This document shows positions 1-32,955 of a stretch of 32,955 nucleotides of DNA, one piece after another; positions within the stretch are counted from its first letter, which is position 1; each line of letters opens with the position of its first letter. Where the stretch lies: IMG/VR virus record IMGVR_UViG_2617271086_000008, positions 1-32,955 of that record. One strand, 5' to 3'. Source of the DNA: a virus (taxonomy: Duplodnaviria; Heunggongvirae; Uroviricota; Caudoviricetes). The position numbers and the translations under genes were made by a program. The notes beneath the pieces were generated by a model that worked only from the letters and a program-made list of their open reading frames with translations, was not told where the DNA came from and searched no databases.

Positions 1-984
1 TTATCGAATCGTTAAACCACCCTTTAGTGGGTTTAACGCTACTGCGTTTTGCAGGTAATCAGGCGCAAGGTGCGCATAGGCCATCGTCTGCTGAATGCTC
101 GCATGCCCCAGAATCTGTTGCAGTGCAATTATGTTGCCCCCATTCATCATGAAATGACTTGCGAATGTATGTCGCAGGATATGGGTTGCCTGATTGGGTG
201 GTATATCAGGTTTCACTCTGCGTAAAATCCCGCAAAACTTCTCATAATCAACTTTGAATAATTTGGCACTGGCCTCCTCTTTAACTTTTTTCTCCAGTTC
301 CTCAGAAATCGGCACGGTTCGCTTTTTACCGTTTTTGGTTTTCAGGAAGGTAACCCTGCAATTTGTAATCTGTGCTGGTTTTAGCGTGGCAACTTCCGTC
401 CATCTTCCTCCAGTGCTCAGACATAAAAGCGCGACAAGTAAGTCATCACCAGCCAAAACATTTAACAGTTTTTCGATTTCTGCTTTTTCCAGGAACGTCA
501 TTTCAGGGTTGGCCTCCGTCAGTGGCGGCAGTCCGTGAATTGGGTGTTGCCCGGAAAATTCATCCAGTTGAATTAATTTTGTGAACATGCCGGACAATCG
601 GTATATGTCACGATTTATCGTTGCAGCACTGATGCCATCACGTAGTCGCATGGAGCGATAATCCATCAAAGCCCTTTTGTTCATCCGGCTCACCGGTATA
701 TCACCTATACCGCTGATGGTTTTGAGCAGATGATTAAACTCTTTTGTCCCATGCTCGTGGTTTTGCCCGTGATATTTCCACCAGATGTCGAGCAATTCTG
801 TCAAAGTTCGGCGGTCTGCTCGCTGGCCTGCCCATTCTTTCTGACTGGCATTGGCGATTGTGTATCGCTCAAATGCTACAGCCTCAGCTTTTCTTTCAAA
901 CTTCCTGCGGATGCGTTTTCCGTCGCGACCGCGAGGTCTAATGTCCACTTCATAGCGTCCATCATCGAGCTTCTTAATTGACAT
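1..984 (-). CDS. int: Tyrosine integrase (P2 Int-like)
   Basis: ORF 1..1014; C-terminal catalytic region with HxxR and terminal Y motifs (ATHILRHTFASHF...MAYAHL); likely start at ATG 984 (MSIKKLDDGRYEV, matching the P2 Int N-terminus as recalled) preceded by a GAGGG RBS; stop codon is at window positions 1-3. Confidence 0.9.
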   Translation of the reverse strand: MSIKKLDDGRYEVDIRPRGRDGKRIRRKFERKAEAVAFERYTIANASQKEWAGQRADRRTLTELLDIWWKYHGQNHEHGTKEFNHLLKTISGIGDIPVSRMNKRALMDYRSMRLRDGISAATINRDIYRLSGMFTKLIQLDEFSGQHPIHGLPPLTEANPEMTFLEKAEIEKLLNVLAGDDLLVALLCLSTGGRWTEVATLKPAQITNCRVTFLKTKNGKKRTVPISEELEKKVKEEASAKLFKVDYEKFCGILRRVKPDIPPNQATHILRHTFASHFMMNGGNIIALQQILGHASIQQTMAYAHLAPDYLQNAVALNPLKGGLTIR

Positions 985-1053
985 AAGAAAGCCCTCTGAC
1001 GCTGTATTCACCATCTTGGTAACAAATGGTGAAAATGTAATGTTTATAGAGTG

Positions 1054-1347
1054 TTAACCAGTCTGTTTCCCGGAGTGGTCTGATTCTGTTGGTTTTTGCC
1101 CAATGTGTGCGAGAGCCGGCGCGATCTGACCAGCTTGTGGTGACGTATCACCAGTCATTAACCAGAGCGTATATTTTTTAAATAAAGGTGTATTTGTGAC
1201 TCGCATCACGATGCTGAGACCTGGGTCTTTATGCCCACTTTCGTAATTTTTGACTGTTCCTAGAGCTATCCCGCTAATTTCGCTGAATTTAGCCTGTGTT
1301 AAGCCTTCTGCTTTCCTAATCGCTTTCAGTTTTTCGAATGTCTGCAT
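1054..1347 (-). CDS. C: Immunity repressor C (P2 C-type HTH repressor)
   Basis: 97-aa ORF divergent from cox; N-terminal HTH-like segment (LTQAKFSEISGIALGTVKNYESG); position and size match P2 C. Confidence 0.75.
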   Translation of the reverse strand: MQTFEKLKAIRKAEGLTQAKFSEISGIALGTVKNYESGHKDPGLSIVMRVTNTPLFKKYTLWLMTGDTSPQAGQIAPALAHIGQKPTESDHSGKQTG

Positions 1348-1499
1348 TTGACAGTAACCTATTGGTGACTTATATTCCCGTCAAAAGGTTGTGTATTGGT
1401 GACCTTTTGAGTGTGTTAGCCAGTCCCTAGAAAGGACAGGGGCGACCTAGAAGGGACTGGATCTAATAAGGGTAACACGAAAGCAAAAAGGGCTAATCA
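1348..1499. promoter_or_regulatory. C/cox divergent promoter-operator region (lysis-lysogeny switch)
   Basis: 152-bp gap between divergent C and cox; 10-bp direct repeat tattggtgac at 1360-1369 and 1394-1403; inverted repeat ccagtccct (1420-1428) / agggactgg (1452-1460) containing a cctagaa direct repeat. Confidence 0.5.
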
Positions 1500-1772
1500 A
1501 TGGAAGTCAATGACTATGTGATTCAGTACCCGATTGATGCGGTACATACGGTTAAGTTTGCAGAGTTACTTGGTAAGCCAGAAACGGCTGTAGTCAAGAT
1601 GGTAAAAGAGAATAAATTGCCAGTTATTGAGCTTCGTGATCCAAGTAAGCCGAACGCTCGTGTCGGTGAGAAGTGGGTTTTCATTCCAGAGTTTAATCGC
1701 GCTGTACGTGAGGCGTTTTATAACCGACCGGTTGAACAGCGTGATGCATGGCTTTTGTGGATGGGGTTGTGA
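1500..1772 (+). CDS. cox: Cox-like excisionase/transcriptional regulator
   Basis: 90-aa ORF, first gene of the early operon, divergent from C; size and position match P2 Cox. Confidence 0.7.
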   Translation: MEVNDYVIQYPIDAVHTVKFAELLGKPETAVVKMVKENKLPVIELRDPSKPNARVGEKWVFIPEFNRAVREAFYNRPVEQRDAWLLWMGL

Positions 1773-1774
1773 TT

Positions 1775-1945
1775 ATGAGTGAACCGCGTTGTATTGCTCA
1801 GTTACTGCGTAACGAAAGCCCCAGGGCGATTGACTTCACCATCACCCACGGGAAGGGGCGCAAGGGAATCATTATCCGCACCAAAAAACAGAGTCCGTTA
1901 AAAAAGGCTCTGACCTTTCTGAAAAGCCGGAGGGTCTGGAAATGA
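1775..1945 (+). CDS. Small early protein (P2 orf78-like position)
   Basis: ATG at 1775 two nt after the cox stop; basic 56-aa product; overlaps the next start by 4 nt (ATGA). Confidence 0.4.
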   Translation: MSEPRCIAQLLRNESPRAIDFTITHGKGRKGIIIRTKKQSPLKKALTFLKSRRVWK

Positions 1946-2442
1946 CAGTGATGACACTTAATCTCGTCGAAAAACAGCCAGCAGCTATGCGCCGGATAAT
2001 TGGTAAGCATCTGGCCGTCCCTCGCTGGCAGGAGACATGTGATTATTATAATCACATGATGGAACGTGAACGGCTAACGGTTTGCTTCCATGCGCAGTTA
2101 AAACAACGTCACGCAACGATGCGTTTCGAAGAAATGAACGATGTCGAACGTGAACGGCTGGTTTGTGCAATTGATGAATTGCGTGGGGCATTCTCAAAAC
2201 GCCGTCAGGTCGGTGCAAGTGAGTATGCATATATTAGTTTTTTAACAGTCAGTCAGCGGCGTACTTTATTTATGCATGCCAGATTGACAGAAAAAGAATT
2301 CAACCAGCCATACTGGCGAATTAATGAAGAATCATGTTACTGGCGTGATGCTTTATTCCGTGCATTACGTGAATTATTCAGTCTGTTTGAGTATGCACCG
2401 ACAATTCTGACATCGGTAAAACCAGAGCAATATCTGCATTAA
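1942..2442 (+). CDS. B: Replication protein B-like
   Basis: 166-aa ORF in the position and of the size of P2 gene B. Confidence 0.65.
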   Translation: MTVMTLNLVEKQPAAMRRIIGKHLAVPRWQETCDYYNHMMERERLTVCFHAQLKQRHATMRFEEMNDVERERLVCAIDELRGAFSKRRQVGASEYAYISFLTVSQRRTLFMHARLTEKEFNQPYWRINEESCYWRDALFRALRELFSLFEYAPTILTSVKPEQYLH

Positions 2443-2505
2443 GTAATTAACCAGAGTTTTTAACGCACTTAATTGTGCGGGGCTTCTTTTTGCCTGGAGA
2501 AAGTC

Positions 2506-2730
2506 ATGCATACAGTTTCTGAAAATCAGTGCGGTAAATACGCATTACTGCTGCAACAGGCCAGAACCGAAGCACAGGCCGACGCAGCGACGCGCTTTTC
2601 TTCTCATCTTGACGCCATGATTCGCCACATCACAAAGGCGGAGTTATCCCGCGTAGAGATAGTCGAGCTGCTCAGTCAGGAGTCGGAAAAATTTCACAAT
2701 ATCGGATTGTCCCGCGGGGAGGTGCTTTGA
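2506..2730 (+). CDS. Hypothetical early protein
   Basis: ATG at 2506 preceded by GGAGAAAG; stop overlaps the next start (TGATG). Confidence 0.4.
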
Positions 2731-3032
2731 TGTCCTGTTCTCGTTCAGTTGTATTACTGAATAACGCCTTAAAAATCACCGTTATGAAAAATGGCGATCT
2801 ATCTCTTATTCAACTTGGTCTTGATAAAGAAAAACGCGAAATAACTGAGTCTGTTATCGCGATTTATCAGAACGAATTAAATCTCCTGTCTGATGTGGTC
2901 AATTTACTTGTTAAACGCGCTGTATTTCACAAGCAAATCTCCTCCGTGAATGAACTGACGAAATTAACGACAGAAATTGCCAGCTATTGCGCTGATGAAT
3001 TTAAAAAACTTAACGACAAAAGGAACTGGTAA
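2730..3032 (+). CDS. Hypothetical early protein
   Basis: ATG at 2730 preceded by GGGGAGGTG; AT-rich; translationally coupled to its neighbours. Confidence 0.4.
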   Translation: MSCSRSVVLLNNALKITVMKNGDLSLIQLGLDKEKREITESVIAIYQNELNLLSDVVNLLVKRAVFHKQISSVNELTKLTTEIASYCADEFKKLNDKRNW

Positions 3033-3256
3033 TGCCGGACAACGTAGATTTTATTCAGGAACAACAGGCTGAATTACTGGAGCGTCAGATTAACGCGGCA
3101 AGGGTAAAACATTGCGGAGCTTCTGCGCTGGTTTGCGAAGAGTGTGACGCGCCAATACCTGCTGCCCGTCGTGCGGCTTATCCGTCAGCCACGCGTTGTG
3201 TTTCCTGCCAGTCAGTCTTTGAAGCAAAAAACAAACATTACCGGAGAACGGCATGA
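3032..3256 (+). CDS. TraR/DksA-family C4 zinc-finger protein
   Basis: 74 aa with two Cys pairs (CEECDAP ... CVSCQ) in a C-terminal arrangement typical of phage TraR/DksA-like zinc fingers. Confidence 0.55.
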   Translation: MPDNVDFIQEQQAELLERQINAARVKHCGASALVCEECDAPIPAARRAAYPSATRCVSCQSVFEAKNKHYRRTA

Positions 3257-3528
3257 GTATTCGTATTGAAATTGGCGAACGTTATGTCGTTACCAGTGAC
3301 AGCTTTCAGTTTATTCTCCACGAGAAAAAGAGAGCGGAAAGCGGTAAAAACGCCGGTCAGGAATGGCTGGCGGTGGTTGGTTATTATCCGAAATTAAGCC
3401 AGCTCGTTTCCGGCCTGATGCATCACGATATTCTGACCGGAAGCGCAAAGTCTTTTGCTGATTTAAACGCGCAGGTTGAGCAACTCAGCAGGCGTTGTTC
3501 AGAGGCTTTTGGCTCATATGGCCGTTAA
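3253..3528 (+). CDS. Hypothetical early protein
   Basis: 91-aa ORF overlapping upstream (ATGA) and downstream genes. Confidence 0.4.
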   Translation: MSIRIEIGERYVVTSDSFQFILHEKKRAESGKNAGQEWLAVVGYYPKLSQLVSGLMHHDILTGSAKSFADLNAQVEQLSRRCSEAFGSYGR

Positions 3529-5803
3529 AGCCTCCGGGCGTTTTGTCCCTCCTTCAGCATTTGCTGCAGGCACCGGTAAGGCGTTTACCGGTGCTTATGC
3601 ATGGAACGCGCCACGCGAGGCCGTCGGGCGCGAAAGACCCCTTACACGTGACGAGATGCGTCAGGTGCAAGGTGTTTTATCCACGATTAACCGCCTGCCT
3701 TACTTTTTGCGCTCGCTGTTTACTTCACGCTATGACTACATCCGGCGCAATAAAAGCCCGGTACACGGGTTTTATTTCCTCACATCCACTTTTCAGCGTC
3801 GTTTATGGCCGCGCATTGAGCGTGTGAATCAGCGCCATGAAATGAACACCGACGCGTCGTTACTGTTTCTGGCAGAGCGTGACCACTATGCGCGCCTGCC
3901 GGGAATGAATGACAAGGAGCTGAAAAAGTTTGCTGCCCGTATCTCATCGCAGCTTTTCATGATGTATGAGGAACTCAGCGATGCCTGGGTGGATGCGCAT
4001 GGCGAAAAAGAATCGCTGTTTACGGATGAGGCGCAGGTTCACCTCTATGGTCATGTTGCTGGCGCTGCACGTGCTTTCAATATTTCCCCTCTCTACTGGA
4101 AAAAATACCGTAAAGGGCAGATGACCACGAGGCAGGCATATTCTGCCATTGCCCGTCTGTTTAACGATGAGTGGTGGACTCATCAGCTTAAAGGCCAGCG
4201 TATGCGCTGGCATGAGGCGTTACTGATTGCTGTCGGGGAGGTCAATAAAGACCGTTCACCTTATGCCAGTAAACATGCTATTCGTGATGTGCGTACGCGC
4301 CGTCAGGCAAATCTGGAATTTCTTAAATCGTGTGACCTTGAAAACAGGGAAACCGGCGAACGCATCGACCTTATCAGTAAGGTGATGGGCAGTATTTCTA
4401 ATCCTGAAATTCGCCGGATGGAGCTGATGAACACCATTGCCGGTATTGAGCGTTACGCCGCCGCAGAGGGTGATGTGGGGATGTTTATCACGCTGACCGC
4501 GCCGTCAAAGTATCATCCGACACGTCAGGTCGGAAAAGGCGAAAGTAAAACCGTCCAGCTTAATCACGGCTGGAATGATGAGGCATTTAATCCGAAGGAT
4601 GCGCAGCGTTATCTCTGCCGTATCTGGAGCCTGATGCGCACGGCATTCAAGGATAATGATTTACAGGTCTACGGTTTGCGAGTCGTCGAGCCACACCACG
4701 ACGGAACGCCGCACTGGCATATGATGCTTTTTTGTAATCCACGCCAGCGTAACCAGATTATCGAAATCATGCGTCGCTATGCGCTCAAAGAGGATGGCGA
4801 CGAAAGAGGAGCTGCGCGAAACCGTTTTCAGGCAAAACACCTTAACCGGGGCGGTGCTGCGGGATATATCGCGAAATACATTTCAAAAAACATCGACGGC
4901 TATGCACTGGATGGTCAGCTCGATAACGATACCGGCAGGCCGCTGAAAGACACTGCTGCGGCTGTTACCGCATGGGCGTCAACGTGGCGCATCCCGCAAT
5001 TTAAAACGGTTGGCCTGCCGACAATGGGGGCTTACCGTGAACTACGTAAGTTGCCTCGCGGCGTCAGCATTGCTGATGAGTTTGACGAACGCGTCGAGGC
5101 TGCACGCGCTGCCGCAGACAGTGGCGATTTTGCGCTGTATATCAGCGCGCAGGGCGGGGCAAATGTCCCGCGCGATTGTCAGACTGTCAGGGTCGCCCGT
5201 AGCCCGTCGGATGACGTTAACGAGTATGAGGAAGAAGTCGAGAGAGTGGTCGGCATTTACGCGCCGCATCTCGGCGCGCGTCATATTCATATCACCAGAA
5301 CGACGGACTGGCGCATTGTGCCGAAAGTTCCGGTCGTTGAGCCTTTGACTTTAAAAAGCGGCATCGCCGCGCCTCGGAGTCCTGTCAATAACTGTGGAAA
5401 GCTCACCGGTGGTGATACTTCGTTACCGGCTCCCACGCCTTCTGAGCACGCCGCAGCAGTGCTTAATCTGGTTGATGACGGTGTTATCGAATGGAATGAC
5501 CCGGAGGTCGTGAGGGCGCTCAGAGGTGCATTAAAACACGAACTGAGAACACCAAATCGTCAGCAGAGAAACGGAAGCCCGTTAAAACCACATGAAATAG
5601 CGCCATCGGCCAGACTGACCCGGTCGGAACGAATGCAAATCACCCGTATCCGCGTTGACCTTGCTCAGAACGGTATCAGGCCTCAGCGATGGGAGCTTGA
5701 GGCGCTGGCGCGTGGCGCGACAGTAAATTATGACGGAATAAAATTCACGTATCCGGTCGCTGATGAGTGGCCGGGGTTCTCAAAAGTAATGGAGTGGACA
5801 TAA
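3518..5803 (+). CDS. A: Replication initiation endonuclease A (rolling-circle initiator)
   Basis: Long ORF; probable start ATG 3518 (MAVKASGRF, as in P2 gpA by recollection); HxH-type metal motif (GTPHWHMMLF) and YISKN/YIAKY tyrosine region. Confidence 0.9.
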   Translation: MAVKASGRFVPPSAFAAGTGKAFTGAYAWNAPREAVGRERPLTRDEMRQVQGVLSTINRLPYFLRSLFTSRYDYIRRNKSPVHGFYFLTSTFQRRLWPRIERVNQRHEMNTDASLLFLAERDHYARLPGMNDKELKKFAARISSQLFMMYEELSDAWVDAHGEKESLFTDEAQVHLYGHVAGAARAFNISPLYWKKYRKGQMTTRQAYSAIARLFNDEWWTHQLKGQRMRWHEALLIAVGEVNKDRSPYASKHAIRDVRTRRQANLEFLKSCDLENRETGERIDLISKVMGSISNPEIRRMELMNTIAGIERYAAAEGDVGMFITLTAPSKYHPTRQVGKGESKTVQLNHGWNDEAFNPKDAQRYLCRIWSLMRTAFKDNDLQVYGLRVVEPHHDGTPHWHMMLFCNPRQRNQIIEIMRRYALKEDGDERGAARNRFQAKHLNRGGAAGYIAKYISKNIDGYALDGQLDNDTGRPLKDTAAAVTAWASTWRIPQFKTVGLPTMGAYRELRKLPRGVSIADEFDERVEAARAAADSGDFALYISAQGGANVPRDCQTVRVARSPSDDVNEYEEEVERVVGIYAPHLGARHIHITRTTDWRIVPKVPVVEPLTLKSGIAAPRSPVNNCGKLTGGDTSLPAPTPSEHAAAVLNLVDDGVIEWNDPEVVRALRGALKHELRTPNRQQRNGSPLKPHEIAPSARLTRSERMQITRIRVDLAQNGIRPQRWELEALARGATVNYDGIKFTYPVADEWPGFSKVMEWT

Positions 5804-6252
5804 TGGCAAAAATTCACGAGGTAAAGCTGCACGCAAAATATTTTGACCTTGTACTGGAAGGAAAGAAACGAGCAGAGTTTCGTAAAAATGACCGTAATTA
5901 TGAGTGCGGGGACACGTTGATTTTGCATGAATGGGGGCAGGGGGTGTATACGGGGCGAAAGGTTGAAACCCGGATAACGGATGTTACTGACCTGTCAGAC
6001 TGGATGGAAGGTTATGTCTTGCTAAGTATTGAGCTGCTTAATACAGGCGCATATGAGATTGTGAACTGGAAAGAACTTAGTGAGCGTGGTCTGGTATTCA
6101 GAATTAATCATGACATTATGCATCAGCTCGGCCTTGCTGTTATGTATGAACCAGAGACGGGGATGTCTGGCGGGGCAATGGTTGCCACGGATGGAGCATG
6201 GAACTATTCAGATGAACAGATGGAGCATGCAAAGCAAAATGGGTGGTTTTGA
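5803..6252 (+). CDS. ASCH/PUA-like (DUF3850-like) protein with C-terminal extension
   Basis: Start ATG overlaps the A stop (TAATG); N-terminus MAKIHEVKLHAKYFDLVLEGKKRAEFRKNDRNYECGDTLILHEW resembles the DUF3850/ASCH fold signature. Confidence 0.55.
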   Translation: MAKIHEVKLHAKYFDLVLEGKKRAEFRKNDRNYECGDTLILHEWGQGVYTGRKVETRITDVTDLSDWMEGYVLLSIELLNTGAYEIVNWKELSERGLVFRINHDIMHQLGLAVMYEPETGMSGGAMVATDGAWNYSDEQMEHAKQNGWF

Positions 6253-6254
6253 AA

Positions 6255-6491
6255 ATGCACAGAATACCGGGTGAGATACCGCTGCATAACACTAAAAATA
6301 TCAAGCTGATGGCCATTGTTCACCGTCTACAACAGATTATGGTCAATGAGAATCTGACGCCCGATGAGCTAGTCGGGTGCGCTGAAATTGTCAGGGATAA
6401 TTACGGACGGTTCAACGATATCAGTCGACCGAAAGTTAAGACATATCAACCATATAATATGCTTAAACAACCACCACGCAGGCTTGAGTAA
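6255..6491 (+). CDS. Hypothetical small protein
   Basis: ATG 6255 overlaps the upstream stop (TGAAAATG); no recognisable motif. Confidence 0.35.
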   Translation: MHRIPGEIPLHNTKNIKLMAIVHRLQQIMVNENLTPDELVGCAEIVRDNYGRFNDISRPKVKTYQPYNMLKQPPRRLE

Positions 6492-6699
6492 ACGCCGCTA
6501 GTGCTGAAACTTGCTTTCTGGGCTAGCGGTGTTGAACAACGAGCGTAGTGAGGCGTTAGTTATGTAAAGTTAAAGTAATTTAAAACAGTATATTAGTGGA
6601 AAGGATGTTGAGAGTATTCGGTTACGAGAGGGAATGGATGTATTTACAGAAATTGTTGGATTAATTGTAGTAAAGCTAGGATAGGATAGGCCTTAGGGC

Positions 6700-6792
6700 T
6701 GGATGTGGGGAGCCTTCTTGTAGTTTGCTAAAACGCTCGAGATTTTTGAAGGATACAGTTATACTCTGCCGGAGGATGAATCGGAGACTAAA
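6700..6792 (+). promoter_or_regulatory. Putative promoter/RBS region for the methyltransferase gene
   Basis: Possible -35 tcgaga, 17-nt spacer, -10 tatact about 6742-6770; GGAG RBS 6 nt upstream of ATG 6793. Confidence 0.3.
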
Positions 6793-7830
6793 ATGGCGGT
6801 AAAAGTTGTTGATCTTTTTTGTGGTGCTGGCGGGCTTACTCATGGCTTAAAGCAAGCCGGATTAGATGTAGTCGCTGGTATTGATATAGAGAGTGCATGC
6901 CGGGTTGCTTATGAAAGTAATAACAGTGCGCTTTTTATTGAAAAAGATATTTCTCTGGTGACCAAAGACGAGCTTAACGATCTTTTTGAAGGTGCGCAGG
7001 TCAGGGTGTTGGCTGGTTGTGCGCCGTGCCAACCTTTTTCAAGGTATACGCAAGGGCGCGATAAGAAAAATGATAAAAAGTGGCCTCTTCTTTATGAATT
7101 TGAACGTTTAATTCGAGGGGTTAATCCAGAGATCGTTACAATGGAAAATGTGCCTGATGTAACGAAGCATTCTGTTTATAGTGACTTCTATAATAGTTTA
7201 GAGGCATTGGGTTATCATGTCTGGGCCGGAAAGGTTGAATGTGTAGATTATGGTGTTCCGCAAAATAGAGTAAGGCATGTATTATTGGCATCTAAATTTG
7301 CGCCGCTTTCATTTGTAAAACCAAAAGTAGAAAAGGCGGTGACGGTAAAAGAATGCATTGGCGGACTTCCTCCATTAAAGGCAGGTCAAACGGATCCTGT
7401 TGATCCTTTACATAAAGCAAGTAAATTAAGTGATATAAATCTAAAACGTATTGCTTGCTCTAAACCAGGAGGGACATGGCGAGACTGGCCAGTAGAGTTG
7501 ATTGCATCATGCCACATAAAGAAAAGTGGGCAAGGTTATGCTAGTGTATACGGACGTATGGATTGGGATAAACCAAGTCCTACAATTACTACGCTATGTT
7601 ATGGTTTTGGAAATGGCAGATTTGGTCATCCAGAGCAAAATCGTGCAATTTCTCTGAGAGAGGCTGCATTGTTGCAAACGTTTCCAAAGGATTACGTTTT
7701 TACTGCACCCAATGAGAAAGTATCTATAAAGAATGTTGGTAGGATGATTGGTAATGCAGTACCGGTAAAACTAGGTGAGGTTATAGGTGAGTCAATTATA
7801 ACTCACCTAAAAGAGCACAATATAGTTTAA
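6793..7830 (+). CDS. DNA (cytosine-5)-methyltransferase
   Basis: Motif I DLFCGAGG, motif IV GCAPCQPFS (catalytic PCQ), motif VI ENV, motif VIII QNRVR, motif X GNAV; AT-rich relative to the phage backbone. Confidence 0.9.
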   Translation: MAVKVVDLFCGAGGLTHGLKQAGLDVVAGIDIESACRVAYESNNSALFIEKDISLVTKDELNDLFEGAQVRVLAGCAPCQPFSRYTQGRDKKNDKKWPLLYEFERLIRGVNPEIVTMENVPDVTKHSVYSDFYNSLEALGYHVWAGKVECVDYGVPQNRVRHVLLASKFAPLSFVKPKVEKAVTVKECIGGLPPLKAGQTDPVDPLHKASKLSDINLKRIACSKPGGTWRDWPVELIASCHIKKSGQGYASVYGRMDWDKPSPTITTLCYGFGNGRFGHPEQNRAISLREAALLQTFPKDYVFTAPNEKVSIKNVGRMIGNAVPVKLGEVIGESIITHLKEHNIV

Positions 7831-8558
7831 GCCTGTAGTCTTGATGATCGTATGTATAAGCGATCATCAAGGTATTTTTGTATGTTTTCTAGTATTTCTT
7901 CTAGGTAATGGAAAACTTCATTTTTAAGAAGTTCAAGGTTGTCAATAGACGTTTCTTGACCCTTGTTTAAAAAGGATTCTGAACCATGTGCCAATGCATT
8001 TCTTGCTTTTTTTATGTTTACTAAATTTCCACCATTATGAGTTTTTGAACGATCTGTTTGATAGGAAAAACCATAGATATTAGCAACATCCCTAATTTTC
8101 TGTGCGTCAACATTTCCCGAAAATAGGGGGTTTTTATCTGCTTGAACTTGTTTTTTGTGTTCCTCTAGCCATTTTTTTAGAACTAGTTTTGCTATATCAC
8201 CTTGTGAAAAATCCATGTCACTCACCATATGATGGTCTAATTTTTTTAAGGCAAGCTTTGTTAAACTTTCGCAAATCTTATCGACACAAAGATCATCGCA
8301 CGAATTAAGTTCATTATGTATGTCTTCAATAGCATTAGATATAGTGGCTTCAATTAAGTTATATAATATAATAAACGCATTGGCTTTAAGGATATGCGTC
8401 ATTTCGATATCGATTTCGCGGTGTTTACATTCGCCTGCTGTGCGATCTTTGTACGAGAAAGTTGGTCTCTCATCAATAATGAATTTAACAAAATTAAAAT
8501 ATTTTTCTATATCTTCTTTTCTTTCAGAAAATAAAATTTTGCTGTTCATAATGACCAC
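7827..8558 (-). CDS. HEPN-like protein (R-x4-HG motif), putative RNase/abortive-infection effector
   Basis: 243 aa; C-terminal motif KARNALAHG (R186-x4-H191-G); probable GTG start at 8558 with a GAGGAG RBS that overlaps the stop of the upstream DUF262 gene. Confidence 0.6.
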   Translation of the reverse strand: MVIMNSKILFSERKEDIEKYFNFVKFIIDERPTFSYKDRTAGECKHREIDIEMTHILKANAFIILYNLIEATISNAIEDIHNELNSCDDLCVDKICESLTKLALKKLDHHMVSDMDFSQGDIAKLVLKKWLEEHKKQVQADKNPLFSGNVDAQKIRDVANIYGFSYQTDRSKTHNGGNLVNIKKARNALAHGSESFLNKGQETSIDNLELLKNEVFHYLEEILENIQKYLDDRLYIRSSRLQA

Positions 8559-8564
8559 GGATAG

Positions 8565-9689
8565 TTACTCCTCACTATCATCTAGAACAGTATCTTCGGT
8601 CTGCACACCTAAAAGTTTGTCTCTTACATATTCAATACGTGCTTTTACTTTAGGTTTTGAGTTTGACGCATCAGATCTTGTATGTTTAATAAACTCTTCT
8701 GAGTTTAACCATTCCTCTACCGGTGTTGGTATTATGTTAGAGTTAGTTTTTAAGGCTAAAGTGGAACCGACAGCTAACGCTTCAAAGCGAATTCTTGGTA
8801 CAGTGTTTGCTGTTGCATTCTTTCTGAAACCATAGGGGAAATGTGTTTTGACAAATTCACACATATCTTGAAATTGTGCAGTTAGTTTTTCTTCTTGCTC
8901 AGGACTAAATGACTCATTTCGTTGGTCAAGATATTGGGTTAAGAAAGTATCAACACTTTTTTCAAAGTTAAGATAGTTATCACAATAGGCAAAATATCTA
9001 AGAACCAATTCTGGATATTCTCCACGACTGATTCTGGCATCGTTTAGAGGGCATATTTCCCTAAACAATGGAAACTCTGATAGTCTATTAACAACATCAA
9101 GAAAAGGCCCATCATTACTGCCCTGTCGTTGCTCCATTGTCGTGAGTTTTATTCCACCTGTATTCAATCGATCGAAAATCTCCCTTCTTGCTTCTTCATC
9201 ACATAATTCAGTGAGTTCAATCATTCGAATAGTTTTTCTATCGAATCTAAGCTTACGTGCAGGTGTGAAGTCAGAGTATTTGAATCCGTTGGCTGAAGTT
9301 AACTTTTTTAATCCAGTAAGGGTAAATTTATCATTTAGAAAATGATAAAGTGTTCTAATCCTCTGGCTACCATCAACGATTTCCAATCGCCCATCGTCAT
9401 TTCCGATATCGGCAACAAATACATATGGGATAGGAATATTTAGCAAAAGCGATTCAATGAATCTTGATTTTTGAACATTGCTCCAAACAAATTCCCTTTG
9501 ATAATCAGGTATGTATAGTTCTGCTTGGTCGGTTTCTAATCCTTTCTGAAATTTGTCAACAATGACACTTACAGGAAACTCTCTAATTTGGTGATCCGTT
9601 ATTTTTTGCATGGATTTGATCTGGTTATCCAGGTCAACTTTATCTTCTTCTGTGATCACTTGTTCAGGTTGTCTTGGGACTCTTGCCAT
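8565..9689 (-). CDS. DUF262 (ParB/GmrS-like NTPase) domain protein without HNH/DUF1524
   Basis: Motifs DYQREFVW, IVDGSQRIRT (DGQQR-like) and FDRLNTGGIKL; likely start ATG 9689 with an AAGGAG RBS (ORF extends to 9851). Confidence 0.75.
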   Translation of the reverse strand: MARVPRQPEQVITEEDKVDLDNQIKSMQKITDHQIREFPVSVIVDKFQKGLETDQAELYIPDYQREFVWSNVQKSRFIESLLLNIPIPYVFVADIGNDDGRLEIVDGSQRIRTLYHFLNDKFTLTGLKKLTSANGFKYSDFTPARKLRFDRKTIRMIELTELCDEEARREIFDRLNTGGIKLTTMEQRQGSNDGPFLDVVNRLSEFPLFREICPLNDARISRGEYPELVLRYFAYCDNYLNFEKSVDTFLTQYLDQRNESFSPEQEEKLTAQFQDMCEFVKTHFPYGFRKNATANTVPRIRFEALAVGSTLALKTNSNIIPTPVEEWLNSEEFIKHTRSDASNSKPKVKARIEYVRDKLLGVQTEDTVLDDSEE

Positions 9690-9992
9690 TTGTTTTCTCC
9701 TTATGCTTATTTGCAATAAGTTGCATTTGTTTGCATGCGTAGTTTTATACTGATTTAATCCCACAAGTCCTTTATATGCAAGGGTTAGAGGCTTAAATGC
9801 ACCTGCATTAAAACCGCCTTGTGAAGCGGGCAGGCGAGGCGGGGAAAGCACTGCGCGCTGGCGGTGGTGCTGATTTTATTTTTTCAGCGTCTCAGCGCGT
9901 CGTAATGGCGCTTAGTCTGCCCGTTGAGGCGTTGGTGTGTCTGCGGGGTGTTTTGTGCGGTGGTGAGCGTGTGAGGGCGTGATGACGGGGTG

Positions 9993-10016
9993 TAAAAAAG
10001 CCGCCCGCAGGCGGCG
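9993..10016 (-). terminator. Rho-independent terminator downstream of Q (minus strand)
   Basis: GC stem gccgcc/ggcggc (10000-10015) with cgca loop; A6 run on the plus strand gives a U-tract on the minus strand. Confidence 0.55.
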
Positions 10017-10020
10017 ATGT

Positions 10021-11055
10021 TCAACCGTTGTCAGTGTCCAGTGAGTAGTTTTTAAAGCGGATGACCTCCTGACCGAGCCAGCCGTTTATTTCCCGAATTC
10101 TGTCCTGTAACGGGATAAGCTCATTGCGGACAAAGACCTTTGCCACTTTCTCAATATCACCCAGCGACCCGACGTTCTCCGGCTTGCCGCCCATCAACTG
10201 AAAAGGGATGCGGTGCGCGTCCAGCAGGTCTGCGGCGCTGGCTTTTTTGATATTAAAAAAATCGTCCTTCGTTGCCACTTCACTGAGCGGGATAATTTTA
10301 ATGCCGTCGGCTTTCCCTTGCGGGGCATAGAGAAACAGATTTTTAAAGTTGTTGCGGCCTTTCGACTTCACCATGTTTTCGCGGAGCATTTCGATATCGT
10401 TGCGATCCTGCACGGCATCAGTGACGTACATGATGTATCCGGCATGTGCGCCGTTTTCGTAATACTTGCGGCGGAACAGCGTGGCCGACTCATTCAGCCA
10501 GGCAGAGTTAAGGGCGCTGAGATATTCCGGCAGGCCGTACAGCTCCTGATTAATATCCGGCTCCAGCAGGTGAAACACGGAGCCGGGCGCGAAGGCTGTC
10601 GGCTCGTTGAAGGACGGCACCCACCAGTAAACATCCTCTTCCACGCCACGGCGGGTATATTTTGCCGGTGAGGTTTCCAGTCTGATGACCTTACCGGTGG
10701 TGCTGTAACGCTTTTCCAGAAACGCATTACCGAACACCAGAAAATCCAGCACAAAACGGCTGAAATCCTGCTGGGAAAGCCACGGATGCGGAATAAACGT
10801 TGAAGCCAGAATATTGCGTTTAACGTAAATCGGCGAGCTGTGATGCACGGCAGCACGCAGGCTTTTTGCCAGACCGGTAAAGCTGACCGGTGGCTCATAC
10901 CATCTGCCGTTACTGATGCACTCGACGTAATCCAGAATGTCACGGCGGTCGAGAACCGGCACCGGCTCGCCAAAGGTGAATGCCTCCATTTTCGGTGCGC
11001 TGGCGGTCATTTTTTTTGCCGCAGGTTGCGGTGTTTTCCCTTTTTTCTTGCTCAT
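10021..11055 (-). CDS. Q: Portal protein
   Basis: 344 aa, size and position of P2 gpQ; transcribed with P. Confidence 0.9.
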   Translation of the reverse strand: MSKKKGKTPQPAAKKMTASAPKMEAFTFGEPVPVLDRRDILDYVECISNGRWYEPPVSFTGLAKSLRAAVHHSSPIYVKRNILASTFIPHPWLSQQDFSRFVLDFLVFGNAFLEKRYSTTGKVIRLETSPAKYTRRGVEEDVYWWVPSFNEPTAFAPGSVFHLLEPDINQELYGLPEYLSALNSAWLNESATLFRRKYYENGAHAGYIMYVTDAVQDRNDIEMLRENMVKSKGRNNFKNLFLYAPQGKADGIKIIPLSEVATKDDFFNIKKASAADLLDAHRIPFQLMGGKPENVGSLGDIEKVAKVFVRNELIPLQDRIREINGWLGQEVIRFKNYSLDTDNG

Positions 11056-12827
11056 CAGTAAAACTCCAGAATGGTGGATGTCAGCGGGGTGCTGATACCG
11101 GCGGTGAGTGGCTCATTTAACAGGGCGTGCATGGTCGCCCAGGCGAGGTCGGCGTGGCTGGCTTCCTCGCTGCGGCTGGCCTCATAGGTGGCGCTGCGTC
11201 CGCTGCTGGTCATGGTCTTGCGGATAGCCATAAACGAGCTGGTGATGTCGGTGGCGCTGACGTCATATTCCAGACAGCCACGGCGGATAACGTCTTTTGC
11301 CTTGAGCACCATTGCGGTTTTCATTTCCGGCGTGTAGCGGATATCGCGCGCGGCGGGATAGAACGAGCGCACGAGCTGGAACACGCCGACACCGAGGCCG
11401 GTGGCATCAATCCCGATGTATTCAACGTTATATTTTTCGGTGAGTTTGCGGATGGATTCCGCCTGGGTGGCAAAGTCCATGCCTTTCCACTGGTGACGCT
11501 CAAGTATTCTGAATTTGCCACCGGCCACCACCGGCGGTGCCAGTACCACGCATCCGGCGCTGTCGCCACGGTGTGACGGGTCGTAACCAATCCATACCGG
11601 ACGGGAGCCGAACGGATTGGCGGCAAACGGCGCATAGTCTTCCCATTCTTCCAGCGTGTCGACCATGCAGCGTTGCAGCTCCTCGAACGGGAACACCGAC
11701 GCTTTGTCGTCAACAAATTCACACATGAACAGGTTTTTAAAATCGTCGGCGCTGTTTTCACGTTTGAGCTGCTCAATGTCGAACAGCGTGCAGCCACCTT
11801 TCAGGGCGTCCTCAATGGTGACAATCTGCCGCCACTGGCCGTCCGCACAGAGAAGCCCACCGGCAAGGGCGTTATGACTGACGTCGATTTCCACGCGTTC
11901 GGCGGCGCTGGCGCGTCCCCGGTTGAACAGTTCACCCGACCAGAACGGGTAGGCGTCGTGCGCCAGCGTGGACGGGGTGGAGAAATAGGTCGAGCGCAGG
12001 TGACTCTGTGAGGCCATACCTGATGCCACCTTACGCAGTACCTGAAAATTCGGGATCCAGAAAATCTCATCGACGTACAGGTCGCCGTTATGGCTCTGCG
12101 CGGTGTTGGAGTTGGTGCCGAGAAAAATCAGTTTTGCGCCGTTATTGCCCAGGACAATCGGGTCACCGGTCAGGTCAACGTCAACCAGACGGGCAAAGGC
12201 GATGATGTATTCACGGAACACATACGCCTGCGTTTTACTGGCCGACAGAAAAATCTGGTTATGACCGGTTTTCAGGGCGCGCAGCAGCGCCTCGCGGGAA
12301 AAATAAAACGTCGCGCCAATCTGGCGGGATTTCAGGATATCGCGGATGCGGTGCTCAAGCCCGGCGCGATACCAGTGCAACTGATAGTCGAAAGACTGCT
12401 CAAAGAAAATCTGCTCCAGCTTTTCGATGGCTTCGTCGCTGAAAAAATTCTTTTTCGGTTTGCGACGCCCGCCTTTGTTGCGGTTAGCGACGTTCGGATT
12501 AAGGTCTGCCTCGTTGCCGGTCTGGCTGTAGCGGTTGACCCGTGCCAGTCGTTCAATCTGGCGTCCCAGCAGGTCAATTTCCTTGAAGTCACCGCCGGTT
12601 TTCTGCGGTTTGATGATGAGCTGGGTCAGCCGCGCTTCCAGACTCATTTCGACACGGCTGATGGGGGCAACGCTGTCCCAGCCGTCGCGCTGTTTCCAGC
12701 TCTGCACCGTCGGGCGTTTCATCTGCAACATGGCGGCAATCTGCGGCACGGAAAATCCCTGCCAGTACAGCAGCGCCGCCTGACGACGCGGGTCGTGTAA
12801 AAGAGTGGTGTCTGTGGTGATGGTCAT
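11055..12827 (-). CDS. P: Terminase large subunit (ATPase)
   Basis: About 590 aa; start ATG 12827 (MTITTDTTLL) with a GAGG RBS; overlaps the Q start by 1 nt. Confidence 0.9.
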   Translation of the reverse strand: MTITTDTTLLHDPRRQAALLYWQGFSVPQIAAMLQMKRPTVQSWKQRDGWDSVAPISRVEMSLEARLTQLIIKPQKTGGDFKEIDLLGRQIERLARVNRYSQTGNEADLNPNVANRNKGGRRKPKKNFFSDEAIEKLEQIFFEQSFDYQLHWYRAGLEHRIRDILKSRQIGATFYFSREALLRALKTGHNQIFLSASKTQAYVFREYIIAFARLVDVDLTGDPIVLGNNGAKLIFLGTNSNTAQSHNGDLYVDEIFWIPNFQVLRKVASGMASQSHLRSTYFSTPSTLAHDAYPFWSGELFNRGRASAAERVEIDVSHNALAGGLLCADGQWRQIVTIEDALKGGCTLFDIEQLKRENSADDFKNLFMCEFVDDKASVFPFEELQRCMVDTLEEWEDYAPFAANPFGSRPVWIGYDPSHRGDSAGCVVLAPPVVAGGKFRILERHQWKGMDFATQAESIRKLTEKYNVEYIGIDATGLGVGVFQLVRSFYPAARDIRYTPEMKTAMVLKAKDVIRRGCLEYDVSATDITSSFMAIRKTMTSSGRSATYEASRSEEASHADLAWATMHALLNEPLTAGISTPLTSTILEFY

Positions 12828-13000
12828 GAATACCTCGCCGTGATGAATACACGGCAAGGCTACTGAGTCGCGCCCTGCGATTCGCTAAGGTGCTGTTGTG
12901 TCAGTGATAAGCCATCCGGGACTGATGGCGGAGGATGCGCATCGTCGGGAAACTGATGCCGACATGTGACTCCTCTAATCACTATTCAGGACTCCTGACA

Positions 13001-13855
13001 ATGGCAAAAAAAGTCTCAAAATTCTTTCGTATCGGCGTTGAGGGTGACACCTGTGACGGGCGTGTCATCAGTGCGCAGGATATTCAGGAAATGGCGGAAA
13101 CCTTTGACCCGCGTGTCTATGGTTGCCGCATTAACCTGGAACATCTGCGCGGCATCCTGCCTGACGGCATTTTTAAACGTTATGGCGATGTGGCCGAACT
13201 GAAGGCCGAAAAGATTGACGATGATTCGGCGCTGAAAGGCAAATGGGCGCTGTTTGCGAAAATCACCCCGACCGATGACCTTATCGCGATGAACAAGGCC
13301 GCGCAGAAGGTCTACACCTCAATGGAAATTCAGCCGAACTTTGCCAACACCGGCAAATGTTATCTGGTGGGTCTGGCCGTCACCGATGACCCGGCAAGCC
13401 TCGGCACGGAATACCTGGAATTCTGCCGCACGGCAAAACACAACCCTCTGAACCGCTTCAAATTAAGCCCTGAAAACCTGATTTCAGTGGCAACGCCCGT
13501 TGAGCTGGAATTTGAAGACCTGCCTGAAACCGTGTTCACCGCCCTGACCGAAAAGGTGAAATCCATTTTTGGCCGCAAACAGGCCAGCGATGACGCCCGT
13601 CTGAATGACGTGCATGAAGCGGTGACCGCTGTCGCTGAGCATGTGCAGGAAAAACTGAGCGCCACTGAGCAGCGCCTTGCTGAGATGGAAACCGCCTTTT
13701 CCGCACTTAAGCAGGAGGTGACTGACAGGGCGGATGAAACCTGCCAGGCATTCACCCGCCTGAAAAACAGCCTCGACCACACCGAAAGTCTGACCCAGCA
13801 GCGCCGCAGCAAGGCCACCGGTGGTGGCGGTGACGCCCTGATGACGAACTGCTGA
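13001..13855 (+). CDS. O: Capsid scaffolding protein
   Basis: 284 aa from ATG 13001 (MAKKVSKFFRIG), matching P2 gpO. Confidence 0.9.
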   Translation: MAKKVSKFFRIGVEGDTCDGRVISAQDIQEMAETFDPRVYGCRINLEHLRGILPDGIFKRYGDVAELKAEKIDDDSALKGKWALFAKITPTDDLIAMNKAAQKVYTSMEIQPNFANTGKCYLVGLAVTDDPASLGTEYLEFCRTAKHNPLNRFKLSPENLISVATPVELEFEDLPETVFTALTEKVKSIFGRKQASDDARLNDVHEAVTAVAEHVQEKLSATEQRLAEMETAFSALKQEVTDRADETCQAFTRLKNSLDHTESLTQQRRSKATGGGGDALMTNC

Positions 13856-13909
13856 CCGGCGTCAGTCCGGGAAAACCTTCACGATTAACCCTTAATTTCA
13901 GGAAAAACT

Positions 13910-14983
13910 ATGCGCCAGGAAACCCGCTTTAAATTTAATGCTTACCTGTCCCGTGTTGCCGAACTGAACGGCATCGACGCCAGTGATGTGTCGAAAAAAT
14001 TCACCGTTGAACCGTCGGTCACCCAGACCCTGATGAACACCATGCAGGAGTCCTCTGACTTTCTGACCCGCATCAACATTGTGCCGGTCAGCGAAATGAA
14101 AGGGGAAAAAATTGGTATCGGTATCACCGGCCCCATTGCCAGCACCACCGACACCGCAGGAGGCACCGAGCGTCAGCCGAAGGACTTCTCGAAGCTGGCG
14201 TCCAACAAGTACGAATGCGACCAGGTTAACTTCGATTTTTATATCCGCTACAAAACGCTGGACCTGTGGGCGCGTTATCAGGATTTCCAGCTCCGTATCC
14301 GTAACGCCATTATCAAACGCCAGTCCCTTGATTTCATCATGGCCGGTTTTAACGGCGTGAAGCGTGCCGAAACCTCTGACCGCAGCAGCAATCCGATGCT
14401 GCAGGATGTGGCGGTCGGCTGGCTGCAGAAATACCGCAATGAAGCACCGGCGCGCGTGATGAGCAAGGTCACTGACGAGGAAGGTCACACGACCTCTGAG
14501 GTCATCCGCGTGGGTAAGGGCGGTGATTATGCCAGCCTTGATGCACTGGTGATGGATGCGACCAACAACCTGATCGAACCGTGGTATCAGGAAGACCCTG
14601 ACCTTGTGGTGATAGTGGGACGTCAGTTACTGGCGGACAAGTATTTCCCCATCGTTAACAAGGAGCAGGACAACAGCGAAATGCTGGCCGCTGACGTCAT
14701 CATCAGCCAGAAACGCATCGGTAACCTGCCGGCGGTACGCGTCCCGTACTTCCCGGCGGATGCGATGCTCATCACGAAGCTGGAAAACCTGTCCATCTAC
14801 TACATGGATGACAGCCATCGCCGCGTGATTGAGGAAAACCCGAAACTCGACCGCGTGGAGAACTACGAGTCAATGAACATTGATTACGTGGTGGAAGACT
14901 ACGCCGCCGGTTGTCTGGTGGAAAAAATTAAGGTCGGTGATTTCTCCACACCGGCTAAAGCGACCGCAGAGCCGGGAGCGTAA
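13910..14983 (+). CDS. N: Major capsid protein
   Basis: 357 aa, P2 gpN-like. Confidence 0.9.
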   Translation: MRQETRFKFNAYLSRVAELNGIDASDVSKKFTVEPSVTQTLMNTMQESSDFLTRINIVPVSEMKGEKIGIGITGPIASTTDTAGGTERQPKDFSKLASNKYECDQVNFDFYIRYKTLDLWARYQDFQLRIRNAIIKRQSLDFIMAGFNGVKRAETSDRSSNPMLQDVAVGWLQKYRNEAPARVMSKVTDEEGHTTSEVIRVGKGGDYASLDALVMDATNNLIEPWYQEDPDLVVIVGRQLLADKYFPIVNKEQDNSEMLAADVIISQKRIGNLPAVRVPYFPADAMLITKLENLSIYYMDDSHRRVIEENPKLDRVENYESMNIDYVVEDYAAGCLVEKIKVGDFSTPAKATAEPGA

Positions 14984-14986
14984 CCG

Positions 14987-15730
14987 ATGACGAGTCCCGC
15001 ACAGCGCCACATGATGCGGGTCTCGGCAGCGATGACCGCGCAGCGGGACGCCGCCCCGCTGCGACATGCAACTGTCTATGAGCAGATGCTGGTTAAGCTC
15101 GCCGCAGACCAGCGCACACTGAAAGCGATTTATTCAAAAGAGCTGAAGGCCGCGAAAAAACGCGAACTGCTGCCGTTCTGGTTGCCGTGGGTGAACGGCG
15201 TGCTGGACCAGGGCAAAGGTGCACAGGATGACATTCTGATGACGGTCATGCTGTGGCGTCTGGATACCGGCGATATTGCCGGTGCGCTGGAGATTGCCCG
15301 TTATGCCCTGAAGTACGGTCTGACCATGCCGGGTAAACACCGCCGCACCCCGCCGTACATGTTCACCGAGGAGGTGGCGCTTGCGGCCATGCGCGCCCAC
15401 GCGGCCGGTGAGTCTGTGGATACCCGCCTGCTGACGGAGACCCTTGAACTGACCGCCACGGCTGACATGCCTGATGAAGTGCGCGCAAAGCTGCACAAAA
15501 TTACCGGTCTGTTTCTGCGTGACGGTGGTGATGCCGCCGGTGCGCTGGCGCACCTGCAACGTGCGACACAGCTCGACTGTCAGGCAGGTGTCAAAAAAGA
15601 GATTGAACGACTGGAGCGGGAGCTGAAACCGAAGCCGGAGCCGCAGCCCAAAGCGGCCACCCGCGCCCCGCGTAAGACCCGGAGCGTGGCACCGGCAAAA
15701 CGTGGACGCCCGAAAAAGAAAGCCAGTTAA
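14987..15730 (+). CDS. M: Terminase small (endonuclease) subunit
   Basis: 247 aa with basic C-terminal tail; P2 gpM-like. Confidence 0.9.
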   Translation: MTSPAQRHMMRVSAAMTAQRDAAPLRHATVYEQMLVKLAADQRTLKAIYSKELKAAKKRELLPFWLPWVNGVLDQGKGAQDDILMTVMLWRLDTGDIAGALEIARYALKYGLTMPGKHRRTPPYMFTEEVALAAMRAHAAGESVDTRLLTETLELTATADMPDEVRAKLHKITGLFLRDGGDAAGALAHLQRATQLDCQAGVKKEIERLERELKPKPEPQPKAATRAPRKTRSVAPAKRGRPKKKAS

Positions 15731-15829
15731 CAACCGAATGCGCCCCGCGCCAGGGCGGCACGCCGGTCAGTGAGGGTGAATCACCTGACACTGCACCGGC
15801 GTCCACCGCCCGACTTTTCAGAGGTAGTC

Positions 15830-16339
15830 ATGATGACGCTGATTATTCCGCGAAAGGAGGCTCCCGTGTCCGGTGAGGGTACGGTGGTCATCCCGCAACC
15901 GGCAGGCGACGAGCCGGTGATTAAAAACACGTTCTTTTTTCCCGATATCGACCCGAAGCGCGTCCGGGAACGTATGCGCCTTGAGCAGACCGTCGCCCCC
16001 GCCCGTCTGCGTGAGGCCATCAAGTCAGGCATGGCTGAAACGAATGCGGAGCTGTACGAGTACCGCGAACAGAAAATTGCCGCCGGTTTTACGCGTCTGG
16101 CTGACGTCCCGGCAGACGATATCGACGGTGAAAGCATCAAAGTTTTTTACTACGAGCGCGCCGTGTGTGCGATGGCGACCGCGTCGCTTTATGAGCGTTA
16201 TCGCGGCGTGGATGCCAGTGCGAAAGGCGACAAGAAGGCCGACAGCATTGACAGCTCCATTGATGAACTGTGGCGGGATATGCGCTGGGCGGTGGCGCGT
16301 ATCCAGGACAAGCCGCGCTGCATCGTGAGTCAAATCTGA
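15830..16339 (+). CDS. L: Head completion/stabilisation protein
   Basis: 169 aa from ATG 15830 with a GAGG RBS; P2 gpL-like. Confidence 0.85.
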   Translation: MMTLIIPRKEAPVSGEGTVVIPQPAGDEPVIKNTFFFPDIDPKRVRERMRLEQTVAPARLREAIKSGMAETNAELYEYREQKIAAGFTRLADVPADDIDGESIKVFYYERAVCAMATASLYERYRGVDASAKGDKKADSIDSSIDELWRDMRWAVARIQDKPRCIVSQI

Positions 16340-16542
16340 TGAAGACCTTTGCGCTACAGGGCGACACGCTCGACGCCATCTGTGTCCGGTATTACGGGCG
16401 CACTGAGGGCGTGGTTGAGACCGTGCTCGCCGCAAATCCGGGACTGGCTGAACTGGGTGTGGTGCTGCCACACGGCACCGCCGTCGAACTGCCCGATGTT
16501 CAGACCGCGCCCGTGGCTGAAACTGTCAATCTGTGGGAGTAA
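16339..16542 (+). CDS. X: Tail protein X
   Basis: 67 aa; start overlaps the L stop (TGATG). Confidence 0.8.
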   Translation: MKTFALQGDTLDAICVRYYGRTEGVVETVLAANPGLAELGVVLPHGTAVELPDVQTAPVAETVNLWE

Positions 16543-16545
16543 CGC

Positions 16546-16827
16546 ATGACAGCAGAAGAAAAAAGCGTCCTGTCGCTTTTCATGATTGGGGTGCTGATTG
16601 TTGTCGGCAAGGTGCTTGCCGGTGGTGAACCCATCACCCCGCGTCTGTTTATCGGGCGCATGTTGCTCGGTGGTTTTGTCTCGATGGTCGCCGGTGTTGT
16701 TCTGGTGCAGTTCCCTGACCTGTCACTGCCTGCGGTGTGCGGCATCGGCTCCATGCTGGGTATCGCCGGTTATCAGGTGATTGAGATTGCCATTCAGCGC
16801 CGCTTTAAGGGCAGGGGGAAACCGTAA
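16546..16827 (+). CDS. Y: Holin
   Basis: 93 aa with hydrophobic transmembrane segments; P2 gpY position. Confidence 0.85.
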   Translation: MTAEEKSVLSLFMIGVLIVVGKVLAGGEPITPRLFIGRMLLGGFVSMVAGVVLVQFPDLSLPAVCGIGSMLGIAGYQVIEIAIQRRFKGRGKP

Positions 16828-17324
16828 TGCCGGTAATTAACACGCATCAGAATATCGCCGCCTTTCTCGACATGCTGGCCGTGTCCGAAGGGACGGCAAA
16901 TCATCCGCTGACGAAAAACCGGGGCTATGACGTGATAGTCACCGGACTGGACGGGAAGCCGGAAATCTTCACCGACTACAGCGACCACCCGTTCGCGCAT
17001 GGCCGACCGGCGAAGGTGTTTAACCGTCGCGGTGAAAAATCCACGGCCTCCGGTCGCTATCAGCAGCTTTACCTGTTCTGGCCGCACTACCGCAAACAGC
17101 TTGCCCTGCCGGATTTCAGTCCGTTGTCACAGGACAGACTTGCCATTCAGTTGATCCGCGAACGCGGTGCACTGGATGACATCCGGGCGGGACGCATTGA
17201 GCGCGCCATTTCACGCTGTCGCAATATCTGGGCGTCCCTGCCGGGAGCCGGTTACGGTCAGCGTGAGCATTCACTGGAAAAACTGGTCACCGTCTGGCGT
17301 ACCGCTGGCGGCGTACCGGCTTAA
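16827..17324 (+). CDS. K: Endolysin (lysozyme)
   Basis: 165 aa, P2 gpK-like. Confidence 0.9.
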   Translation: MPVINTHQNIAAFLDMLAVSEGTANHPLTKNRGYDVIVTGLDGKPEIFTDYSDHPFAHGRPAKVFNRRGEKSTASGRYQQLYLFWPHYRKQLALPDFSPLSQDRLAIQLIRERGALDDIRAGRIERAISRCRNIWASLPGAGYGQREHSLEKLVTVWRTAGGVPA

Positions 17325-17338
17325 ACGGAGTAAACACC

Positions 17339-17764
17339 ATGAAGAAATTATCCCTTTCACTGATGCTGAACGTGTCGCTGGCGCTGATGCTGGCACTGTC
17401 CCTGATTTACCCGCAGAGCGTGGCCGTCAGTTTTGTCGCCACCTGGGCGATTCTGGCGACGGTTATCTGTGTGGTTGCCGGTGGTGTTGGTGTGTATGCC
17501 ACGGAGTATGTGCTGGAACGCTACGGACGGGAGCTGCCGCCGGAATCGCTGGCCGTGAAGATTGTCACGTCGCTGTTTTTGCAGCCGGTGCCGTGGCGCA
17601 GACGGGCGGCGGCTCTGGTAGTGATGGTGGCGACGTTTATCTCGCTGGTCGCTGCCGGGTGGATTTTTACCGCGTTGATTTATCTCGTGGCATCGGTGTT
17701 CTTCCGGCTGATACGTACGGCCTGCCGTCAGCGTTTTGAGGGGTGGGAATCATGTCAAAGCTGA
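17339..17764 (+). CDS. lysA: Lysis regulatory membrane protein LysA
   Basis: 141 aa, multi-transmembrane, P2 lysA position. Confidence 0.75.
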   Translation: MKKLSLSLMLNVSLALMLALSLIYPQSVAVSFVATWAILATVICVVAGGVGVYATEYVLERYGRELPPESLAVKIVTSLFLQPVPWRRRAAALVVMVATFISLVAAGWIFTALIYLVASVFFRLIRTACRQRFEGWESCQS

Positions 17765-18177
17765 TGATTGTGCTGGTTGTGTTGTTATCACTGGCGGTGG
17801 CCGGTCTGTTTCTGGTGAAACACAAAAATGCCAGCCTGCGCGCTTCGCTGGACAGGGCGAACAACGTCGCCAGTGAACAGCAGACGACCATCACCATGCT
17901 GAAAAATCAGCTTCATGTTGCGCTCACCAGGGCAGACAAAAACGAGCTGGCGCAGGTGGCACTGCGTCAGGAACTGGAGAACGCCGCGAAGCGTGAAGCA
18001 CAGCGCGAGAAAACCATCACGAGGTTACTGAATGAAAACGAGGATTTTCGCCGCTGGTATGGCGCTGACCTGCCTGATGCTGTGCGCCGGTTGCACCAGC
18101 GTCCGGCCTGCACTGACGCCAGTGATTGTCGCCAACGCCTGCCCGAAAGTGAGCCTTTGCCCGATGCCGGGCAGTGA
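17752..18177 (+). CDS. lysB: i-spanin (Rz-like) LysB
   Basis: Start ATG 17752 (MSKLMIVL) with a GAGGGGTGGG RBS; N-terminal transmembrane segment then coiled-coil. Confidence 0.8.
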   Translation: MSKLMIVLVVLLSLAVAGLFLVKHKNASLRASLDRANNVASEQQTTITMLKNQLHVALTRADKNELAQVALRQELENAAKREAQREKTITRLLNENEDFRRWYGADLPDAVRRLHQRPACTDASDCRQRLPESEPLPDAGQ

Positions 18178-18322
18178 CCCGCAGACGAACGGCGATTTAA
18201 GTGCCGATATCCGGCAGCTTGAGAACGCGCTGGCACGCTGTGCCAGCCAGGTAAAAATGATTAAACACTGTCAGGACGAAAACGATGCTCAAACCCGACA
18301 GCCTGCGCAGGGCGCTGACTGA
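18032..18322 (+). CDS. lysC: o-spanin (Rz1-like lipoprotein) LysC
   Basis: 96 aa in the +1 frame overlapping the lysB 3' half; lipobox LCAGC; Pro-rich. Confidence 0.75.
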   Translation: MKTRIFAAGMALTCLMLCAGCTSVRPALTPVIVANACPKVSLCPMPGSDPQTNGDLSADIRQLENALARCASQVKMIKHCQDENDAQTRQPAQGAD

Positions 18323-18752
18323 TGCCGTCACGGTGCTGAAAACTAACCCCGATATGCTGCGGATATTCGTGGATAACGGGAGTATTGCCTCCACGCTGGC
18401 GGCGTCGTTGTCATTCGAAAAGCGTTACACGCTCAATGTGATTGTGACCGACTTTACCGGTGATTTTGACCTGCTCATTGTGCCGGTGCTGGCGTGGCTG
18501 CGGGAAAATCAGCCCGACATCATGACCACCGACGCAGGCCAGAAAAAGGGCTTCACGTTTTATGCAGACATCAACAATGACAGCAGCTTTGATATCAGCA
18601 TCAGCCTGATGCTGACCGAGCGCACGCTGGTCAGTGAGGTTGACGGTGCGCTGCATGTGAAGAATATCCCGGAACCTCCGCCGCCGGAGCCGGTCACCCG
18701 CCCGATGGAGCTTTATATCAATGGCGAACTGGTGAGCAAGTGGGATGAATGA
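18285..18752 (+). CDS. R: Tail completion protein R
   Basis: 155 aa, P2 gpR size and position. Confidence 0.85.
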   Translation: MLKPDSLRRALTDAVTVLKTNPDMLRIFVDNGSIASTLAASLSFEKRYTLNVIVTDFTGDFDLLIVPVLAWLRENQPDIMTTDAGQKKGFTFYADINNDSSFDISISLMLTERTLVSEVDGALHVKNIPEPPPPEPVTRPMELYINGELVSKWDE

Positions 18753-19197
18753 GTTTAAGCGTTTTGAAGACCGGCTGACCGGACTTATTGAGTCGCTGTC
18801 ACCGTCAGGGCGTCGGCGACTGAGTGCCGAACTGGCGAAACGCCTGCGGCAGAGTCAGCAGCGTCGGGTGATGGCACAGAAAGCTCCGGACGGCACACCC
18901 TATGCGCCACGCCAGCAGCAGAGCGCCAGAAAAAAGACCGGTCGCGTTAAGCGAAAAATGTTTGCGAAACTTATCACCAGTCGTTTTTTGCATATCCGCG
19001 CCAGCCCTGAACAGGCATCAATGGAGTTTTACGGCGGGAAGTCACCGAAAATCGCCAGTGTGCATCAGTTTGGTCTGTCGGAAGAAACCCGGAAAGACGG
19101 TAAGAAAATTGATTATCCGGCGCGTCCTCTGCTCGGCTTTACCGGTGAGGATGTGCAGATGATTGAAGAGATTATCCTGGCTCACCTCGACCGTTAG
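18745..19197 (+). CDS. S: Tail completion protein S
   Basis: 150 aa, P2 gpS size and position. Confidence 0.85.
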   Translation: MNEFKRFEDRLTGLIESLSPSGRRRLSAELAKRLRQSQQRRVMAQKAPDGTPYAPRQQQSARKKTGRVKRKMFAKLITSRFLHIRASPEQASMEFYGGKSPKIASVHQFGLSEETRKDGKKIDYPARPLLGFTGEDVQMIEEIILAHLDR

Positions 19198-19263
19198 TTG
19201 TGCCATTCCCGACACCTCATCGTCACATTGCCGCCGGTATGACCCGGCGGCATCCTTCCCGTT

Positions 19264-19899
19264 ATGAACACTCTCGCAAATATTCAGGAACTCGCGCGCG
19301 CACTGCGCAACATGATTCGCACCGGCGTTATCGTCGAAACCGATCTTAACGCCGGTCGCTGCCGTGTGCAGACCGGCGGCATGTGTACCGACTGGCTGCA
19401 GTGGCTGACCCATCGCGCCGGGCGTTCGCGCACATGGTGGGCACCTTCCGTGGGGGAACAGGTGCTGATTCTGGCCGTGGGCGGTGAACTCGACACGGCG
19501 TTCGTTCTGCCGGGGATTTATTCCGGTGATAACCCCGCGCCGTCTGCGTCGGCGGATGCCCTGCATATCCGTTTCCCTGACGGGGCGGTGATTGAATATG
19601 AACCCGAAACCAGTGCACTCACGGTAAGCGGAATTAAAACGGCCAGCGTGACGGCTTCTGATTCTGTTACTGCCACGGTGCCGGTGGTCATGGTGAAAGC
19701 ATCAACCCGCATCACCCTGGACACACCGGAGGTGGTCTGCACCAACAGGCTGATTACCGGCACGCTGGAAGTGCAGAAGGGCGGGACGATGCGCGGCAAC
19801 ATTGAACACACCGGAGGTGAACTCTCATCAAACGGTAAGGTACTGCATACCCATAAACACCCCGGCGACAGCGGCGGCAAAACCGGGAGTCCTCTATGA
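19264..19899 (+). CDS. V: Baseplate spike protein V
   Basis: 211 aa, P2 gpV-like. Confidence 0.9.
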   Translation: MNTLANIQELARALRNMIRTGVIVETDLNAGRCRVQTGGMCTDWLQWLTHRAGRSRTWWAPSVGEQVLILAVGGELDTAFVLPGIYSGDNPAPSASADALHIRFPDGAVIEYEPETSALTVSGIKTASVTASDSVTATVPVVMVKASTRITLDTPEVVCTNRLITGTLEVQKGGTMRGNIEHTGGELSSNGKVLHTHKHPGDSGGKTGSPL

Positions 19900-20243
19900 C
19901 AGCGCGTTATCTCGGAATGAATCGCAGTGATGGCCTGACGGTCACTGACCTTGAGCATATCAGCCAGAGTATCGGCGATATCCTGCGCACACCGGTCGGC
20001 TCACGGGTGATGCGTCGTGATTACGGCTCGTTGCTGGCATCAATGATTGACCAGCCGCAGACCCCGGCGCTTGAGTTGCAGATTAAGGTCGCCTGTTACA
20101 TGGCGGTGCTGAAATGGGAACCCCGCGTCACCCTGTCATCCGTCATCACTGAGCGCAGTTTTGACGGGCGAATGACGGTCACGTTAACCGGCCAGCACAA
20201 CGACACCGGCCAGCCACTTTCGTTAACCATCCCTGTGAGTTGA
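19896..20243 (+). CDS. W: Baseplate protein W (gp25-like)
   Basis: 115 aa, P2 gpW-like. Confidence 0.9.
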   Translation: MTARYLGMNRSDGLTVTDLEHISQSIGDILRTPVGSRVMRRDYGSLLASMIDQPQTPALELQIKVACYMAVLKWEPRVTLSSVITERSFDGRMTVTLTGQHNDTGQPLSLTIPVS

Positions 20244-20247
20244 AACC

Positions 20248-21156
20248 ATGCCGATTATCGACCTGAACCAGCTACCCGCACCGGATGTGGTTGAGGAGCT
20301 GGACTTTGAAACCATTCTTGCAGAACGCAAGGCGACACTGATTTCCCTTTACCCGGAAGACCAGCAGGAGGCGGTCGCCCGTACCCTGACGCTGGAATCC
20401 GAGCCTCTCGTCAAACTGCTGGAGGAAAACGCTTATCGTGAGCTTATCTGGCGTCAGCGTGTGAATGAGGCCGCACGGGCGGTGATGCTGGCCTGTGCAG
20501 CCGATAATGACCTTGATGTGATTGGTGCCAATTACAACACCACGCGCCTGATTATCACCCCGGCAGATGATTCGACCATCCCGCCGACACCGGCAGTGAT
20601 GGAGTCTGACACCGATTATCGTCTGCGTATTCAGCAGGCGTTTGAGGGCTTAAGCGTCGCCGGGGCGGTGGGAGCCTATCAGTATCATGGTCGCAGTGCT
20701 GACGGGCGTGTCGCCGATATTTCTGTCACCAGTCCGTCTCCTGCCTGTGTCACCATCTCTGTGCTGTCACGTGAAAATAACGGCGTCGCATCCGAAGACC
20801 TGCTGGCTGTGGTGCGCAACGCCCTTAATGGCGAGGACGTCAGGCCGGTGGCCGACCGCGTGACCGTACAGTCTGCCGCCATCGTTGAATACCAGATAAA
20901 CGCCACGCTTTACCTTTACCCTGGTCCCGAAAGCGAACCCATCCGCGCTGCCGCCGTGAAAAAACTGGAAGCGTATATCACGGCACAGCACCGGCTGGGG
21001 CGTGACATCCGTCTGTCTGCCATTTATGCCGCTTTGCATGTGGAAGGCGTGCAGCGTGTCGAACTGGCTGCACCGCTGGCCGACATCGTGCTCAACAGTA
21101 CGCAGGCGTCTTTCTGTACCGAATACAGCGTCGTGACCGGAGGCTCGGATGAGTGA
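20248..21156 (+). CDS. J: Baseplate protein J
   Basis: 302 aa, P2 gpJ-like. Confidence 0.9.
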   Translation: MPIIDLNQLPAPDVVEELDFETILAERKATLISLYPEDQQEAVARTLTLESEPLVKLLEENAYRELIWRQRVNEAARAVMLACAADNDLDVIGANYNTTRLIITPADDSTIPPTPAVMESDTDYRLRIQQAFEGLSVAGAVGAYQYHGRSADGRVADISVTSPSPACVTISVLSRENNGVASEDLLAVVRNALNGEDVRPVADRVTVQSAAIVEYQINATLYLYPGPESEPIRAAAVKKLEAYITAQHRLGRDIRLSAIYAALHVEGVQRVELAAPLADIVLNSTQASFCTEYSVVTGGSDE

Positions 21157-21760
21157 TTCGCGACTGCTGCCGACTGGCTCATCACCGCTTGAAGTTGCCG
21201 CCGCAAAAGCCTGCGCGGAAATTGAAAAAACGCCGGTCAGTATTCGTGAGCTGTGGAACCCGGATACCTGCCCGGCAAATCTGCTGCCGTGGCTGGCGTG
21301 GTCATTTTCGGTTGACCGCTGGGATGATAAGTGGCCGGAAGCGACAAAACGCGCTGTTATCCGCGATGCGTATTTCATTCACTGTCATAAAGGCACTATA
21401 GGTGCAATCCGGCGTGTGGTGGAGCCGCTCGGCTATCTGATTGAGGTGAGGGAGTGGTGGCAGCTCAACGAGGAGCCGGGGACGTTCCGTATCGTTGTTG
21501 GCGTGCTTGAGCAGGGTATTACCGAAGAAATGTATCAGGAGCTGGAGCGCCTCGTTGCTGATGCAAAACCGGCGAGCCGCCATCTTACGGGACTGGCTAT
21601 CAGTTTAAGTACAACCGGCAACATTTTTGCCGGTGCGGGATGCTATCACGGTGACGCCCTGACGGTTTATCCCTACACCCCGGAGGCCATTATTGTCGGA
21701 GGGGATTATTTCCCGGCCTCGGCCATTCATTTAATTGATAACCTGAGAGTAAACGCATGA
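21149..21760 (+). CDS. I: Baseplate/tail protein I
   Basis: P2 gpI position; exact start uncertain (ORF gives 203 aa). Confidence 0.8.
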   Translation: MSDSRLLPTGSSPLEVAAAKACAEIEKTPVSIRELWNPDTCPANLLPWLAWSFSVDRWDDKWPEATKRAVIRDAYFIHCHKGTIGAIRRVVEPLGYLIEVREWWQLNEEPGTFRIVVGVLEQGITEEMYQELERLVADAKPASRHLTGLAISLSTTGNIFAGAGCYHGDALTVYPYTPEAIIVGGDYFPASAIHLIDNLRVNA

Positions 21761-23052
21761 CAGTGAAATACTACGCCATTCTGACTAATCAGGGCGCAGC
21801 ACGGCTGGCTAACGCGACGATGCTCGGCAGTAAGCTGAATCTGACGCAAATGGCCGTTGGTGATGCGAATGGTGTCTTGCCGACACCAGACCCGGCACAG
21901 ACAAAACTGATTAACCAGAAACGCATCGCGCCGCTGAATCTTCTGAGTGTTGACCCGAACAACCAGAGCCAGATTATTGCGGAGCAAATCATCCCTGAGA
22001 ACGAGGGCGGATTCTGGATCCGTGAGATTGGGCTTTATGATGATGAAGGCGTACTCATTGCGGTGGCGAACTGCCCGGAAACGTACAAACCGCAGTTGCA
22101 GGAAGGCAGTGGTCGTACCCAGACTATCCGCATGATTCTTGTTGTCACGAATACCGAAGCTATCACGCTGAAAATCGACCCGTCGGTGGTACTGGCGACC
22201 CGTAAATACGTGGATGATGAAGTCCTGGAATTAAGGCTGTATGTGGATGACCAGATGAGAAACCACATTGCCGCACAGGATCCTCATACCCAGTATGCGC
22301 AGAAACATAATCCGACATTTACCGGAGAACCAAAAGCGCCGACGCCTGCCGCAGGAAATAACACCACGCGGATTGCGACCACTGCGTTTGTACAGGCCGC
22401 TATTACCGCTCTGATTAACGGTGCGCCTGACACGCTGGACACACTGAAAGAAATTGCCGCGGCCATTAACAATGACCCGAAATTCAGCACCACCATTAAC
22501 AATGCGCTGTCAGGTAAGCAGCCACTGGATGAGACGCTGACTCATTTGAGTGGAAAGGATGTTGCCGGTCTTCTCGCATACCTTGGTTTGGGAGAAACGA
22601 TAAATAAAGCCTCCGGAGCTATGCAGAAATCGGCTAATGGATCTGATATTTCTGATGTATCAGCCTTCCGAAATGCGCTCCAGTTAGGGACCGCTGCAAC
22701 ACGAGATGTTGGAGCAGATAATGCCTCGAAGTTACTGGATTTAGACAGCTTCAGGTCAATGATGTCAGGTAATGGCTACATCTACATTCCATGCATTGCG
22801 ACGACAGGAAACCCGGTGAAACTTATGTTGCAGTGGGGAACGGTGGCAACACAAAAGGGAGCTGATGCTGGATATGCCTTACCATTTGCTTTTCCCTATG
22901 CAGGCTTGTTTGCGACCGGAAACCGTGGAACATCTGGCTACAATGCCGCGATGAATGTGCGTATTGCCAGCAGAACGCATATCAGTATTCAGAACTGGTC
23001 GCCATCCGGAGAGGGCACCGAAGATTGTTGTTTTATCGCGCTGGGGTATTAA
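21757..23052 (+). CDS. H: Tail fibre protein H (constant N-terminus plus currently expressed variable C-terminus)
   Basis: 431 aa; the constant/variable junction at the LGLGE codons coincides with the inversion crossover site. Confidence 0.85.
   Translation: MTVKYYAILTNQGAARLANATMLGSKLNLTQMAVGDANGVLPTPDPAQTKLINQKRIAPLNLLSVDPNNQSQIIAEQIIPENEGGFWIREIGLYDDEGVLIAVANCPETYKPQLQEGSGRTQTIRMILVVTNTEAITLKIDPSVVLATRKYVDDEVLELRLYVDDQMRNHIAAQDPHTQYAQKHNPTFTGEPKAPTPAAGNNTTRIATTAFVQAAITALINGAPDTLDTLKEIAAAINNDPKFSTTINNALSGKQPLDETLTHLSGKDVAGLLAYLGLGETINKASGAMQKSANGSDISDVSAFRNALQLGTAATRDVGADNASKLLDLDSFRSMMSGNGYIYIPCIATTGNPVKLMLQWGTVATQKGADAGYALPFAFPYAGLFATGNRGTSGYNAAMNVRIASRTHISIQNWSPSGEGTEDCCFIALGY
22571..22596. 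repeat. Invertase crossover site (left), inside gene H
   Basis: TTCTCGCATACC-TT-GGTTTGGGAGAA; the 14-bp core ttggtttgggagaa (22583-22596) is the exact reverse complement of 24480-24493. Confidence 0.7.
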
Positions 23053-23054
23053 GA

Positions 23055-23471
23055 ATGAATAAATTTTATAAAGGCTCTTTCTATCCGGAAGCACTAAAAG
23101 AGGTATATATCAGCGCCGGTTCATGGCCTGAAAATGGCGTTGATGTTGATGATGAAACAATGGCAATTTACACAGGCGTAGCGCCACAAGGCAAAACGCT
23201 GGGGGCTGATAAAAATGGTAATCCTGCGTGGATTGATATCCCGCCACTCTCCGCTGAACAACAGATTATTCAGGCTGAACAGAAAAGAACGGTATTGCGT
23301 TCTATGGCTGATAAGGAAATAGTCTGGAGACAGGATGCTTTTGATGCGGAAATCGCGACGGCAGAAGAAACCGCCGCGTTATCTGAATGGAAAAAATACC
23401 GGGTCTTGCTGATGCGCGTTGATACATCAAATCCCGTCTGGCCTACGCCTCCGGGGGAGCAGGCCAATTGA
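23055..23471 (+). CDS. G: Tail fibre assembly protein (current orientation)
   Basis: ATG 23055 immediately after the H stop; 138 aa. Confidence 0.75.
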   Translation: MNKFYKGSFYPEALKEVYISAGSWPENGVDVDDETMAIYTGVAPQGKTLGADKNGNPAWIDIPPLSAEQQIIQAEQKRTVLRSMADKEIVWRQDAFDAEIATAEETAALSEWKKYRVLLMRVDTSNPVWPTPPGEQAN

Positions 23472-24036
23472 TATCCGGCGCGGTGCTGGTATCTGTTGCC
23501 GTCACCGCGTCAATGTAATCCAGCACAGCGTTAAGCCGGGTTGTTTCTGCCTGCGTCAGTTTCCGCCCGGCCTGTAATTTCAGCTGAATCAGACTAATGG
23601 AAGCCATTGCAGCATCAATCAGCGACTGGCGCTGTGCTTCTGCCGCGTCTACTGCGGCGCTATGCTGTGCCTCGGTATCCGTCACCCATTTCTCACCATC
23701 CCATTTATCGTATGGCGTTAACGGTGAAAGCGTGACATAACCGTCTTTGATGGCACCGATATAATCCACTGTAACAGCTGCACCATTTTCTGTTGAGTAA
23801 ACAGTCTCATTGCGATGGTCTTCTTCATGGATCCATCCCTTACCCGTAAATACTGCCACTTTTCCAGGAATGTTTTCGCCCGGGTCAATACCAGTGGAAC
23901 AGGCGGGCATACTTACACCAGTATTAATATATTCATCAGACCAGCCCGTATATTCATACGTTACTTCATCATAATAAAAACAACGCATATCACCCGGCAC
24001 TGTAGCCAGTCCATTTTCATCAAAAACAGGTTTCAT
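23443..24036 (-). CDS. Alternative tail fibre assembly protein (inverted cassette)
   Basis: 197-aa minus-strand ORF inside the invertible segment; 3' end overlaps G convergently. Confidence 0.7.
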   Translation of the reverse strand: MKPVFDENGLATVPGDMRCFYYDEVTYEYTGWSDEYINTGVSMPACSTGIDPGENIPGKVAVFTGKGWIHEEDHRNETVYSTENGAAVTVDYIGAIKDGYVTLSPLTPYDKWDGEKWVTDTEAQHSAAVDAAEAQRQSLIDAAMASISLIQLKLQAGRKLTQAETTRLNAVLDYIDAVTATDTSTAPDINWPAPPEA

Positions 24037-24493
24037 TATTTAGCCCTCACCAGAAAGTTAAATGCGATGTTACGTGGTCTGACGGCAATAAAATTCACAC
24101 CATCACCCACTGAATTACTGGTGTAATGGTATCGAGAGAAACCCGGCTCGTGTGCTGATATTCCATCGTGATTAGCAATCGAATGGCCGGAGCCCTCTGG
24201 ATAATTACCGCCAAATTGCGATAAAGATGTTGCTGCCTGCCAGCTTAATAATGCTCGTCCACTGTCCGCCCCTCGCCCATCATCCCAGATACGAATGAAA
24301 TCACCGCGGGCTTCAGGCAATACCAGCGAAGGAAACACTTTCGCCAGCACAGGGTAATCAGTGGCAGAGAATTTCGCGCCGTTGAACTTCAAAAACACCA
24401 TGCTGGACCAGCTGTCGATTACGGTATCTGGCATTGCGGCGGACGGCCAGAAGAACGGAACGCCAATAGCTGGAACACCTTCTCCCAAACCAA
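24036..24493 (-). other. Promoterless alternative tail-fibre C-terminal cassette (Hv')
   Basis: Minus-strand ORF whose 5' end encodes GLGE at the right crossover site; inversion would fuse it in frame to the H constant region. Confidence 0.7.
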
Positions 24494-24505
24494 CGTTTAA
24501 GAAAA
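24480..24505. repeat. Invertase crossover site (right)
   Basis: TTCTCCCAAACC-AA-CGTTTAAGAAAA; imperfect palindrome of the Hin/Gin half-site type, inverted relative to 22571-22596. Confidence 0.7.
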
Positions 24506-24560
24506 TGCAGAGATTACGGCTAACTGGCATCATCCCCGGTTTTTATTCAGGGGATCCATC

Positions 24561-25154
24561 ATGCTTATTGGCTATGTCCGCGTGTCAACAAATGACCAGA
24601 ATACGGAATTGCAGCGTAACGCGCTGGAGTGCGCAGGATGTGAGCTGATTTTTGAGGATAAAATCAGCGGCACGAAGTCCGACCGACCGGGACTGAAAAA
24701 ACTGCTCAGGACATTATCGGAGGGGGATACACTGGTGGTCTGGAAGCTGGACCGGCTGGGGCGTAGTATGCGGCATCTGGTCATTCTGGTTGAGGAACTG
24801 CGCGAACGCGGCGTTAATTTTCGCAGCCTGACAGATGCTATTGATACCAGCACGCCGATGGGGCGTTTTTTCTTTCATGTGATGGGTGCCCTGGCTGAAA
24901 TGGAGCGAGAACTCATTGTCGAGCGGACACGCGCCGGACTGGAAGCGGCCAGAGCCAAAGGTCGTATTGGTGGCAGACGACCGAAACTCACCGCGAGTGA
25001 GTGGGAGCAGGTCGGACGGTTGCTGGCTGCGGGGGAATCTCGTCAACGTGTAGCGCTGATTTTTGATATTGGCCTGTCCACGCTCTATAAAAAATTCCCC
25101 TCATCAGCGACAAAGAATAAATTGTGTCATCCCTTAGCCAACCGGGACAAATAG
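24561..25154 (+). CDS. Serine DNA invertase (Pin/Gin/Cin/Hin family)
   Basis: N-terminus MLIGYVRVSTNDQ with catalytic Ser; resolvase core (VWKLDRLGRS) and C-terminal HTH; very similar to e14 Pin as recalled. Confidence 0.9.
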   Translation: MLIGYVRVSTNDQNTELQRNALECAGCELIFEDKISGTKSDRPGLKKLLRTLSEGDTLVVWKLDRLGRSMRHLVILVEELRERGVNFRSLTDAIDTSTPMGRFFFHVMGALAEMERELIVERTRAGLEAARAKGRIGGRRPKLTASEWEQVGRLLAAGESRQRVALIFDIGLSTLYKKFPSSATKNKLCHPLANRDK

Positions 25155-25213
25155 CCTGACATCTCCGGCGCAACTGAAAATACCACTCACCCATTAACCA
25201 CGGAGTTAAACGG

Positions 25214-26404
25214 ATGAGTGACTATCATCACGGCGTGCAGGTGCTGGAGATTAACGACGGCACCCGCGTCATTTCCACCGTATCCACCGCCATTGTCGGC
25301 ATGGTCTGCACGGCCAGCGATGCGGATGTGGAAACCTTCCCCCTCAATAAACCTGTGCTGATTACCAATGTGCAGAGCGCAATTGCAAAGGCCGGTAAAA
25401 AAGGCACGCTGGCGGCATCGTTGCAGGCTATCGCCGACCAGTCAAAACCGGTCACCGTTGTCGTGCGTGTGGAAGACGGCACCGGCGACGACGAGGAAAC
25501 GAAACTCGCGCAGACCGTTTCCAATATCATCGGCACCACCGACGAAAACGGTCAGTACACCGGACTGAAAGCCCTGCTGGCGGCGGAGTCGGTAACTGGT
25601 GTTAAACCGCGTATTCTCGGCGTGCCGGGACTGGACACCAAAGAGGTGGCTGTTGCACTGGCATCAGTCTGTCAGAAGCTGCGCGCTTTCGGGTATATCA
25701 GCGCATGGGGCTGTAAAACTATTTCCGAGGTGAAAGCCTACCGCCAGAATTTCAGCCAGCGTGAGCTGATGGTCATCTGGCCGGATTTCCTCGCATGGGA
25801 TACGGTCGCCAGTACCACCGCCAACGCGTATGCCACCGCCCGTGCGCTGGGTCTGCGCGCTAAAATCGACCAGGAGCAGGGCTGGCATAAAACGCTGTCC
25901 AACGTCGGGGTAAACGGTGTTACCGGTATCAGCGCGTCCGTATTCTGGGATTTGCAGGAGTCCGGTACCGATGCTGACCTGCTTAACGAGTCTGGCGTCA
26001 CAACGCTGATTCGCCGCGACGGTTTCCGCTTCTGGGGTAACCGTACCTGCTCTGATGACCCGCTGTTCCTCTTTGAAAACTACACCCGCACCGCGCAGGT
26101 GCTGGCCGACACGATGGCTGAGGCGCACATGTGGGCAGTGGACAAGCCCATCACCGCAACGCTGATTCGCGACATCGTTGACGGCATCAATGCCAAATTC
26201 CGTGAGCTGAAAACAAACGGCTATATCGTGGATGCGACCTGCTGGTTCAGCGAAGAATCCAACGATGCGGAAACCCTCAAGGCCGGAAAACTGTATATCG
26301 ACTACGACTATACCCCGGTGCCTCCTCTCGAAAACCTGACCCTGCGCCAGCGTATTACCGATAAATACCTGGCAAATCTGGTCACCTCGGTTAACAGCAA
26401 TTAA
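25214..26404 (+). CDS. FI: Tail sheath protein
   Basis: 396 aa, P2 gpFI-like. Confidence 0.9.
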   Translation: MSDYHHGVQVLEINDGTRVISTVSTAIVGMVCTASDADVETFPLNKPVLITNVQSAIAKAGKKGTLAASLQAIADQSKPVTVVVRVEDGTGDDEETKLAQTVSNIIGTTDENGQYTGLKALLAAESVTGVKPRILGVPGLDTKEVAVALASVCQKLRAFGYISAWGCKTISEVKAYRQNFSQRELMVIWPDFLAWDTVASTTANAYATARALGLRAKIDQEQGWHKTLSNVGVNGVTGISASVFWDLQESGTDADLLNESGVTTLIRRDGFRFWGNRTCSDDPLFLFENYTRTAQVLADTMAEAHMWAVDKPITATLIRDIVDGINAKFRELKTNGYIVDATCWFSEESNDAETLKAGKLYIDYDYTPVPPLENLTLRQRITDKYLANLVTSVNSN

Positions 26405-26416
26405 GGAGCCTGACCG

Positions 26417-26935
26417 ATGGCAATGCCGCGCAAACTCAAGTTAATGAACGTCTTTCTGAACGGCTACAGCTATCAGGGCGTTGCAAAGTCCGTCACGCTG
26501 CCAAAACTGACCCGTAAGCTCGAAAACTATCGCGGTGCGGGGATGAACGGCAGCGCACCGGTAGACCTCGGCCTTGATGACGATGCGCTGTCAATGGAGT
26601 GGTCGCTCGGGGGCTTCCCGGATTCGGTTATCTGGGAGCTTTACGCCGCAACCGGTGTGGATGCCGTGCCGATTCGTTTTGCAGGCTCTTACCAGCGCGA
26701 CGATACCGGCGAAACGGTGGCCGTCGAGGTGGTCATGCGTGGACGTCAGAAAGAAATCGACACCGGCGAGGGGAAACAGGGAGAAGACACCGAGTCGAAA
26801 ATCTCCGTGGTCTGCACCTATTTCCGGCTGACGATGGACGGTAAGGAGCTGGTCGAAATCGACACCATCAACATGATTGAGAAGGTGAACGGCGTCGACC
26901 GGCTGGAGCAACACCGCCGCAATATCGGCCTGTGA
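26417..26935 (+). CDS. FII: Tail tube protein
   Basis: 172 aa, P2 gpFII-like. Confidence 0.9.
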   Translation: MAMPRKLKLMNVFLNGYSYQGVAKSVTLPKLTRKLENYRGAGMNGSAPVDLGLDDDALSMEWSLGGFPDSVIWELYAATGVDAVPIRFAGSYQRDDTGETVAVEVVMRGRQKEIDTGEGKQGEDTESKISVVCTYFRLTMDGKELVEIDTINMIEKVNGVDRLEQHRRNIGL

Positions 26936-26991
26936 TTTTCATCCGGTCAGCCAGGCTGACCGGTTAACCCCGATTCAGAAGTGAGAAAACC

Positions 26992-27267
26992 ATGAACAAA
27001 GAAAATGTCATTACCCTGGACAATCCGGTCAAACGTGGTGAGCAGGTTATCGAACAGGTCACGCTGATGAAACCTAACGCCGGGACGCTGCGCGGTGTCA
27101 GTCTGGCTGCGGTTGCAAACTCCGAAGTCGATGCACTGATTAAAGTGCTGCCGCGCATGACGGCACCGATGCTGACCGAGCAGGAAGTCGCCGCGCTGGA
27201 ACTGCCTGACCTTGTGGCGCTGGCCGGTAAGGTGGTCGGTTTTTTGTCGCCGAACTCGGTGCAGTGA
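26992..27267 (+). CDS. E: Tail assembly chaperone E
   Basis: 91 aa, located between the tube gene and the tape measure gene. Confidence 0.85.
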   Translation: MNKENVITLDNPVKRGEQVIEQVTLMKPNAGTLRGVSLAAVANSEVDALIKVLPRMTAPMLTEQEVAALELPDLVALAGKVVGFLSPNSVQ

Positions 27268-27419
27268 CGTTCCCGAAAAATCTCTCGGTCGATGACCTGA
27301 TGGCGGATGTGGCAGTGATATTTCACTGGCCGCCATCAGAACTGTATCCCATGAGCCTGACCGAACTCATCACATGGCGCGAAAAGGCGCTCCGGCGAAG
27401 CGGAAACACGAATGAGTAA
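26992..27419 (+). CDS. E': E+E' fusion produced by programmed -1 frameshift
   Basis: Slippery heptamer T_TTT_TTG at 27240-27246; the -1 frame stays open from 27246 to the TAA at 27417-27419, which overlaps the T start codon. Confidence 0.65.
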
Positions 27420-29778
27420 CAATGTAAAATTACAGGTATTGCTCAGGGCTGTTGACCAGGCATCCCGCCCGTTTAAATCCATCCGCACAGCGAGTAAGTC
27501 GCTGTCGGGGGATATCCGGGAAACACAAAAATCACTGCGCGAGCTGAACGGTCAGGCATCCCGTATTGAGGGATTTCGCAAGACCAGTGCACAGCTCGCC
27601 GTGACTGGTCATGCACTTGAAAAGGCTCGGCAGGAAGCCGAAGCCCTTGCCACGCAGTTTAAAAACACCGAACGTCCGACCCGTGCTCAGGCGAAAGTGC
27701 TGGAATCCGCAAAGCGTGCGGCGGAGGACTTACAGGCGAAATATAACCGCCTGACGGATTCCGTTAAACGCCAGCAGCGGGAACTGGCCGCTGTGGGAAT
27801 TAATACCCGCAATCTTGCACATGATGAGCAGGGGCTGAAAAACCGTATCAGTGAAACCACCGCACAGCTTAACCGTCAGCGCGACGCACTGGCGCGTGTC
27901 AGTGCACAACAGGCAAAACTTAACGCAGTAAAACAGCGTTATCAGGCCGGAAAGGAACTGGCAGGAAATATGGCCTCAGTGGGCGCTGCCGGTGTGGGGA
28001 TTGCTGCTGCGGGAACGATGGCCGGTGTTAAGCTGCTGATGCCCGGTTATGAGTTTGCGCAGAAAAACTCAGAATTGCAGGCTGTGCTCGGTGTGGCAAA
28101 AGACTCCGCCGAAATGGCCGCATTACGCAAACAGGCGCGCCAGCTCGGCGACAATACCGCCGCCTCGGCAGATGATGCAGCCGGTGCGCAGATTATTATT
28201 GCGAAAGCCGGTGGGGATGTTGATGCCATTCAGGCGGCAACGCCGGTCACGCTGAACATGGCGCTGGCGAACCGCCGCACGATGGAAGAAAACGCCGCCC
28301 TGCTGATGGGGATGAAATCCGCCTTTCAGCTTTCAAACGATAAGGTCGCTCATATCGGGGATGTTCTCTCCATGACGATGAACAAAACCGCCGCCGATTT
28401 TGACGGCATGAGCGATGCGCTGACCTATGCCGCACCTGTGGCAAAAAATGCCGGTGTCAGCATTGAAGAAACCGCCGCAATGGTCGGGGCGCTGCATGAT
28501 GCAAAAATTACAGGCTCAATGGCGGGGACGGGAAGCCGTGCCGTGTTAAGTCGCCTGCAGGCACCAACGGGAAAAGCATGGGATGCACTCAAAGAGCTTG
28601 GCGTGAAAACCTCAGACAGCAAGGGAAACACCCGGCCAATATTTACCATTCTGAAAGAAATGCAGGCCAGTTTTGAGAAAAACCGGCTCGGTACTGCCCA
28701 GCAGGCTGAATACATGAAAACTATTTTCGGGGAGGAGGCCAGCTCAGCCGCCGCCGTGCTGATGACTGCCGCCTCAACCGGAAAGCTGGACAAACTGACC
28801 GCTGCGTTTAAAGCCTCAGACGGGAAGACTGCCGAGCTGGTAAATATCATGCAGGACAACCTCGGCGGTGACTTTAAGGAGTTTCAGTCCGCTTATGAGG
28901 CGGTAGGGACAGACCTGTTTGACCAGCAGGAAGGCGCACTGCGTAAGCTCACACAGACGGCCACAAAGTATGTGTTAAAACTCGACGGCTGGATACAGAA
29001 AAACAAATCACTGGCGTCAACCATTGGCATCATTGCCGGTGGCGCGCTGGCGCTTATTGGCATCATCGGTGCCATTGGTCTTGTAGCCTGGCCGGTTATC
29101 ACTGGCATCAATGCCATCATCGCGGCAGCAGGCGCAATGGGGGCAATCTTCACGACGGTTGGCAGTGCTGTTATGACGGCCATCGGGGCGATTAGCTGGC
29201 CGGTTGTGGCCGTGGTGGCCGCCATTGTCGCCGGGGCGTTGCTTATCCGTAAATACTGGGAGCCTGTCAGCGCATTCTTTGGCGGTGTGGTGGAAGGGCT
29301 GAAAGCGGCATTTGCGCCGGTGGGGGAACTGTTCACGCCACTTAAACCGGTGTTTGACTGGCTGGGTGAAAAGTTACAGGCCGCGTGGCAGTGGTTTAAA
29401 AACCTGATTGCCCCGGTTAAAGCCACACAGGACACCCTGAACCGTTGCCGTGACACGGGCGTCATGTTCGGGCAGGCACTGGCTGACGCGTTGATGCTGC
29501 CGCTTAATGCGTTCAACAAACTGCGCAGTGGTATTGACTGGGTACTGGAAAAACTCGGTGTTATCAACAAAGAGTCAGACACACTTGACCAGACCGCCGC
29601 AAGGACTAATGCCGCCACGTATGGCACCGGTGGTTATATTCCGGCGACCAGCTCTTATGCAGGCTATCAGGCTTATCAGCCGGTCACGGCACCGGCTGGC
29701 CGCTCTTATGTAGACCAGAGTAAAAACGAATATCACATCAGCCTGACGGGGTGGTACTGCGCCGGGGACACAGCTTGA
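27412..29778 (+). CDS. T: Tail tape measure protein
   Basis: 788 aa, Ala/Gly-rich with hydrophobic segments; P2 gpT position. Confidence 0.9.
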   Translation: MSNNVKLQVLLRAVDQASRPFKSIRTASKSLSGDIRETQKSLRELNGQASRIEGFRKTSAQLAVTGHALEKARQEAEALATQFKNTERPTRAQAKVLESAKRAAEDLQAKYNRLTDSVKRQQRELAAVGINTRNLAHDEQGLKNRISETTAQLNRQRDALARVSAQQAKLNAVKQRYQAGKELAGNMASVGAAGVGIAAAGTMAGVKLLMPGYEFAQKNSELQAVLGVAKDSAEMAALRKQARQLGDNTAASADDAAGAQIIIAKAGGDVDAIQAATPVTLNMALANRRTMEENAALLMGMKSAFQLSNDKVAHIGDVLSMTMNKTAADFDGMSDALTYAAPVAKNAGVSIEETAAMVGALHDAKITGSMAGTGSRAVLSRLQAPTGKAWDALKELGVKTSDSKGNTRPIFTILKEMQASFEKNRLGTAQQAEYMKTIFGEEASSAAAVLMTAASTGKLDKLTAAFKASDGKTAELVNIMQDNLGGDFKEFQSAYEAVGTDLFDQQEGALRKLTQTATKYVLKLDGWIQKNKSLASTIGIIAGGALALIGIIGAIGLVAWPVITGINAIIAAAGAMGAIFTTVGSAVMTAIGAISWPVVAVVAAIVAGALLIRKYWEPVSAFFGGVVEGLKAAFAPVGELFTPLKPVFDWLGEKLQAAWQWFKNLIAPVKATQDTLNRCRDTGVMFGQALADALMLPLNAFNKLRSGIDWVLEKLGVINKESDTLDQTAARTNAATYGTGGYIPATSSYAGYQAYQPVTAPAGRSYVDQSKNEYHISLTGWYCAGDTA

Positions 29779-29874
29779 CCGCCAGTTACAGGATGCGCTC
29801 GAAAAATACGAGCGGGATAAACGTGCGCGCGCCCGTGCCAGCATGATGCATGACGGTTAAGGAGGTGACGAAAA

Positions 29875-30354
29875 ATGATGCTCGCGTTAGGTATGTTTGT
29901 TTTTATGCGCCAGACGCTGCCACACCAGACCATGCAGCGTGAATCAGATTATCGCTGGCCGTCAAATTCCCGTATCGGTAAACGGGATGCCTACCAGTTT
30001 CTCGGTGTTGGCGAGGAAAACATGACGCTTGCCGGTGTGCTTTATCCCGAACTGACCGGCGGAAAGCTGACGATGACCACGCTCAGGCTGATGGCAGATG
30101 AAGGCCGGGCGTGGCCGTTGCTGGATGGCACCGGCATGATTTACGGCATGTATGTCATCAGCAGGGTGAGTGAAACAGGGAGTATTTTCTTTGCAGACGG
30201 CACACCCCGGAAAATTGATTTTACGCTGTCGCTCACCCGCGTTGATGAATCACTGGCCGCGCTTTATGGCGATATCGGTAAACAGGCGGAGTCGCTCATC
30301 GGTAAGGCCGGCAGTATGGCGACCAGATTCACGGGTATGACGGGGGCGGGATAA
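29875..30354 (+). CDS. U: Tail protein U
   Basis: 159 aa, AAGGAGG RBS, P2 gpU-like. Confidence 0.85.
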   Translation: MMLALGMFVFMRQTLPHQTMQRESDYRWPSNSRIGKRDAYQFLGVGEENMTLAGVLYPELTGGKLTMTTLRLMADEGRAWPLLDGTGMIYGMYVISRVSETGSIFFADGTPRKIDFTLSLTRVDESLAALYGDIGKQAESLIGKAGSMATRFTGMTGAG

Positions 30355-31517
30355 TGCTGGATGCACTGACATTTGATGCAGGCAGTACGCTGACGCCGGA
30401 TTACATGCTGATGCTCGACAGCAGGGATATTACCGGCAATATCAGCGACCGTCTGATGAGCATGACCCTGACGGATAACCGGGGCTTTGAGGCTGACCAG
30501 CTTGATATTGAACTGAACGATGCCGACGGGCAGGTCGGGCTGCCGGTTCGTGGCGCTGTCCTGACGGTGTATATCGGCTGGAAAGGTTTTGCCCTGGTAT
30601 GCAAAGGGAAATTTACCGTTGATGAGGTTGAACACCGGGGCGCACCGGATGTGGTTACCATCCGCGCCCGGAGTGCAGATTTTCGCGGGACGCTCAATTC
30701 CCGCCGTGAAGGCTCCTGGCATGACACCACGCTCGGTGCGATTGTTGAGGCGATAGCCTCCCGTAACAAGCTGGAAGCCAGTGTCGCTCCGTCACTGGCC
30801 GGAATTAAAATCCCGCACATCGACCAGTCGCAGGAGTCCGATGCGAAATTCCTGACCCGTCTTGCAGAACGCAACGGTGGTGAGGTGTCGGTAAAAATGG
30901 GAAAACTGCTGTTTCTCAAAGCGGGGCAGGGGGTGACGGCCAGCGGTAAAAAAATCCCGCAGATTACCATCACCCGCAGCGATGGCGACCGTCACCATTT
31001 TGCGATTGCTGACCGTGGAGCCTACACCGGCGTAACGGCAAAGTGGCTACACACCAAAGACCCGAAGCCGCAAAAGCAGAAGGTAAAACTGAAACGCAAA
31101 AAGAAAGAGAAACACCTGCGCGCACTGGAGCACCCGAAAGCGAAACCAGTCACGCAGAAGAAAGCGCCAAAAGTACCGGAAGCGCGCGAAGGTGAATACA
31201 TGGCCGGTGAGGCTGACAACGTTTTTGCCCTGACCACGGTATATGCCACGAAAGCGCAGGCAATGCGCGCCGCTCAGGCGAAGTGGGACAAACTGCAACG
31301 GGGCGTTGCGGAGTTCTCCATCAGCCTTGCCACTGGTCGGGCTGATATTTACACGGAAACGCCGGTCAGAGTGTCAGGCTTTAAGCGCGTCATAGACGAG
31401 CAGGACTGGACAATCACTAAGGTGACACATTTTCTGAATAATAGCGGCTTCACGACGTCCTTAGAGCTTGAGGTCAGGCTTTCTGATGTGGAGTATGAAA
31501 CAGAAGATGAAGAGTGA
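30354..31517 (+). CDS. D: Tail protein D (baseplate hub-related late gene)
   Basis: 387 aa, P2 gpD size and position. Confidence 0.9.
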   Translation: MLDALTFDAGSTLTPDYMLMLDSRDITGNISDRLMSMTLTDNRGFEADQLDIELNDADGQVGLPVRGAVLTVYIGWKGFALVCKGKFTVDEVEHRGAPDVVTIRARSADFRGTLNSRREGSWHDTTLGAIVEAIASRNKLEASVAPSLAGIKIPHIDQSQESDAKFLTRLAERNGGEVSVKMGKLLFLKAGQGVTASGKKIPQITITRSDGDRHHFAIADRGAYTGVTAKWLHTKDPKPQKQKVKLKRKKKEKHLRALEHPKAKPVTQKKAPKVPEAREGEYMAGEADNVFALTTVYATKAQAMRAAQAKWDKLQRGVAEFSISLATGRADIYTETPVRVSGFKRVIDEQDWTITKVTHFLNNSGFTTSLELEVRLSDVEYETEDEE

Positions 31518-31598
31518 TGTGTTTTATTTATCTATTTGTTTTATAAGGGTAAATTAACTAAAATGGCACCATCAACAAAACCGGAAGAGGTGCTCGCG

Positions 31599-31817
31599 AT
31601 GTTTCATTGTCCTTTATGCCAGAATGCCGCACATGCGCGTACAAGCCGCTATATTACTGACACGACAAAAGAGCGTTATCACCAGTGTCAGAACGTGAAT
31701 TGCAGCGCCACGTTCATCACTTATGAGTCGGTACAGCGATACATCGTGAAGCCGGGAGAAGTCCACGCCGTAAGGCCGCACCCATTGCCGTCAGGGCAGC
31801 AAATTATGTGGATGTGA
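31599..31817 (+). CDS. ogr: Ogr late-gene transcription activator (zinc finger)
   Basis: 72 aa from ATG 31599 (MFHCPLCQNAAH ... CQNVNCSATF), a Cys4 zinc finger as in P2 Ogr; GGAAGAGG RBS. Confidence 0.85.
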   Translation: MFHCPLCQNAAHARTSRYITDTTKERYHQCQNVNCSATFITYESVQRYIVKPGEVHAVRPHPLPSGQQIMWM

Positions 31818-31827
31818 TCACAAAAAT

Positions 31828-31856
31828 AGCCCCTCCGTTGAGGGGCTTATTTATGG
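31828..31856 (+). terminator. Rho-independent terminator after ogr
   Basis: Stem agcccctc/gaggggct with cgtt loop, followed by tatttat. Confidence 0.5.
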
Positions 31857-31859
31857 TCG

Positions 31860-31878
31860 ATGTGGACGCTATGTGGAC
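31860..31878. repeat. Direct repeat ATGTGGAC x2, candidate Int arm-type binding sites (attR arm)
   Basis: atgtggac at 31860-31867 and 31871-31878; resembles the TGTGGACA arm-site consensus I recall for P2 Int. Confidence 0.4.
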
Positions 31879-31944
31879 AGCGTTTGATATAAATCCATTC
31901 ATATCATCAGGTTAGGTGCTTTTTTGTGACACCATCCCTGTCTT

Positions 31945-31971
31945 CCCCCACATGCTGTGGGGGTTTTTTTT
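31945..31971 (+). terminator. Rho-independent terminator (probably host, upstream of fieF)
   Basis: Stem cccccaca/tgtggggg with tgc loop, followed by T8. Confidence 0.6.
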
Positions 31972-32052
31972 ATCCTCAATTTGCCTGCTGCTTAATGCAT
32001 TGCAGATGATTTGCTTCCGTTATACTAGCGTCAGTTGATAGCGGGAGTATTT

Positions 32053-32955
32053 ATGAATCAATCTTATGGACGGCTGGTCAGTCGGGCGGCGATTGCTGCG
32101 ACGGCGATGGCTTCGCTGCTATTGCTGATTAAAATTTTTGCATGGTGGTATACCGGGTCGGTGAGTATTCTCGCCGCGCTGGTGGATTCGCTGGTGGATA
32201 TCGGCGCGTCGTTGACGAATTTATTGGTGGTGCGATATTCCCTGCAACCTGCCGACGATAATCACTCGTTTGGTCACGGTAAAGCTGAGTCCCTCGCGGC
32301 GCTGGCGCAAAGTATGTTTATCTCCGGTTCGGCACTATTCCTGTTTTTGACGGGTATTCAACATCTGATATCTCCAACACCGATGACAGATCCAGGCGTC
32401 GGGGTTATCGTGACAATTGTGGCGCTAATTTGTACGATTATCCTTGTCTCGTTTCAGCGTTGGGTGGTGCGGCGGACGCAAAGCCAGGCTGTGCGGGCTG
32501 ATATGCTACATTACCAGTCTGATGTTATGATGAACGGCGCAATTCTGCTGGCGCTGGGGTTGTCCTGGTACGGCTGGCATCGCGCCGATGCTCTGTTTGC
32601 ATTGGGAATCGGCATCTATATTTTATATAGCGCGTTACGCATGGGATATGAGGCGGTACAGTCATTACTGGATCGCGCATTGCCTGATGAGGAACGGCAA
32701 GAAATTATTGATATCGTGACTTCCTGGCCGGGTGTTAGCGGCGCTCACGATCTTCGCACGCGGCAGTCAGGGCCGACCCGCTTTATTCAGATTCATTTGG
32801 AAATGGAAGACTCTCTGCCTTTGGTTCAGGCACATATGGTGGCGGATCAGGTAGAGCAGGCTATTTTACGGCGTTTTCCGGGATCGGATGTAATTATCCA
32901 TCAGGACCCCTGTTCCGTCGTACCCAGGGAGGGTAAACGGTCTATGCTTTCATAA
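32053..32955 (+). CDS. fieF: Cation diffusion facilitator family iron/zinc efflux transporter FieF (YiiP)
   Basis: 300-aa product starting [49 protein letters not shown], matching enterobacterial FieF as recalled; start ATG 32053. Confidence 0.95.

Follow-up and report, generated by a model that had tools for sequence, protein, structure and literature searches.

A methyltransferase, DUF262 and HEPN triad as probable defence cargo between genes A and Q of a P2-like prophage of Escherichia coli

The interval between gpA and gpQ has been described as a defence hotspot of P2-like phages (Rousset 2022, PMC9122126), with everything between the two genes taken as hotspot content (PMC9122126), and the P2 slot was also described as a defence hotspot in Vassallo 2022 (PMC9519451). 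An operon consisting of a MAE_28990 HEPN, a ParB protein and a DNA methylase was noted by Anantharaman et al. 2013 (Biol Direct, Table 1; PMC3710099), and the same arrangement was catalogued in the gpA-gpQ hotspot of P2 (Rousset 2022, Table S5A; PMC9122126). The triad is already catalogued (a 2013 neighbourhood and a 2022 hotspot listing), is rare and is known from bioinformatics; the literature found on this operon consists of the comparative-genomics note of 2013 and the catalogue listing, and no experiment, mechanism or system name was found. PD-T4-2, which consists of DUF262 and HEPN, was validated as an anti-T4 defence in its native strain (Vassallo et al. 2022, PMC9519451), and its 1.8 kb clone is functional and tolerated in K-12 without any methyltransferase (PMC9519451). 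The DUF262 proteins of GmrSD, BrxU and Dazbog respond to modified, not unmodified, DNA (PMC10952713).

The window analyzed here (the whole stretch of 32,955 nucleotides) comes from a P2-like prophage of E. coli 1002W03, and the annotation of genes A and Q was taken from the identical RefSeq record NZ_CP147056.1. The hotspot itself is textbook, and the value of the locus is its cargo: a dedicated cytosine methylase, a DUF262 sensor lacking a nuclease domain and a HEPN effector. The features of the slot and its flanks are:

3518..5803, plus strand: gene A, encoding the replication endonuclease; conserved left flank (RefSeq NZ_CP147056.1; homology to P2-like relatives)
5803..6252, plus strand: orf91 homologue with DUF3850/ASCH and DUF7415 (Pfam DUF3850 3.4e-18, ASCH 4e-11, DUF7415 4.5e-14; phrog_1812 1.3e-79)
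6255..6491, plus strand: orf92-like small ORF, 78 aa, backbone (phrog_11386 1.7e-44)
6560..6725, no strand: junction spacer from the backbone breakpoint to the start of the mobile module (backbone homology stops at 6539-6561, module homology runs from 6726)
6726..6792, plus strand: region 5' of the methyltransferase gene, travelling with the module (homology from 6726 where the triad directly follows A)
6793..7830, plus strand: C5-cytosine DNA methyltransferase (MTase), 345 aa, predicted modification component (Pfam DNA_methylase 1.3e-54; TIGR00675 dcm)
7827..8549, minus strand: HEPN_MAE_28990-family nuclease, predicted RNase effector, 240 aa (243 aa if translation starts at GTG 8558)
7838..7873, plus strand: hairpin with a 14-bp stem and a T-run after it, probably the terminator of the MTase gene; it falls within the 3' end of the HEPN gene, which is convergent (terminator scan)
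8565..9689, minus strand: DUF262/ParB-type NTPase of 374 aa whose C-terminal domain is helical; predicted sensor of DNA or of its modification
9690..9796, minus strand: region 5' of the DUF262-HEPN operon, last AT-rich segment of the cargo (GC 0.336)
9797..10020, no strand: cos region, backbone; it contains the cohesive-end sequence of 19 nt, GGCGAGGCGGGGAAAGCAC, and after it the terminator of Q (homology of relatives; GC 0.598)
10021..11055, minus strand: gene Q, encoding the portal protein; conserved right flank (RefSeq annotation)

The first-pass annotation had described 5803-9990 as an AT-rich island. This interval is indeed AT-rich, well beyond what chance would give (GC 0.396, against 0.551 in the late region and 0.454 in the early region), but both borders were misplaced, and the exchanged cargo is 6560-9796. 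This segment has a GC content of 0.369, and every 3.2-kb window outside the island has at least 0.451. The GC3 values of the three cargo genes (0.25-0.28), compared with 0.64-0.71 for Q, P, O and N and 0.37-0.47 for the early genes, bear out the earlier view that the cargo is compositionally foreign. On the left, homology with P2-like phages bearing other cargo continues from A over the DUF3850 gene and small ORF and stops near 6560 (at 6421-6561 in individual relatives). On the right, it returns at 9797/9798; 9797-9990 is backbone with a GC content of 0.598 and contains cos. The shift in composition is sharp, as had been proposed, at the right border, where GC goes up from 0.34 to 0.59 over roughly 100 nt, but it is stepwise at the left border.

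All five domain identities given earlier (DUF3850/ASCH, small ORF, C5-MTase, HEPN and DUF262) were correct; the description of the five as non-P2 genes was not, as two of them are the P2-family genes orf91 and orf92, present also in P2-like phages of unrelated cargo with a DNA identity of about 90-94 %. The DUF3850 gene is labelled "similar to P2 orf91" in Wphi, and the small ORF, which has no Pfam match, corresponds to orf92 and is kept together with orf91 in the loci L004-L009 and L106. Both genes have the composition of the early backbone (GC 0.448 and GC3 about 0.46 together; GC 0.456 for the orf91 homologue). The orf91 homologue, a gene missing from some P2-like phages, is a backbone or semi-variable gene of the P2 family and lies outside the exchanged cargo. 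Since orf91 counts as content under the gpA-gpQ definition, 5803 is a bound of the slot and not the breakpoint of the cargo.

The proposal that the slot corresponds to the tin/old position of P2, a documented defence hotspot, is borne out by its location between A and Q beside cos (PMC9122126, PMC9519451). The cos 19-mer was located at 9833-9851, linear phage records terminate at the equivalent of 9832, homology is back from 9797 onward in all P2-like relatives, and the terminator scan placed a terminator at 10000-10015 on the minus strand. When the locus was aligned against other P2-like phages, the check suggested at first pass, the flanks were conserved and the content was variable. Flank identity is 90-96 % in relatives with different cargo (L004-L008 and L107), and the alternatives found at the slot include PDC-S31/DUF2971, ImmA/IrrE, PD-lambda-5-like and HgiDII-type R-M genes, among others.

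Within the cargo, homology with the 181.1 and P24B2 alleles begins at 6726. The spacer at 6560-6725 has no Rfam match, and a weak sigma-70-like site at 6737-6765 is a consensus-level match only, of a kind that is not enriched in the region. At the other end, an AGGAG ribosome-binding site precedes the ATG of DUF262, and 9690-9796 is specific to the cargo because backbone homology resumes only at 9797.

In the MTase, the motifs FCGAGG, PC79Q, E118NV, QNR and GNAVP are all conserved. It shares 51-58 % identity with triad MTases from other phyla, the variable target-recognition region included, and 59 % overall (61 % in the variable region) with the MTase of an HgiDII-type R-M system in the same P2 slot. 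Judged by sequence, with all C5-MTase motifs present, it belongs to the same lineage as a classical R-M MTase. Depletion of GTCGAC in the window was not significant. The stop codons of the convergent MTase and HEPN genes overlap at 7827-7830, and the DUF262 and HEPN genes are on the same strand with a gap of 15 nt.

The sensor has an N-terminal DUF262 NTPase domain with DGxQR, as in GmrSD and BrxU. No Pfam match to a DUF1524 (His-Me/HNH) nuclease domain was found in it, and the protein stops at 374 aa in the helical domain. BrxU and SspE are its closest structural matches, with about 150 residues alignable to BrxU. The PADLOC model NsnA matched over the full length (2.9e-55; model positions 26-377 of 385) and scored higher than PD-T4-2_A (2.5e-34; positions 56-356 of 363). 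In the case of the effector, PF18737 scored 75.5 bits (cut-off 26.8) and PF18735 gave 4.2e-7, the HEPN toxin fold was confirmed, and the Rx4-6H motif is intact with R183...H188 invariant. PADLOC gave no match to it at E<=10 except an insignificant one to PDC-M49B; PADLOC 2.0 would miss the triad because it has no model for this HEPN.

MTase, DUF262 and HEPN very probably form a single three-gene unit. The plural "modules" of the first-pass annotation was misleading in that the three remaining genes are one co-inherited system. All eight HEPN homologues at 26-60 % identity lie within the same triad; the settings are prophages of the P22-like and lambdoid types, an island with type I R-M, and ordinary chromosomal positions. 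In a survey of 80 loci at species level, 78 have DUF262 immediately upstream of HEPN, and the distances of the two proteins are correlated (r = 0.83). In the same survey the MTase is adjacent in 42 of the 68 loci that could be decided; these span many phyla and show two gene orders, each specific to a clade. The loci without it represent one derived cyanobacterial clade; the correlation of MTase and sensor distances is weak (r = 0.21). Homology comparison indicated that the whole triad transfers as one between two P2 contexts. The module ranges over many phyla and at least four prophage types but is rare in E. coli (16 of 5,426 complete genomes), where it occurs as three diverged alleles with the same MTase recognition region and effectors diverged to 30 % identity.

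Decayed loci were also compared. Five had an intact MTase and a broken sensor or effector, and none away from contig ends had a broken MTase with the rest intact; this 5:0 asymmetry gives a p value of about 0.1 once gene lengths are allowed for. Phage P24B2 has a frameshifted MTase with sensor and effector intact, possibly through a sequencing error. Sensor and effector are both intact in 19 of the 26 loci without MTase; therefore methylation self-protection is not obligatory in the wider family.

The triad probably blocks other phages, and a role of the module in anti-phage defence is what we consider likely. Most likely it is R-M-like, with the endonuclease replaced by a sensor and an RNase. 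By methylating a fixed DNA motif, the C5-methyltransferase would label the genomes of host and prophage as self, and the DUF262/ParB-type NTPase, with a helical DNA-binding domain and no nuclease domain, would read the modification status of DNA. On meeting unmarked DNA, the sensor would activate the translationally linked HEPN RNase, and RNA cleavage would arrest or kill the infected cell (abortive infection), so that competing phages would be excluded. The observations cover the borders, the domains with their folds, the catalytic motifs (all intact), the joint inheritance of the three genes and the MTase lineage common with classical R-M; the anti-phage function, the unmethylated-DNA trigger, the RNA cleavage by HEPN and the abortive outcome are all four inferred. 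As a whole, the reading of 6560-9796 as one horizontally acquired three-gene defence module with an R-M-like, RNase-based abortive mechanism has a nearly even chance of being right. The R-M-like trigger logic taken separately is tentative, and we are slightly more reserved about the fully specified version, in which an m5C self-mark gates abortive infection, a ParB-type NTPase senses unmarked DNA and RNA cleavage by HEPN replaces DNA cutting.

Points for the module reading are the hotspot location, the triad neighbourhoods, the r of 0.83, the single MTase lineage, the R-M link, the 5:0 decay, the mobility, the motifs, the folds and PD-T4-2. Points against it are the K-12-tolerated PD-T4-2 without MTase, the 19 of 26 intact MTase-less loci, the DUF262 proteins that sense modified DNA, P24B2, the r of 0.21, the p value of only about 0.1 for the decay asymmetry and the lack of significant GTCGAC depletion in the window.

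It is also possible, though rather unlikely, that the module is a type IV-like defence with a passenger methylase. DUF262 would then sense modified foreign DNA (for example the hmC or glucosyl-hmC of T-even phages) and activate HEPN, and the functionally separate MTase would shield the P2 genome from host restriction or provide a self-mark so that the sensor ignores host m5C. PD-T4-2 protects against T4 with DUF262 and HEPN and no MTase (PMC9519451), a Vibrio locus of DUF262 and HEPN_MAE_28990 was labelled "Type-IV restriction" by Rousset et al. (PMC9122126), the MTase-less clade is large, the nearest structures of the sensor are BrxU and SspE, and the DUF262 of Dazbog has been linked to methylated-DNA sensing (PMC10952713). 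However, a passenger would not remain linked across phyla in two gene orders, with one MTase lineage and a conserved recognition region. The overlapping MTase and HEPN stop codons, the MTase terminator inside the HEPN gene, the movement of the whole triad between P2 contexts and the fact that the same MTase lineage otherwise provides the M of classical R-M also argue against it.

An addiction device, improbable as the primary role, would stabilise the prophage or module by post-segregational killing, with lost methylation freeing the HEPN toxin and any anti-phage effect being secondary. The R-M-like organisation, the decayed loci that retain MTase and lose sensor or effector, and the frequency of HEPN proteins among toxin-antitoxin toxins are consistent with it, but the module occurs in hotspots and islands of defence genes, defence has been validated for its relatives (PMC9519451), and dyads that lack the MTase persist with both sensor and effector intact; the addiction and defence roles are not mutually exclusive. 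That the MTase is an RNA-modifying enzyme of the DNMT2 (tRNA m5C) kind, protecting an RNA target of HEPN which phage interference exposes, is hardly credible: tRNA is often cut by HEPN defence nucleases (DARNA preprint) and the MTase aligns full-length with DNMT2 in the PDB search (E ~1e-11), but the DNA MTases HaeIII and DNMT1 match more strongly, identity to the MTase of the HgiDII-type DNA R-M system is 59-61 %, and the partner is a ParB/DUF262 DNA-binding protein.

If the methylation-gated reading is true, the triad would be effective against phages with endonuclease-resistant DNA and would also be a kin label in P2-like phages; lysogens of one allele would tolerate phages of another because the three E. 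coli alleles have the MTase recognition region in common despite the divergence of their effectors. Were the methylase the self-mark, the module would connect classical R-M to the RNases of abortive infection and make it practicable to study what is recognised by DUF262 sensors (PD-T4-2, Menshen, Dazbog). The P2 versions of E. coli are 3.2 kb long, have putative native promoters and lie in a strain background that favours easy genetics.

Compared with known systems, P2 tin/old and other gpA-gpQ cargo occupy the same cos-adjacent slot with accessory phage-exclusion genes, but their proteins are unrelated to the triad. The BbrUII/HgiDII-type R-M system of E. coli EC21Z-144 (L107) shares the P2 slot, the convergent layout and the MTase lineage, whereas it has a single 652-aa restriction endonuclease in place of the DUF262 sensor and HEPN; no restriction endonuclease domain was found in the module, as type II R-M would have. 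In contrast to GmrSD, BrxU and SspE (type IV restriction and phosphorothioate-sensing nucleases), the sensor has no fused DUF1524/HNH and the effector is a separate HEPN; type IV enzymes have no cognate MTase, and this module has one. The sensor has the NsnA-like ParB-DUF262 and ParBDB architecture of Menshen (NsnABC; PMC12065111), but the NsnB ABC-ATPase and the NsnC effector are replaced by the HEPN partner and the MTase; no ATPase gene lies within 5803-10020, and the gene downstream of the sensor is HEPN. PD-T4-2 likewise has two co-directional genes, a DUF262/ParB-type gene and then a HEPN of the RiboL-PSP/MAE_28990 clade, and its component A model matches the sensor. It differs in having no MTase and a HEPN of about 165 aa (240 aa here), and PADLOC PD-T4-2_B misses the HEPN of this locus even at E<=10; HHpred places PD-T4-2B in PF18735/PF18737, a relation at the Pfam-clade level only. 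Its self-sufficient two-gene design also differs from the present module, of which a cognate MTase is part. The MAE_28990 HEPN-ParB-methylase operon agrees with the locus in all three respects, a HEPN with Rx4-6H, an adjacent ParB/DUF262 gene and an adjacent DNA methylase.

The prophage is P2-like and its sequence is identical to the chromosome of E. coli 1002W03 (NZ_CP147056.1). Its gene order is int, C, cox, B and A, followed by the island region, cos, Q, P and the late genes. The features used here are the following:

3518-5803, gene A
5803-6252, + strand, orf91
6255-6491, + strand, orf92, a small ORF
6793-7830, + strand, C5-methyltransferase (MTase), with all C5 motifs present
7827-8549, - strand, HEPN_MAE_28990 protein
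7838-7873, 14-bp hairpin and T-run, within the 3' end of the HEPN gene
8565-9689, - strand, DUF262/GmrSD_N protein (the predicted sensor)
10021-11055, gene Q
31536-31817, ogr, near the window end together with a host cation-efflux gene

When base composition was compared along the window, the AT-rich island reported in the first-pass annotation was found to be genuine (GC 0.396 for 5803-9990 against 0.551 in the late region), and most of the low-GC signal lies in the MTase, HEPN and DUF262 genes. The GC3 values of these three genes are 0.283, 0.249 and 0.272, compared with 0.64-0.71 for the late genes Q, P, O and N and 0.37-0.47 for the early genes. The segment 6560-9796 has a GC content of 0.369, and every 3.2-kb stretch in the rest of the window reaches at least 0.451. 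The contrast with a GC-rich backbone holds for gene A and the late genes but not for the early region (1-3475), where GC is 0.454. The backbone minimum, 0.363, is found in the early gene of a DUF5405 protein (2727-3032) and is near the cargo value; as this gene is conserved in the P2 family, low GC alone is no proof of cargo here.

A further GC dip at about 23.4-24.5 kb belongs to an invertible tail-fibre cassette (21757-25154), which suggests host-range switching at the site of the second hotspot of P2:

21757-23052, + strand, tail fibre H
23025-23471, + strand, tail-fibre assembly gene
23443-24036, - strand, alternative assembly gene in the opposite orientation
24036-24533, - strand, alternative fibre C-terminus
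24561-25154, + strand, Gin/Cin-type DNA invertase (Resolvase and HTH_7, phrog_125)

The cargo borders were mapped by BLASTN of the region against eight related loci. In loci with other cargo, left backbone homology spans A, orf91 and orf92 and ends at 6559-6561 in Wphi, NC_070904 and strain ES5, at 6539 in strain 602687 and at 6421 in strain M45. On the right, it restarts at 9797/9798 in all compared loci with different cargo. The 19-mer cohesive-end sequence of P2 lies at 9833-9851, and linear phage records terminate precisely at the equivalent of 9832; the cargo thus ends 36 nt short of the cos cut. The segment 9797-9990, with a GC content of 0.598, belongs to the backbone. The exchanged cargo therefore occupies about 6560-9796 (3.2 kb), and the island borders of 5803-9990 drawn earlier are too wide on both sides. 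This size agrees with the mean hotspot size of Rousset et al. (PMC9122126). The placement in the A-Q hotspot was correct, and this hotspot was already known.

Two of the five genes previously counted as cargo belong to the backbone, since orf91 and orf92 are found beside five unrelated cargos and have a GC content (0.448) like that of the early genes. The Wphi annotation describes the orf91 homologue as 'similar to P2 orf91' and names the adjacent small ORF orf92. Both are missing from some P2-like phages, where cargo directly follows A, and they are thus a semi-variable component of the slot that is not foreign to P2. The catalogue of Rousset et al. includes them as hotspot content (PMC9122126). 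The orf91 product is a fusion of an ASCH/DUF3850 domain (RNA-binding type) with DUF7415; its gene starts at the stop codon of A and is present in most of the P2-like relatives examined, being missing from 181.1, P24B2 and DETEC-E601.

The three remaining genes form one module. Homology to the divergent alleles in strain 181.1 and in phage P24B2, in which the triad comes directly after A, begins at 6726 (67 nt 5' of the MTase gene) and covers all three genes, so the triad transfers as a unit. Three diverged alleles occupy the P2 slot of E. coli, together in 16 of 5,426 complete genomes (window type 4, 181.1/P24B2 type 3, E601/GN04592 type 9). Between alleles, the MTase proteins share 72-81 % identity, the sensors 45-71 % and the HEPN proteins 30-61 %; all three alleles are AT-rich (0.36-0.37) and retain the motifs. 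Among 50,697 phage records, the DUF262-HEPN pair was found only in P24B2 and nine Moraxella prophage records.

DNA_methylase, GmrSD_N and HEPN_MAE_28990 domains were found together around all eight HEPN homologues examined (26-60 % identity). The settings of these homologues are one lambdoid and one P22-like prophage, a type I R-M island, a further integrase-linked element and ordinary chromosomal positions. A survey of one genome per species, with neighbours called using our own HMMs, gave 80 loci from Cyanobacteria, Bacteroidota, Planctomycetota, Acidobacteriota, Verrucomicrobiota, Proteobacteria and Leptospira. The DUF262 gene is immediately 5' of the HEPN gene and co-directional in 78 loci, the other two being truncated by contig ends. 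An MTase adjoins the pair in 42 loci, lying upstream in the same direction in 23 and downstream in convergent orientation in 19; it is missing despite sufficient flank in 26 loci and is undecidable in 12. In the sensor-plus-effector tree, gene order is clade-specific, the window clusters with gammaproteobacterial convergent loci, and the MTase-less loci are essentially one derived cyanobacterial clade. These 26 pairs (within L037-L101, mostly cyanobacterial) have no C5-MTase within about 6 kb.

The MTase is the best conserved of the three proteins: identity to triad proteins of other phyla is 51-58 % for the MTase but falls to 41-51 % in the sensor and to 28-37 % in HEPN. Within the variable, target-recognition region of the MTase (171-290), identity is 58-63 %, which argues for a single fixed specificity of the triad MTases; loci L013 and L015, where the MTases were replaced, are exceptions. 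The MTase distance matrix correlates weakly with those of sensor and effector (r = 0.21-0.23). We attribute this to an MTase plateau near 53 % identity and to the two replacements, not to free swapping, and the correlation is no proof of co-evolution. In the same P2 slot of E. coli EC21Z-144, an MTase 59 % identical to that of the window (61 % in the variable region) is convergent with a 'BbrUII/HgiDII family restriction enzyme', so one MTase lineage partners either a classical endonuclease or DUF262 and HEPN. In the window, depletion of the candidate target GTCGAC, an HgiDII-like site predicted from the MTase lineage, was not significant (3 sites against 7.5 ± 2.9 expected). Against solved structures, the C-terminal half of the MTase (residues 221-336) has eukaryotic DNMT1 catalytic domains as top matches (E about 1e-19), and the N-terminal half matches M.HaeIII.

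On the observed unit structure, folds, motifs and MTase lineage, an R-M-like system is the best-supported reading of the triad. PDB sequence searches with the sensor and HEPN gave no matches, and fold comparison was used instead. In such a defence system the MTase would mark self, the DUF262 NTPase, which lacks a nuclease domain, would read DNA as the trigger, and HEPN would be the effector, by family precedent an RNase acting on an RNA target, with abortive infection as the probable outcome.

The principal alternative is a type IV-like system, in which a modification-dependent DUF262 sensor acts and the MTase is separate. It is favoured by the function of PD-T4-2 without an MTase, by the MTase-less clade, where both genes are intact in 19 of 26 loci, and by the response of characterised DUF262 proteins to modified DNA (PMC10952713). 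Decay of the triad runs in the direction that R-M-like dependence predicts, in small numbers: away from contig ends, 33 triad loci are intact, five retain the MTase while the sensor or effector is broken, one has all three genes broken, and none has a broken MTase with sensor and effector kept. The two readings are inseparable computationally. In P24B2 (NC_049387, 1851-2898), the MTase gene carries one frameshift near residue 226, with sensor and HEPN intact. Each half of this MTase matches the intact enzyme of E. coli 181.1 at 100 % identity; very recent inactivation and sequencing error are indistinguishable. If real, the frameshift would argue against an essential protective role of the MTase.

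The stop codons of the MTase and HEPN genes overlap (7827-7830), and the hairpin at 7838-7873 could plausibly terminate MTase transcription. Two start codons are possible for HEPN (8549-8567): the RefSeq ATG at 8549 gives 240 aa and an alternative GTG at 8558 gives 243 aa, the length of several database homologues. This GTG sits 9 nt past a GAGGAG within the end of the DUF262 gene. The arrangement suggests that sensor and effector are translationally coupled. An Rfam scan of 5700-10100 (E ≤ 1) and a tRNA scan of the window found none; promoter-like sites were no more frequent than in shuffles, so promoter assignments are tentative only. Repeats in the region are short two-copy families. A 12-nt inverted repeat (7826-7837, TTTAAGCCTGTA, and 9786-9797, TAGAGGCTTAAA; 11/12 complementary) exactly flanks the HEPN-DUF262 operon, one copy being at the HEPN stop and the other at the right cargo breakpoint, with a chance frequency of 5 in 2000 random segment pairs. 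As conservation of the repeat does not extend to the other two E. coli alleles, no conclusion is built on it.

By its sequence, the cargo appears to be a single, rare DUF262-HEPN defence variant that includes a cognate methylase and is known from bioinformatics alone. Its interest is modest and would be greater if methylation-gated RNase immunity were demonstrated. Anantharaman et al. already recorded a MAE_28990 HEPN-ParB-methylase neighbourhood (PMC3710099), and our literature search gave no experimental study of the triad.

Wphi (5612-8782) and NC_070904 (5605-8643) carry a cargo of a C5-MTase and two convergent genes in the same slot. It was rejected as an analogue because it is PD-Lambda-5-like, its last gene matching PD-Lambda-5_A (about 1e-24), and its MTase is unrelated, being only 33 % identical to that of the window. 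NC_070904 ('Peduovirus P2') has this cargo where the P2 reference has tin and old, and so is not canonical P2. Menshen is ruled out as neither NsnB nor NsnC is present, and GmrSD/BrxU as DUF1524 is absent. The triad is not PD-T4-2, a two-gene system whose component B was not detected here, but the sensor-effector step plausibly works alike in both.

Follow-up and report, generated by a model that had tools for sequence, protein, structure and literature searches.

PD-T4-2 from E. coli ECOR65 is a validated anti-T4 defense system, active both natively and in K-12, in which a DUF262 protein is paired with a HEPN protein (Vassallo et al., 2022). A cloned fragment with just its two genes and no methylase is functional, and its HEPN component, PD-T4-2B, was assigned to the RiboL-PSP and MAE_28990 families by HHpred. 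An operon of a MAE_28990 HEPN protein, a ParB protein and a DNA methylase has been predicted in silico (Anantharaman et al., 2013; PMC3710099, Table 1). The study describing Menshen (NsnABC) suggests that a ParB-DUF262 protein paired with a solitary methylase may target non-modified genomes. DUF262 domains are also found in GmrSD, BrxU and SspE, which are single-protein enzymes acting on, or licensed by, modified DNA. Furthermore, a HEPN RNase linked to restriction-modification (R-M) has a precedent in PrrC-EcoprrI.

Here, we focus on a locus in a 32,955-nt stretch of viral DNA (IMG/VR record IMGVR_UViG_2617271086_000008; hereafter the window), where a DUF262 gene, a HEPN gene and a DNA cytosine methyltransferase gene form a conserved module of about 2.9 kb carried by a culturable E. 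coli prophage. The DUF262 gene (8565..9689, minus strand) encodes a ParB-like NTPase of 374 aa, a putative DNA sensor. The HEPN gene of the MAE_28990 family follows on the same strand (7827..8558) and encodes a putative RNase effector of 243 aa from the GTG at 8558, or of 240 aa from the ATG at 8549 used in RefSeq. The third component, a C5 DNA cytosine methyltransferase (C5-MTase) of 345 aa, lies on the plus strand (6793..7830); its gene and the HEPN gene converge and share 4 nt at their 3' ends. According to the annotation of the source genome, E. coli 1002W03, the genes occupy the slot flanked by the replication gene A (3476-5803) on one side and the portal gene Q (10021-11055) on the other. 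The GC content is 32-41% in this cargo region and 53% in the flanking A and Q genes, in agreement with the AT-rich P2 cargo slot proposed in the initial annotation.

The minus-strand operon and its translational coupling, both part of that annotation, are borne out, with one correction. The GAGGAG Shine-Dalgarno sequence of the HEPN gene (8568..8573, minus strand) was said to overlap the DUF262 stop codon; it consists of the last two codons of the DUF262 gene and adjoins the TAA stop (8565-8567), with a spacing of 9 nt to the GTG and 18 nt to the ATG. In distant homologues, the corresponding reading frames share 1-4 nt. The DUF262 gene has its own AAGGAG Shine-Dalgarno sequence (9697..9702, minus strand) 7 nt upstream of the ATG, and M1 is invariant in the homologue alignment. 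A longer DUF262 ORF of 428 aa from a GTG at 9851 was ruled out, as it would run through the cos site (9833-9851). The operon's own promoter is expected between cos and the DUF262 start (9690..9832, minus strand), where a scan for consensus elements yielded no convincing promoter. Upstream of the operon are a hairpin with a T run (9829-9814) and the Q terminator (10015-10000). An inverted repeat with a 14-bp stem (7838..7873), just past the methyltransferase stop and within the 3' end of the HEPN coding sequence, is a candidate terminator at the convergent junction. The DUF3850/ASCH gene was ruled out as a module member; it is missing from the prophage with the sister allele and from all other contexts. 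Homologues of the DUF262 protein and of the HEPN protein number in the hundreds each, and synteny of the pair is retained in all related loci that were examined; hence, these are not chance ORFs.

The DUF262 protein consists of an N-terminal ParB-DUF262 domain and a C-terminal helical domain without DUF1524/HNH. PF03235 (GmrSD_N/DUF262; 7.4e-29) is its only Pfam domain, and neither PF07510 nor another nuclease domain was detected with Pfam, as expected from the initial description of a DUF262 protein lacking DUF1524. The motifs DYQREFVW (aa 62), DGSQR (aa 106) and FDRLNTGG (aa 172) are found where they had been placed. DGSQR (D106, G107, S108, Q109 and R110; 9360..9374, minus strand) is the counterpart of the DGQQR NTP-hydrolysis motif described for GmrSD-type proteins. 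PxYQRxxxW, DGSQR and FDRLNxGG are invariant across 15 DUF262 homologues from several phyla, and the median identity of the DUF262 protein across phyla is 50%, compared to 31% for the HEPN protein. Among PADLOC profiles, NsnA is the best match (5.9e-56, 188 bits, positions 34-377 of 385), and PD-T4-2_A matches with 1.7e-34 (117 bits, positions 56-356 of 363). Matches to SspE, HEC-05/06 and Orf5 are restricted to the first ~30-85 residues of the DUF262 domain. Because NsnA and PD-T4-2A, and not GmrSD, SspE or BrxU, are nearest by profile score, the earlier view of a split GmrSD with a swapped effector is a loose analogy.

The HEPN protein matches HEPN_MAE_28990 (8.6e-21) and RiboL-PSP-HEPN (4.2e-7) in Pfam, both above the gathering score. 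The motif KARNALAHG contains the Rx4H residues R186 and H191 (GTG numbering; R186-N-A-L-A-H191 at 7986..8003, minus strand), and the R, N, L, A, H and G of RNxLAHG do not vary among 32 family members with identities as low as 22%. The protein thus combines the HEPN fold with the conserved Rx4-6H motif by which the superfamily is defined, as had been proposed, and is presumed to be the RNase effector. The PADLOC profile PD-T4-2_B did not match it at E<=10 with either start codon, nor did it match five HEPN homologues. According to profile searches of PDB sequences, neither the DUF262 nor the HEPN protein has a relative of solved structure, NCBIfam holds no model for either, and PHROGs returned solely families of unknown function for the two. 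The locus falls under no PADLOC system rule, in keeping with the initial failure to match it to a named system.

Next to this pair, the initial annotation treated the methyltransferase as optional; comparative data show instead that it is part of the module. The protein matches PF00145 (1.3e-54) and TIGR00675 (4e-37), its best PADLOC model is DrmMII (PDLC02651, 6.1e-94), and alignment to M.HaeIII shows that the conserved C5 catalytic motifs are present. A Dnmt2-like tRNA methylase was considered and dropped, the matches to Dnmt2 being weaker than those to DNA methylases. The HEPN gene is located immediately downstream of the DUF262 gene in 88/88 loci, confirming that the pair co-occurs in other genomes. 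Of the species loci that could be judged, 53 of 61 have a C5-MTase orthologue (E 1e-96 to 1e-198) directly beside the pair, as do 62 of 68 viral loci. In Proteobacteria, the C5-MTase gene follows the HEPN gene in convergent orientation, and in Bacteroidota, Planctomycetota and Acidobacteriota it is found upstream on the same strand. The eight species loci without an orthologue comprise five with DrmMI, an N6-methylase, directly upstream, one with a diverged C5-MTase and two without a methylase. Moreover, pairwise distances are correlated among all three proteins (Mantel r 0.63-0.80, p=0.001), with r 0.68 for methylase versus DUF262 distances. The triad was found in at least 523 species-level genomes from more than eight phyla and additionally in many prophages. 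Its contexts include the P2 hotspot, Tn7 cargo, one plasmid and Moraxella phages, and a sister E. coli allele is carried by the isolated phage P2_4B2.

We tentatively favor a methylation-coupled defense module that follows R-M logic with an RNase as effector and is carried as cargo by P2-like prophages, a reading that we hold to be plausible but that may well prove wrong. The methyltransferase would mark host and prophage DNA at one fixed motif. The DUF262 protein, a putative ParB-type NTPase with a C-terminal DNA-binding domain to which the HEPN partner is translationally coupled, would scan DNA and undergo an NTP-dependent switch on DNA without the mark. This switch would release or activate the HEPN RNase, which might cleave tRNA, rRNA or transcripts, and RNA cleavage would halt the infection, the cell itself probably being sacrificed. 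The target-recognition region of the methylase is conserved to the same degree as its catalytic core, which fits with one fixed mark read by the highly conserved DUF262 protein. The recognition sequence itself could not be derived by homology, as the nearest solved enzymes (M.HaeIII, DNMT1 and M.HhaI) match the catalytic core only. It is possible, but rather doubtful, that the triad represents a widespread R-M-like immunity in which a ParB/CTPase-like switch reads methylation and HEPN acts on RNA, with no cleavage of DNA. In a bolder variant, the pair might guard methylation systems generally, be it a C5-MTase or the DrmMI of DISARM, and fire when a phage blocks methylation. In the DrmMI lineage, the DUF262-HEPN pair has DrmMI on one side and DrmA on the other. 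For a DUF262 protein that reads one specific mark, the replacement of the C5 enzyme by an N6-adenine methylase is awkward, since the DUF262 protein of this lineage is still about 55% identical.

Alternatively, the genes might be mere neighbors. The pair would then be a self-sufficient abortive infection system similar to PD-T4-2 that responds to a phage cue other than methylation, accompanied by an orphan methyltransferase that shields phage DNA from host restriction enzymes. PD-T4-2 does function without a methylase, and the methylase gene of the present locus lies on the opposite strand and is transcribed on its own. Methylase-less DUF262-HEPN pairs also exist, namely on an E. coli IncF plasmid (L089), in two cyanobacterial and in four viral loci; L089 and a further E. 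coli pair, L090, were retrieved by tblastn from phage and plasmid collections and are not PD-T4-2 according to PADLOC. In addition, frameshifted methylases are found next to intact pairs in Neisseria weixii, the viral contig L160 and, for the sister E. coli allele, in G6/G8 variants of a poly-G tract, phage P2_4B2 among them. Under strict R-M logic, such a combination is predicted to be lethal unless sequencing errors account for the frameshifts or the pair is silent. We nevertheless consider an independent pair unlikely, given the adjacency in the great majority of species and viral loci across more than eight phyla, the persistence of the linkage whether the genes sit in a phage, Tn7, a plasmid or the chromosome and whichever of the two gene orders they follow, and the co-divergence of the proteins. 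Moreover, a missing C5 enzyme is usually replaced by another DNA methylase.

A second alternative is the two-pronged R-M system proposed for this operon type (Anantharaman et al., 2013; Table 1 and section 10 of PMC3710099). The DUF262 protein would act as a DNase on unmethylated DNA, and HEPN would be a second-line suicide effector released if the DNase is inhibited or overwhelmed. A weak PADLOC match to a Type II restriction endonuclease profile (PDLC03418, 2.5e-8), confined to the DUF262 domain, could be read in this sense. However, DUF1524 is the cleaving domain in GmrSD, BrxU and SspE, with DUF262 serving as NTPase or sensor, and HEPN is the only nuclease fold that Pfam and Foldseek found in the module. 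Foldseek also places ParB CTPases directly after BrxU (7p9k), the best structural match of the DUF262 protein. A DNase role thus appears improbable.

Thirdly, activation might require or be licensed by DNA modification, as in SspE or Type IV enzymes. The DUF262 protein would sense either host m5C, as an activating or positioning signal, or modified phage cytosines, and thereby switch HEPN on; a cell that lost the methylase would survive with an inactive system. The tolerance of frameshifted methylases fits this reading, which also has parallels among relatives: the DUF262 domain of SspE senses phosphorothioate marks of the host, BrxU acts on m5C, hmC and glc-hmC DNA, and PD-T4-2 was selected on T4, whose DNA contains glucosyl-hmC. 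On the other hand, a sensor of modified cytosines next to an m5C writer risks autoimmunity, and SspE without its modification genes reportedly arrests growth. Furthermore, the methylase is intact in 127 of the 129 loci that carry one, suggesting that it is needed. Hence, we give little credence to sensing of modified DNA. Finally, it is very improbable that the module is primarily a selfish addiction element, in which dilution of methylation after loss of the element would let the longer-lived DUF262-HEPN pair kill segregants and so stabilize P2, Tn7 or plasmids, with defense being secondary: the module is almost solely found on mobile elements and its genes converge in the R/M-like manner typical of addictive Type II systems, but chromosomal copies reside in stable contexts, the hotspot is known for anti-phage cargo, and addiction is compatible with the favored model and not a true alternative to it.

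If the favored model holds, the module would be an R-M-type system with an RNase effector that blurs the boundary between restriction and abortive infection, and it would account for the frequent occurrence of HEPN genes beside methylases. The clade also offers a handle on how DUF262/ParB-type sensors such as those of PD-T4-2, Menshen and Dazbog recognize infection. As the dedicated methylase can be removed or supplied in trans, one can ask whether the sensor reads DNA methylation. Natural variants with the methylase ON or OFF exist, and the module also occurs in the isolated phage P2_4B2.

How does the module relate to the systems described so far? In PrrC-EcoprrI and other R-M-linked systems of this type, too, a HEPN RNase is genetically linked to DNA modification and under the control of an NTPase. 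However, PrrC is an ABC ATPase fused to HEPN within a complete Type I R-M system, whereas the present locus has a separate ParB-like NTPase and no restriction endonuclease. The best-scoring model of the methylase, DrmMII, belongs to DISARM; none of DrmA, DrmB, DrmC and DrmE is annotated among the cargo genes that separate A from Q. With respect to classical Type II R-M, no restriction endonuclease fold was found apart from the weak profile match on the DUF262 domain mentioned above. GmrSD, BrxU and SspE have the N-terminal DUF262 NTPase domain with DGxQR in common with the DUF262 protein, which is half their size and lacks their DUF1524/HNH. Menshen is closer in that NsnA matches the protein over nearly its full length and both follow the design of a ParB-DUF262 domain with a C-terminal DNA-binding domain. 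Its effector differs from the HEPN protein found here, and neither the ABC-ATPase NsnB nor the inPIN effector NsnC had a match among the five cargo proteins in PADLOC and Pfam. By these domain and profile comparisons, the module is neither Menshen nor GmrSD.

The initial annotation regarded the architecture as undescribed, which does not hold in view of the operon tabulated by Anantharaman et al. (2013) and of the validated DUF262-HEPN pair PD-T4-2. The tabulated operon has exactly these three components, and the present locus is a member of it. That entry is a single, unnamed table line without experiments or survey and takes ParB to be the DNase, a reading not borne out by later work on DUF262; no experimental study of the triad turned up in literature searches. 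PD-T4-2 (RCO39066.1; QOYX01000002:338334-339873) was compared by PADLOC profiles and Pfam families only. It is likewise a two-gene operon in which a short DUF262 protein without DUF1524 precedes a HEPN protein, and the HEPN partners belong to the same two Pfam families, RiboL-PSP and MAE_28990. The locus is not called as a PD-T4-2 member because PADLOC matches the DUF262 protein but not the HEPN protein, which has 243 aa compared to about 165 aa in PD-T4-2B. Moreover, PD-T4-2 is methylase-free as cloned, whereas the present clade carries a conserved C5-MTase. Taken at the level of profiles and families, the module is thus best described as a methylase-coupled relative of PD-T4-2 with a predicted role in defense.

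The module in the window is real, well conserved and mobile, and it comprises three genes. It lies in AT-rich cargo between gene A (3476-5803) and the cos site and portal gene Q (10021-11055), with a GC content of 32-46% compared with 53% for genes A and Q. This agrees with the placement in the initial annotation, as the A-Q slot is a defined P2 defence hotspot (PMC9519451; Rousset et al. 2022). On the minus strand, the gene for a DUF262 protein (8565-9689) is upstream of and directly followed by that for a HEPN protein (7827-8558), and a plus-strand C5 DNA methyltransferase gene (6793-7830) converges on the latter. The window as a whole is a P2-like prophage, and the 2.2 kb queried (7700-9900) is 100% identical to E. 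coli strain 1002W03 (river water, Japan). A separate small cargo on the plus strand (5767-6491) consists of a DUF3850/ASCH protein (161 aa, 5767-6252), whose gene overlaps gene A at the end of the latter, and an ORF of 82 aa (6243-6491), both in function-unknown phage PHROG families. As they are missing from a prophage carrying a sister allele of the module, both were ruled out as module parts. Elsewhere, the window has an invertible tail-fibre segment (23443-25154) made up of a tail-fibre assembly gene in inverted orientation (23443-24036, -), an ORF without assignment, probably for an alternative fibre tip (24036-24533, -), and a serine invertase (Resolvase and HTH_7; 24561-25154, +). The segment adjoins the tail-fibre gene in forward orientation (21757-23052) and the assembly gene that goes with it (23025-23471).

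The 19 nt at 9833-9851 (+), GGCGAGGCGGGGAAAGCAC, exactly match the P2 cohesive-end (cos) sequence and precede the DUF262 start by 144 nt. The homologous DUF262 gene of phage P2_4B2 begins 139 nt from the right end of that phage's linear record. Thus, the cargo operon and its predicted promoter occupy the extreme right end of virion DNA. A 428-aa DUF262 ORF from GTG 9851 reads through the cos-identical stretch and is spurious; the true start is ATG 9689, preceded by AAGGAG, and M1 is invariant among homologues. The proposed coupling of the HEPN gene to the DUF262 gene is retained in modified form: GAGGAG makes up the last two DUF262 codons and abuts the TAA stop without overlapping it, 9 nt ahead of the HEPN GTG and 18 nt ahead of the RefSeq ATG. 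The coupling is conserved, in that the pair shows gene overlaps of 1-4 nt in distant homologues. A hairpin with a 14-bp stem (7838-7873) sits exactly at the convergent junction, within the last HEPN codons and just past the methylase stop, and the HEPN-methylase overlap is 74-89 nt in other genomes. Methylase transcription could therefore control the effector by antisense or transcriptional interference.

Both proteins carry the domains initially assigned to them. The DUF262 protein has DYQREFVW at residue 62, DGSQR at 106 and FDRLNTGG at 172, and PxYQRxxxW, DGSQR and FDRLNxGG do not vary among 15 homologues from Proteobacteria and Bacteroidota. PF03235 (7.4e-29) is its sole Pfam domain, so that DUF1524 is indeed lacking. 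Its structural model is moderate (pLDDT 75), with BrxU as best PDB match, followed by ParB CTPases; by sequence search, neither of the two proteins has a relative of solved structure in the PDB. The second protein contains KARNALAHG (R186/H191) and matches Pfam HEPN_MAE_28990 (8.6e-21) and RiboL-PSP-HEPN (4.2e-7), both above gathering scores.

The DUF262 protein is unusually conserved, with 4557 database matches and about 60% identity to proteins from Pseudomonas, Shewanella and Cytophagales. Three of three distant homologues, in Pseudomonas Tn7 cargo, a Cytophagales chromosome and a Polaromonas plasmid, have the same layout by gene calls, with DUF262 followed by HEPN_MAE_28990 and a convergent C5-methylase. 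Scanning one genome per species recovered relatives in 523 of 185,579 species; the best 80 loci, which were annotated, span Proteobacteria, Bacteroidota, Verrucomicrobiota, Planctomycetota, Acidobacteriota, Cyanobacteria and one CPR bacterium. The pair itself holds throughout, as a MAE_28990-family HEPN ORF lies directly 3' of DUF262 in all 88 loci collected.

The operon had been described as two genes; a methylase orthologue (phmmer E 1e-96 to 1e-198) is, in fact, a third gene in 53 of the 61 loci with enough flank. In 33 of these it lies beyond HEPN and converges on it; the rest have it co-oriented with the pair, immediately upstream in 18 and downstream in 2. In five of the other eight, the pair is flanked by the N6-methylase DrmMI and the DISARM helicase DrmA; a sixth has a diverged C5-methylase, and only the last two, both cyanobacterial, have no nearby methylase. 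Among 68 judgeable IMG/VR viral contigs, an independent set, 62 have HEPN and methylase, four HEPN alone and two neither. Pairwise distance matrices for the 61 loci are correlated (Mantel r: DUF262-methylase 0.68, DUF262-HEPN 0.80, methylase-HEPN 0.63; each p=0.001), and thus the three genes move together. The fastest-evolving of them is HEPN, with a median identity of 31% to its window counterpart (DUF262 50%, methylase 54%). The target-recognition region of the methylase is as conserved as its catalytic core, which suggests one fixed target motif throughout the family, and the gene is intact in 127 of 129 methylase-bearing loci.

Few E. coli carry the module: it is present at >=98% identity in 4 of 5426 complete genomes, whereas the 111 nt of the query nearest to cos have matches in 1600 genomes. 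The sister allele, with about 73% nucleotide identity, has the same three genes in the same slot in three more genomes and phage P2_4B2. Its methylase has a variable poly-G tract at codon ~225 (L002:3845-3857 and loci L091, L092, L093, L096 and L098). Among these six copies (>=99.9% identical), those with G7 (strains 181.1 and 2023CK-01509 and two IMG/VR contigs) have an intact methylase, and those with G6 (E. coli 2015C-4136CT1) and G8 (P2_4B2) are frameshifted. The variation reflects either phase variation of the methylase or sequencing error in the homopolymer. The window allele reads CCAGGAGGG, without the tract.

Related loci show further arrangements. The pair between DrmMI and DrmA (L032, L035, L036, L039, L077) is a DISARM class 1 arrangement, of which we found no description in the searchable DISARM/YprA literature. 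DrmA is full length in four of the five, and its copies in a Verrucomicrobiota MAG, Brachymonas, Pseudoxanthomonas, Alcanivorax and Hydrogenophaga are ~90% identical, which points to a recently mobile island. Viral contig L105 has DrmMI upstream of the pair, the only DISARM gene seen because the contig ends after the pair. A Pseudomonas Tn7 cargo (L003:6978-8927) holds a four-gene variant right after tnsABCDE-like genes, with a 649-aa GHKL/MORC-type ATPase between HEPN gene and methylase that matches the PADLOC Type II REase model PDLC03419 (1e-112). Two E. coli IncF plasmids, NZ_CP137740 (L089) and pRHB15-C18_2 (L090), carry methylase-less pairs of DUF262 and a small HEPN; their DUF262 proteins are 37.7% and 27.4% identical to that of the window, the L090 HEPN protein has 180 aa and a RHAFAH motif, and PADLOC recognises neither pair as PD-T4-2.

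The gene layout, its conservation and the methylase linkage come directly from the data; we infer all activities of the three proteins from the families involved. The parsimonious reading, which we hold tentatively, is that the module follows restriction-modification logic and acts through an RNase. Self DNA would be marked by the methylase, DNA without the mark would be sensed by the ParB-like NTPase, which has a DNA-binding domain, and the coupled HEPN RNase would then be activated and abort infection. HEPN RNases linked to restriction-modification systems have been proposed as a second defence line by analogy with PrrC-EcoprrI (Anantharaman et al., PMC3710099). Counter to a strict version, a methylase is dispensable for PD-T4-2 and some relatives, the pair is retained next to frameshifted methylases, and in one lineage DrmMI has replaced the C5 enzyme. 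For these reasons three rivals stay under consideration: that pair and methylase are independent neighbours, which is unlikely; that the ParB-fold DUF262 protein is a DNase with HEPN as back-up, which is improbable; and that sensing is modification-licensed or Type IV-like, which has a small chance of being right. An addiction role is compatible with any of these readings; that addiction is the main function is very unlikely.

Literature searches turned up no experiments on the methylase-linked triad. As to known systems, NsnA of Menshen matches the DUF262 protein over nearly full length (PADLOC, 5.9e-56), followed by PD-T4-2_A (1.7e-34); the GmrSD-type models (SspE, HEC-05/06, Orf5) cover only the first part of the DUF262 domain. 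The HEPN protein matches no PADLOC model, PD-T4-2_B included at E<=10, nor do five homologues match PD-T4-2_B, and NsnB and NsnC are not present at the locus. Hence, no PADLOC v2 system is called at the locus, be it PD-T4-2, Menshen, Dazbog, GmrSD or another. Neither protein has an NCBIfam model, and PHROGs places both in function-unknown families only. The domains of NsnA-type proteins have been named ParB-DUF262 and ParBDB; such proteins are proposed to sense phage DNA and, with solitary methylases, 'may target non-modified genomes', as was speculated (PMC12065111). PD-T4-2, described as 'DUF262, HEPN', was isolated from ECOR65 (Vassallo et al. 2022, PMC9519451). The cloned fragment, 1.8 kb with two genes and no methylase, protects K-12 against T4, deletion of PD-T4-2 sensitises the native strain, and its B protein matches HEPN_RiboL-PSP and HEPN_MAE_28990 in HHpred (PMC9519451). 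The window module was initially proposed to be undescribed, a claim that does not hold, as the locus belongs to the predicted MAE_28990-ParB-methylase neighbourhood (Anantharaman et al. 2013). It has its architecture in common with PD-T4-2, but its HEPN protein falls outside that system at the profile level and the module differs by its dedicated methylase.

Follow-up and report, generated by a model that had tools for sequence, protein, structure and literature searches.

The window, by which we mean the whole 32,955-nt stretch of viral DNA analysed here (IMG/VR record IMGVR_UViG_2617271086_000008), is a P2-like Escherichia coli prophage. Beside cos, between replication gene A and portal gene Q, it carries a 3.3-kb segment of low GC content (33–41%) whose genes are a C5-cytosine DNA methyltransferase (hereafter methylase) and, on the opposite strand, a HEPN protein and a DUF262 protein (Table 1). 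Homology with ~344 other E. coli P2-like prophages ends at ~6426–6434 and returns at ~9790–9798, in a cos-proximal region matched in ~1600 genomes, and the segment holds 15 of the 35 GATC and 10 of the 15 CTAG sites of the window. Both its position and its variability among otherwise homologous prophages are those of a cargo of the gpA-Q site, a documented P2 defence hotspot whose cargos are overwhelmingly anti-phage systems (PMC9122126; PMC9519451); in another P2, a cdt cargo occupies the same position. The trio is flanked on one side by gpA, a DUF3850/ASCH gene and an 82-aa ORF, and on the other by the portal gene. The DUF3850/ASCH gene was considered as a further member of the system and rejected, as it is found in ~344 E. 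coli prophages whatever their cargo. None of the neighbours belongs to a restriction endonuclease family in Pfam or NCBIfam, in agreement with the original prediction that no classical restriction endonuclease lies adjacent.

Table 1. Positions of the cassette genes, their candidate signals and the flanking landmarks in the window
Feature	Position	Strand	Evidence or remark
P2 replication gene A, left landmark, outside the cassette	3476..5803	+	Pfam Phage_GPA, 1.4e-123
Variable cargo of the P2 gpA-Q hotspot, exactly three genes	6430..9790		Homology breaks, GC dip
Sigma-70-like promoter candidate, ending 28 nt 5' of the methylase start	6737..6765	+	Consensus scan, 9/12 matches
C5-cytosine DNA methyltransferase, DrmMII-type clade (predicted), 345 aa	6793..7830	+	Pfam, TIGR, PADLOC, motifs
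HEPN protein, MAE_28990 family, 240 aa	7827..8549	-	Pfam PF18737, 6.8e-21
Intrinsic-terminator-like hairpin, 14-bp stem and T tract	7838..7873	+	Directly 3' of the methylase stop
DUF262 (ParB/Srx-like NTPase) protein, 374 aa	8565..9689	-	Pfam PF03235, 7.4e-29
P2 portal gene Q, right landmark, outside the cassette	10021..11055	-	RefSeq annotation of the identical locus

The methylase ORF runs intact from an ATG, with a GGAG 6 nt upstream, to a TAA stop, and an identical ORF in E. coli 1002W03 is annotated in RefSeq as “DNA cytosine methyltransferase” (WP_000279422.1). It was matched over virtually the full length of Pfam PF00145 (DNA_methylase; profile positions 2–323 of 324, 186.3 bits against a cut-off of 22) and by TIGR00675 (dcm; 128.6 bits against a cut-off of 100.65), and its nearest solved relative by sequence is M.HaeIII (3.5e-20, catalytic core only). 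Motifs I (F9-C-G-A-G-G14), IV (P78-C79-Q80), VI (E118-N-V120), VIII (Q157-N-R-V-R161), IX (R289-E290) and X (G320-N-A-V-P324) were all located in the translation, with the codon of the catalytic Cys79 at 7027..7029, and show no variation among 19 diverse orthologues. The gene is thus predicted to encode a catalytically complete m5C DNA methyltransferase, as originally proposed. The promoter candidate upstream, whose -35 hexamer is overlapped by a CTCGAG at 6736–6741, is weak evidence for a transcription start, since such sites are no commoner in this region than in shuffled sequences. Downstream, the terminator-like hairpin falls within the 3' end of the HEPN ORF.

The HEPN gene shares its last 4 nt with the methylase ORF and has the DUF262 gene upstream of it on the same strand, an arrangement which bears out the earlier description of a methylase converging on a DUF262-HEPN operon. 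In the HEPN protein, for which a GTG at 8558 is an alternative start with better ribosome-binding-site spacing, the Rx4H motif is intact (R183-N-x-L-A-H188), and residues R183, N184, H188 and G189 are invariant among 59 orthologues. This nuclease is probably an RNase. None of the PADLOC families, PD-T4-2_B included, matched it at E ≤ 0.01.

For the DUF262 gene, the program-made ORF of 428 aa (8565..9851) is too long, and the start was moved to the ATG at 9689, which has a ribosome-binding site and matches RefSeq. Pfam recognizes GmrSD_N alone in the encoded protein (residues 55–188), within which the motifs Y63-Q-R65 and D106-G-S-Q-R110 are conserved, DGSQR invariantly so. No DUF1524/HNH nuclease domain was detected by Pfam or in the AlphaFold2 model (pLDDT 79), which shows a helical C-terminal domain. 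The best PDB fold match to this model is BrxU (7p9k; partial, TMq 0.27), followed by ParB/Noc CTPases and SspE, while sequence comparison of the DUF262 and HEPN proteins with PDB chains returned nothing meaningful. Among PADLOC models, NsnA is the best match to the DUF262 protein (5.9e-56), followed by PD-T4-2_A (1.7e-34; residues 61–354 against profile positions 56–356 of 363) and, weakly and over the N-terminal domain, by “REase_II” (2.5e-08). PADLOC-DB 2.0.0 (2023) does not report the trio as a system, and the methylase and DUF262 proteins score in it as single components only.

Conservation of the trio and relatives of the methylase

Conservation of the cassette was assessed in a genomic set of 80 loci anchored on DUF262, of which 74 could be evaluated, from at least nine phyla. 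An orthologous, full-length methylase (48–82% identity) adjoins the DUF262-HEPN pair in 65 of these 74 loci, in three gene orders: convergent as in the window (38 loci), methylase followed by DUF262 and HEPN (25), or DUF262 and HEPN followed by methylase (2). In 27 of the 38 convergent loci the methylase and HEPN genes run into each other at their 3' ends, and other gene orders have the methylase leading the operon, with junctions of 0–4 nt. The remaining nine loci comprise two with a different m5C methylase, two without any methylase, and five within DISARM-like operons beside an Eco57I/MmeI-type adenine methylase (identified by Pfam in one of the five, L027, and by clustering in the other four). 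Neighbour clustering of the DUF262-HEPN loci recovered the methylase, HEPN and DUF262 families as the only conserved ones; no fourth conserved gene, whether Vsr, C-protein or classical restriction endonuclease, was found by this approach.

The same association was observed in two further sets. Among viral contigs with full flanks, 61 of 69 loci carry the orthologous methylase, and the 16 of 5426 complete E. coli genomes that have the cassette, in the form of three alleles, all have the three genes. One E. coli/Shigella allele of the P2 hotspot is present on >750 contigs, and the cassette is also kept in three decayed, IS-flanked P2 prophages of Shigella and E. coli. Divergence of the methylase is correlated with that of DUF262 (Mantel r=0.69) and of HEPN (r=0.64; p=0.001), to which shared host phylogeny could partly contribute. 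Taken together, the methylase, HEPN and DUF262 genes form a conserved unit that moves horizontally and occurs in numerous bacterial phyla and prophages. There are exceptions: two cyanobacterial loci with full flanks have DUF262-HEPN and no nearby methylase, and the methylase beside DUF262-HEPN is frameshifted in phage P24B2 (G7 to G8) and in Neisseria weixii, a sequencing error being possible for either frameshift. Judging from these loci, losing the methylase is not plainly fatal, in contrast to classical Type II restriction-modification (R-M) systems.

By sequence comparison the methylase itself can be placed in the DrmMII clade of DISARM: DrmMII (PDLC02651) is its best PADLOC match, over the full length (6.1e-94), followed by MTase_II (5.3e-90). 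In metagenomes, members of this clade are found next to DUF262-HEPN (25 loci), the class 1 DISARM genes DrmD/DrmMI (26), or a GHKL ATPase (11) which matches the PADLOC “REase_II” model; one of the 11 GHKL loci lies in the P2 hotspot. DISARM-linked orthologues (54–61% identity) are located directly upstream of DrmD and DrmMI, and only these are accompanied by Vsr and a small HTH gene. With partners this varied, the methylase acts like a modification module whose restriction-type partners can be exchanged.

The original prediction held that target specificity cannot be read from the sequence, which strictly is still the case, although the DrmMII affiliation offers a lead. The one characterised class 1 DISARM DrmMII methylates MTCGAK, and a Burkholderia relative, 58% identical to the window methylase and M.HgiDII-like according to its source, bears the legacy name M.HgiDII. 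A Serratia entry was not present among the best 120 matches of a profile search with the DISARM-linked methylases; hence, with this legacy name as the other pointer, a TCGA-core target is a lead only. Site avoidance was tried as a clue to specificity and rejected: the window contains 7 MTCGAK sites against ~28 expected, but a cassette-free P2 with cdt cargo is depleted alike (6 against 26), and TCGA itself is in line with its Markov expectation. Solved structures were similarly set aside, as M.HaeIII, 3g7u, DNMT1 and M.HhaI match the catalytic core and motifs IX–X, and no PDB match over the region between motifs VIII and IX assigns a target site.

A candidate modification arm and its alternatives

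Two readings of the methylase had been offered at the outset, an orphan anti-restriction or epigenetic enzyme and the modification arm of an R-M-like system with DUF262-HEPN as restriction arm. Of these the second is now favoured and the first disfavoured, because of the tight linkage seen in three independent locus sets, at least nine phyla and three gene orders, together with correlated divergence. We estimate at roughly 60% the probability that the methylase serves as modification arm in an R-M-like defence system in which DUF262 is the sensor and HEPN the effector, and regard the trio as a real candidate for such a cassette. The dependence of DUF262-HEPN on methylation is the part that we infer.

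Under the modification-arm reading, the lysogen would probably express the methylase from the gene's own promoter, and the enzyme would mark a short, fixed target in the DNA of host and prophage. A fixed target is suggested by the region between motifs VIII and IX, expected to mediate target recognition, which is the most conserved part of the methylase family (0.59 identity versus 0.51 in the N-terminal core). DUF262, as a ParB-like NTPase with a helical DNA-binding domain, would read the methylation state of DNA, for which GmrSD, BrxU and SspE provide precedents, and would then control the HEPN nuclease, such that unmarked incoming DNA leads to restriction or abortive infection and marked self DNA does not. 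The convergent 3' overlap and the terminator inside the 3' end of HEPN may tie the expression of one arm to that of the other, a feature of many Type II R-M systems. A more specific proposal, which we put forward tentatively, is that of an epigenetic self/non-self system with an RNA-cleavage output in place of DNA cleavage: DUF262 might load onto DNA or scan it for the mark and, where an invader lacks the mark, release the HEPN RNase, which would abort the infection. Carried by phages, the trio would then be a pared-down relative of DISARM and SspE, and DISARM, GHKL-ATPase and DUF262-HEPN systems would have exchanged methylase and effector modules time and again.

The alternative that best withstands the data, although we consider it unlikely, is that the two parts are linked without being dependent: DUF262-HEPN would be autonomous, responding to modification in a Type IV-like manner or to another phage cue, and the methylase would travel with it as a complement, either shielding the DNA of phage and host against DISARM or TCGA-type R-M systems or itself hindering some phages, while DUF262-HEPN would hit the phages that escape through hypermodified DNA. 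In its favour stand BrxU, which complements BREX and, like GmrSD, is a DUF262 enzyme that recognises modified cytosines, and the DrmMII of Serratia DISARM, which alone gave some protection against M13 and T1. It would also accommodate the methylase-less and methylase-frameshifted loci, as well as the DUF262-HEPN pairs embedded in DISARM-like operons (L027, L030, L031, L034 and L072) in the way accessory genes are elsewhere. Against it, ~88% of the DUF262-HEPN loci of this subfamily keep the same methylase clade directly adjacent, in three orders and at least nine phyla, and with no other conserved gene, and a sensor attacking m5C DNA would be self-destructive beside an m5C methylase. PD-T4-2, a DUF262-HEPN pair that is functional in K-12 without a methylase, speaks for autonomy, but is only distantly related to the pair studied here, as judged from its A model scoring well behind NsnA and its HEPN model being unmatched.

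Several properties of characterised systems stand as counterpoints to a modification arm. PD-T4-2, cloned with no methylase, confers protection from T4 on K-12; the characterised DUF262 enzymes GmrSD and BrxU attack modified DNA, the polarity being opposite; and class 1 DISARM, the one characterised setting of a DrmMII associated with that class, shows no autoimmunity when its methylases are removed.

A selfish role, in which the trio would act mainly in post-segregational killing, with a HEPN toxin held in check by methylation, and would stabilise the prophage or its cargo, with defence being secondary, appears improbable. Type II R-M systems do behave as addiction modules, HEPN proteins are common toxins, and the retention of the cassette in heavily decayed, IS-flanked P2 prophages (L086, L087 and L089) would fit; however, the overwhelmingly anti-phage content of the hotspot and the existence of frameshifted methylases beside an intact DUF262-HEPN pair argue against it. 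Addiction and a modification arm are not mutually exclusive.

Finally, an orphan methylase, i.e. an independent hotspot cargo serving anti-restriction or epigenetic regulation beside an unrelated DUF262-HEPN pair, would agree with the lack of an adjacent classical restriction endonuclease, with the location of the gene on the opposite strand with its own promoter-like site and terminator, and with solitary methylases being common in temperate phages, but is close to refuted by the co-occurrence data, given the adjacency in 65/74 genomic loci, 61/69 viral loci and 16/16 E. coli genomes, a cargo segment consisting of only these three genes, their correlated divergences, and gene orders in which the methylase heads the same operon with 0–4 nt junctions.

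Should the methylase indeed mark self DNA for DUF262-HEPN, few methylation-based immune systems that use a non-classical effector would be as small as this 3.3-kb cassette. It would offer a tractable E. coli model of how DUF262/ParB-like NTPases read DNA modification, with bearing on Menshen, Dazbog and PD-T4-2, and would shed light on the sharing of one methylase clade by DISARM, GHKL-ATPase “restriction” proteins and DUF262-HEPN. For the lysogen, the gain would be an m5C methylome and a barrier against unmethylated competitors.

Relation to known systems

A validated system close to the cassette is PD-T4-2 of E. coli ECOR65, a ~1.5-kb two-gene DUF262 and HEPN pair active against T4 and cloned with no methylase (Vassallo et al. 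2022). Both include a DUF262 and HEPN pair from E. coli, and the PD-T4-2_A model matches the DUF262 protein of the window over its full length. The HEPN protein of PD-T4-2 is however reported to be of the RiboL-PSP type, its PD-T4-2_B model has no match here, the DUF262 protein is nearer to NsnA than to PD-T4-2_A, and a conserved methylase is part of the cassette. Menshen (NsnABC) provides the best PADLOC match to the DUF262 protein, which has the NsnA architecture of a ParB-DUF262 domain followed by a helical, DNA-binding C-terminal domain. Linkage to BREX, to Type I or III R-M or to methylase genes is seen in about 28% of Menshen operons, and its authors suggested that DNA lacking modification may be the target of DUF262. 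Unlike Menshen, the cassette has neither the NsnB ABC ATPase nor the NsnC effector, and the partner of DUF262 is a HEPN protein.

With DISARM (class 1 of Serratia sp. SCBI and class 2 of Bacillus), the cassette shares a DrmMII-type methylase and, as proposed, methylation as the mark of self, and DUF262-HEPN pairs also occur inside DISARM-like operons. Yet the core of DISARM (the drmA helicase, the drmB DUF1998 protein and the drmC PLD protein) is absent from the window, as are drmD and drmE, and DUF262-HEPN takes the place of the DrmAB helicase complex as putative effector. SspABCD-SspE, GmrSD and BrxU each include a DUF262 ParB-like NTPase as the probable modification sensor, and SspE works with a host-encoded modification system in the way proposed for the trio. 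In these enzymes, DUF262 is fused to a DUF1524 HNH DNase, whereas in the cassette it is paired with a separate HEPN protein, probably an RNase. The modification also differs, being phosphorothioate for SspABCD-SspE and m5C here, and GmrSD and BrxU lack a cognate methylase and are directed against modified DNA.

In its layout, the cassette resembles convergent Type II R-M systems: a solitary m5C methylase next to a putative nuclease arm, with a 3' overlap, in a compact mobile cassette of P2/P4 hotspots. It differs from these in that no PD-(D/E)XK, HNH or GIY-YIG restriction endonuclease is found in the trio, its target-recognition region is conserved family-wide rather than diversifying, and methylase-defective loci exist with an intact “R” arm.

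The only account of the trio found in the literature is an in-silico note from 2013, and no experimental study of the methylase, HEPN and DUF262 combination was found there. In that work (Anantharaman et al. 2013, Biol Direct 8:15, Table 1), an operon of MAE_28990 HEPN, ParB (DUF262) and a DNA methylase was predicted, and the cassette has these same three components, i.e. a PF18737 HEPN protein with Rx4H, DUF262 and a methylase. The 2013 entry is a one-line neighbourhood note giving no experiments, name or mechanism; new relative to it are the DrmMII-type clade of the methylase, as assigned from sequence, the three gene orders, the carriage by phages and location in the P2 hotspot, and the alternative partners of the methylase.

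Cargo of the gpA-Q hotspot in a P2-like prophage

The window is a P2-like (Peduovirus) prophage of Escherichia coli, and its region of interest is 100% identical to E. coli 1002W03 (NZ_CP147056). Gene order runs from the integrase through C, cox, B, gene A, a DUF3850/ASCH gene and an 82-aa ORF to a low-GC stretch, beyond which lie portal gene Q, then the terminase and late genes, with a chromosomal cation-efflux gene at the far right end. The low-GC stretch (33-41% GC vs ~55% in the backbone) holds exactly three genes, encoding a C5-cytosine methylase, a HEPN protein and a DUF262 protein. Since homology to hundreds of P2-like prophages ends at ~6430 and restarts at ~9790, this trio represents the entire swappable cargo of the hotspot between genes A and Q (gpA-Q), by cos. 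In P2 itself this locus holds tin and old, and it is a known reservoir of anti-phage systems (PMC9122126; PMC9519451).

The DUF3850/ASCH gene, which also carries DUF7415 (5767..6252), and the 82-aa ORF (6243..6491) adjoin gpA on its downstream side and occur in ~344 E. coli complete genomes irrespective of hotspot cargo; they thus belong to the backbone of a P2 sub-lineage, outside the cassette. The P2 backbone is extremely poor in GATC (20 observed vs ~114 expected, z ~ -10) and poor in CTAG (5 vs 49), and the 3.4-kb cassette (6430..9790) holds 15 of the 35 GATC and 10 of the 15 CTAG sites of the window, a concentration that indicates oligonucleotide usage foreign to the phage backbone. The prophage also carries a Gin/Cin/Hin-like invertible host-range switch (21757..25154), in which a 165-aa ORF is probably an alternative fibre C-terminus.

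Features of the prophage and of comparison loci from other genomes, viruses and metagenomes (L-numbers)
Feature	Location	Strand	Remarks
Integrase	1..1014	-	
Replication gene A	3476..5803		Pfam Phage_GPA, 1.4e-123
C5-cytosine methyltransferase	6793..7830	+	345 aa
HEPN protein	7827..8549	-	MAE_28990 family, 240 aa
DUF262 protein	8565..9689	-	GmrSD_N, ParB-like, 374 aa
Portal Q	10021..11055	-	
Tail-fibre gene	21757..23052		Invertible switch region
Tail-fibre-assembly gene	23025..23471	+	Opposite orientation to next
Tail-fibre-assembly gene	23443..24036	-	
165-aa ORF	24036..24533	-	No Pfam match
Serine invertase	24561..25154		Resolvase + HTH_7
G7 tract	L001 3097..3103		Methylase gene 2433..3479
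G8 tract	L002 (phage P24B2) ~4732..4739		Methylase otherwise identical
DISARM-like operon with DUF262-HEPN	L027 1782..11835		Example
DISARM-linked methylase	L104 4956..11025		Example
DISARM-linked methylase	L122 4938..11007		Example
Methylase-GHKL pair	L108 4902..8053		Example, in P2 gpA-Q hotspot

The methylase is complete, as originally predicted: it exceeds curated thresholds (PF00145, 186 bits vs 22; TIGR00675, 128.6 vs 100.65), and its six hallmark motifs (I, F9xGxG; IV, P78-C79-Q80; VI, E118-N-V; VIII, Q157xRxR161; IX, R289-E; X, G320-NAVP) are invariant across orthologues in a 19-sequence alignment. A promoter-like site ends 28 nt 5' of its start codon, and a strong terminator-like hairpin (7838..7873) lies 3' of its stop codon, within the 3' end of the HEPN ORF. 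The proposed convergence on a DUF262-HEPN operon was likewise found, with methylase and HEPN ORFs overlapping by 4 nt, and profile searches of the cargo and neighbour genes (Pfam, NCBIfam, PADLOC) agreed that no classical restriction endonuclease is adjacent.

Linkage of the methylase to DUF262-HEPN and other partners

Linkage was examined in three independent locus sets, namely species genomes, viral/prophage contigs and E. coli complete genomes. A DUF262-anchored search of one representative genome per species (185,579 species) yielded 80 loci from Gamma-, Beta- and Alphaproteobacteria, Bacteroidota, Verrucomicrobiota, Planctomycetota, Acidobacteriota, Cyanobacteria, Myxococcota and a CPR bacterium, with DUF262 followed by a HEPN orthologue in virtually every locus. 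Of the 74 loci whose flanks were long enough, 65 have a full-length methylase orthologue (48-82% identity) directly adjoining; it is convergent, like that of the window, in 38, heads a shared operon with 0-4 nt junctions in 25, and comes last in 2. Two further loci hold a different m5C methylase (Pfam), five lie inside DISARM-like operons, by a 1,400-aa Eco57I/MmeI-type adenine methylase and helicases, and only two, both cyanobacterial (L054, L067), have no methylase within 5 kb. When all neighbour ORFs were clustered, the only conserved families were the methylase, HEPN and DUF262.

Orthologous methylases were also present in 61 of 69 full-flank viral/prophage loci, and three cassette alleles were detected in 16 (4 + 3 + 9) of 5,426 E. 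coli complete genomes, every time with all three genes and in the P2 hotspot. The commonest of these alleles (methylase 71% identical) occurs on >750 contigs in a large protein collection. Pairwise divergence is correlated between the proteins (methylase-DUF262 r=0.69, methylase-HEPN r=0.64, DUF262-HEPN r=0.80; Mantel p=0.001), the methylase being the most conserved (mean identity 0.54, vs 0.51 for DUF262 and 0.32 for HEPN). The methylase/HEPN 3' overlap recurs in 27 of the 38 convergent loci which, together with the terminator in the HEPN 3' end, suggests that the two arms are coupled in transcription, much like those of convergent Type II restriction-modification (R-M) systems.

The commonest E. 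coli allele is intact in three heavily decayed P2 prophages of Shigella/E. coli (L086, L087, L089), located between cpx genes and the cation-efflux gene, with gpA truncated, late genes gone and IS630-family transposases flanking. In the DISARM-like operons (L027, assigned by Pfam; L030, L031, L034 and L072, by clustering), DUF262-HEPN lacks an m5C methylase and is flanked by the 1,400-aa adenine methylase and a helicase-containing protein of 1,340 aa, an arrangement reminiscent of accessory genes embedded within other defence systems. The Moraxella catarrhalis phages Mcat28 (KR093652.1) and Mcat31 (KR093655.1) carry full-length DUF262 homologues (44.5% identity), and in T4-like coliphages (RB49, Phi1, GEC-3S and others) there is a short protein that matches DUF262 at residues 61-189 only (37-39% identity).

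Reciprocally, a methylase-anchored search of metagenomes with clade-specific motifs (GNGRFGHP and YGRMxW) recovered this methylase clade (54-63% identity) beside three alternative neighbour types: DUF262-HEPN (25 loci), DISARM class 1 genes with an optional Vsr (26 loci; PADLOC DrmD/DrmA E=0, DrmMI 9e-253), and a ~660-aa GHKL/MORC-type ATPase (HATPase_c_3) scoring 1e-92 against a 'Type II restriction enzyme' model of PADLOC (11 loci). One GHKL pair (L108) lies in the P2 gpA-Q hotspot, so that at least two different partners of the clade circulate in P2-like phages. Methylase identity between the three contexts (~0.54) is the same as among DUF262-linked methylases, and the region between motifs VIII and IX (residues ~170-282), from which target recognition of m5C methylases is read, shows higher identity (0.57-0.60) than the N-terminal catalytic half (~0.51). 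The clade thus behaves as one fixed-specificity modification module recombined with different restriction-type partners, unlike a solitary housekeeping or anti-restriction methylase. Such a shared module also accounts for the best PADLOC match of the window methylase being the DISARM component DrmMII (6.1e-94). Among L103-L165, the methylase immediately precedes the DISARM class 1 genes (optional Vsr, DrmD, DrmMI), and a small HTH_17 gene is often present upstream of it; the GHKL-paired loci include L093, L097, L100, L101, L108, L113, L136 and L157.

As to the target itself, alignments of the methylase with its PDB relatives are confined to the catalytic core plus motifs IX-X. A Burkholderia relative, 58% identical, bears the legacy name 'M.HgiDII', an enzyme that recognises GTCGAC. 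The one characterised class 1 DISARM DrmMII (Serratia sp. SCBI) methylates MTCGAK, and both point to a TCGA core, which we regard as a lead only. Site avoidance was discarded as a clue, MTCGAK depletion being also seen in a P2 phage with unrelated cargo. Three of the seven window MTCGAK sites fall in the cassette (6736..6741, 8409..8414, 9167..9172), and the CTCGAG at 6736 shares bases with the -35 hexamer of the promoter predicted for the methylase; purely speculatively, a methylase targeting MTCGAK might be autoregulated there in a methylation-dependent manner.

A candidate mechanism and its rivals

Catalytic signatures are kept in all three proteins, with HEPN R183-N-x-L-A-H188 and DUF262 Y63-Q-R and D106-G-S-Q-R110 invariant or nearly so across 59 orthologues. 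No DUF1524/HNH domain was found in the DUF262 protein, whose AlphaFold2 model (pLDDT 79) best matches BrxU, followed by ParB/Noc CTPases and SspE. In the mechanism we propose, the methylase would mark host and prophage DNA, DUF262 would read this mark, by analogy with the modification-sensing DUF262 domains of GmrSD, BrxU and SspE, and the effector released on unmarked invading DNA would be the HEPN nuclease, which, like the majority of HEPN families, is most likely an RNase. The Menshen study speculated that methylases by DUF262 systems might mean that DUF262 targets unmodified DNA.

Several observations nevertheless count against a strictly R-M-like dependence. DUF262-HEPN occurs without a methylase in the two cyanobacterial loci, and remains intact beside frameshifted methylases in Neisseria weixii (L014 7873..8885; C4 to C3, GCCCCA to GCCCA) and in the isolated phage P24B2. 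In the latter, a 75%-identity allele, the frameshift is a one-base insertion (G7 to G8) in the homopolymer encoding P-G-G (residues 225-227), and could reflect phase variation, real pseudogenisation or sequencing error; the tract is interrupted in the window allele (CCAGGAGGG). The reverse decay is also seen, with the methylase intact and DUF262 (Marinobacter, L035) or both DUF262 and HEPN (a cyanobacterial MAG, L043) interrupted. Moreover, the validated DUF262+HEPN system PD-T4-2 of ECOR65 protects K-12 when cloned on 1.8 kb without a methylase (PMC9519451), and class 1 DISARM of Serratia tolerates removal of both its methylases without autoimmunity. Together, these cases suggest that methylation may tune the effector without being a strict gate. 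They also leave some room for a DUF262-HEPN defence that acts autonomously and is regularly accompanied by a complementary methylase, although we consider this unlikely. Of the two roles originally predicted for the methylase, co-occurrence with DUF262-HEPN favours the modification arm of an R-M-like system, and brings the other, a pure orphan methylase, close to exclusion.

Relation to known systems

A literature search found no experimental work on the methylase/HEPN/DUF262 trio, and PADLOC-DB 2.0.0 has no model for this HEPN, the methylase and DUF262 scoring as isolated components only. The finding is real, and its better-supported reading, the modification arm, is the more interesting one and directly testable in E. 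coli. The trio lacks the drmABC genes of DISARM, the NsnB and NsnC of Menshen, the DUF1524 of GmrSD-type enzymes and the endonuclease of classical Type II R-M, and differs from PD-T4-2 in a HEPN protein that does not match that system's model and in having a methylase. It does belong to the predicted MAE_28990 operon and to P2-hotspot cargo, and on this combination we class it as a methylation-coupled defence that is not categorically new. Its closest logical precedent is SspABCD-SspE, which joins a host modification system to a DUF262 sensor-nuclease, whereas here a distinct HEPN protein supplies the nuclease and m5C would serve as the mark.

What the first reader, a model, noticed from the sequence alone, without database searches (positions are those of the whole stretch)
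7820..7840. Convergent genes share overlapping stop codons (TTAA) with no intergenic terminator
The methyltransferase stop TAA (7828-7830) and the minus-strand HEPN stop (complement of 7827-7829) overlap within a single TTAA. Convergent transcripts must therefore read into each other. This suggests transcriptional interference or antisense coupling between the methyltransferase and the DUF262-HEPN operon, and argues they were acquired and are regulated as one unit.
Basis: seen in the sequence. Interest (0 to 1): 0.45.

Follow-up and report, generated by a model that had tools for sequence, protein, structure and literature searches.

The report
Convergent genes sharing one TTAA stop
Two oppositely oriented genes of a phage-carried defence cassette end on the same four bases, which is a common and inherited way of packing genes; each gene's transcript-ending hairpin is hidden inside the other gene, so the arrangement is tidy rather than strange.

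Summary
The C5 DNA methyltransferase gene (6793-7830, +) and the HEPN gene (7827-8549/8558, -) share TTAA at 7827-7830.

This is the best-known class of tail-to-tail overlap (TTAA/CTAA/TTAG/CTAG). In this cassette family it is inherited: 19 of 44 convergent loci have the same 4-nt overlap, from E. coli P2-like prophages to cyanobacteria, and so do 6 of 6 further enterobacterial relatives.

"No terminator" is misleading. Eight bases after the methyltransferase stop, inside the last HEPN codons, lies a 13-bp hairpin with a U-rich tail (7838-7888). A second hairpin (7781-7812) lies just after the HEPN stop, inside the methyltransferase gene.

Both hairpins are conserved across the enterobacterial clade. 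Their wobble pairs work only on the strand of the gene whose stop precedes them (hairpin 1: 11 G·U against 0; hairpin 2: 5 against 0).

So the two mRNAs probably overlap by only about 100 nt, rather than reading through each other.

"Acquired as one unit" is well supported. Obligatory antisense coupling is not: the orthologous methyltransferase also occurs co-directionally upstream, and many DUF262-HEPN pairs have no methyltransferase nearby.

This is an ordinary phenomenon and a neat example. Interest is low to moderate.

The parts
7827..7830 (.). TTAA junction. The + strand stop TAA (7828-7830) and the - strand stop TAA (complement of 7827-7829) share the central TA.
   Evidence: The same 4-nt overlap (TTAA, or CTAA/TTAG) occurs in 19 of 44 convergent family loci and in 6 of 6 further enterobacterial relatives.
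6793..7830 (+). C5 DNA cytosine methyltransferase gene (345 aa).
   Evidence: PF00145 E 1.3e-54. TIGR00675 dcm. Best PADLOC matches are DrmMII and type II MTase models. Nearest solved relatives are M.HaeIII and other C5 MTases. RefSeq WP_000279422.1.
7827..8549 (-). HEPN (MAE_28990 family) gene, 240 aa from the RefSeq ATG (the ORF extends to a GTG at 8558, 243 aa). The Rx4H motif RNALAH is intact.
   Evidence: PF18737 E 8.6e-21 and PF18735 E 4.2e-7. R183, N184 and H188 are invariant, and the C-terminal tail (Y226, Y232) is conserved in alignment A1. No PADLOC model matches.
8565..9689 (-). DUF262 / GmrSD_N (ParB-like NTPase) gene, 374 aa, directly upstream of HEPN in the same operon. It contains a DGSQR motif.
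   Evidence: PF03235 E 1.1e-28. PADLOC NsnA 2.9e-55 and PD-T4-2_A 2.5e-34. RefSeq CDS. Translation. The ORF listed as 8565..9851 runs through the cos site and is over-extended at its 5' end.
7838..7888 (+). Hairpin 1 with a U-rich tail: a probable intrinsic terminator of the methyltransferase transcript. The perfect arms are 7840-7850 and 7861-7871. The stem extends to 7838-7873 with wobble pairs. The tail is ATTTTTGTATGTTTT. It lies inside the last ~15 codons of the HEPN gene.
   Evidence: Terminator scan. Fold dG -18.3, z -4.5. z -3.4 against in-gene controls. No mismatches to L034 at 87.4% overall DNA identity, where only 0.86% of 32-nt windows are mismatch-free. Kept in 7 of 8 enterobacterial lineages: MT-sense 63 Watson-Crick / 11 G·U / 3 mismatches, HEPN-sense 63 / 0 / 14, with one fully compensatory pair.
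7781..7812 (-). Hairpin 2: a 10-11 bp stem-loop 15 nt after the HEPN stop on the - strand, inside the last ~16 codons of the methyltransferase gene. It has no U tract, so it is a probable 3'-end or stabilising hairpin of the DUF262-HEPN transcript rather than a canonical terminator.
   Evidence: z -4.4; z -2.5. In five window-type lineages: HEPN-sense 44 Watson-Crick / 5 G·U / 1 mismatch, MT-sense 44 / 0 / 6. L136-L138 form an equivalent stem with the other GGTGAG copy.
6737..6765 (+). Promoter-like site (TCGAGA-17-TATACT) upstream of the methyltransferase gene. This is weak evidence only.
   Evidence: One search found 9 promoter-like sites against 10.4 expected in shuffles, so the scan is not discriminating. 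Sequence.
9833..9851 (+). Context: P2-type cos sequence GGCGAGGCGGGGAAAGCAC. It places the cassette in the cargo hotspot between the replication endonuclease gene (3476-5803) and cos plus the portal gene (10021-11055, -).
   Evidence: Sequence read. Identification of the 19-mer as P2 cos is from memory. Flanking gene identities come from RefSeq. The hotspot is described in PMC9519451 and PMC9122126.

Best explanation
The TTAA is a 4-nt tail-to-tail overlap of the stop codons of two genes in one compact, horizontally mobile defence cassette: a DUF262-HEPN operon plus a convergent C5 DNA methyltransferase. The cassette sits in the cargo hotspot of a P2-like prophage next to cos.

The overlap is an inherited, mutationally 'frozen' junction. 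Changes at the two central bases destroy both stops at once. Only the outer-base transitions (TTAA <-> CTAA/TTAG) are tolerated. Stop-shift mutations produce the longer overlaps (-8 to -32) seen in some relatives.

Because no intergenic DNA is left, the 3'-end signals sit inside the partner's coding sequence in this enterobacterial lineage.
- Hairpin 1 (7838-7873 plus U-rich tail) most likely terminates the methyltransferase transcript, and any read-through from the co-directional P2 early genes, about 45-58 nt past its stop.
- Hairpin 2 (7781-7812) most likely marks or stabilises the 3' end of the DUF262-HEPN transcript about 50 nt past its stop. Rho may contribute, because the RNA is untranslated beyond the stop.

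The net result would be insulation. The two mRNAs would share only about 100 nt of complementary 3' end (about 7775-7885), rather than reading through each other.

Shown here: the overlap, its conservation, the hairpins, their nucleotide-level conservation and their strand-specific pairing. Inferred: that the hairpins actually terminate or stabilise transcripts, and where the 3' ends lie.
For: Anatomy.

Family survey: 44 convergent loci with gaps of -32 to +414, of which 19 are -4. The -4 state occurs in several clades, with other states nested among them. All six further enterobacterial HEPN clusters at 66-85% identity are -4.

Hairpin 1:
- It has no substitutions between L001 and L034, where a 32-nt window carries 4.07 on average.
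- It is retained in 7 of 8 lineages despite the amino-acid replacements D-D-R -> D-G-Q and S-S -> P-P in the HEPN tail.
- It has 11 G·U cells in MT-sense against 0 in HEPN-sense, one A-U<->G-C compensatory pair, and slid controls of 48% paired or less against 80.8%.
- The U-rich tail is retained.

Hairpin 2 shows the opposite asymmetry, 5 G·U in HEPN-sense against 0.

Relatives with a gap carry a bidirectional terminator in it (L119, L130, L041), which suggests that termination between the genes is selected.

General precedent: the four tetramers CTAA/TTAA/CTAG/TTAG give a peak of convergent overlaps. In E. coli, 19 of 58 convergent overlaps have one terminator embedded in a coding sequence and 2 have both (PMC2174442).
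Against: - No transcript data: termination at either hairpin is inferred.
- Hairpin 2 lacks a U tract, so it fails the intrinsic-terminator consensus.
- Hairpin 1 has only 5 G-C pairs. Its left arm starts 8-10 nt after the stop, so a terminating ribosome could interfere with folding.
- Outside the enterobacterial window-type clade, the overlapping loci show no unusual hairpins (median z about 0). This includes the sister E. coli lineage with a 22-nt overlap (L002). Embedded hairpins are therefore not needed for the cassette to exist.
- The shuffle control of the count of structure pairs is not significant with 8 sequences.
- The wobble asymmetry rests on few independent substitutions (about 3-4 per hairpin).
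- L136 lacks hairpin 1.
Confidence: 0.6

Rival explanations
1. First reader's model. With no effective termination, the convergent transcripts read deep into each other. RNA polymerase collision and long antisense RNA then couple methyltransferase and DUF262-HEPN expression, for example by delaying the toxic operon until methylation is established.
For: - The convergent orientation with near-zero spacing is conserved in 44 or more loci.
- Most family members with overlaps show no hairpin near the junction.
- Hairpin 2 is not a canonical terminator.
- Antisense and convergent-promoter control is documented for restriction-modification systems such as EcoRI and Eco29kI, and for type I toxin-antitoxin pairs with 3' overlaps (PMC3874152; PMC3141266, listed).
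Against: - In this lineage both hairpins are conserved, with strand-appropriate wobble pairs.
- Relatives with a gap place a bidirectional terminator in it.
- The orthologous methyltransferase (50-56% identity over full-length matches) also works from an upstream co-directional position, overlapping DUF262 by 8-14 nt.
- The DUF262-HEPN pair exists without any nearby methyltransferase in 37 loci. PD-T4-2 defends without one.
The convergent geometry is therefore not required for the partnership.
Confidence: 0.15
2. Purely neutral packing. The overlap is a frozen accident, and the two hairpins are by-products of the coding sequences (the repeated GGTGAG/CTCACC and GAT/ATC codons) with no role in RNA.
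For: - 4-nt convergent overlaps arise easily from stop-codon complementarity (PMC2174442).
- Both hairpins lie in coding sequence.
- Most of the wider family lacks them.
- The covariation shuffles are not significant.
Against: - Hairpin 1 is a mismatch-free 32-mer at 87% overall identity (0.86% of windows).
- Amino acids in the HEPN tail change while pairing is kept.
- All 11 half-changes in hairpin 1 give G·U on the MT-sense strand, and all 5 in hairpin 2 give G·U on the HEPN-sense strand.
- A U-rich tail follows hairpin 1.
Confidence: 0.2
3. The palindromes act as DNA, for example as a protein-binding site, a Dam/SeqA site (each arm of hairpin 1 carries GATC) or a recombination junction between the methyltransferase module and the DUF262-HEPN module.
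For: - Hairpin 1 is a perfect 11-bp inverted repeat with two GATC sites.
- The junction separates two modules that also occur in other arrangements.
Against: - The GATC sites are lost in L131, L133, L135, L137 and L138, yet RNA pairing is kept through G·U. G·U pairs are mismatches in a DNA cruciform and break a DNA palindrome.
- The motif occurs only once in the window.
- No conserved nucleotides flank TTAA across the family.
Confidence: 0.03
4. Annotation artefact. One of the two ORFs really ends earlier, so there is no true overlap.
For: The last few residues of both proteins vary across the family.
Against: - A stop codon defines the end of an ORF regardless of annotation.
- The Pfam models run to residue 235 of 243 (HEPN) and 336 of 345 (methyltransferase).
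- The HEPN tail has invariant tyrosines.
- Tail lengths are conserved across loci.
- RefSeq and independent gene callers give the same ends.
Confidence: 0.02

Closest known systems
Four-nucleotide convergent (tail-to-tail) stop-codon overlaps: CTAA/TTAA/CTAG/TTAG (Lillo & Krakauer 2007, PMC2174442)
   Same: The geometry is exactly the same: two stops on opposite strands share the central TA. The paper also describes rho-independent terminators lying inside the partner's coding sequence (in E. coli, 19 of 58 convergent overlaps have one and 2 have both).
   Different: Here the junction can be traced as a conserved character of one mobile cassette across phyla. Both embedded hairpins show strand-specific wobble evidence. 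The paper is a genome-wide statistic, not a study of this locus.
MAE_28990 HEPN - ParB/DUF262 - DNA methylase operons (Anantharaman et al. 2013, PMC3710099, Table 1)
   Same: The same three protein families are present. The HEPN matches PF18737 with an intact Rx4H motif, the partner is DUF262, and a DNA methylase is adjacent.
   Different: The paper gives only the association and a PrrC-like hypothesis. It does not describe gene orientation, the stop overlap or the hairpins. No experimental work on this family was found in the library.
PD-T4-2 (Vassallo et al. 2022, PMC9519451): a DUF262 + HEPN two-gene anti-T4 system from E. coli ECOR65
   Same: It is a DUF262 protein followed by a HEPN protein. 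The window's DUF262 protein matches the PD-T4-2_A model (E 2.5e-34). In that study, four of the new systems sit in this same P2 hotspot; PD-T4-2's own location was not checked here.
   Different: The window's HEPN does not match the PD-T4-2_B model. The two PD-T4-2 ORFs span only 1.54 kb and have no methyltransferase. The window cassette has a 240-aa HEPN and a convergent C5 methyltransferase.
Convergent or antisense regulation in restriction-modification and type I toxin-antitoxin systems (EcoRI reverse promoters, fst RNAI/RNAII, bsrG/SR4; PMC3874152, PMC3141266)
   Same: A potentially toxic nuclease gene and a protective gene face each other, and the transcripts are complementary at their 3' ends. 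fst RNAI/RNAII overlap across a bidirectional terminator by 35 nt, and bsrG/SR4 by 123 nt. These lengths are similar to the ~100 nt predicted here.
   Different: In those systems an antisense effect has been demonstrated. Here nothing has been measured, both partners are full-length protein-coding mRNAs, and the geometry is not obligatory in the family (class B1).
P2 cargo hotspot between the replication endonuclease gene and cos/portal (old, tin; Rousset et al. 2022, PMC9122126; Vassallo et al. 2022)
   Same: The position is the same, between gpA and the portal gene next to cos, and the content is a defence-type cargo.
   Different: This particular cargo (C5 methyltransferase + HEPN + DUF262) was not found in the text searches of those papers. 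It is rare, occurring in 7 of 5426 complete E. coli genomes.

Membership tests
4-nt convergent stop-codon overlap class | Two ORFs on opposite strands whose stop codons share the central two bases of TTAA, CTAA, TTAG or CTAG. | tested here: met
   TTAA at 7827-7830, with both stops read directly.
Rho-independent (intrinsic) terminator: hairpin 1, + strand | A stable stem-loop immediately followed by a U-rich tract, located just downstream of a stop codon. | tested here: met
   13-14 pairs, 8-nt loop and tail ATTTTTGTAT. dG -18.3, z -4.5. The stem starts 8 nt after the TAA. There are only 5 G-C pairs, so the stem is moderately G+C-poor.
Rho-independent (intrinsic) terminator: hairpin 1, + strand | Conservation of pairing on the transcribed strand. 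| tested here: met
   MT-sense 63 Watson-Crick / 11 G·U / 3 mismatches, against HEPN-sense 63 / 0 / 14. One compensatory pair. Mismatch-free against L034. Support is limited by few independent changes.
Rho-independent (intrinsic) terminator: hairpin 1, + strand | Actual transcript 3' ends at the U tract. | not testable with these tools
   No transcriptome or 3'-end data are available.
Rho-independent (intrinsic) terminator: hairpin 2, - strand | A U-rich tract directly after the stem. | tested here: not met
   The tail is UAUAACCUCACCUAG, and the terminator scan did not flag it. The stem itself is conserved on the HEPN-sense strand.
Classical type II restriction-modification system | A methyltransferase paired with a restriction endonuclease of a recognised REase fold. 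| tested here: not met
   The partners are DUF262/GmrSD_N and HEPN. Only a weak partial REase_II model hit was found (E 3.4e-8 over residues 114-256).
Classical type II restriction-modification system | The methyltransferase is indispensable whenever the nuclease is present. | tested here: inconclusive
   37 loci have DUF262-HEPN and no nearby C5 methyltransferase. Two records have a frameshifted methyltransferase with intact partners. However, a methyltransferase elsewhere in those genomes, or sequencing error, cannot be excluded.
PD-T4-2 | A DUF262 protein that matches PD-T4-2_A. | tested here: met
   E 2.5e-34, residues 115-408 on model positions 56-356 of 363.
PD-T4-2 | A HEPN partner that matches PD-T4-2_B. 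| tested here: not met
   No PADLOC hit at E <= 0.01. At E <= 10 only an unrelated weak hit was found. The Pfam PF18735 match is secondary to PF18737.
Menshen (NsnABC) | NsnA (DUF262) together with the NsnB ATPase and NsnC effector. | tested here: not met
   The NsnA model matches (E 2.9e-55), but the neighbours are HEPN and a methyltransferase. No ATPase gene is present in the cassette.
GmrSD / BrxU / SspE type IV-like enzymes | A DUF262 N-terminal domain fused to a DUF1524 HNH nuclease domain. | tested here: not met
   Only PF03235 (GmrSD_N) is found and there is no DUF1524. Matches to SspE, HEC-05 and HEC-06 are weak and restricted to the N-terminus.
MAE_28990 HEPN - ParB - methylase association (Anantharaman 2013) | A PF18737-type HEPN with Rx4H, next to a ParB/DUF262 gene and a DNA methylase gene. 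| tested here: met
P2 hotspot cargo | Located between the replication endonuclease (gpA) gene and the portal gene, next to cos, in a P2-like prophage. | tested here: met
   RefSeq neighbours, cos 19-mer at 9833-9851, the same context in L131-L138, and the description of the hotspot.

The most novel reading that the evidence does not exclude
The ~100-nt complementary 3' ends of the two mRNAs (about 7775-7885) contain each other's terminator hairpins in antisense. They could form a built-in RNA-RNA sensor, analogous to type I toxin-antitoxin 3' overlaps such as bsrG/SR4. Duplex formation and RNase III cleavage, or translation-dependent masking of hairpin 1 (its left arm starts only 8-10 nt after the methyltransferase stop), would tie the level of the DUF262-HEPN nuclease operon to methyltransferase expression. 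The conserved stop-on-stop junction would then exist to keep this coupling.
Probability: 0.1. Interest if true: 0.55.

Novelty: new member of a known kind. Interest (0 to 1): 0.3.

Why it matters
As a phenomenon it is ordinary. Four-base tail-to-tail overlaps, and terminators buried in the partner's coding sequence, have been known from genome statistics since 2007.

The value here is as a clean, traceable example. One mobile defence cassette has kept the same stop-on-stop junction from cyanobacteria to enterobacterial P2 prophages. In one clade, two strand-specific RNA hairpins have been written into the last codons of both proteins, to the point of changing amino acids to keep the stems.

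Three practical consequences follow.
- Anyone cloning or engineering this cassette, for example by deleting the methyltransferase or HEPN gene, will unavoidably damage the other gene's 3'-end signal.
- Expression models of this candidate defence system (methyltransferase + DUF262 + HEPN, still uncharacterised and absent from PADLOC v2) should assume insulation rather than wholesale antisense read-through.
- The comparative data show that the methyltransferase is a facultative, orientation-independent partner of the DUF262-HEPN pair. This constrains ideas about how the system tells self from non-self.

Tried and rejected
- **Rfam scan.** A scan of 6000-10500 at E <= 1 found nothing, so there is no known RNA family at the junction.
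- **Promoter scan.** It is not discriminating: 9 sites against 10.4 expected. No claim is made about promoter strength.
- **TATAAT in the loop of hairpin 2 as an antisense promoter.** Rejected. It is not conserved (TCATGA in L131/L133), and the -35 spacing is wrong.
- **GATC (Dam) sites in hairpin 1 as the selected feature.** Rejected. They are lost in the 83-85% relatives while pairing is kept.
- **Family-wide search for junction hairpins.** Negative outside the window-type clade (median z about 0). The hairpins are lineage-specific, not a family trait.
- **PADLOC and NCBIfam for the HEPN and DUF262 proteins.** There is no HEPN model.
- **PDB sequence search for HEPN and DUF262.** No meaningful relatives were found. 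Structure prediction was not run, because it would not bear on the junction.
- **Shuffle control in the count of structure pairs.** Not significant with 8 related sequences. I rely instead on the slid controls, the strand asymmetry and the mismatch-free window.
- **Frameshifted methyltransferase in L003 as proof that the methyltransferase is dispensable.** Only suggestive, because the change is a one-base length change in a poly-G run and could be a sequencing error.
- **First literature query.** It failed on a two-letter term.
Full report
**1. The observation**

Window bases 7827-7830 read TTAA. The + strand ORF 6793..7830 (345 aa) ends with TAA at 7828-7830. The - strand ORF 7827..8558 ends with the complement of 7827-7829, also TAA.

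RefSeq annotates the same ends in the 100%-identical chromosome NZ_CP147056. Locus coordinates 4294-5331 (+) and 5328-6050 (-) give a 4-nt overlap. The description is therefore accurate.

**2. What the genes are and where they sit**

- The + gene is a C5 DNA cytosine methyltransferase (PF00145, E 1.3e-54; TIGR00675).
- The - gene is a HEPN protein of the MAE_28990 family (PF18737, E 8.6e-21). Its R-N-x3-H motif is invariant (alignment A1).
- Directly upstream on the - strand is a DUF262/GmrSD_N protein (PF03235; PADLOC NsnA 2.9e-55 and PD-T4-2_A 2.5e-34).
- The HEPN protein matches no PADLOC v2 model.

The window is a P2-like prophage. The cassette lies between the replication endonuclease gene with two small genes (3476-6491) and the portal gene (10021-11055, -). 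The 19-mer GGCGAGGCGGGGAAAGCAC is at 9833-9851; I identify it as P2 cos from memory. This position is the known P2 cargo hotspot that holds old and tin in P2 itself (PMC9519451; PMC9122126).

The association of MAE_28990 HEPN with a ParB nuclease and a DNA methylase was tabulated in 2013 (PMC3710099). That is the only paper in the library that names this family. The cassette is rare, occurring in 7 of 5426 complete E. coli genomes.

**3. Is the overlap more than chance?**

As a single case, no. [quoted passage not shown] In the 58 genomes of that study, 1890 convergent overlaps were counted, of which 1218 are 5 nt or longer (PMC2174442).

As a character of this family, yes. I collected 126 related loci and classified them with profile searches.

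| Class | Arrangement | Loci |
|---|---|---|
| A | DUF262 -> HEPN -> <- methyltransferase (convergent) | 44 |
| B | methyltransferase -> DUF262 -> HEPN (co-directional) | 13 |
| C | full flanks, no C5 methyltransferase nearby | 37 |
| Undetermined | contig too short to tell | 30 |
| No HEPN ORF called | - | 2 |

In class A, the gap between the two ORFs takes these values:

| Gap (nt) | -32 | -27 | -25 | -22 | -17 | -15 | -11 | -8 | -4 | +4 | +7 | +9 | +16 | +21 | +125 | +414 |
|---|---|---|---|---|---|---|---|---|---|---|---|---|---|---|---|---|
| Loci | 2 | 1 | 1 | 5 | 1 | 1 | 1 | 2 | 19 | 3 | 1 | 2 | 2 | 1 | 1 | 1 |

The -4 state occurs in E. coli prophages, in Hormoscilla cyanobacteria (L006, L009) and in many metagenome contigs. 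The terminal residues of both proteins differ widely among these loci. Pairwise identity among -4 loci falls to 33% for HEPN and 54% for the methyltransferase. On neighbour-joining trees the -4 state appears in several clades, with other states nested among them, and the two protein trees share their major clades.

A protein search found six further enterobacterial clusters at 66-85% identity, including one named from Citrobacter amalonaticus and one from Klebsiella aerogenes. All six have the 4-nt overlap, as TTAA or as TTAG/CTAA.

A simple reading explains the pattern. Mutations at the two central bases remove both stops at once, and outer-base transitions keep both. Stop-shift events then give the longer overlaps. 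This is the stop-mutation origin favoured for convergent overlaps in general.

**4. The "no terminator" claim**

There is no intergenic DNA, but two hairpins flank the TTAA.

Hairpin 1 has perfect arms at 7840-7850 and 7861-7871 and extends to 7838-7873. It begins 8 nt after the methyltransferase stop and is followed by ATTTTTGTATGTTTT on the + strand. As RNA it folds at -18.3 kcal/mol (z -4.5, 0 of 200 shuffles as stable). It lies in the codons for the HEPN tail LDDRLYIRSSR.

Hairpin 2 (7781-7812) begins 15 nt after the HEPN stop on the - strand, inside the last ~16 methyltransferase codons (z -4.4). It has no U tract.

Measured against 60-nt control windows from the same genes, only the window lineage stands out (z -3.4 and -2.5). 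The family median is about 0.

**5. Are the hairpins selected?**

L034 is 87.4% identical to the window over the two genes. It has no substitution in the 32 nt of hairpin 1. Only 0.86% of 32-nt windows are mismatch-free, and the mean is 4.07 mismatches.

In the 66-85% relatives the arms change and pairing is kept. The HEPN tail changes from D-D-R...S-S to D-G-Q...P-P, so amino acids are replaced while the stem survives.

Counts of pair types:

| Hairpin | Sample | Strand | Watson-Crick | G·U | Mismatch |
|---|---|---|---|---|---|
| 1 | 7 lineages x 11 core pairs | methyltransferase sense | 63 | 11 | 3 |
| 1 | same | HEPN sense | 63 | 0 | 14 |
| 2 | 5 window-type lineages x 10 pairs | HEPN sense | 44 | 5 | 1 |
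| 2 | same | methyltransferase sense | 44 | 0 | 6 |

The tool counts, which include the outlier L136, give 80.8% paired in methyltransferase sense and 71.2% in HEPN sense. Slid controls reach 48% at most, and one pair is fully compensatory (A-U/G-C). L136-L138 build an equivalent hairpin 2 from the other GGTGAG copy.

Each hairpin is therefore valid RNA on the strand of the gene whose stop codon precedes it. This is the signature expected of 3'-end structures. It is not expected of DNA palindromes or of coding by-products.

Caveats: the number of independent substitutions is small (about 3-4 per hairpin), the shuffle control is not significant, and L136 lacks hairpin 1.

Relatives that do have a gap place a textbook bidirectional terminator in it. 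These are L119 (+21, TAAGCCTGCAATGCAGGCTTTTTTTTAG), the Klebsiella linear plasmid L130 (+35) and L041 (+125). This suggests that termination between the two genes is generally favoured.

**6. Most likely mechanism**

The junction is an inherited, mutationally stabilised packing of a mobile three-gene cassette.

In this lineage hairpin 1 most probably acts as an intrinsic terminator for the methyltransferase transcript. It would also stop read-through from the co-directional phage early genes, protecting the antisense of HEPN, DUF262, cos and the late genes.

Hairpin 2 most probably marks or protects the 3' end of the DUF262-HEPN mRNA. Beyond the stop that RNA is untranslated, so Rho could also act; this is inference from general knowledge of antisense suppression in E. 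coli.

If so, the two mRNAs overlap by roughly 100 nt (about 7775-7885). This is what Lillo and Krakauer reported for E. coli in general: 19 of 58 convergent overlaps have one embedded rho-independent terminator and 2 have both.

**7.

"One unit" is supported (sections 3 and 5). "Must read into each other" is only true for the ~100-nt terminal zone, if the hairpins work.

"Antisense coupling" as the reason for the arrangement is weakened by three observations.
- Orthologous methyltransferases (50-56% identical to the window's over full-length matches) occur upstream and co-directional, overlapping the DUF262 gene by 8-14 nt (class B1: L084, L091, L097, L104 and others).
- A second, unrelated C5 methyltransferase lineage (~29% identity) has been recruited in the same upstream position (L016, L050, L112, L124).
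- 37 loci have the DUF262-HEPN pair among housekeeping genes, with no DNA methyltransferase nearby. The experimentally validated PD-T4-2 (DUF262 + HEPN) defends without one.

**8. Comparison with known systems**

The junction belongs to the known class of 4-nt convergent overlaps. Hairpin 1 meets the sequence definition of an intrinsic terminator and hairpin 2 does not.

The cassette is not a classical type II restriction-modification system, because it has no REase-fold partner. It is not Menshen (no NsnB or NsnC), not GmrSD (no DUF1524), and not a strict PD-T4-2 member (the HEPN partner does not match). It does fit the MAE_28990-ParB-methylase association of 2013.

It works like a compact convergent restriction-modification-type module. 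The 2013 paper's hypothesis is PrrC-like: the HEPN RNase is held in check by the DNA-targeting and modifying partners. Nothing here tests that.

**9. Verdict**

- The phenomenon is ordinary, but this is a well-resolved example.
- The novelty lies in the comparative picture (a junction conserved across phyla, and two strand-specific hairpins written into both coding sequences), not in the kind of thing it is.

Noticed in passing
L002 3728-3750; L003 3731; L129 (phage P24B2, NC_049387) 2164-2190: The sister E. coli lineage of the methyltransferase (76% DNA identity, 22-nt overlap with HEPN) carries a poly-G run. It is G7 when in frame (L002, L035, L115, L116), G6 in NZ_CP027550 (annotated as a frameshifted pseudogene) and G8 in Peduovirus P24B2 (CDS split in two). 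DUF262 and HEPN stay intact in all of them. This could be slipped-strand phase variation of the methyltransferase or homopolymer sequencing error. The window's own gene has the run interrupted (CCAGGAGGGAC).
   Followed up: partly
L084, L091, L097, L098, L104, L107, L110 (class B1); L016, L050, L112, L124 (class B2): The DUF262-HEPN pair also occurs with the methyltransferase upstream and co-directional. In B1 it is the orthologous enzyme (50-56% identity), overlapping DUF262 by 8-14 nt in several loci. In B2 it is an unrelated C5 methyltransferase (~29% identity). The methyltransferase partnership has therefore been rearranged or re-acquired more than once.
   Followed up: partly
L007, L010-L014, L017-L020, L022-L025, L027-L030, L033 and others (Microcoleus and relatives): Many cyanobacterial loci have a short 177-aa DUF262 ORF (N-terminal domain only) followed by a full HEPN gene. 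No DNA methyltransferase lies within 2.5 kb. The neighbours are a conserved 220-aa protein with no Pfam hit and a BrkB-family membrane protein.
   Followed up: partly
L130 4163-4199 (Klebsiella pneumoniae linear 32-kb plasmid NZ_CP069825): A distant copy of the trio (HEPN 31% identical) sits on a linear, phage-like plasmid. It has a 35-nt gap that holds a neat bidirectional terminator (AAAATAGGCCTGACCAAAAGGCCTATTTGATTTT).
   Followed up: partly
window 9833-9851 and ORF 8565..9851 (-): The mechanical ORF for the DUF262 gene starts at a GTG at 9851 and runs through the cos 19-mer. The real start is the ATG at 9689, which is preceded by AAGGAG (RefSeq agrees). The 54-aa N-terminal extension is an artefact.
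   Followed up: yes
window 10000-10015 (-): A strong G+C-rich terminator (GCCGCCTGCGGGCGGC followed by TTTTTT) lies directly after the portal gene stop, between the late operon and cos.
   Followed up: no
window 5767-6252 (+): A DUF3850/ASCH + DUF7415 protein is encoded between the replication endonuclease gene and the cargo. Its ORF overlaps the end of the gpA ORF.
   Followed up: no
window 7772-7812: The methyltransferase C-terminus encodes L-G-E-V-I-G-E, giving two direct copies of TAGGTGAG. Either copy can pair with CTCACCTA (7802-7809). Relatives use one or the other copy for hairpin 2, so alternative pairings are possible in the window sequence.
   Followed up: partly

Follow-up and report, generated by a model that had tools for sequence, protein, structure and literature searches.

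A DNA-inversion switch of the Gin/Pin type that very probably alternates two tail-fibre tips in a P2-like prophage of Escherichia coli

Next to the tail-fibre gene H of the viral genome considered here lie two oppositely oriented sets of tail-fibre sequences and a serine invertase gene, which raises the question of whether this locus works as a switch between alternative fibre tips and, if so, whether it has ever been thrown. In all likelihood the element is an ordinary DNA-inversion switch of the Gin/Pin type with two tail-fibre tips, carried by an E. coli P2-like (Peduovirus) prophage, and we are just as confident that the switch has two states, is site-specific and acts on the tail fibre. 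Inversion of this very element has occurred in nature, as public genomes show. Invertible tail-fibre arrangements are already known in P2-like phages, where they are common and well documented.

The surroundings of the locus are those of a P2-like phage, as an earlier reading of the sequence alone had proposed. The gene order of P2 is present (portal and terminase opposed to the capsid genes, lysis genes, V-W-J-I-H, FI-FII-E-T-U-D, ogr, and int/C/cox, as given by the PGAP annotation of a 99.95%-identical prophage), and the DNA is 93–99% identical to P2 in J/I and in pF/FI. In P2 itself, H and G are followed by fun(Z), encoded on the other strand, and then by the pF promoter and FI; it has no invertase, in agreement with the earlier statement that P2 lacks the arrangement and carries Z/fun in its place; 99% identity to P2 resumes at position 25134, within the annotated activator-binding site of P2. 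In the window, by which we mean the whole stretch of 32,955 nt that was analysed, the locus comprises the following features:

21757–22596, + strand: Hc, the constant part of the tail-fibre gene H, 280 aa, ending in ...LAYLGLGE (Pfam Phage_tail_fib N-terminal domain, E=1.5e-62)
22571–22596, + strand: left crossover site, TTCTCGCATACC TT GGTTTGGGAGAA, central dinucleotide at 22583–22584 (repeat search and consensus scan)
22597–23052, + strand: variable tip 1 (Sv, 151 aa), now joined to Hc in a 431-aa H protein (Pfam Gp53-like_C, E=1.1e-7; PHROG tail-fibre families)
23055–23471, + strand: assembly chaperone of tip 1 (U/G-like, 138 aa; Pfam Caudo_TAP, E=1.1e-31; phrog_188)
23443–24036, − strand: assembly chaperone of tip 2 (U′, 197 aa; Pfam Caudo_TAP, E=2.3e-28)
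24036–24479, − strand: variable tip 2 (Sv′, 147 aa), of tail-collar type and silent in this orientation (tail-collar fibre families phrog_3100, E=2e-48, and phrog_523, E=3e-44)
24480–24505, + strand: right crossover site, TTCTCCCAAACC AA CGTTTAAGAAAA, central dinucleotide at 24492–24493 (repeat search and consensus scan)
24561–25154, + strand: serine DNA invertase of the Gin/Cin/Pin/Hin (Din) family, 197 aa (Resolvase PF00239, E=1.9e-52; HTH_7 PF02796, E=5.4e-13)
24583–24645, + strand: putative Fis-dependent recombinational enhancer within the invertase gene, with Fis-like 15-mers TGTCAACAAATGACC (24583–24597) and GCGCAGGATGTGAGC (24631–24645)
25134–25213, + strand: P2-type pF late-promoter region upstream of the tail-sheath gene FI, overlapping the last 21 nt of the invertase gene

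The boundaries of the segment are set by the two crossover sites. A repeat search returned a 26-nt inverted repeat whose arms, 1883 nt apart, are 81% complementary, and both copies fall where the sequence-only reading had placed them: one at the LGLGE codons of H, with its last base (22596) closing the GAA (Glu) codon, and an inverted one 1.9 kb downstream. They are inverted sites of the gix/pix type, each with a 2-bp core flanked by a pair of imperfect 12-bp half-sites. Over the inner 14 nt, TTGGTTTGGGAGAA, the two copies agree completely, and their outer half-sites differ, with matches at only 7 of 12 positions; the core, AA/TT in each when read in the same sense, is common to both sites and non-palindromic. 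A scan of the whole window with the half-site consensus of the Din family (TTNTCNNAAACC, score out of 18) found exactly two sites, each at 17/18, and these were also the only ones to score at least 13/18; in 200 shuffles, sites scoring at least 15 arose at 0.01 per window. Exactly the two annotated or expected sites were likewise recovered in P1, D108, Fels-2, pro483 and e14, among them the annotated cix sites of P1 and the D108 repeats. The same scan found no third crossover site anywhere in the window, in contrast to one locus of enteropathogenic E. coli (EPEC); the element is thus not a shufflon, and a multiple-inversion system like p15B Min or that three-site P2-like 'shufflon' was rejected on the count of sites.

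Between the sites lie, as had been claimed, two oppositely oriented sets of tip and assembly gene, and both tips and both chaperones match tail-fibre families (Pfam, PHROG). The alternative C-termini, each with its cognate assembly gene, are in frame with one constant N-terminal part: when the segment is flipped in silico, tip 2 joins Hc in frame and H passes from 431 aa (WP_078168058.1) to 427 aa, an intact ORF that is also present in E. coli 1002W03. No exact match to this flipped H exists in the protein collection, since both genomes coding for it list it as pseudogene fragments. Hc is 99% identical to residues 1–280 of the pro483 H protein and 66% identical to H of Fels-2. The two tips fall in different fold families, Gp53-like_C and the tail-collar type (Pfam, PHROGs). 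For tip 2, a Pfam search gave no match at E<=0.01 and a PDB sequence search gave only weak ones, to a short tail fibre (E=0.003) and T4 gp37 (E=0.07), and none of the fibre proteins matched NCBIfam; the tip is 38% identical to the StfE-side tip of e14. The C-terminal part of the 138-aa chaperone is 41–43% identical to P2 G, Mu/D108 U and P1 U, and U′ is 62% identical to TfaE of e14. The 3′ end of the U′ gene overlaps the 138-aa chaperone gene by 29 nt, and a simple scan for a terminator between these convergent genes gave nothing convincing.

The invertase, correctly predicted to follow the right site, is encoded by an intact ORF and belongs to the Gin/Pin family. It matches the Gin structures 3UJ3 and 4M6F (E=6e-94) far better than gamma-delta resolvase (E=3e-33), and shares 78% of its residues with Gin (D108) and with Cin and 85% with the invertase of Fels-2; at the DNA level, the first 431 nt of the gene are about 83% identical to pinE. 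A mutated catalytic serine would have spoken against an active switch, but Ser9 is kept; it aligns with Gin residue 9, an Ala in structure 3UJ3 and a Ser in 4M6F. The protein also has His106 and the wild-type Met114, a position at which the Gin crystallised for 3UJ3 carries Val. No family-level call came from NCBIfam, where all invertase matches lay below the curated cut-offs, and a PADLOC scan gave no match that would assign the invertase a defence role. A simple consensus scan for a sigma-70 promoter of the gene gave nothing convincing, with promoter-like matches below the shuffle expectation. The candidate enhancer lies at the 5′ end of the gene, where two Fis-like motifs 48 bp apart occupy gene positions 23 and 71, as they do in cin, gin, Fels-2 and pinE. 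Such enhancers are described as 65 bp long with a Fis site at each end (PMC3798978), a description that the layout in the window fits. Aligned to the annotated P1 enhancer (cin nt 19–90), the stretch with both motifs is identical at 57 of 72 positions; it also encodes the conserved catalytic N-terminus of the enzyme, so that conservation by itself does not establish an enhancer.

How the switch would operate can be pictured from the literature on Mu, P1, Hin and e14, from which Fis dependence, strand exchange and late-operon expression are carried over here. Dimers of the invertase would bind the two 26-bp sites and, on supercoiled DNA, assemble into an invertasome with the Fis-bound enhancer near the 5′ start of the invertase gene. 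Both sites would then be cut by Ser9 at the central AA/TT with a 2-bp stagger, after which one pair of subunits would rotate by 180 degrees and the ends would be religated, flipping the 1.9-kb segment. Since the late V-W-J-I-H operon is expected to read only the cassette downstream of the constant part of H, virions would come in two states, one with Hc and the gp53-like tip, made with the 138-aa chaperone, and another with Hc and the tail-collar-type tip, made with the 197-aa chaperone. A population of lysogens could thus release phage of two receptor specificities, and a change of host range upon inversion is what Mu and P1 would lead us to expect.

Among known systems, the closest in layout are Fels-2 of Salmonella (STM2702-2706) and pro483, which have the identical order I, H (constant part), site, tip, tfa, tfa′, tip′, site, invertase and FI. 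The cassettes are nevertheless different, since the tips of the window are at most ~38% identical to those of pro483 and its 138-aa chaperone (U) is 32–33% identical to the counterparts in pro483 and Fels-2. In the P2-like prophages of EPEC strain E2348/69, inversion has been shown by sequencing and PCR (PMC4272514). The e14 element of E. coli K-12, with its P segment and PinE, shares the same TTGGTTTGGGAGAA repeat, and its left and right sites match those of the window at 23 and 25 of 26 positions, respectively; it also has the same convergent tfa genes overlapping by 29 nt, and its sites, with the identical repeat, invert experimentally (PMC12529663). However, e14 is lambdoid and defective, and its tail-fibre gene is truncated, whereas the window holds a seemingly complete P2-like prophage with a P2-type H constant region. 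With the Mu G and P1 C segments the window has in common 26-bp sites, 12-bp half-sites, a 2-bp core, an enhancer inside the invertase gene, putative in the window, and alternative Sv/U and Sv′/U′ cassettes, although the Mu and P1 tips are unrelated to those found here and the segment is shorter (1.9 kb, versus 3.0 kb in Mu and 4.2 kb in P1). The core is AA/TT here and in P1, and GA/TC in Mu/D108. Mu and the window both have the invertase gene just after the right site, directed away from the segment; P1 has cin at the opposite end, directed towards cixL. Hin/hix, responsible for flagellar phase variation in Salmonella, shares the recombinase subfamily, the 26-bp sites and presumably the Fis/enhancer invertasome mechanism (PMC3798978); Hin, however, flips a promoter, whereas inversion in the window swaps the coding 3′ ends of a structural gene.

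Had only one orientation ever been seen, the proposed switch would have been in doubt, yet public assemblies hold both. Once flipped in silico, the window shows 99.95% identity along its full 32,955 nt with the cpxP/fieF prophage found in E. coli 1002W03: the two differ by 15 substitutions and one indel in 33 kb, none of them inside the segment. The prophage of E. coli strain 32-4 is flipped as well, and that of WCHEC005784 has the orientation of the window. The segment thus occurs in both orientations, which means that inversion has happened in nature, and its breakpoints map inside the 14 nt common to both sites. Among 5,426 complete E. coli genomes, only two cover at least 80% of the region in the orientation of the window and two more carry it flipped, so that this cassette combination is confined to four genomes.

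Which enzyme turned the segment is a separate matter. Inversion could be real and yet be catalysed mainly in trans by other resident Din invertases (PinE, PinQ or enzymes from further P2-like or Mu-like prophages), which would make the adjacent gene dispensable. The near identity of the sites to the pix sites of e14 suits this idea, as do the inversion of the e14 segment in trans by PinQ of the Qin prophage (PMC12529663) and the median of two copies in the E. coli genomes that bear such an invertase; since other Din enzymes could act in this way, the public genomes do not prove that the adjacent invertase did. We regard this explanation as very unlikely, given that sites, invertase and putative internal enhancer are conserved in cis in Fels-2, pro483, e14 and Mu/D108, which argues that the linked gene is selected, and it concerns the acting enzyme, not the identity of the element.

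Equally small is the chance that the switch is a fossil, inverted in the past and now frozen, either because the invertase is unexpressed or because the diverged outer half-sites bind it poorly, so that the two orientations in the databases would be old, fixed events. The limited agreement of the outer half-sites, the promoter scan and the few genomes with this cassette combination point that way. Nevertheless, diverged outer half-sites are normal in the family, including the functional sites of e14, Mu and P1, the invertase ORF is intact with all its catalytic residues, and the flipped copy in 1002W03 has so few differences, with none in the segment, that the inversion must be recent. A third explanation, that the orientations differ through an assembly artefact or RecA-mediated recombination between short inverted repeats, is close to negligible and was rejected: short-read assemblers can mis-orient segments flanked by inverted repeats, but exact identity spans just 14 nt, too short to confuse assemblers or to be an efficient RecA substrate, two independent complete genomes are flipped and one is in the state of the window, and the breakpoints lie exactly within canonical crossover sites.

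A functional two-tip switch remains by far the preferred reading, and a further question is whether the segment could also serve the lysogen. An ATG at 24533/24530, outside the segment in the interval from the right site to the invertase gene, starts an ORF that crosses the right site and continues into whichever cassette is 'silent', giving a leader (MMPVSRNLCIFLNVGLGE) followed by a tip, of 165 aa now and 169 aa after inversion. Its start is conserved in pro483, Fels-2 and e14, where the same leader ORF, also starting outside the right site, is stfE. The e14 product after inversion, StfE2, is claimed in a 2025 paper to block adsorption of phage T2 (PMC12529663). By analogy, the predicted leader-tip ORF might yield a free, receptor-masking tip protein in the lysogen, a host-side output that we consider unlikely; the putative Shine-Dalgarno sequence is poorly spaced, and conservation of the leader may simply reflect the site and the control region of the invertase. 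If true, however, this P2-like switch would toggle a receptor-masking protein of the lysogen as well as the tip of the virion.

A separate observation concerns the tape-measure gene, in which the window has an extra G at 29748 that would truncate the protein from 815 to 788 aa. Should this be a true difference instead of a sequencing error, the copy might be unable to produce infectious particles, in which case the switch would be without phage-level consequence in this strain.

Invertase homologues with at least 80% gene coverage occur in 1,794 of the 5,426 complete E. coli genomes, about a third. Such a locus would be a textbook case of bet-hedging on phage host range; it is widespread, and it matters little beyond correct annotation. 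Inversion loci of this kind are poorly served by automatic annotation, which in one genome makes the silent tip a partial 'integrase' and in two others breaks the intact flipped H into two 'pseudogenes'. The cassettes are common to P1-like and lambdoid phages and their boundaries are the crossover sites, which illustrates how these sites act as joints for swapping receptor-binding modules, useful to predict or engineer host range.

Natural copies of the tail-fibre region of this P2-like E. coli prophage exist in both orientations, and the divergence between them is tiny. The sequence-only reading had placed an invertible segment at the end of the tail-fibre gene H; its observation is confirmed, and the interpretation as an invertible tail-fibre segment is supported. 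The segment holds four coding units, which form, as that reading had described, two opposed sets of a variable H end (tip) and a chaperone between the crossover sites, one on the + strand (22597-23471) and the other on the - strand (23443-24479). The region is organised as follows:

21757-22596: Hc, the constant part of H (first 280 aa), with a P2-type Phage_tail_fib N-terminal domain (E=1.5e-62)
22571-22596: left crossover site, TTCTCGCATACCTTGGTTTGGGAGAA
22597-23052, + strand: tip 1 (Sv), 151 aa, Gp53-like_C
23055-23471, + strand: tip 1 chaperone, 138 aa, Caudo_TAP
23443-24036, - strand: tip 2 chaperone, 197 aa, Caudo_TAP, 62% identity to e14 TfaE
24036-24479, - strand: tip 2 (Sv'), 147 aa, matching PHROG tail-collar fibre families (E about 1e-48 to 1e-44)
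24480-24505: right crossover site, TTCTCCCAAACCAACGTTTAAGAAAA
24561-25154: invertase, 197 aa, Resolvase and HTH_7 domains

The two sites emerged from a repeat search of the window as a 26-nt inverted repeat with 81% complementarity and 1883 nt between its arms, which bears out the claimed inverted copy 1.9 kb downstream. When read in the same sense, the inner half and the core are identical at both sites (TTGGTTTGGGAGAA), whereas the outer halves differ. With H starting at 21757, its codons fall at positions 22567+3n, and GGT CTT CTC GCA TAC CTT GGT TTG GGA GAA is read as G-L-L-A-Y-L-G-L-G-E at the end of Hc; its Glu codon is completed at 22596, the final base of the left site, so that Hc does end with LGLGE exactly on the site. 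We also scored all 26-mers of the window against a Din-family half-site consensus (TTNTCNNAAACC) at both halves; with this consensus, which derives in part from the window itself, only the left and right sites reached at least 13/18, scoring 17 each, and shuffled sequences gave a mean of 0.01 sites of at least 15 (n=200 shuffles). Applied to five comparator loci, the same scan returned two sites per locus and no more, among them cixL and cixR, which are annotated in P1, and the inverted repeats that the D108 record annotates.

Flipping positions 22583-24493 in silico places Hc in frame with tip 2, in an H protein of 427 aa with the C-terminus ...NFLVRAK. When an 851-nt query across this artificial junction was searched against complete genomes, E. 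coli 1002W03 matched it at 100% and strain 32-4 at 99.8%; at a query coverage of at least 80%, the flipped junction occurs in 30 complete genomes and the native one in 75. Once flipped, the window aligns to the 1002W03 prophage at 99.95% identity along its full length of 32,955 nt, and the 15 substitutions and single indel all lie outside the segment, whereas the unflipped window aligns in three pieces with breakpoints within the 14 nt shared by the sites. In 1002W03, the ORF of the flipped H is uninterrupted. Strain 32-4 is likewise flipped and WCHEC005784, with essentially the same prophage, is oriented as the window; the same element therefore occurs naturally in both states. A single orientation throughout deep long-read data had been named beforehand as evidence against inversion; public genomes, as the comparative-genomics counterpart of that test, yielded both. 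The switch is almost certainly active, or was until very recently.

The serine invertase announced beyond the right site shares 78% identity with Gin and Cin and 85% with the Fels-2 invertase, and aligns end to end with the sequences of Gin crystal structures (E=6e-94). In that alignment Ser occupies the nucleophile position 9, where a mutation would have spoken against a working switch, and Met114 is the wild-type residue, which is Val in crystallised Gin. The P1 record annotates an enhancer of C-segment inversion at nt 19-90 of cin, to which window positions 24579-24650 are identical at 57/72 nt. Within this stretch, two 15-mers matching a loose Fis motif ([GT]NNYRNNWNNYRNN[CG]) start at positions 23 and 71 of the invertase gene, and such motifs are found at these positions in cin, gin (D108), the Fels-2 invertase gene and pinE. 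This layout fits the published description of an enhancer roughly 65 bp long with a Fis site at either end, the centres of which are 47 bp apart in hin (PMC3798978). An enhancer of this kind, putatively Fis-dependent, likely lies inside the invertase gene; conservation alone does not prove the function, because the aligned stretch also codes for the conserved catalytic N-terminus.

The inversion is best explained by the standard invertasome mechanism. Invertase dimers would bind both sites and form a synapse at the enhancer occupied by Fis; Ser9 would then cut the AA/TT cores with a 2-bp stagger, and one pair of subunits would rotate before religation of the ends. With a core that is not palindromic, as at these sites, Hin and Gin are known to act productively on the inverted configuration alone, so that deletion is avoided; by analogy, the same would hold for this element. 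The P2 late operon would transcribe Hc and then whichever tip and chaperone sit downstream, so that phages released from lysogens would carry one of two receptor-binding tips. As in Mu and P1, the exchange of tips may change the host range.

The silent cassette, the tip and chaperone set not joined to Hc, is not without a start. An ATG at 24533/24530, outside the segment and adjoining the invertase gene, opens a - strand ORF (24036-24533) consisting of a leader (MMPVSRNLCIFLNVGLGE) followed by the tip, of 165 aa at present and 169 aa once inverted. The leader start is kept in pro483, Fels-2 and e14, where it is that of stfE. A 2025 paper claims that the post-inversion e14 equivalent, StfE2, blocks T2 adsorption (PMC12529663); that the leader ORF into the silent cassette would similarly be expressed and serve the host seems to us improbable. 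Automatic pipelines mis-annotate these loci: the silent tail-collar tip of WCHEC005784 (L001:5280-5741) appears as a partial 'integrase' pseudogene, and the intact 427-aa flipped H of 1002W03 (L003:3578-4861) and 32-4 (L004:3578-4861) as two 'partial' pseudogenes.

This is a well-known kind of system at a well-known place. Fels-2 and pro483, both with an annotated DNA invertase, share its architecture, and Hc is 99% identical to H of pro483 and 66% to that of Fels-2. The e14 P segment is built alike, its sites agree with ours at 23/26 and 25/26 positions, and the 14-mer shared by the window sites lies within the published e14 repeat TTGGTTTGGGAGAAGG (PMC12529663). In P2-like prophages of EPEC E2348/69, among them a simple two-state locus and a three-site shufflon, both sequencing and PCR have demonstrated inversion (PMC4272514). 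Among 5,426 complete E. coli genomes, 1,794 have an invertase homologue that spans at least 80% of the gene.

The sole particularity of the element is its combination of cassettes; in the window orientation, two genomes contain at least 80% of the region, and two more have it flipped. Tip 1 and its chaperone are 99% identical in phage phi458 and also occur in a P1-like phage (Punavirus), adjoining Hin-like genes, while tip 2 and its chaperone are found in lambdoid phages as the side tail fibre (mEp213 and mEp043 among the aligned phages). Cassette alignments to unrelated phages begin or end at the crossover sites (22579-22583 and 24498-24504) or at 23439-23444, where the two convergent chaperone genes overlap by 29 nt. 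Judging from these ends, the sites and the overlap appear to be joints for cassette exchange across phage families.

P2 itself, as had been stated, lacks this arrangement and has Z/fun in its place: after H and G come a terminator, the oppositely oriented fun(Z), the activator site of pF, and FI. Nucleotide homology to P2 ends within gene I (window 21595) and resumes at 25134, within the annotated pF activator-binding site; the entire tail-fibre module and the Z/fun slot have therefore been replaced. A survey of P2-like hotspots reports that a DNA invertase is often found at the Z/fun locus, with inverted neighbour genes (bioRxiv 10.1101/2024.10.15.618418). The last 21 nt of the invertase gene (25134-25154, with the stop codon at 25152-25154) belong to DNA that matches the P2 pF late-promoter region at 99% identity; promoter DNA thus encodes part of the C-terminal extension of the protein, which has 197 aa where Gin has 193.

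The window begins with the integrase gene and closes at the end of fieF; it represents a P2-like prophage, complete in appearance, that is inserted between cpxP and fieF, its position in 1002W03 too. A G-run at 29748-29751 reads GGGG where the 1002W03 prophage, 99.95% identical, has GGG, and puts the tape-measure gene T out of frame (788 aa in place of 815); the extra G reflects either a sequencing error in the homopolymer or a genuine defect, and the latter could severely impair the assembly of tails by this copy. The old/tin hotspot (6793-9689), between the replication and portal genes, holds three genes, which are probably anti-phage cargo: a C5 cytosine methyltransferase (PADLOC type II MTase/DrmMII-like), a HEPN-like nuclease without a PADLOC match, and a DUF262 protein matching NsnA and PD-T4-2_A.

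Follow-up and report, generated by a model that had tools for sequence, protein, structure and literature searches.

Our analysis indicated that two 26-bp sequences in the 32,955-nucleotide stretch of viral DNA examined here (hereafter the window) are very probably recombined by a serine invertase of the Din family (Pin/Gin/Cin/Hin type), forming the sites of a switch that acts on gene H, the tail-fibre gene of a P2-like E. coli prophage. The switch is an ordinary Din-family tail-fibre inversion system and apparently functional.

The two crossover sites

The left site (pix-type; 22571-22596, TTCTCGCATACC TT GGTTTGGGAGAA) lies within gene H and the right site lies at 24480-24505 (TTCTCCCAAACC AA CGTTTAAGAAAA), with 1883 nt between the two arms, which are complementary at 21 of 26 positions (81%). 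Embedded in them is an exact 14-bp inverted core: 22583-22596 (TTGGTTTGGGAGAA), made up of the central TT and the inner 12-bp half-site, is the perfect reverse complement of 24480-24493 (TTCTCCCAAACCAA), as claimed in a preliminary description of this DNA. Each 26-mer was also described there as an imperfect palindrome with a central AA/TT, and indeed the half-sites are symmetric at 10 of 12 positions on the left and at 8 of 12 on the right. The centres are non-palindromic (TT on the left and AA on the right in the plus strand) and read AA in both sites when each is taken in its own polarity. In this family, inverted sites that share the same asymmetric central dinucleotide lead to inversion, not deletion. 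From the curated boundaries of P1 cix and of the Mu G segment, we infer that the crossover dinucleotide is 22583-22584 (TT) in the left site and 24492-24493 (AA) in the right site. Both sites fall inside coding sequence, at the GLGE codons noticed earlier in H and in its alternative segment: H encodes L-G-L-G-E across 22582-22596, and on the minus strand the ORF over the right site encodes ..NVGLGE...

What makes the pair significant is how well it fits the 26-bp Din-site consensus TTCTCNNAAACCAAGGTTTNNGAGAA, not the 14-bp identity. Exact 14-mer inverted repeats gave 12 matches in the window, forming 7 distinct pairs (at least 14 bp), against ~3.3 expected in Markov-shuffled sequence, and such a repeat alone was dropped as a statistical signal. 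Likewise, a search of the window with the half-site TTCTCCCAAACC alone at up to 2 mismatches returned 4 matches against 2.5 expected. The full consensus differs from the left site (minus strand) at 1 position and from the right site at 2, and at up to 3 mismatches it matched only these two sites in the 33-kb window and nothing in 100 shuffles. These data show the architecture typical of the family, namely two 26-bp sites with imperfectly symmetric 12-bp half-sites, a 2-bp centre and a consensus match. A third site, sought as a sign of a multi-inversion shufflon/Min-like system (cf. the 3-repeat EPEC locus), was absent from the window at up to 5 mismatches to the consensus.

The sites were further aligned beside the pix, gix and cix sites taken from the e14, Mu and P1 records, a check that the preliminary description had proposed. 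The inner half and centre are identical to those of both e14 pix sites, the 14-bp core TTGGTTTGGGAGAA being shared in full, and the right site matches the e14 site adjoining pinE at 25 of 26 positions.

The adjoining invertase and its putative enhancer

The right site is followed, after 56 bp, by a gene for a Din-family serine DNA invertase (24561-25154, plus strand). The 197-aa product carries the catalytic Ser9 and matches Pfam Resolvase (E = 1.9e-52) and HTH_7 (E = 5.4e-13), which is the plan of this family, whose small serine recombinases join an N-terminal resolvase catalytic domain, with the nucleophilic serine at about residue 9-10, to a helix-turn-helix domain at the C terminus. It aligned with the Gin structure PDB 3uj3 over residues 1-182 (E = 6e-94) and is 85% identical to PinE of e14, 85% to the Fels-2 invertase, 78% to Cin and 76% to Gin of Mu. 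Pin, Gin, Cin and the Fels-2 invertase agree at Ser9 and at 114 other alignment columns, and the window's invertase keeps all of these residues.

A putative recombinational enhancer lies inside the 5' end of this gene (24579-24650), at the position equivalent to the annotated P1 cin enhancer (gene +19 to +90). Two Fis-consensus motifs, at 24583-24597 (TGTCAACAAATGACC) and 24631-24645 (GCGCAGGATGTGAGC), have centres 48 bp apart, although the motif used is degenerate and occurs 6.8 times per kb in the window. The pair sits at gene positions +30/+78, within the span of the curated P1 enhancer, and is kept in all 5 invertase genes compared. Moreover, synonymous-site conservation is higher in the enhancer region (0.57 vs 0.41; permutation p = 0.012). 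The centre of the proximal motif lies 97.5 bp from the centre of the right site, and the hixL-enhancer spacing in the Hin system is ~100 bp (PMC3798978). At the level of sequence, these features are consistent with a cis enhancer of two Fis sites ~48 bp apart.

The sites could be genuine Din sites and yet be flipped mainly or only in trans by other invertases, such as PinE of e14, a Mu-type Gin or PinQ/PinR, with the adjacent invertase weak or inactive. The identity of the 14-bp core with the e14 pix sites is in keeping with this. In published work (PMC12529663), Din invertases are reported to act at one another's sites, and the e14 P segment to be inverted by three different Pin proteins. In addition, a simple scan of 24300-25300 found no clear sigma-70-like promoter upstream of the invertase gene, and the protein has an unusual C-terminal tail of ~13 residues that is absent from Pin. 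Against these points, the invertase ORF is intact with every residue invariant among its relatives, the enhancer-like motifs are kept in cis, and the invertase gene and the site stay together as a module in many prophages. We consider it improbable that the adjacent invertase plays little or no part, and favour a switch served by its own invertase.

The tail-fibre cassette and its natural inversions

The constant part of gene H (Hc; 21757-22596, plus strand, 280 codons, ending ..AYLGLGE) matches the N-terminal domain Phage_tail_fib of Pfam (E = 1.5e-62), and its frame was checked. It is followed by the variable C-terminal segment Hv (22597-23052, plus strand, 151 codons; Pfam Gp53-like_C, E = 1.3e-08), which is in the expressed orientation in the window, so that Hc and Hv form one continuous ORF (21757-23052). 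The tail-fibre assembly chaperone gene cognate to Hv follows at 23055-23471 on the plus strand (Pfam Caudo_TAP, E = 1.4e-31), its start being set by the PGAP annotation of the homologue in a related locus (L003). On the minus strand lie an alternative chaperone gene, tfa' (23443-24036; Caudo_TAP, E = 2.3e-28), and its cognate segment Hv' (24036-24479, 147 codons), which is silent as oriented and gave no domain match in the Pfam search. The region 23439-23724, which covers part of tfa', is 93% identical in DNA to e14 tfaE. An ATG at 24533 opens the Hv' ORF and is almost certainly not a real start, the ORF being a promoterless 3' gene segment.

When the segment was flipped in silico, Hv' joined Hc in frame. 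The H protein is intact in both orientations, with 431 aa in the window and 427 aa after the flip, and the 427-aa product is identical to the intact ORF of a naturally flipped locus (L001). With Mu S/S', P1 S/S' and e14 stfP/stfE as yardstick, the locus has the layout of a fibre-switching cassette, in which a constant 5' part lies outside and two opposed promoterless 3' parts, each with its own chaperone, make in-frame fusions.

Natural inversions of this segment were found in related prophages. Over 10.6 kb (window 17283-27883), locus L001 of strain 1002W03 is 99.98-100% identical to the window and only this segment is inverted. The plus-strand matches stop at 22596 and resume at 24480, the inverted match begins at 22583, and the plus-strand and inverted alignments overlap only in the 14-bp core. 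A second pair of loci, L002 and L003, has flanks that are 100% identical and cassettes in opposite orientations, and in both comparisons the segment inverts with its junctions within the sites. Among complete E. coli genomes, where a place was counted if it covered 80% or more of the query, the native left junction occurs in 78 and the flipped junction in 46, and the in-silico flipped junction matched a real genome at 601 of 601 positions. As read from these alignments, the inversion breakpoints are confined to the 14-bp core, whose 14 identical bases set the limit to which the comparison can place the cut.

With exchange placed only somewhere within those 14 identical bases, the inversions between genomes could also be read as RecA-dependent homologous recombination at short inverted repeats, not as site-specific events. 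Efficient RecA recombination in E. coli requires a minimal substrate of ~20-30 bp, and 14 bp is well under this. A longer perfect inverted repeat of 17 bp in the window (22184-22200 / 25804-25820) has no associated inversion in related loci; it was also rejected as a recombination site of its own, having no consensus match and lacking its second copy in L002 and L003. Moreover, the 14-bp repeats fit a recombinase-site consensus and an invertase gene adjoins them, and we regard a RecA origin as extremely improbable.

Experiments on other elements point to the same bases. The phase-variation coordinates reported for EPEC E2348/69, 2977580-2979467 (PMC4272514 Table S1), coincide exactly with the outer boundaries of the same 14-bp cores, and the e14 inversion was mapped experimentally to the same repeat, TTGGTTTGGGAGAAGG (PMC12529663). 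Recombination junctions elsewhere, named in the preliminary description as evidence that would tell against its assignment, were thus not what was found. A chance or coding coincidence without recombination function, to which the commonness of 14-mer inverted repeats and the GLGE motif encoded by both fibre segments might point, is refuted by the natural flips exactly at these sites and by the experimental EPEC coordinates, in line with the absence of the 26-bp consensus from shuffled sequence and with the use of the identical sequence as an inversion site in e14. The earlier identification of the pair as Hin/Gin-like serine invertase sites is borne out by the consensus fit, the adjoining invertase, the natural flips and an H gene that stays in frame both ways.

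In the Din-family switch that we favour, dimers of the invertase would bind the two inverted sites and bring them into synapsis on an enhancer that is bound by Fis and lies within the 5' part of the invertase gene. Both sites would be cut at the central TT/AA (22583-84 and 24492-93), rotated by 180 degrees and religated. The cassette of ~1.9 kb would flip, exchanging the 151 C-terminal codons of H (Hv) for 147 different ones (Hv') and placing the matching assembly-chaperone gene downstream of H. The phage would in this way alternate between two receptor-binding tips and, with them, two host ranges. We infer the exact cleavage position, the Fis dependence and the host-range consequence from the invertase family, whose members depend on Fis and on DNA supercoiling and make a staggered 2-nt cut at the central dinucleotide through a 5'-phosphoserine linkage.

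Relation to known switches and implications

One of the closest parallels is the P segment/PinE system of e14 in E. coli K-12, where the fibre constant part, variable part, chaperone, inverted chaperone, inverted variable part and invertase follow in the same arrangement, in addition to the shared core, the related invertase and the similar part of the alternative chaperone gene described above. However, e14 is a defective lambdoid element, in contrast to the intact P2-like myovirus prophage of the window, which carries gene H. The variable fibre segments of the two are unrelated in DNA, 1797 bp separate the e14 repeats against 1883 bp in the window, and in the window's left site the outer half is of the P2 H type (GGTATGCGAGAA), close to the Fels-2 sequence (GGTATGTGAGAA).

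The P2 prophage locus of EPEC E2348/69 (Goldberg et al. 2014, PMC4272514) is alike in its right site (26 of 26 positions), in the same 14-bp core on both sides and in an invertase gene in the same place, upstream of the tail sheath gene, and its inversion was observed experimentally. It differs in being a truncated remnant without the constant part of H, with an invertase 76% identical and flanks ~76% identical in DNA. The Mu G segment with Gin (gix) and the P1 C segment with Cin (cix) share the 26-bp sites with 12-bp half-sites, a crossover at the central dinucleotide that is curated in both records, an enhancer at the 5' end of gin or cin, where the Fis-motif pair again lies at +30/+78, and tail-fibre C-termini that alternate along with their cognate chaperones; their invertases are 76-78% identical to that of the window. 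Mu differs in its central GA/TC and 34-bp repeats, and P1 in having cin on the other side of the segment and far longer repeats. Salmonella Fels-2 (Fin) is, like the window's element, a P2-like prophage with the gene order H-cassette-invertase-sheath and has an invertase 85% identical, but differs in the core of its sites (TTCGCCTAAACCGA) and in their central GA/TC.

For Salmonella Hin/hix, the comparison is based on the literature and on background knowledge. The hixL and hixR sites share 14 bp of identity. The 26-bp site architecture and the site-enhancer spacing of ~100 bp (PMC3798978) resemble those of the window, whereas Hin flips a promoter and the window's switch flips the 3' end of a gene.

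Since e14 pix and sites in other P2- and Mu-type prophages of E. coli have exactly this core, the switch may not be private to its phage. Flipping in trans by the invertases of co-resident prophages, recombination between sites of different prophages and action of the flipped fibre at the level of the host are unlikely extensions, which we raise only tentatively. If true, recombination between prophages could yield large chromosomal inversions or deletions, and the flipped fibre could keep other phages from adsorbing, an effect recently claimed for StfE2, the e14 chimera.

Such switches are already documented in P2-like E. coli prophages, as are their mechanism and site sequence, and the main value of the finding lies in annotation; no new biological question is opened. 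The switch accounts for the labelling of the fibre gene, in one of its orientations, as a pseudogene or even an 'integrase' fragment by automated pipelines, and for a 1.9-kb inversion between otherwise identical prophages. It also predicts that lysates of the prophage would hold two particle types with different receptor specificity, a prediction that bears on host-range prediction and on phage and tailocin engineering.

The tail-fibre region of the prophage

The window is a complete P2-like prophage carrying an integrase gene (1-1014), replication gene A (3476-5803), and baseplate and tail genes, with a host cation-efflux gene at its right end. A cluster of defence-type cargo genes (6793-9851), which looks like a P2-type anti-phage hotspot, lies between gene A and the portal gene and encodes a C-5 cytosine DNA methylase (6793-7830, plus strand; PF00145; PADLOC MTase_II/DrmMII, E = 6e-94), a HEPN-domain protein (7827-8558, minus strand; PF18737) and a GmrSD_N/NsnA-like protein (8565-9851, minus strand; PADLOC NsnA, E = 3e-55).

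In the tail region, gene I (21149-21760) is followed by the tail-fibre gene H (21757-23052), whose product has the N-terminal domain of phage tail-collar fibre (E = 1.5e-62), and by a tail-fibre assembly chaperone gene (23055-23471). The longest ORF of this plus-strand chaperone starts from a TTG at 23025, inside H, and the annotated homologue begins at the ATG at 23055. On the opposite strand are a second, alternative tail-fibre assembly chaperone gene (23443-24036) and a promoterless fibre 3' segment, Hv prime (24036-24479), followed by the genes for a 197-aa serine recombinase with Resolvase and HTH_7 domains (24561-25154) and for the tail sheath (25214-26404). The Hv prime stop codon shares one base with the start codon of the alternative chaperone gene (ATGA; 24036, minus strand), which suggests that the two are translationally coupled after inversion. 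In addition, the DNA of part of the alternative chaperone gene (23439-23724) is 92-93% identical to tfaE of e14 in K-12 (L004 3514-3799) and to the chaperone gene of the P2 prophage remnant of EPEC E2348/69 (L008 5901-6186), whereas the neighbouring fibre segments are unrelated. This pattern indicates that cassette modules are exchanged mosaically between lambdoid and P2-like elements.

Crossover sites and their relatives

The exact 14-bp inverted core reported in the preliminary description was confirmed: 22583-22596 (TTGGTTTGGGAGAA) is the perfect reverse complement of 24480-24493. With a repeat finder, the pair reached 26-nt arms (22571-22596 and 24480-24505; 81% complementary, 1883 nt between), and no inverted pair in the 7-kb region searched was longer. 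As also described, both 26-mers are imperfectly palindromic with a central TT (left) or AA (right), and both lie within coding sequence. Their 12-bp halves are symmetric at 10/12 positions in the left site and 8/12 in the right; the left site covers H codons 272-280 (..LLAYLGLGE) and the right site ..NVGLGE.. of the inverted segment. The 14 identical bases comprise the central dinucleotide and the half-site facing the segment interior, and the outer halves agree at 7/12 positions. The 14-bp identity on its own is statistically unremarkable: exact 14-mer inverted hits number 12 in the window (7 distinct pairs), and ~3.3 would be expected in shuffled sequence. The full Din-family site consensus TTCTCNNAAACCAAGGTTTNNGAGAA, allowing ≤3 mismatches, matched only the left and right sites in the window and gave 0 matches in 100 shuffles; no third Din-family site was found in the window at ≤5 mismatches.

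Equivalent 26-mers were taken from the records of e14 (K-12), Mu, P1 and Fels-2. The left site, read inwards, is TTCTCCCAAACC AA GGTATGCGAGAA and its e14 equivalent is TTCTCCCAAACC AA GGTTTTCGAGAG, while the right site is TTCTCCCAAACC AA CGTTTAAGAAAA and its e14 equivalent, 25/26 identical, is TTCTCCCAAACC AA CGTTTATGAAAA. The core is identical to that of the e14 pix sites, and the AA centre is shared with the P1 cix sites, in contrast to the GA centre of the Mu gix and Fels-2 sites. The central dinucleotide of these 26-mers is where the P1 record places its curated cixL/cixR crossover points and the Mu record its G-segment boundaries. By homology, the cuts in the window should be at 22583-84 and 24492-93; the comparative data place the exchange no finer than the 14 identical bases.

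A perfect 17-bp inverted repeat (CGGTGGTACTGGCGACC) was also observed between the constant part of H (22184-22200) and the tail sheath gene (25804-25820), with ~0.03 expected in a window of such size. It was rejected as an inversion site because the sheath copy is absent from the loci of strains 32-4 and WCHEC005784 and there is neither a consensus match nor an associated inversion, and it is probably due to chance.

Natural inversion and its breakpoints

We flipped 22583-24493 in silico and searched 5,426 complete E. coli genomes with a 601-nt query across the new left junction. The flipped junction was present in strain 1002W03 (601/601 identity) and strain 32-4 (99.8%), and the native junction in strain WCHEC005784 (99.8%). 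At a query coverage of at least 80%, 78 genomes had a place matching the native junction and 46 had one matching the flipped junction. Aligned directly to the window, 1002W03 is co-linear with 17283-22596 (1 mismatch in 5314 bases) and 24480-27883 (0 in 3404), and matches 22583-24496 in reverse orientation (1 in 1914). Since the co-linear and inverted alignments share only the 14-bp core, the exchange points are bounded by the core. Strains 32-4 and WCHEC005784 carry opposite orientations between flanks that are 100% identical, so these flips are recent. The flipped H is an intact ORF of 427 aa in which Hc (280 aa) is joined to Hv prime (147 aa); 1002W03 carries the identical ORF. Native H has 431 aa.

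Inversion of the e14 P segment between 5'-TTGGTTTGGGAGAAGG-3' repeats has been demonstrated experimentally (PMC12529663), and this repeat opens with the 14 bases of the window core. Moreover, Goldberg et al. 2014 detected phase variation in P2 prophages of EPEC E2348/69 by deep sequencing (PMC4272514), and their Table S1 lists one locus at 2977580-2979467 (PMC4272514). That locus has a right site identical to the window's at 26/26 positions and a left site with the same 14-bp core, and the published coordinates are the exact outer edges of its two cores. The refuting condition set in the preliminary description, recombination junctions mapped elsewhere, thus comes out in favour of its reading of the sites as Hin/Gin-like, which is correct.

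Invertase, mechanism and annotation

The window invertase shares 85% identity with both PinE and the Fels-2 invertase, 78% with Cin and 76% with Gin; it conserves Ser9 and matches the Gin crystal-structure sequence with E = 6e-94. Its C-terminal tail of ~13 residues (..ATKNKLCHPLANRDK; 25116-25154) is missing from PinE, Cin and the Fels-2 invertase. The Cin enhancer is annotated in the P1 record at gene positions +19 to +90. Across five invertase genes, the first (5') 100 nt are highly conserved in DNA, and the Hübner-Arber Fis consensus (KNNYRNNWNNYRNNM) is centred at +30 and +78 in all five, exactly 48 bp apart, its matches in the window being the putative Fis motifs at 24583-24597 and 24631-24645. 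Synonymous codon identity, at amino-acid-invariant codons, is 0.57 in the putative enhancer stretch versus 0.41 elsewhere in the gene (permutation p = 0.012), as would fit an overlapping constraint at the DNA level. The centre of the proximal Fis motif lies 97.5 bp from that of the right site.

The best explanation, and a very probable one, is the standard reaction of a Din-family invertasome, in which H would exchange its C-terminal receptor-binding part along with the cognate chaperone. Other resident invertases acting in trans may add to the flipping but are unlikely to be its only source. RecA recombination between the 14-bp repeats could also be imagined as the cause, but the repeat is too short for it, and the longer 17-bp perfect repeat nearby has no inversion associated. 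Coincidence is refuted by the confinement of Din-family consensus matches to both sites with none in shuffled sequence, by the natural inversion in 1002W03 with breakpoints in the core, and by the EPEC E2348/69 phase-variation coordinates at the same cores. The window locus is a real and apparently active tail-fibre inversion switch, of a kind that is already well described and not novel.

The inversion switch gives rise to RefSeq/PGAP artefacts at H and Hv prime. In the flipped orientation (4475-5758 of both L001, in 1002W03, and L002, in 32-4), the intact 427-aa H ORF is called two 'incomplete' pseudogene pieces, and in the native orientation (L003 6754-7215, in WCHEC005784), the silent Hv prime is called an 'integrase' pseudogene. 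Since PGAP splits the one and mislabels the other, recognising the switch helps annotation.
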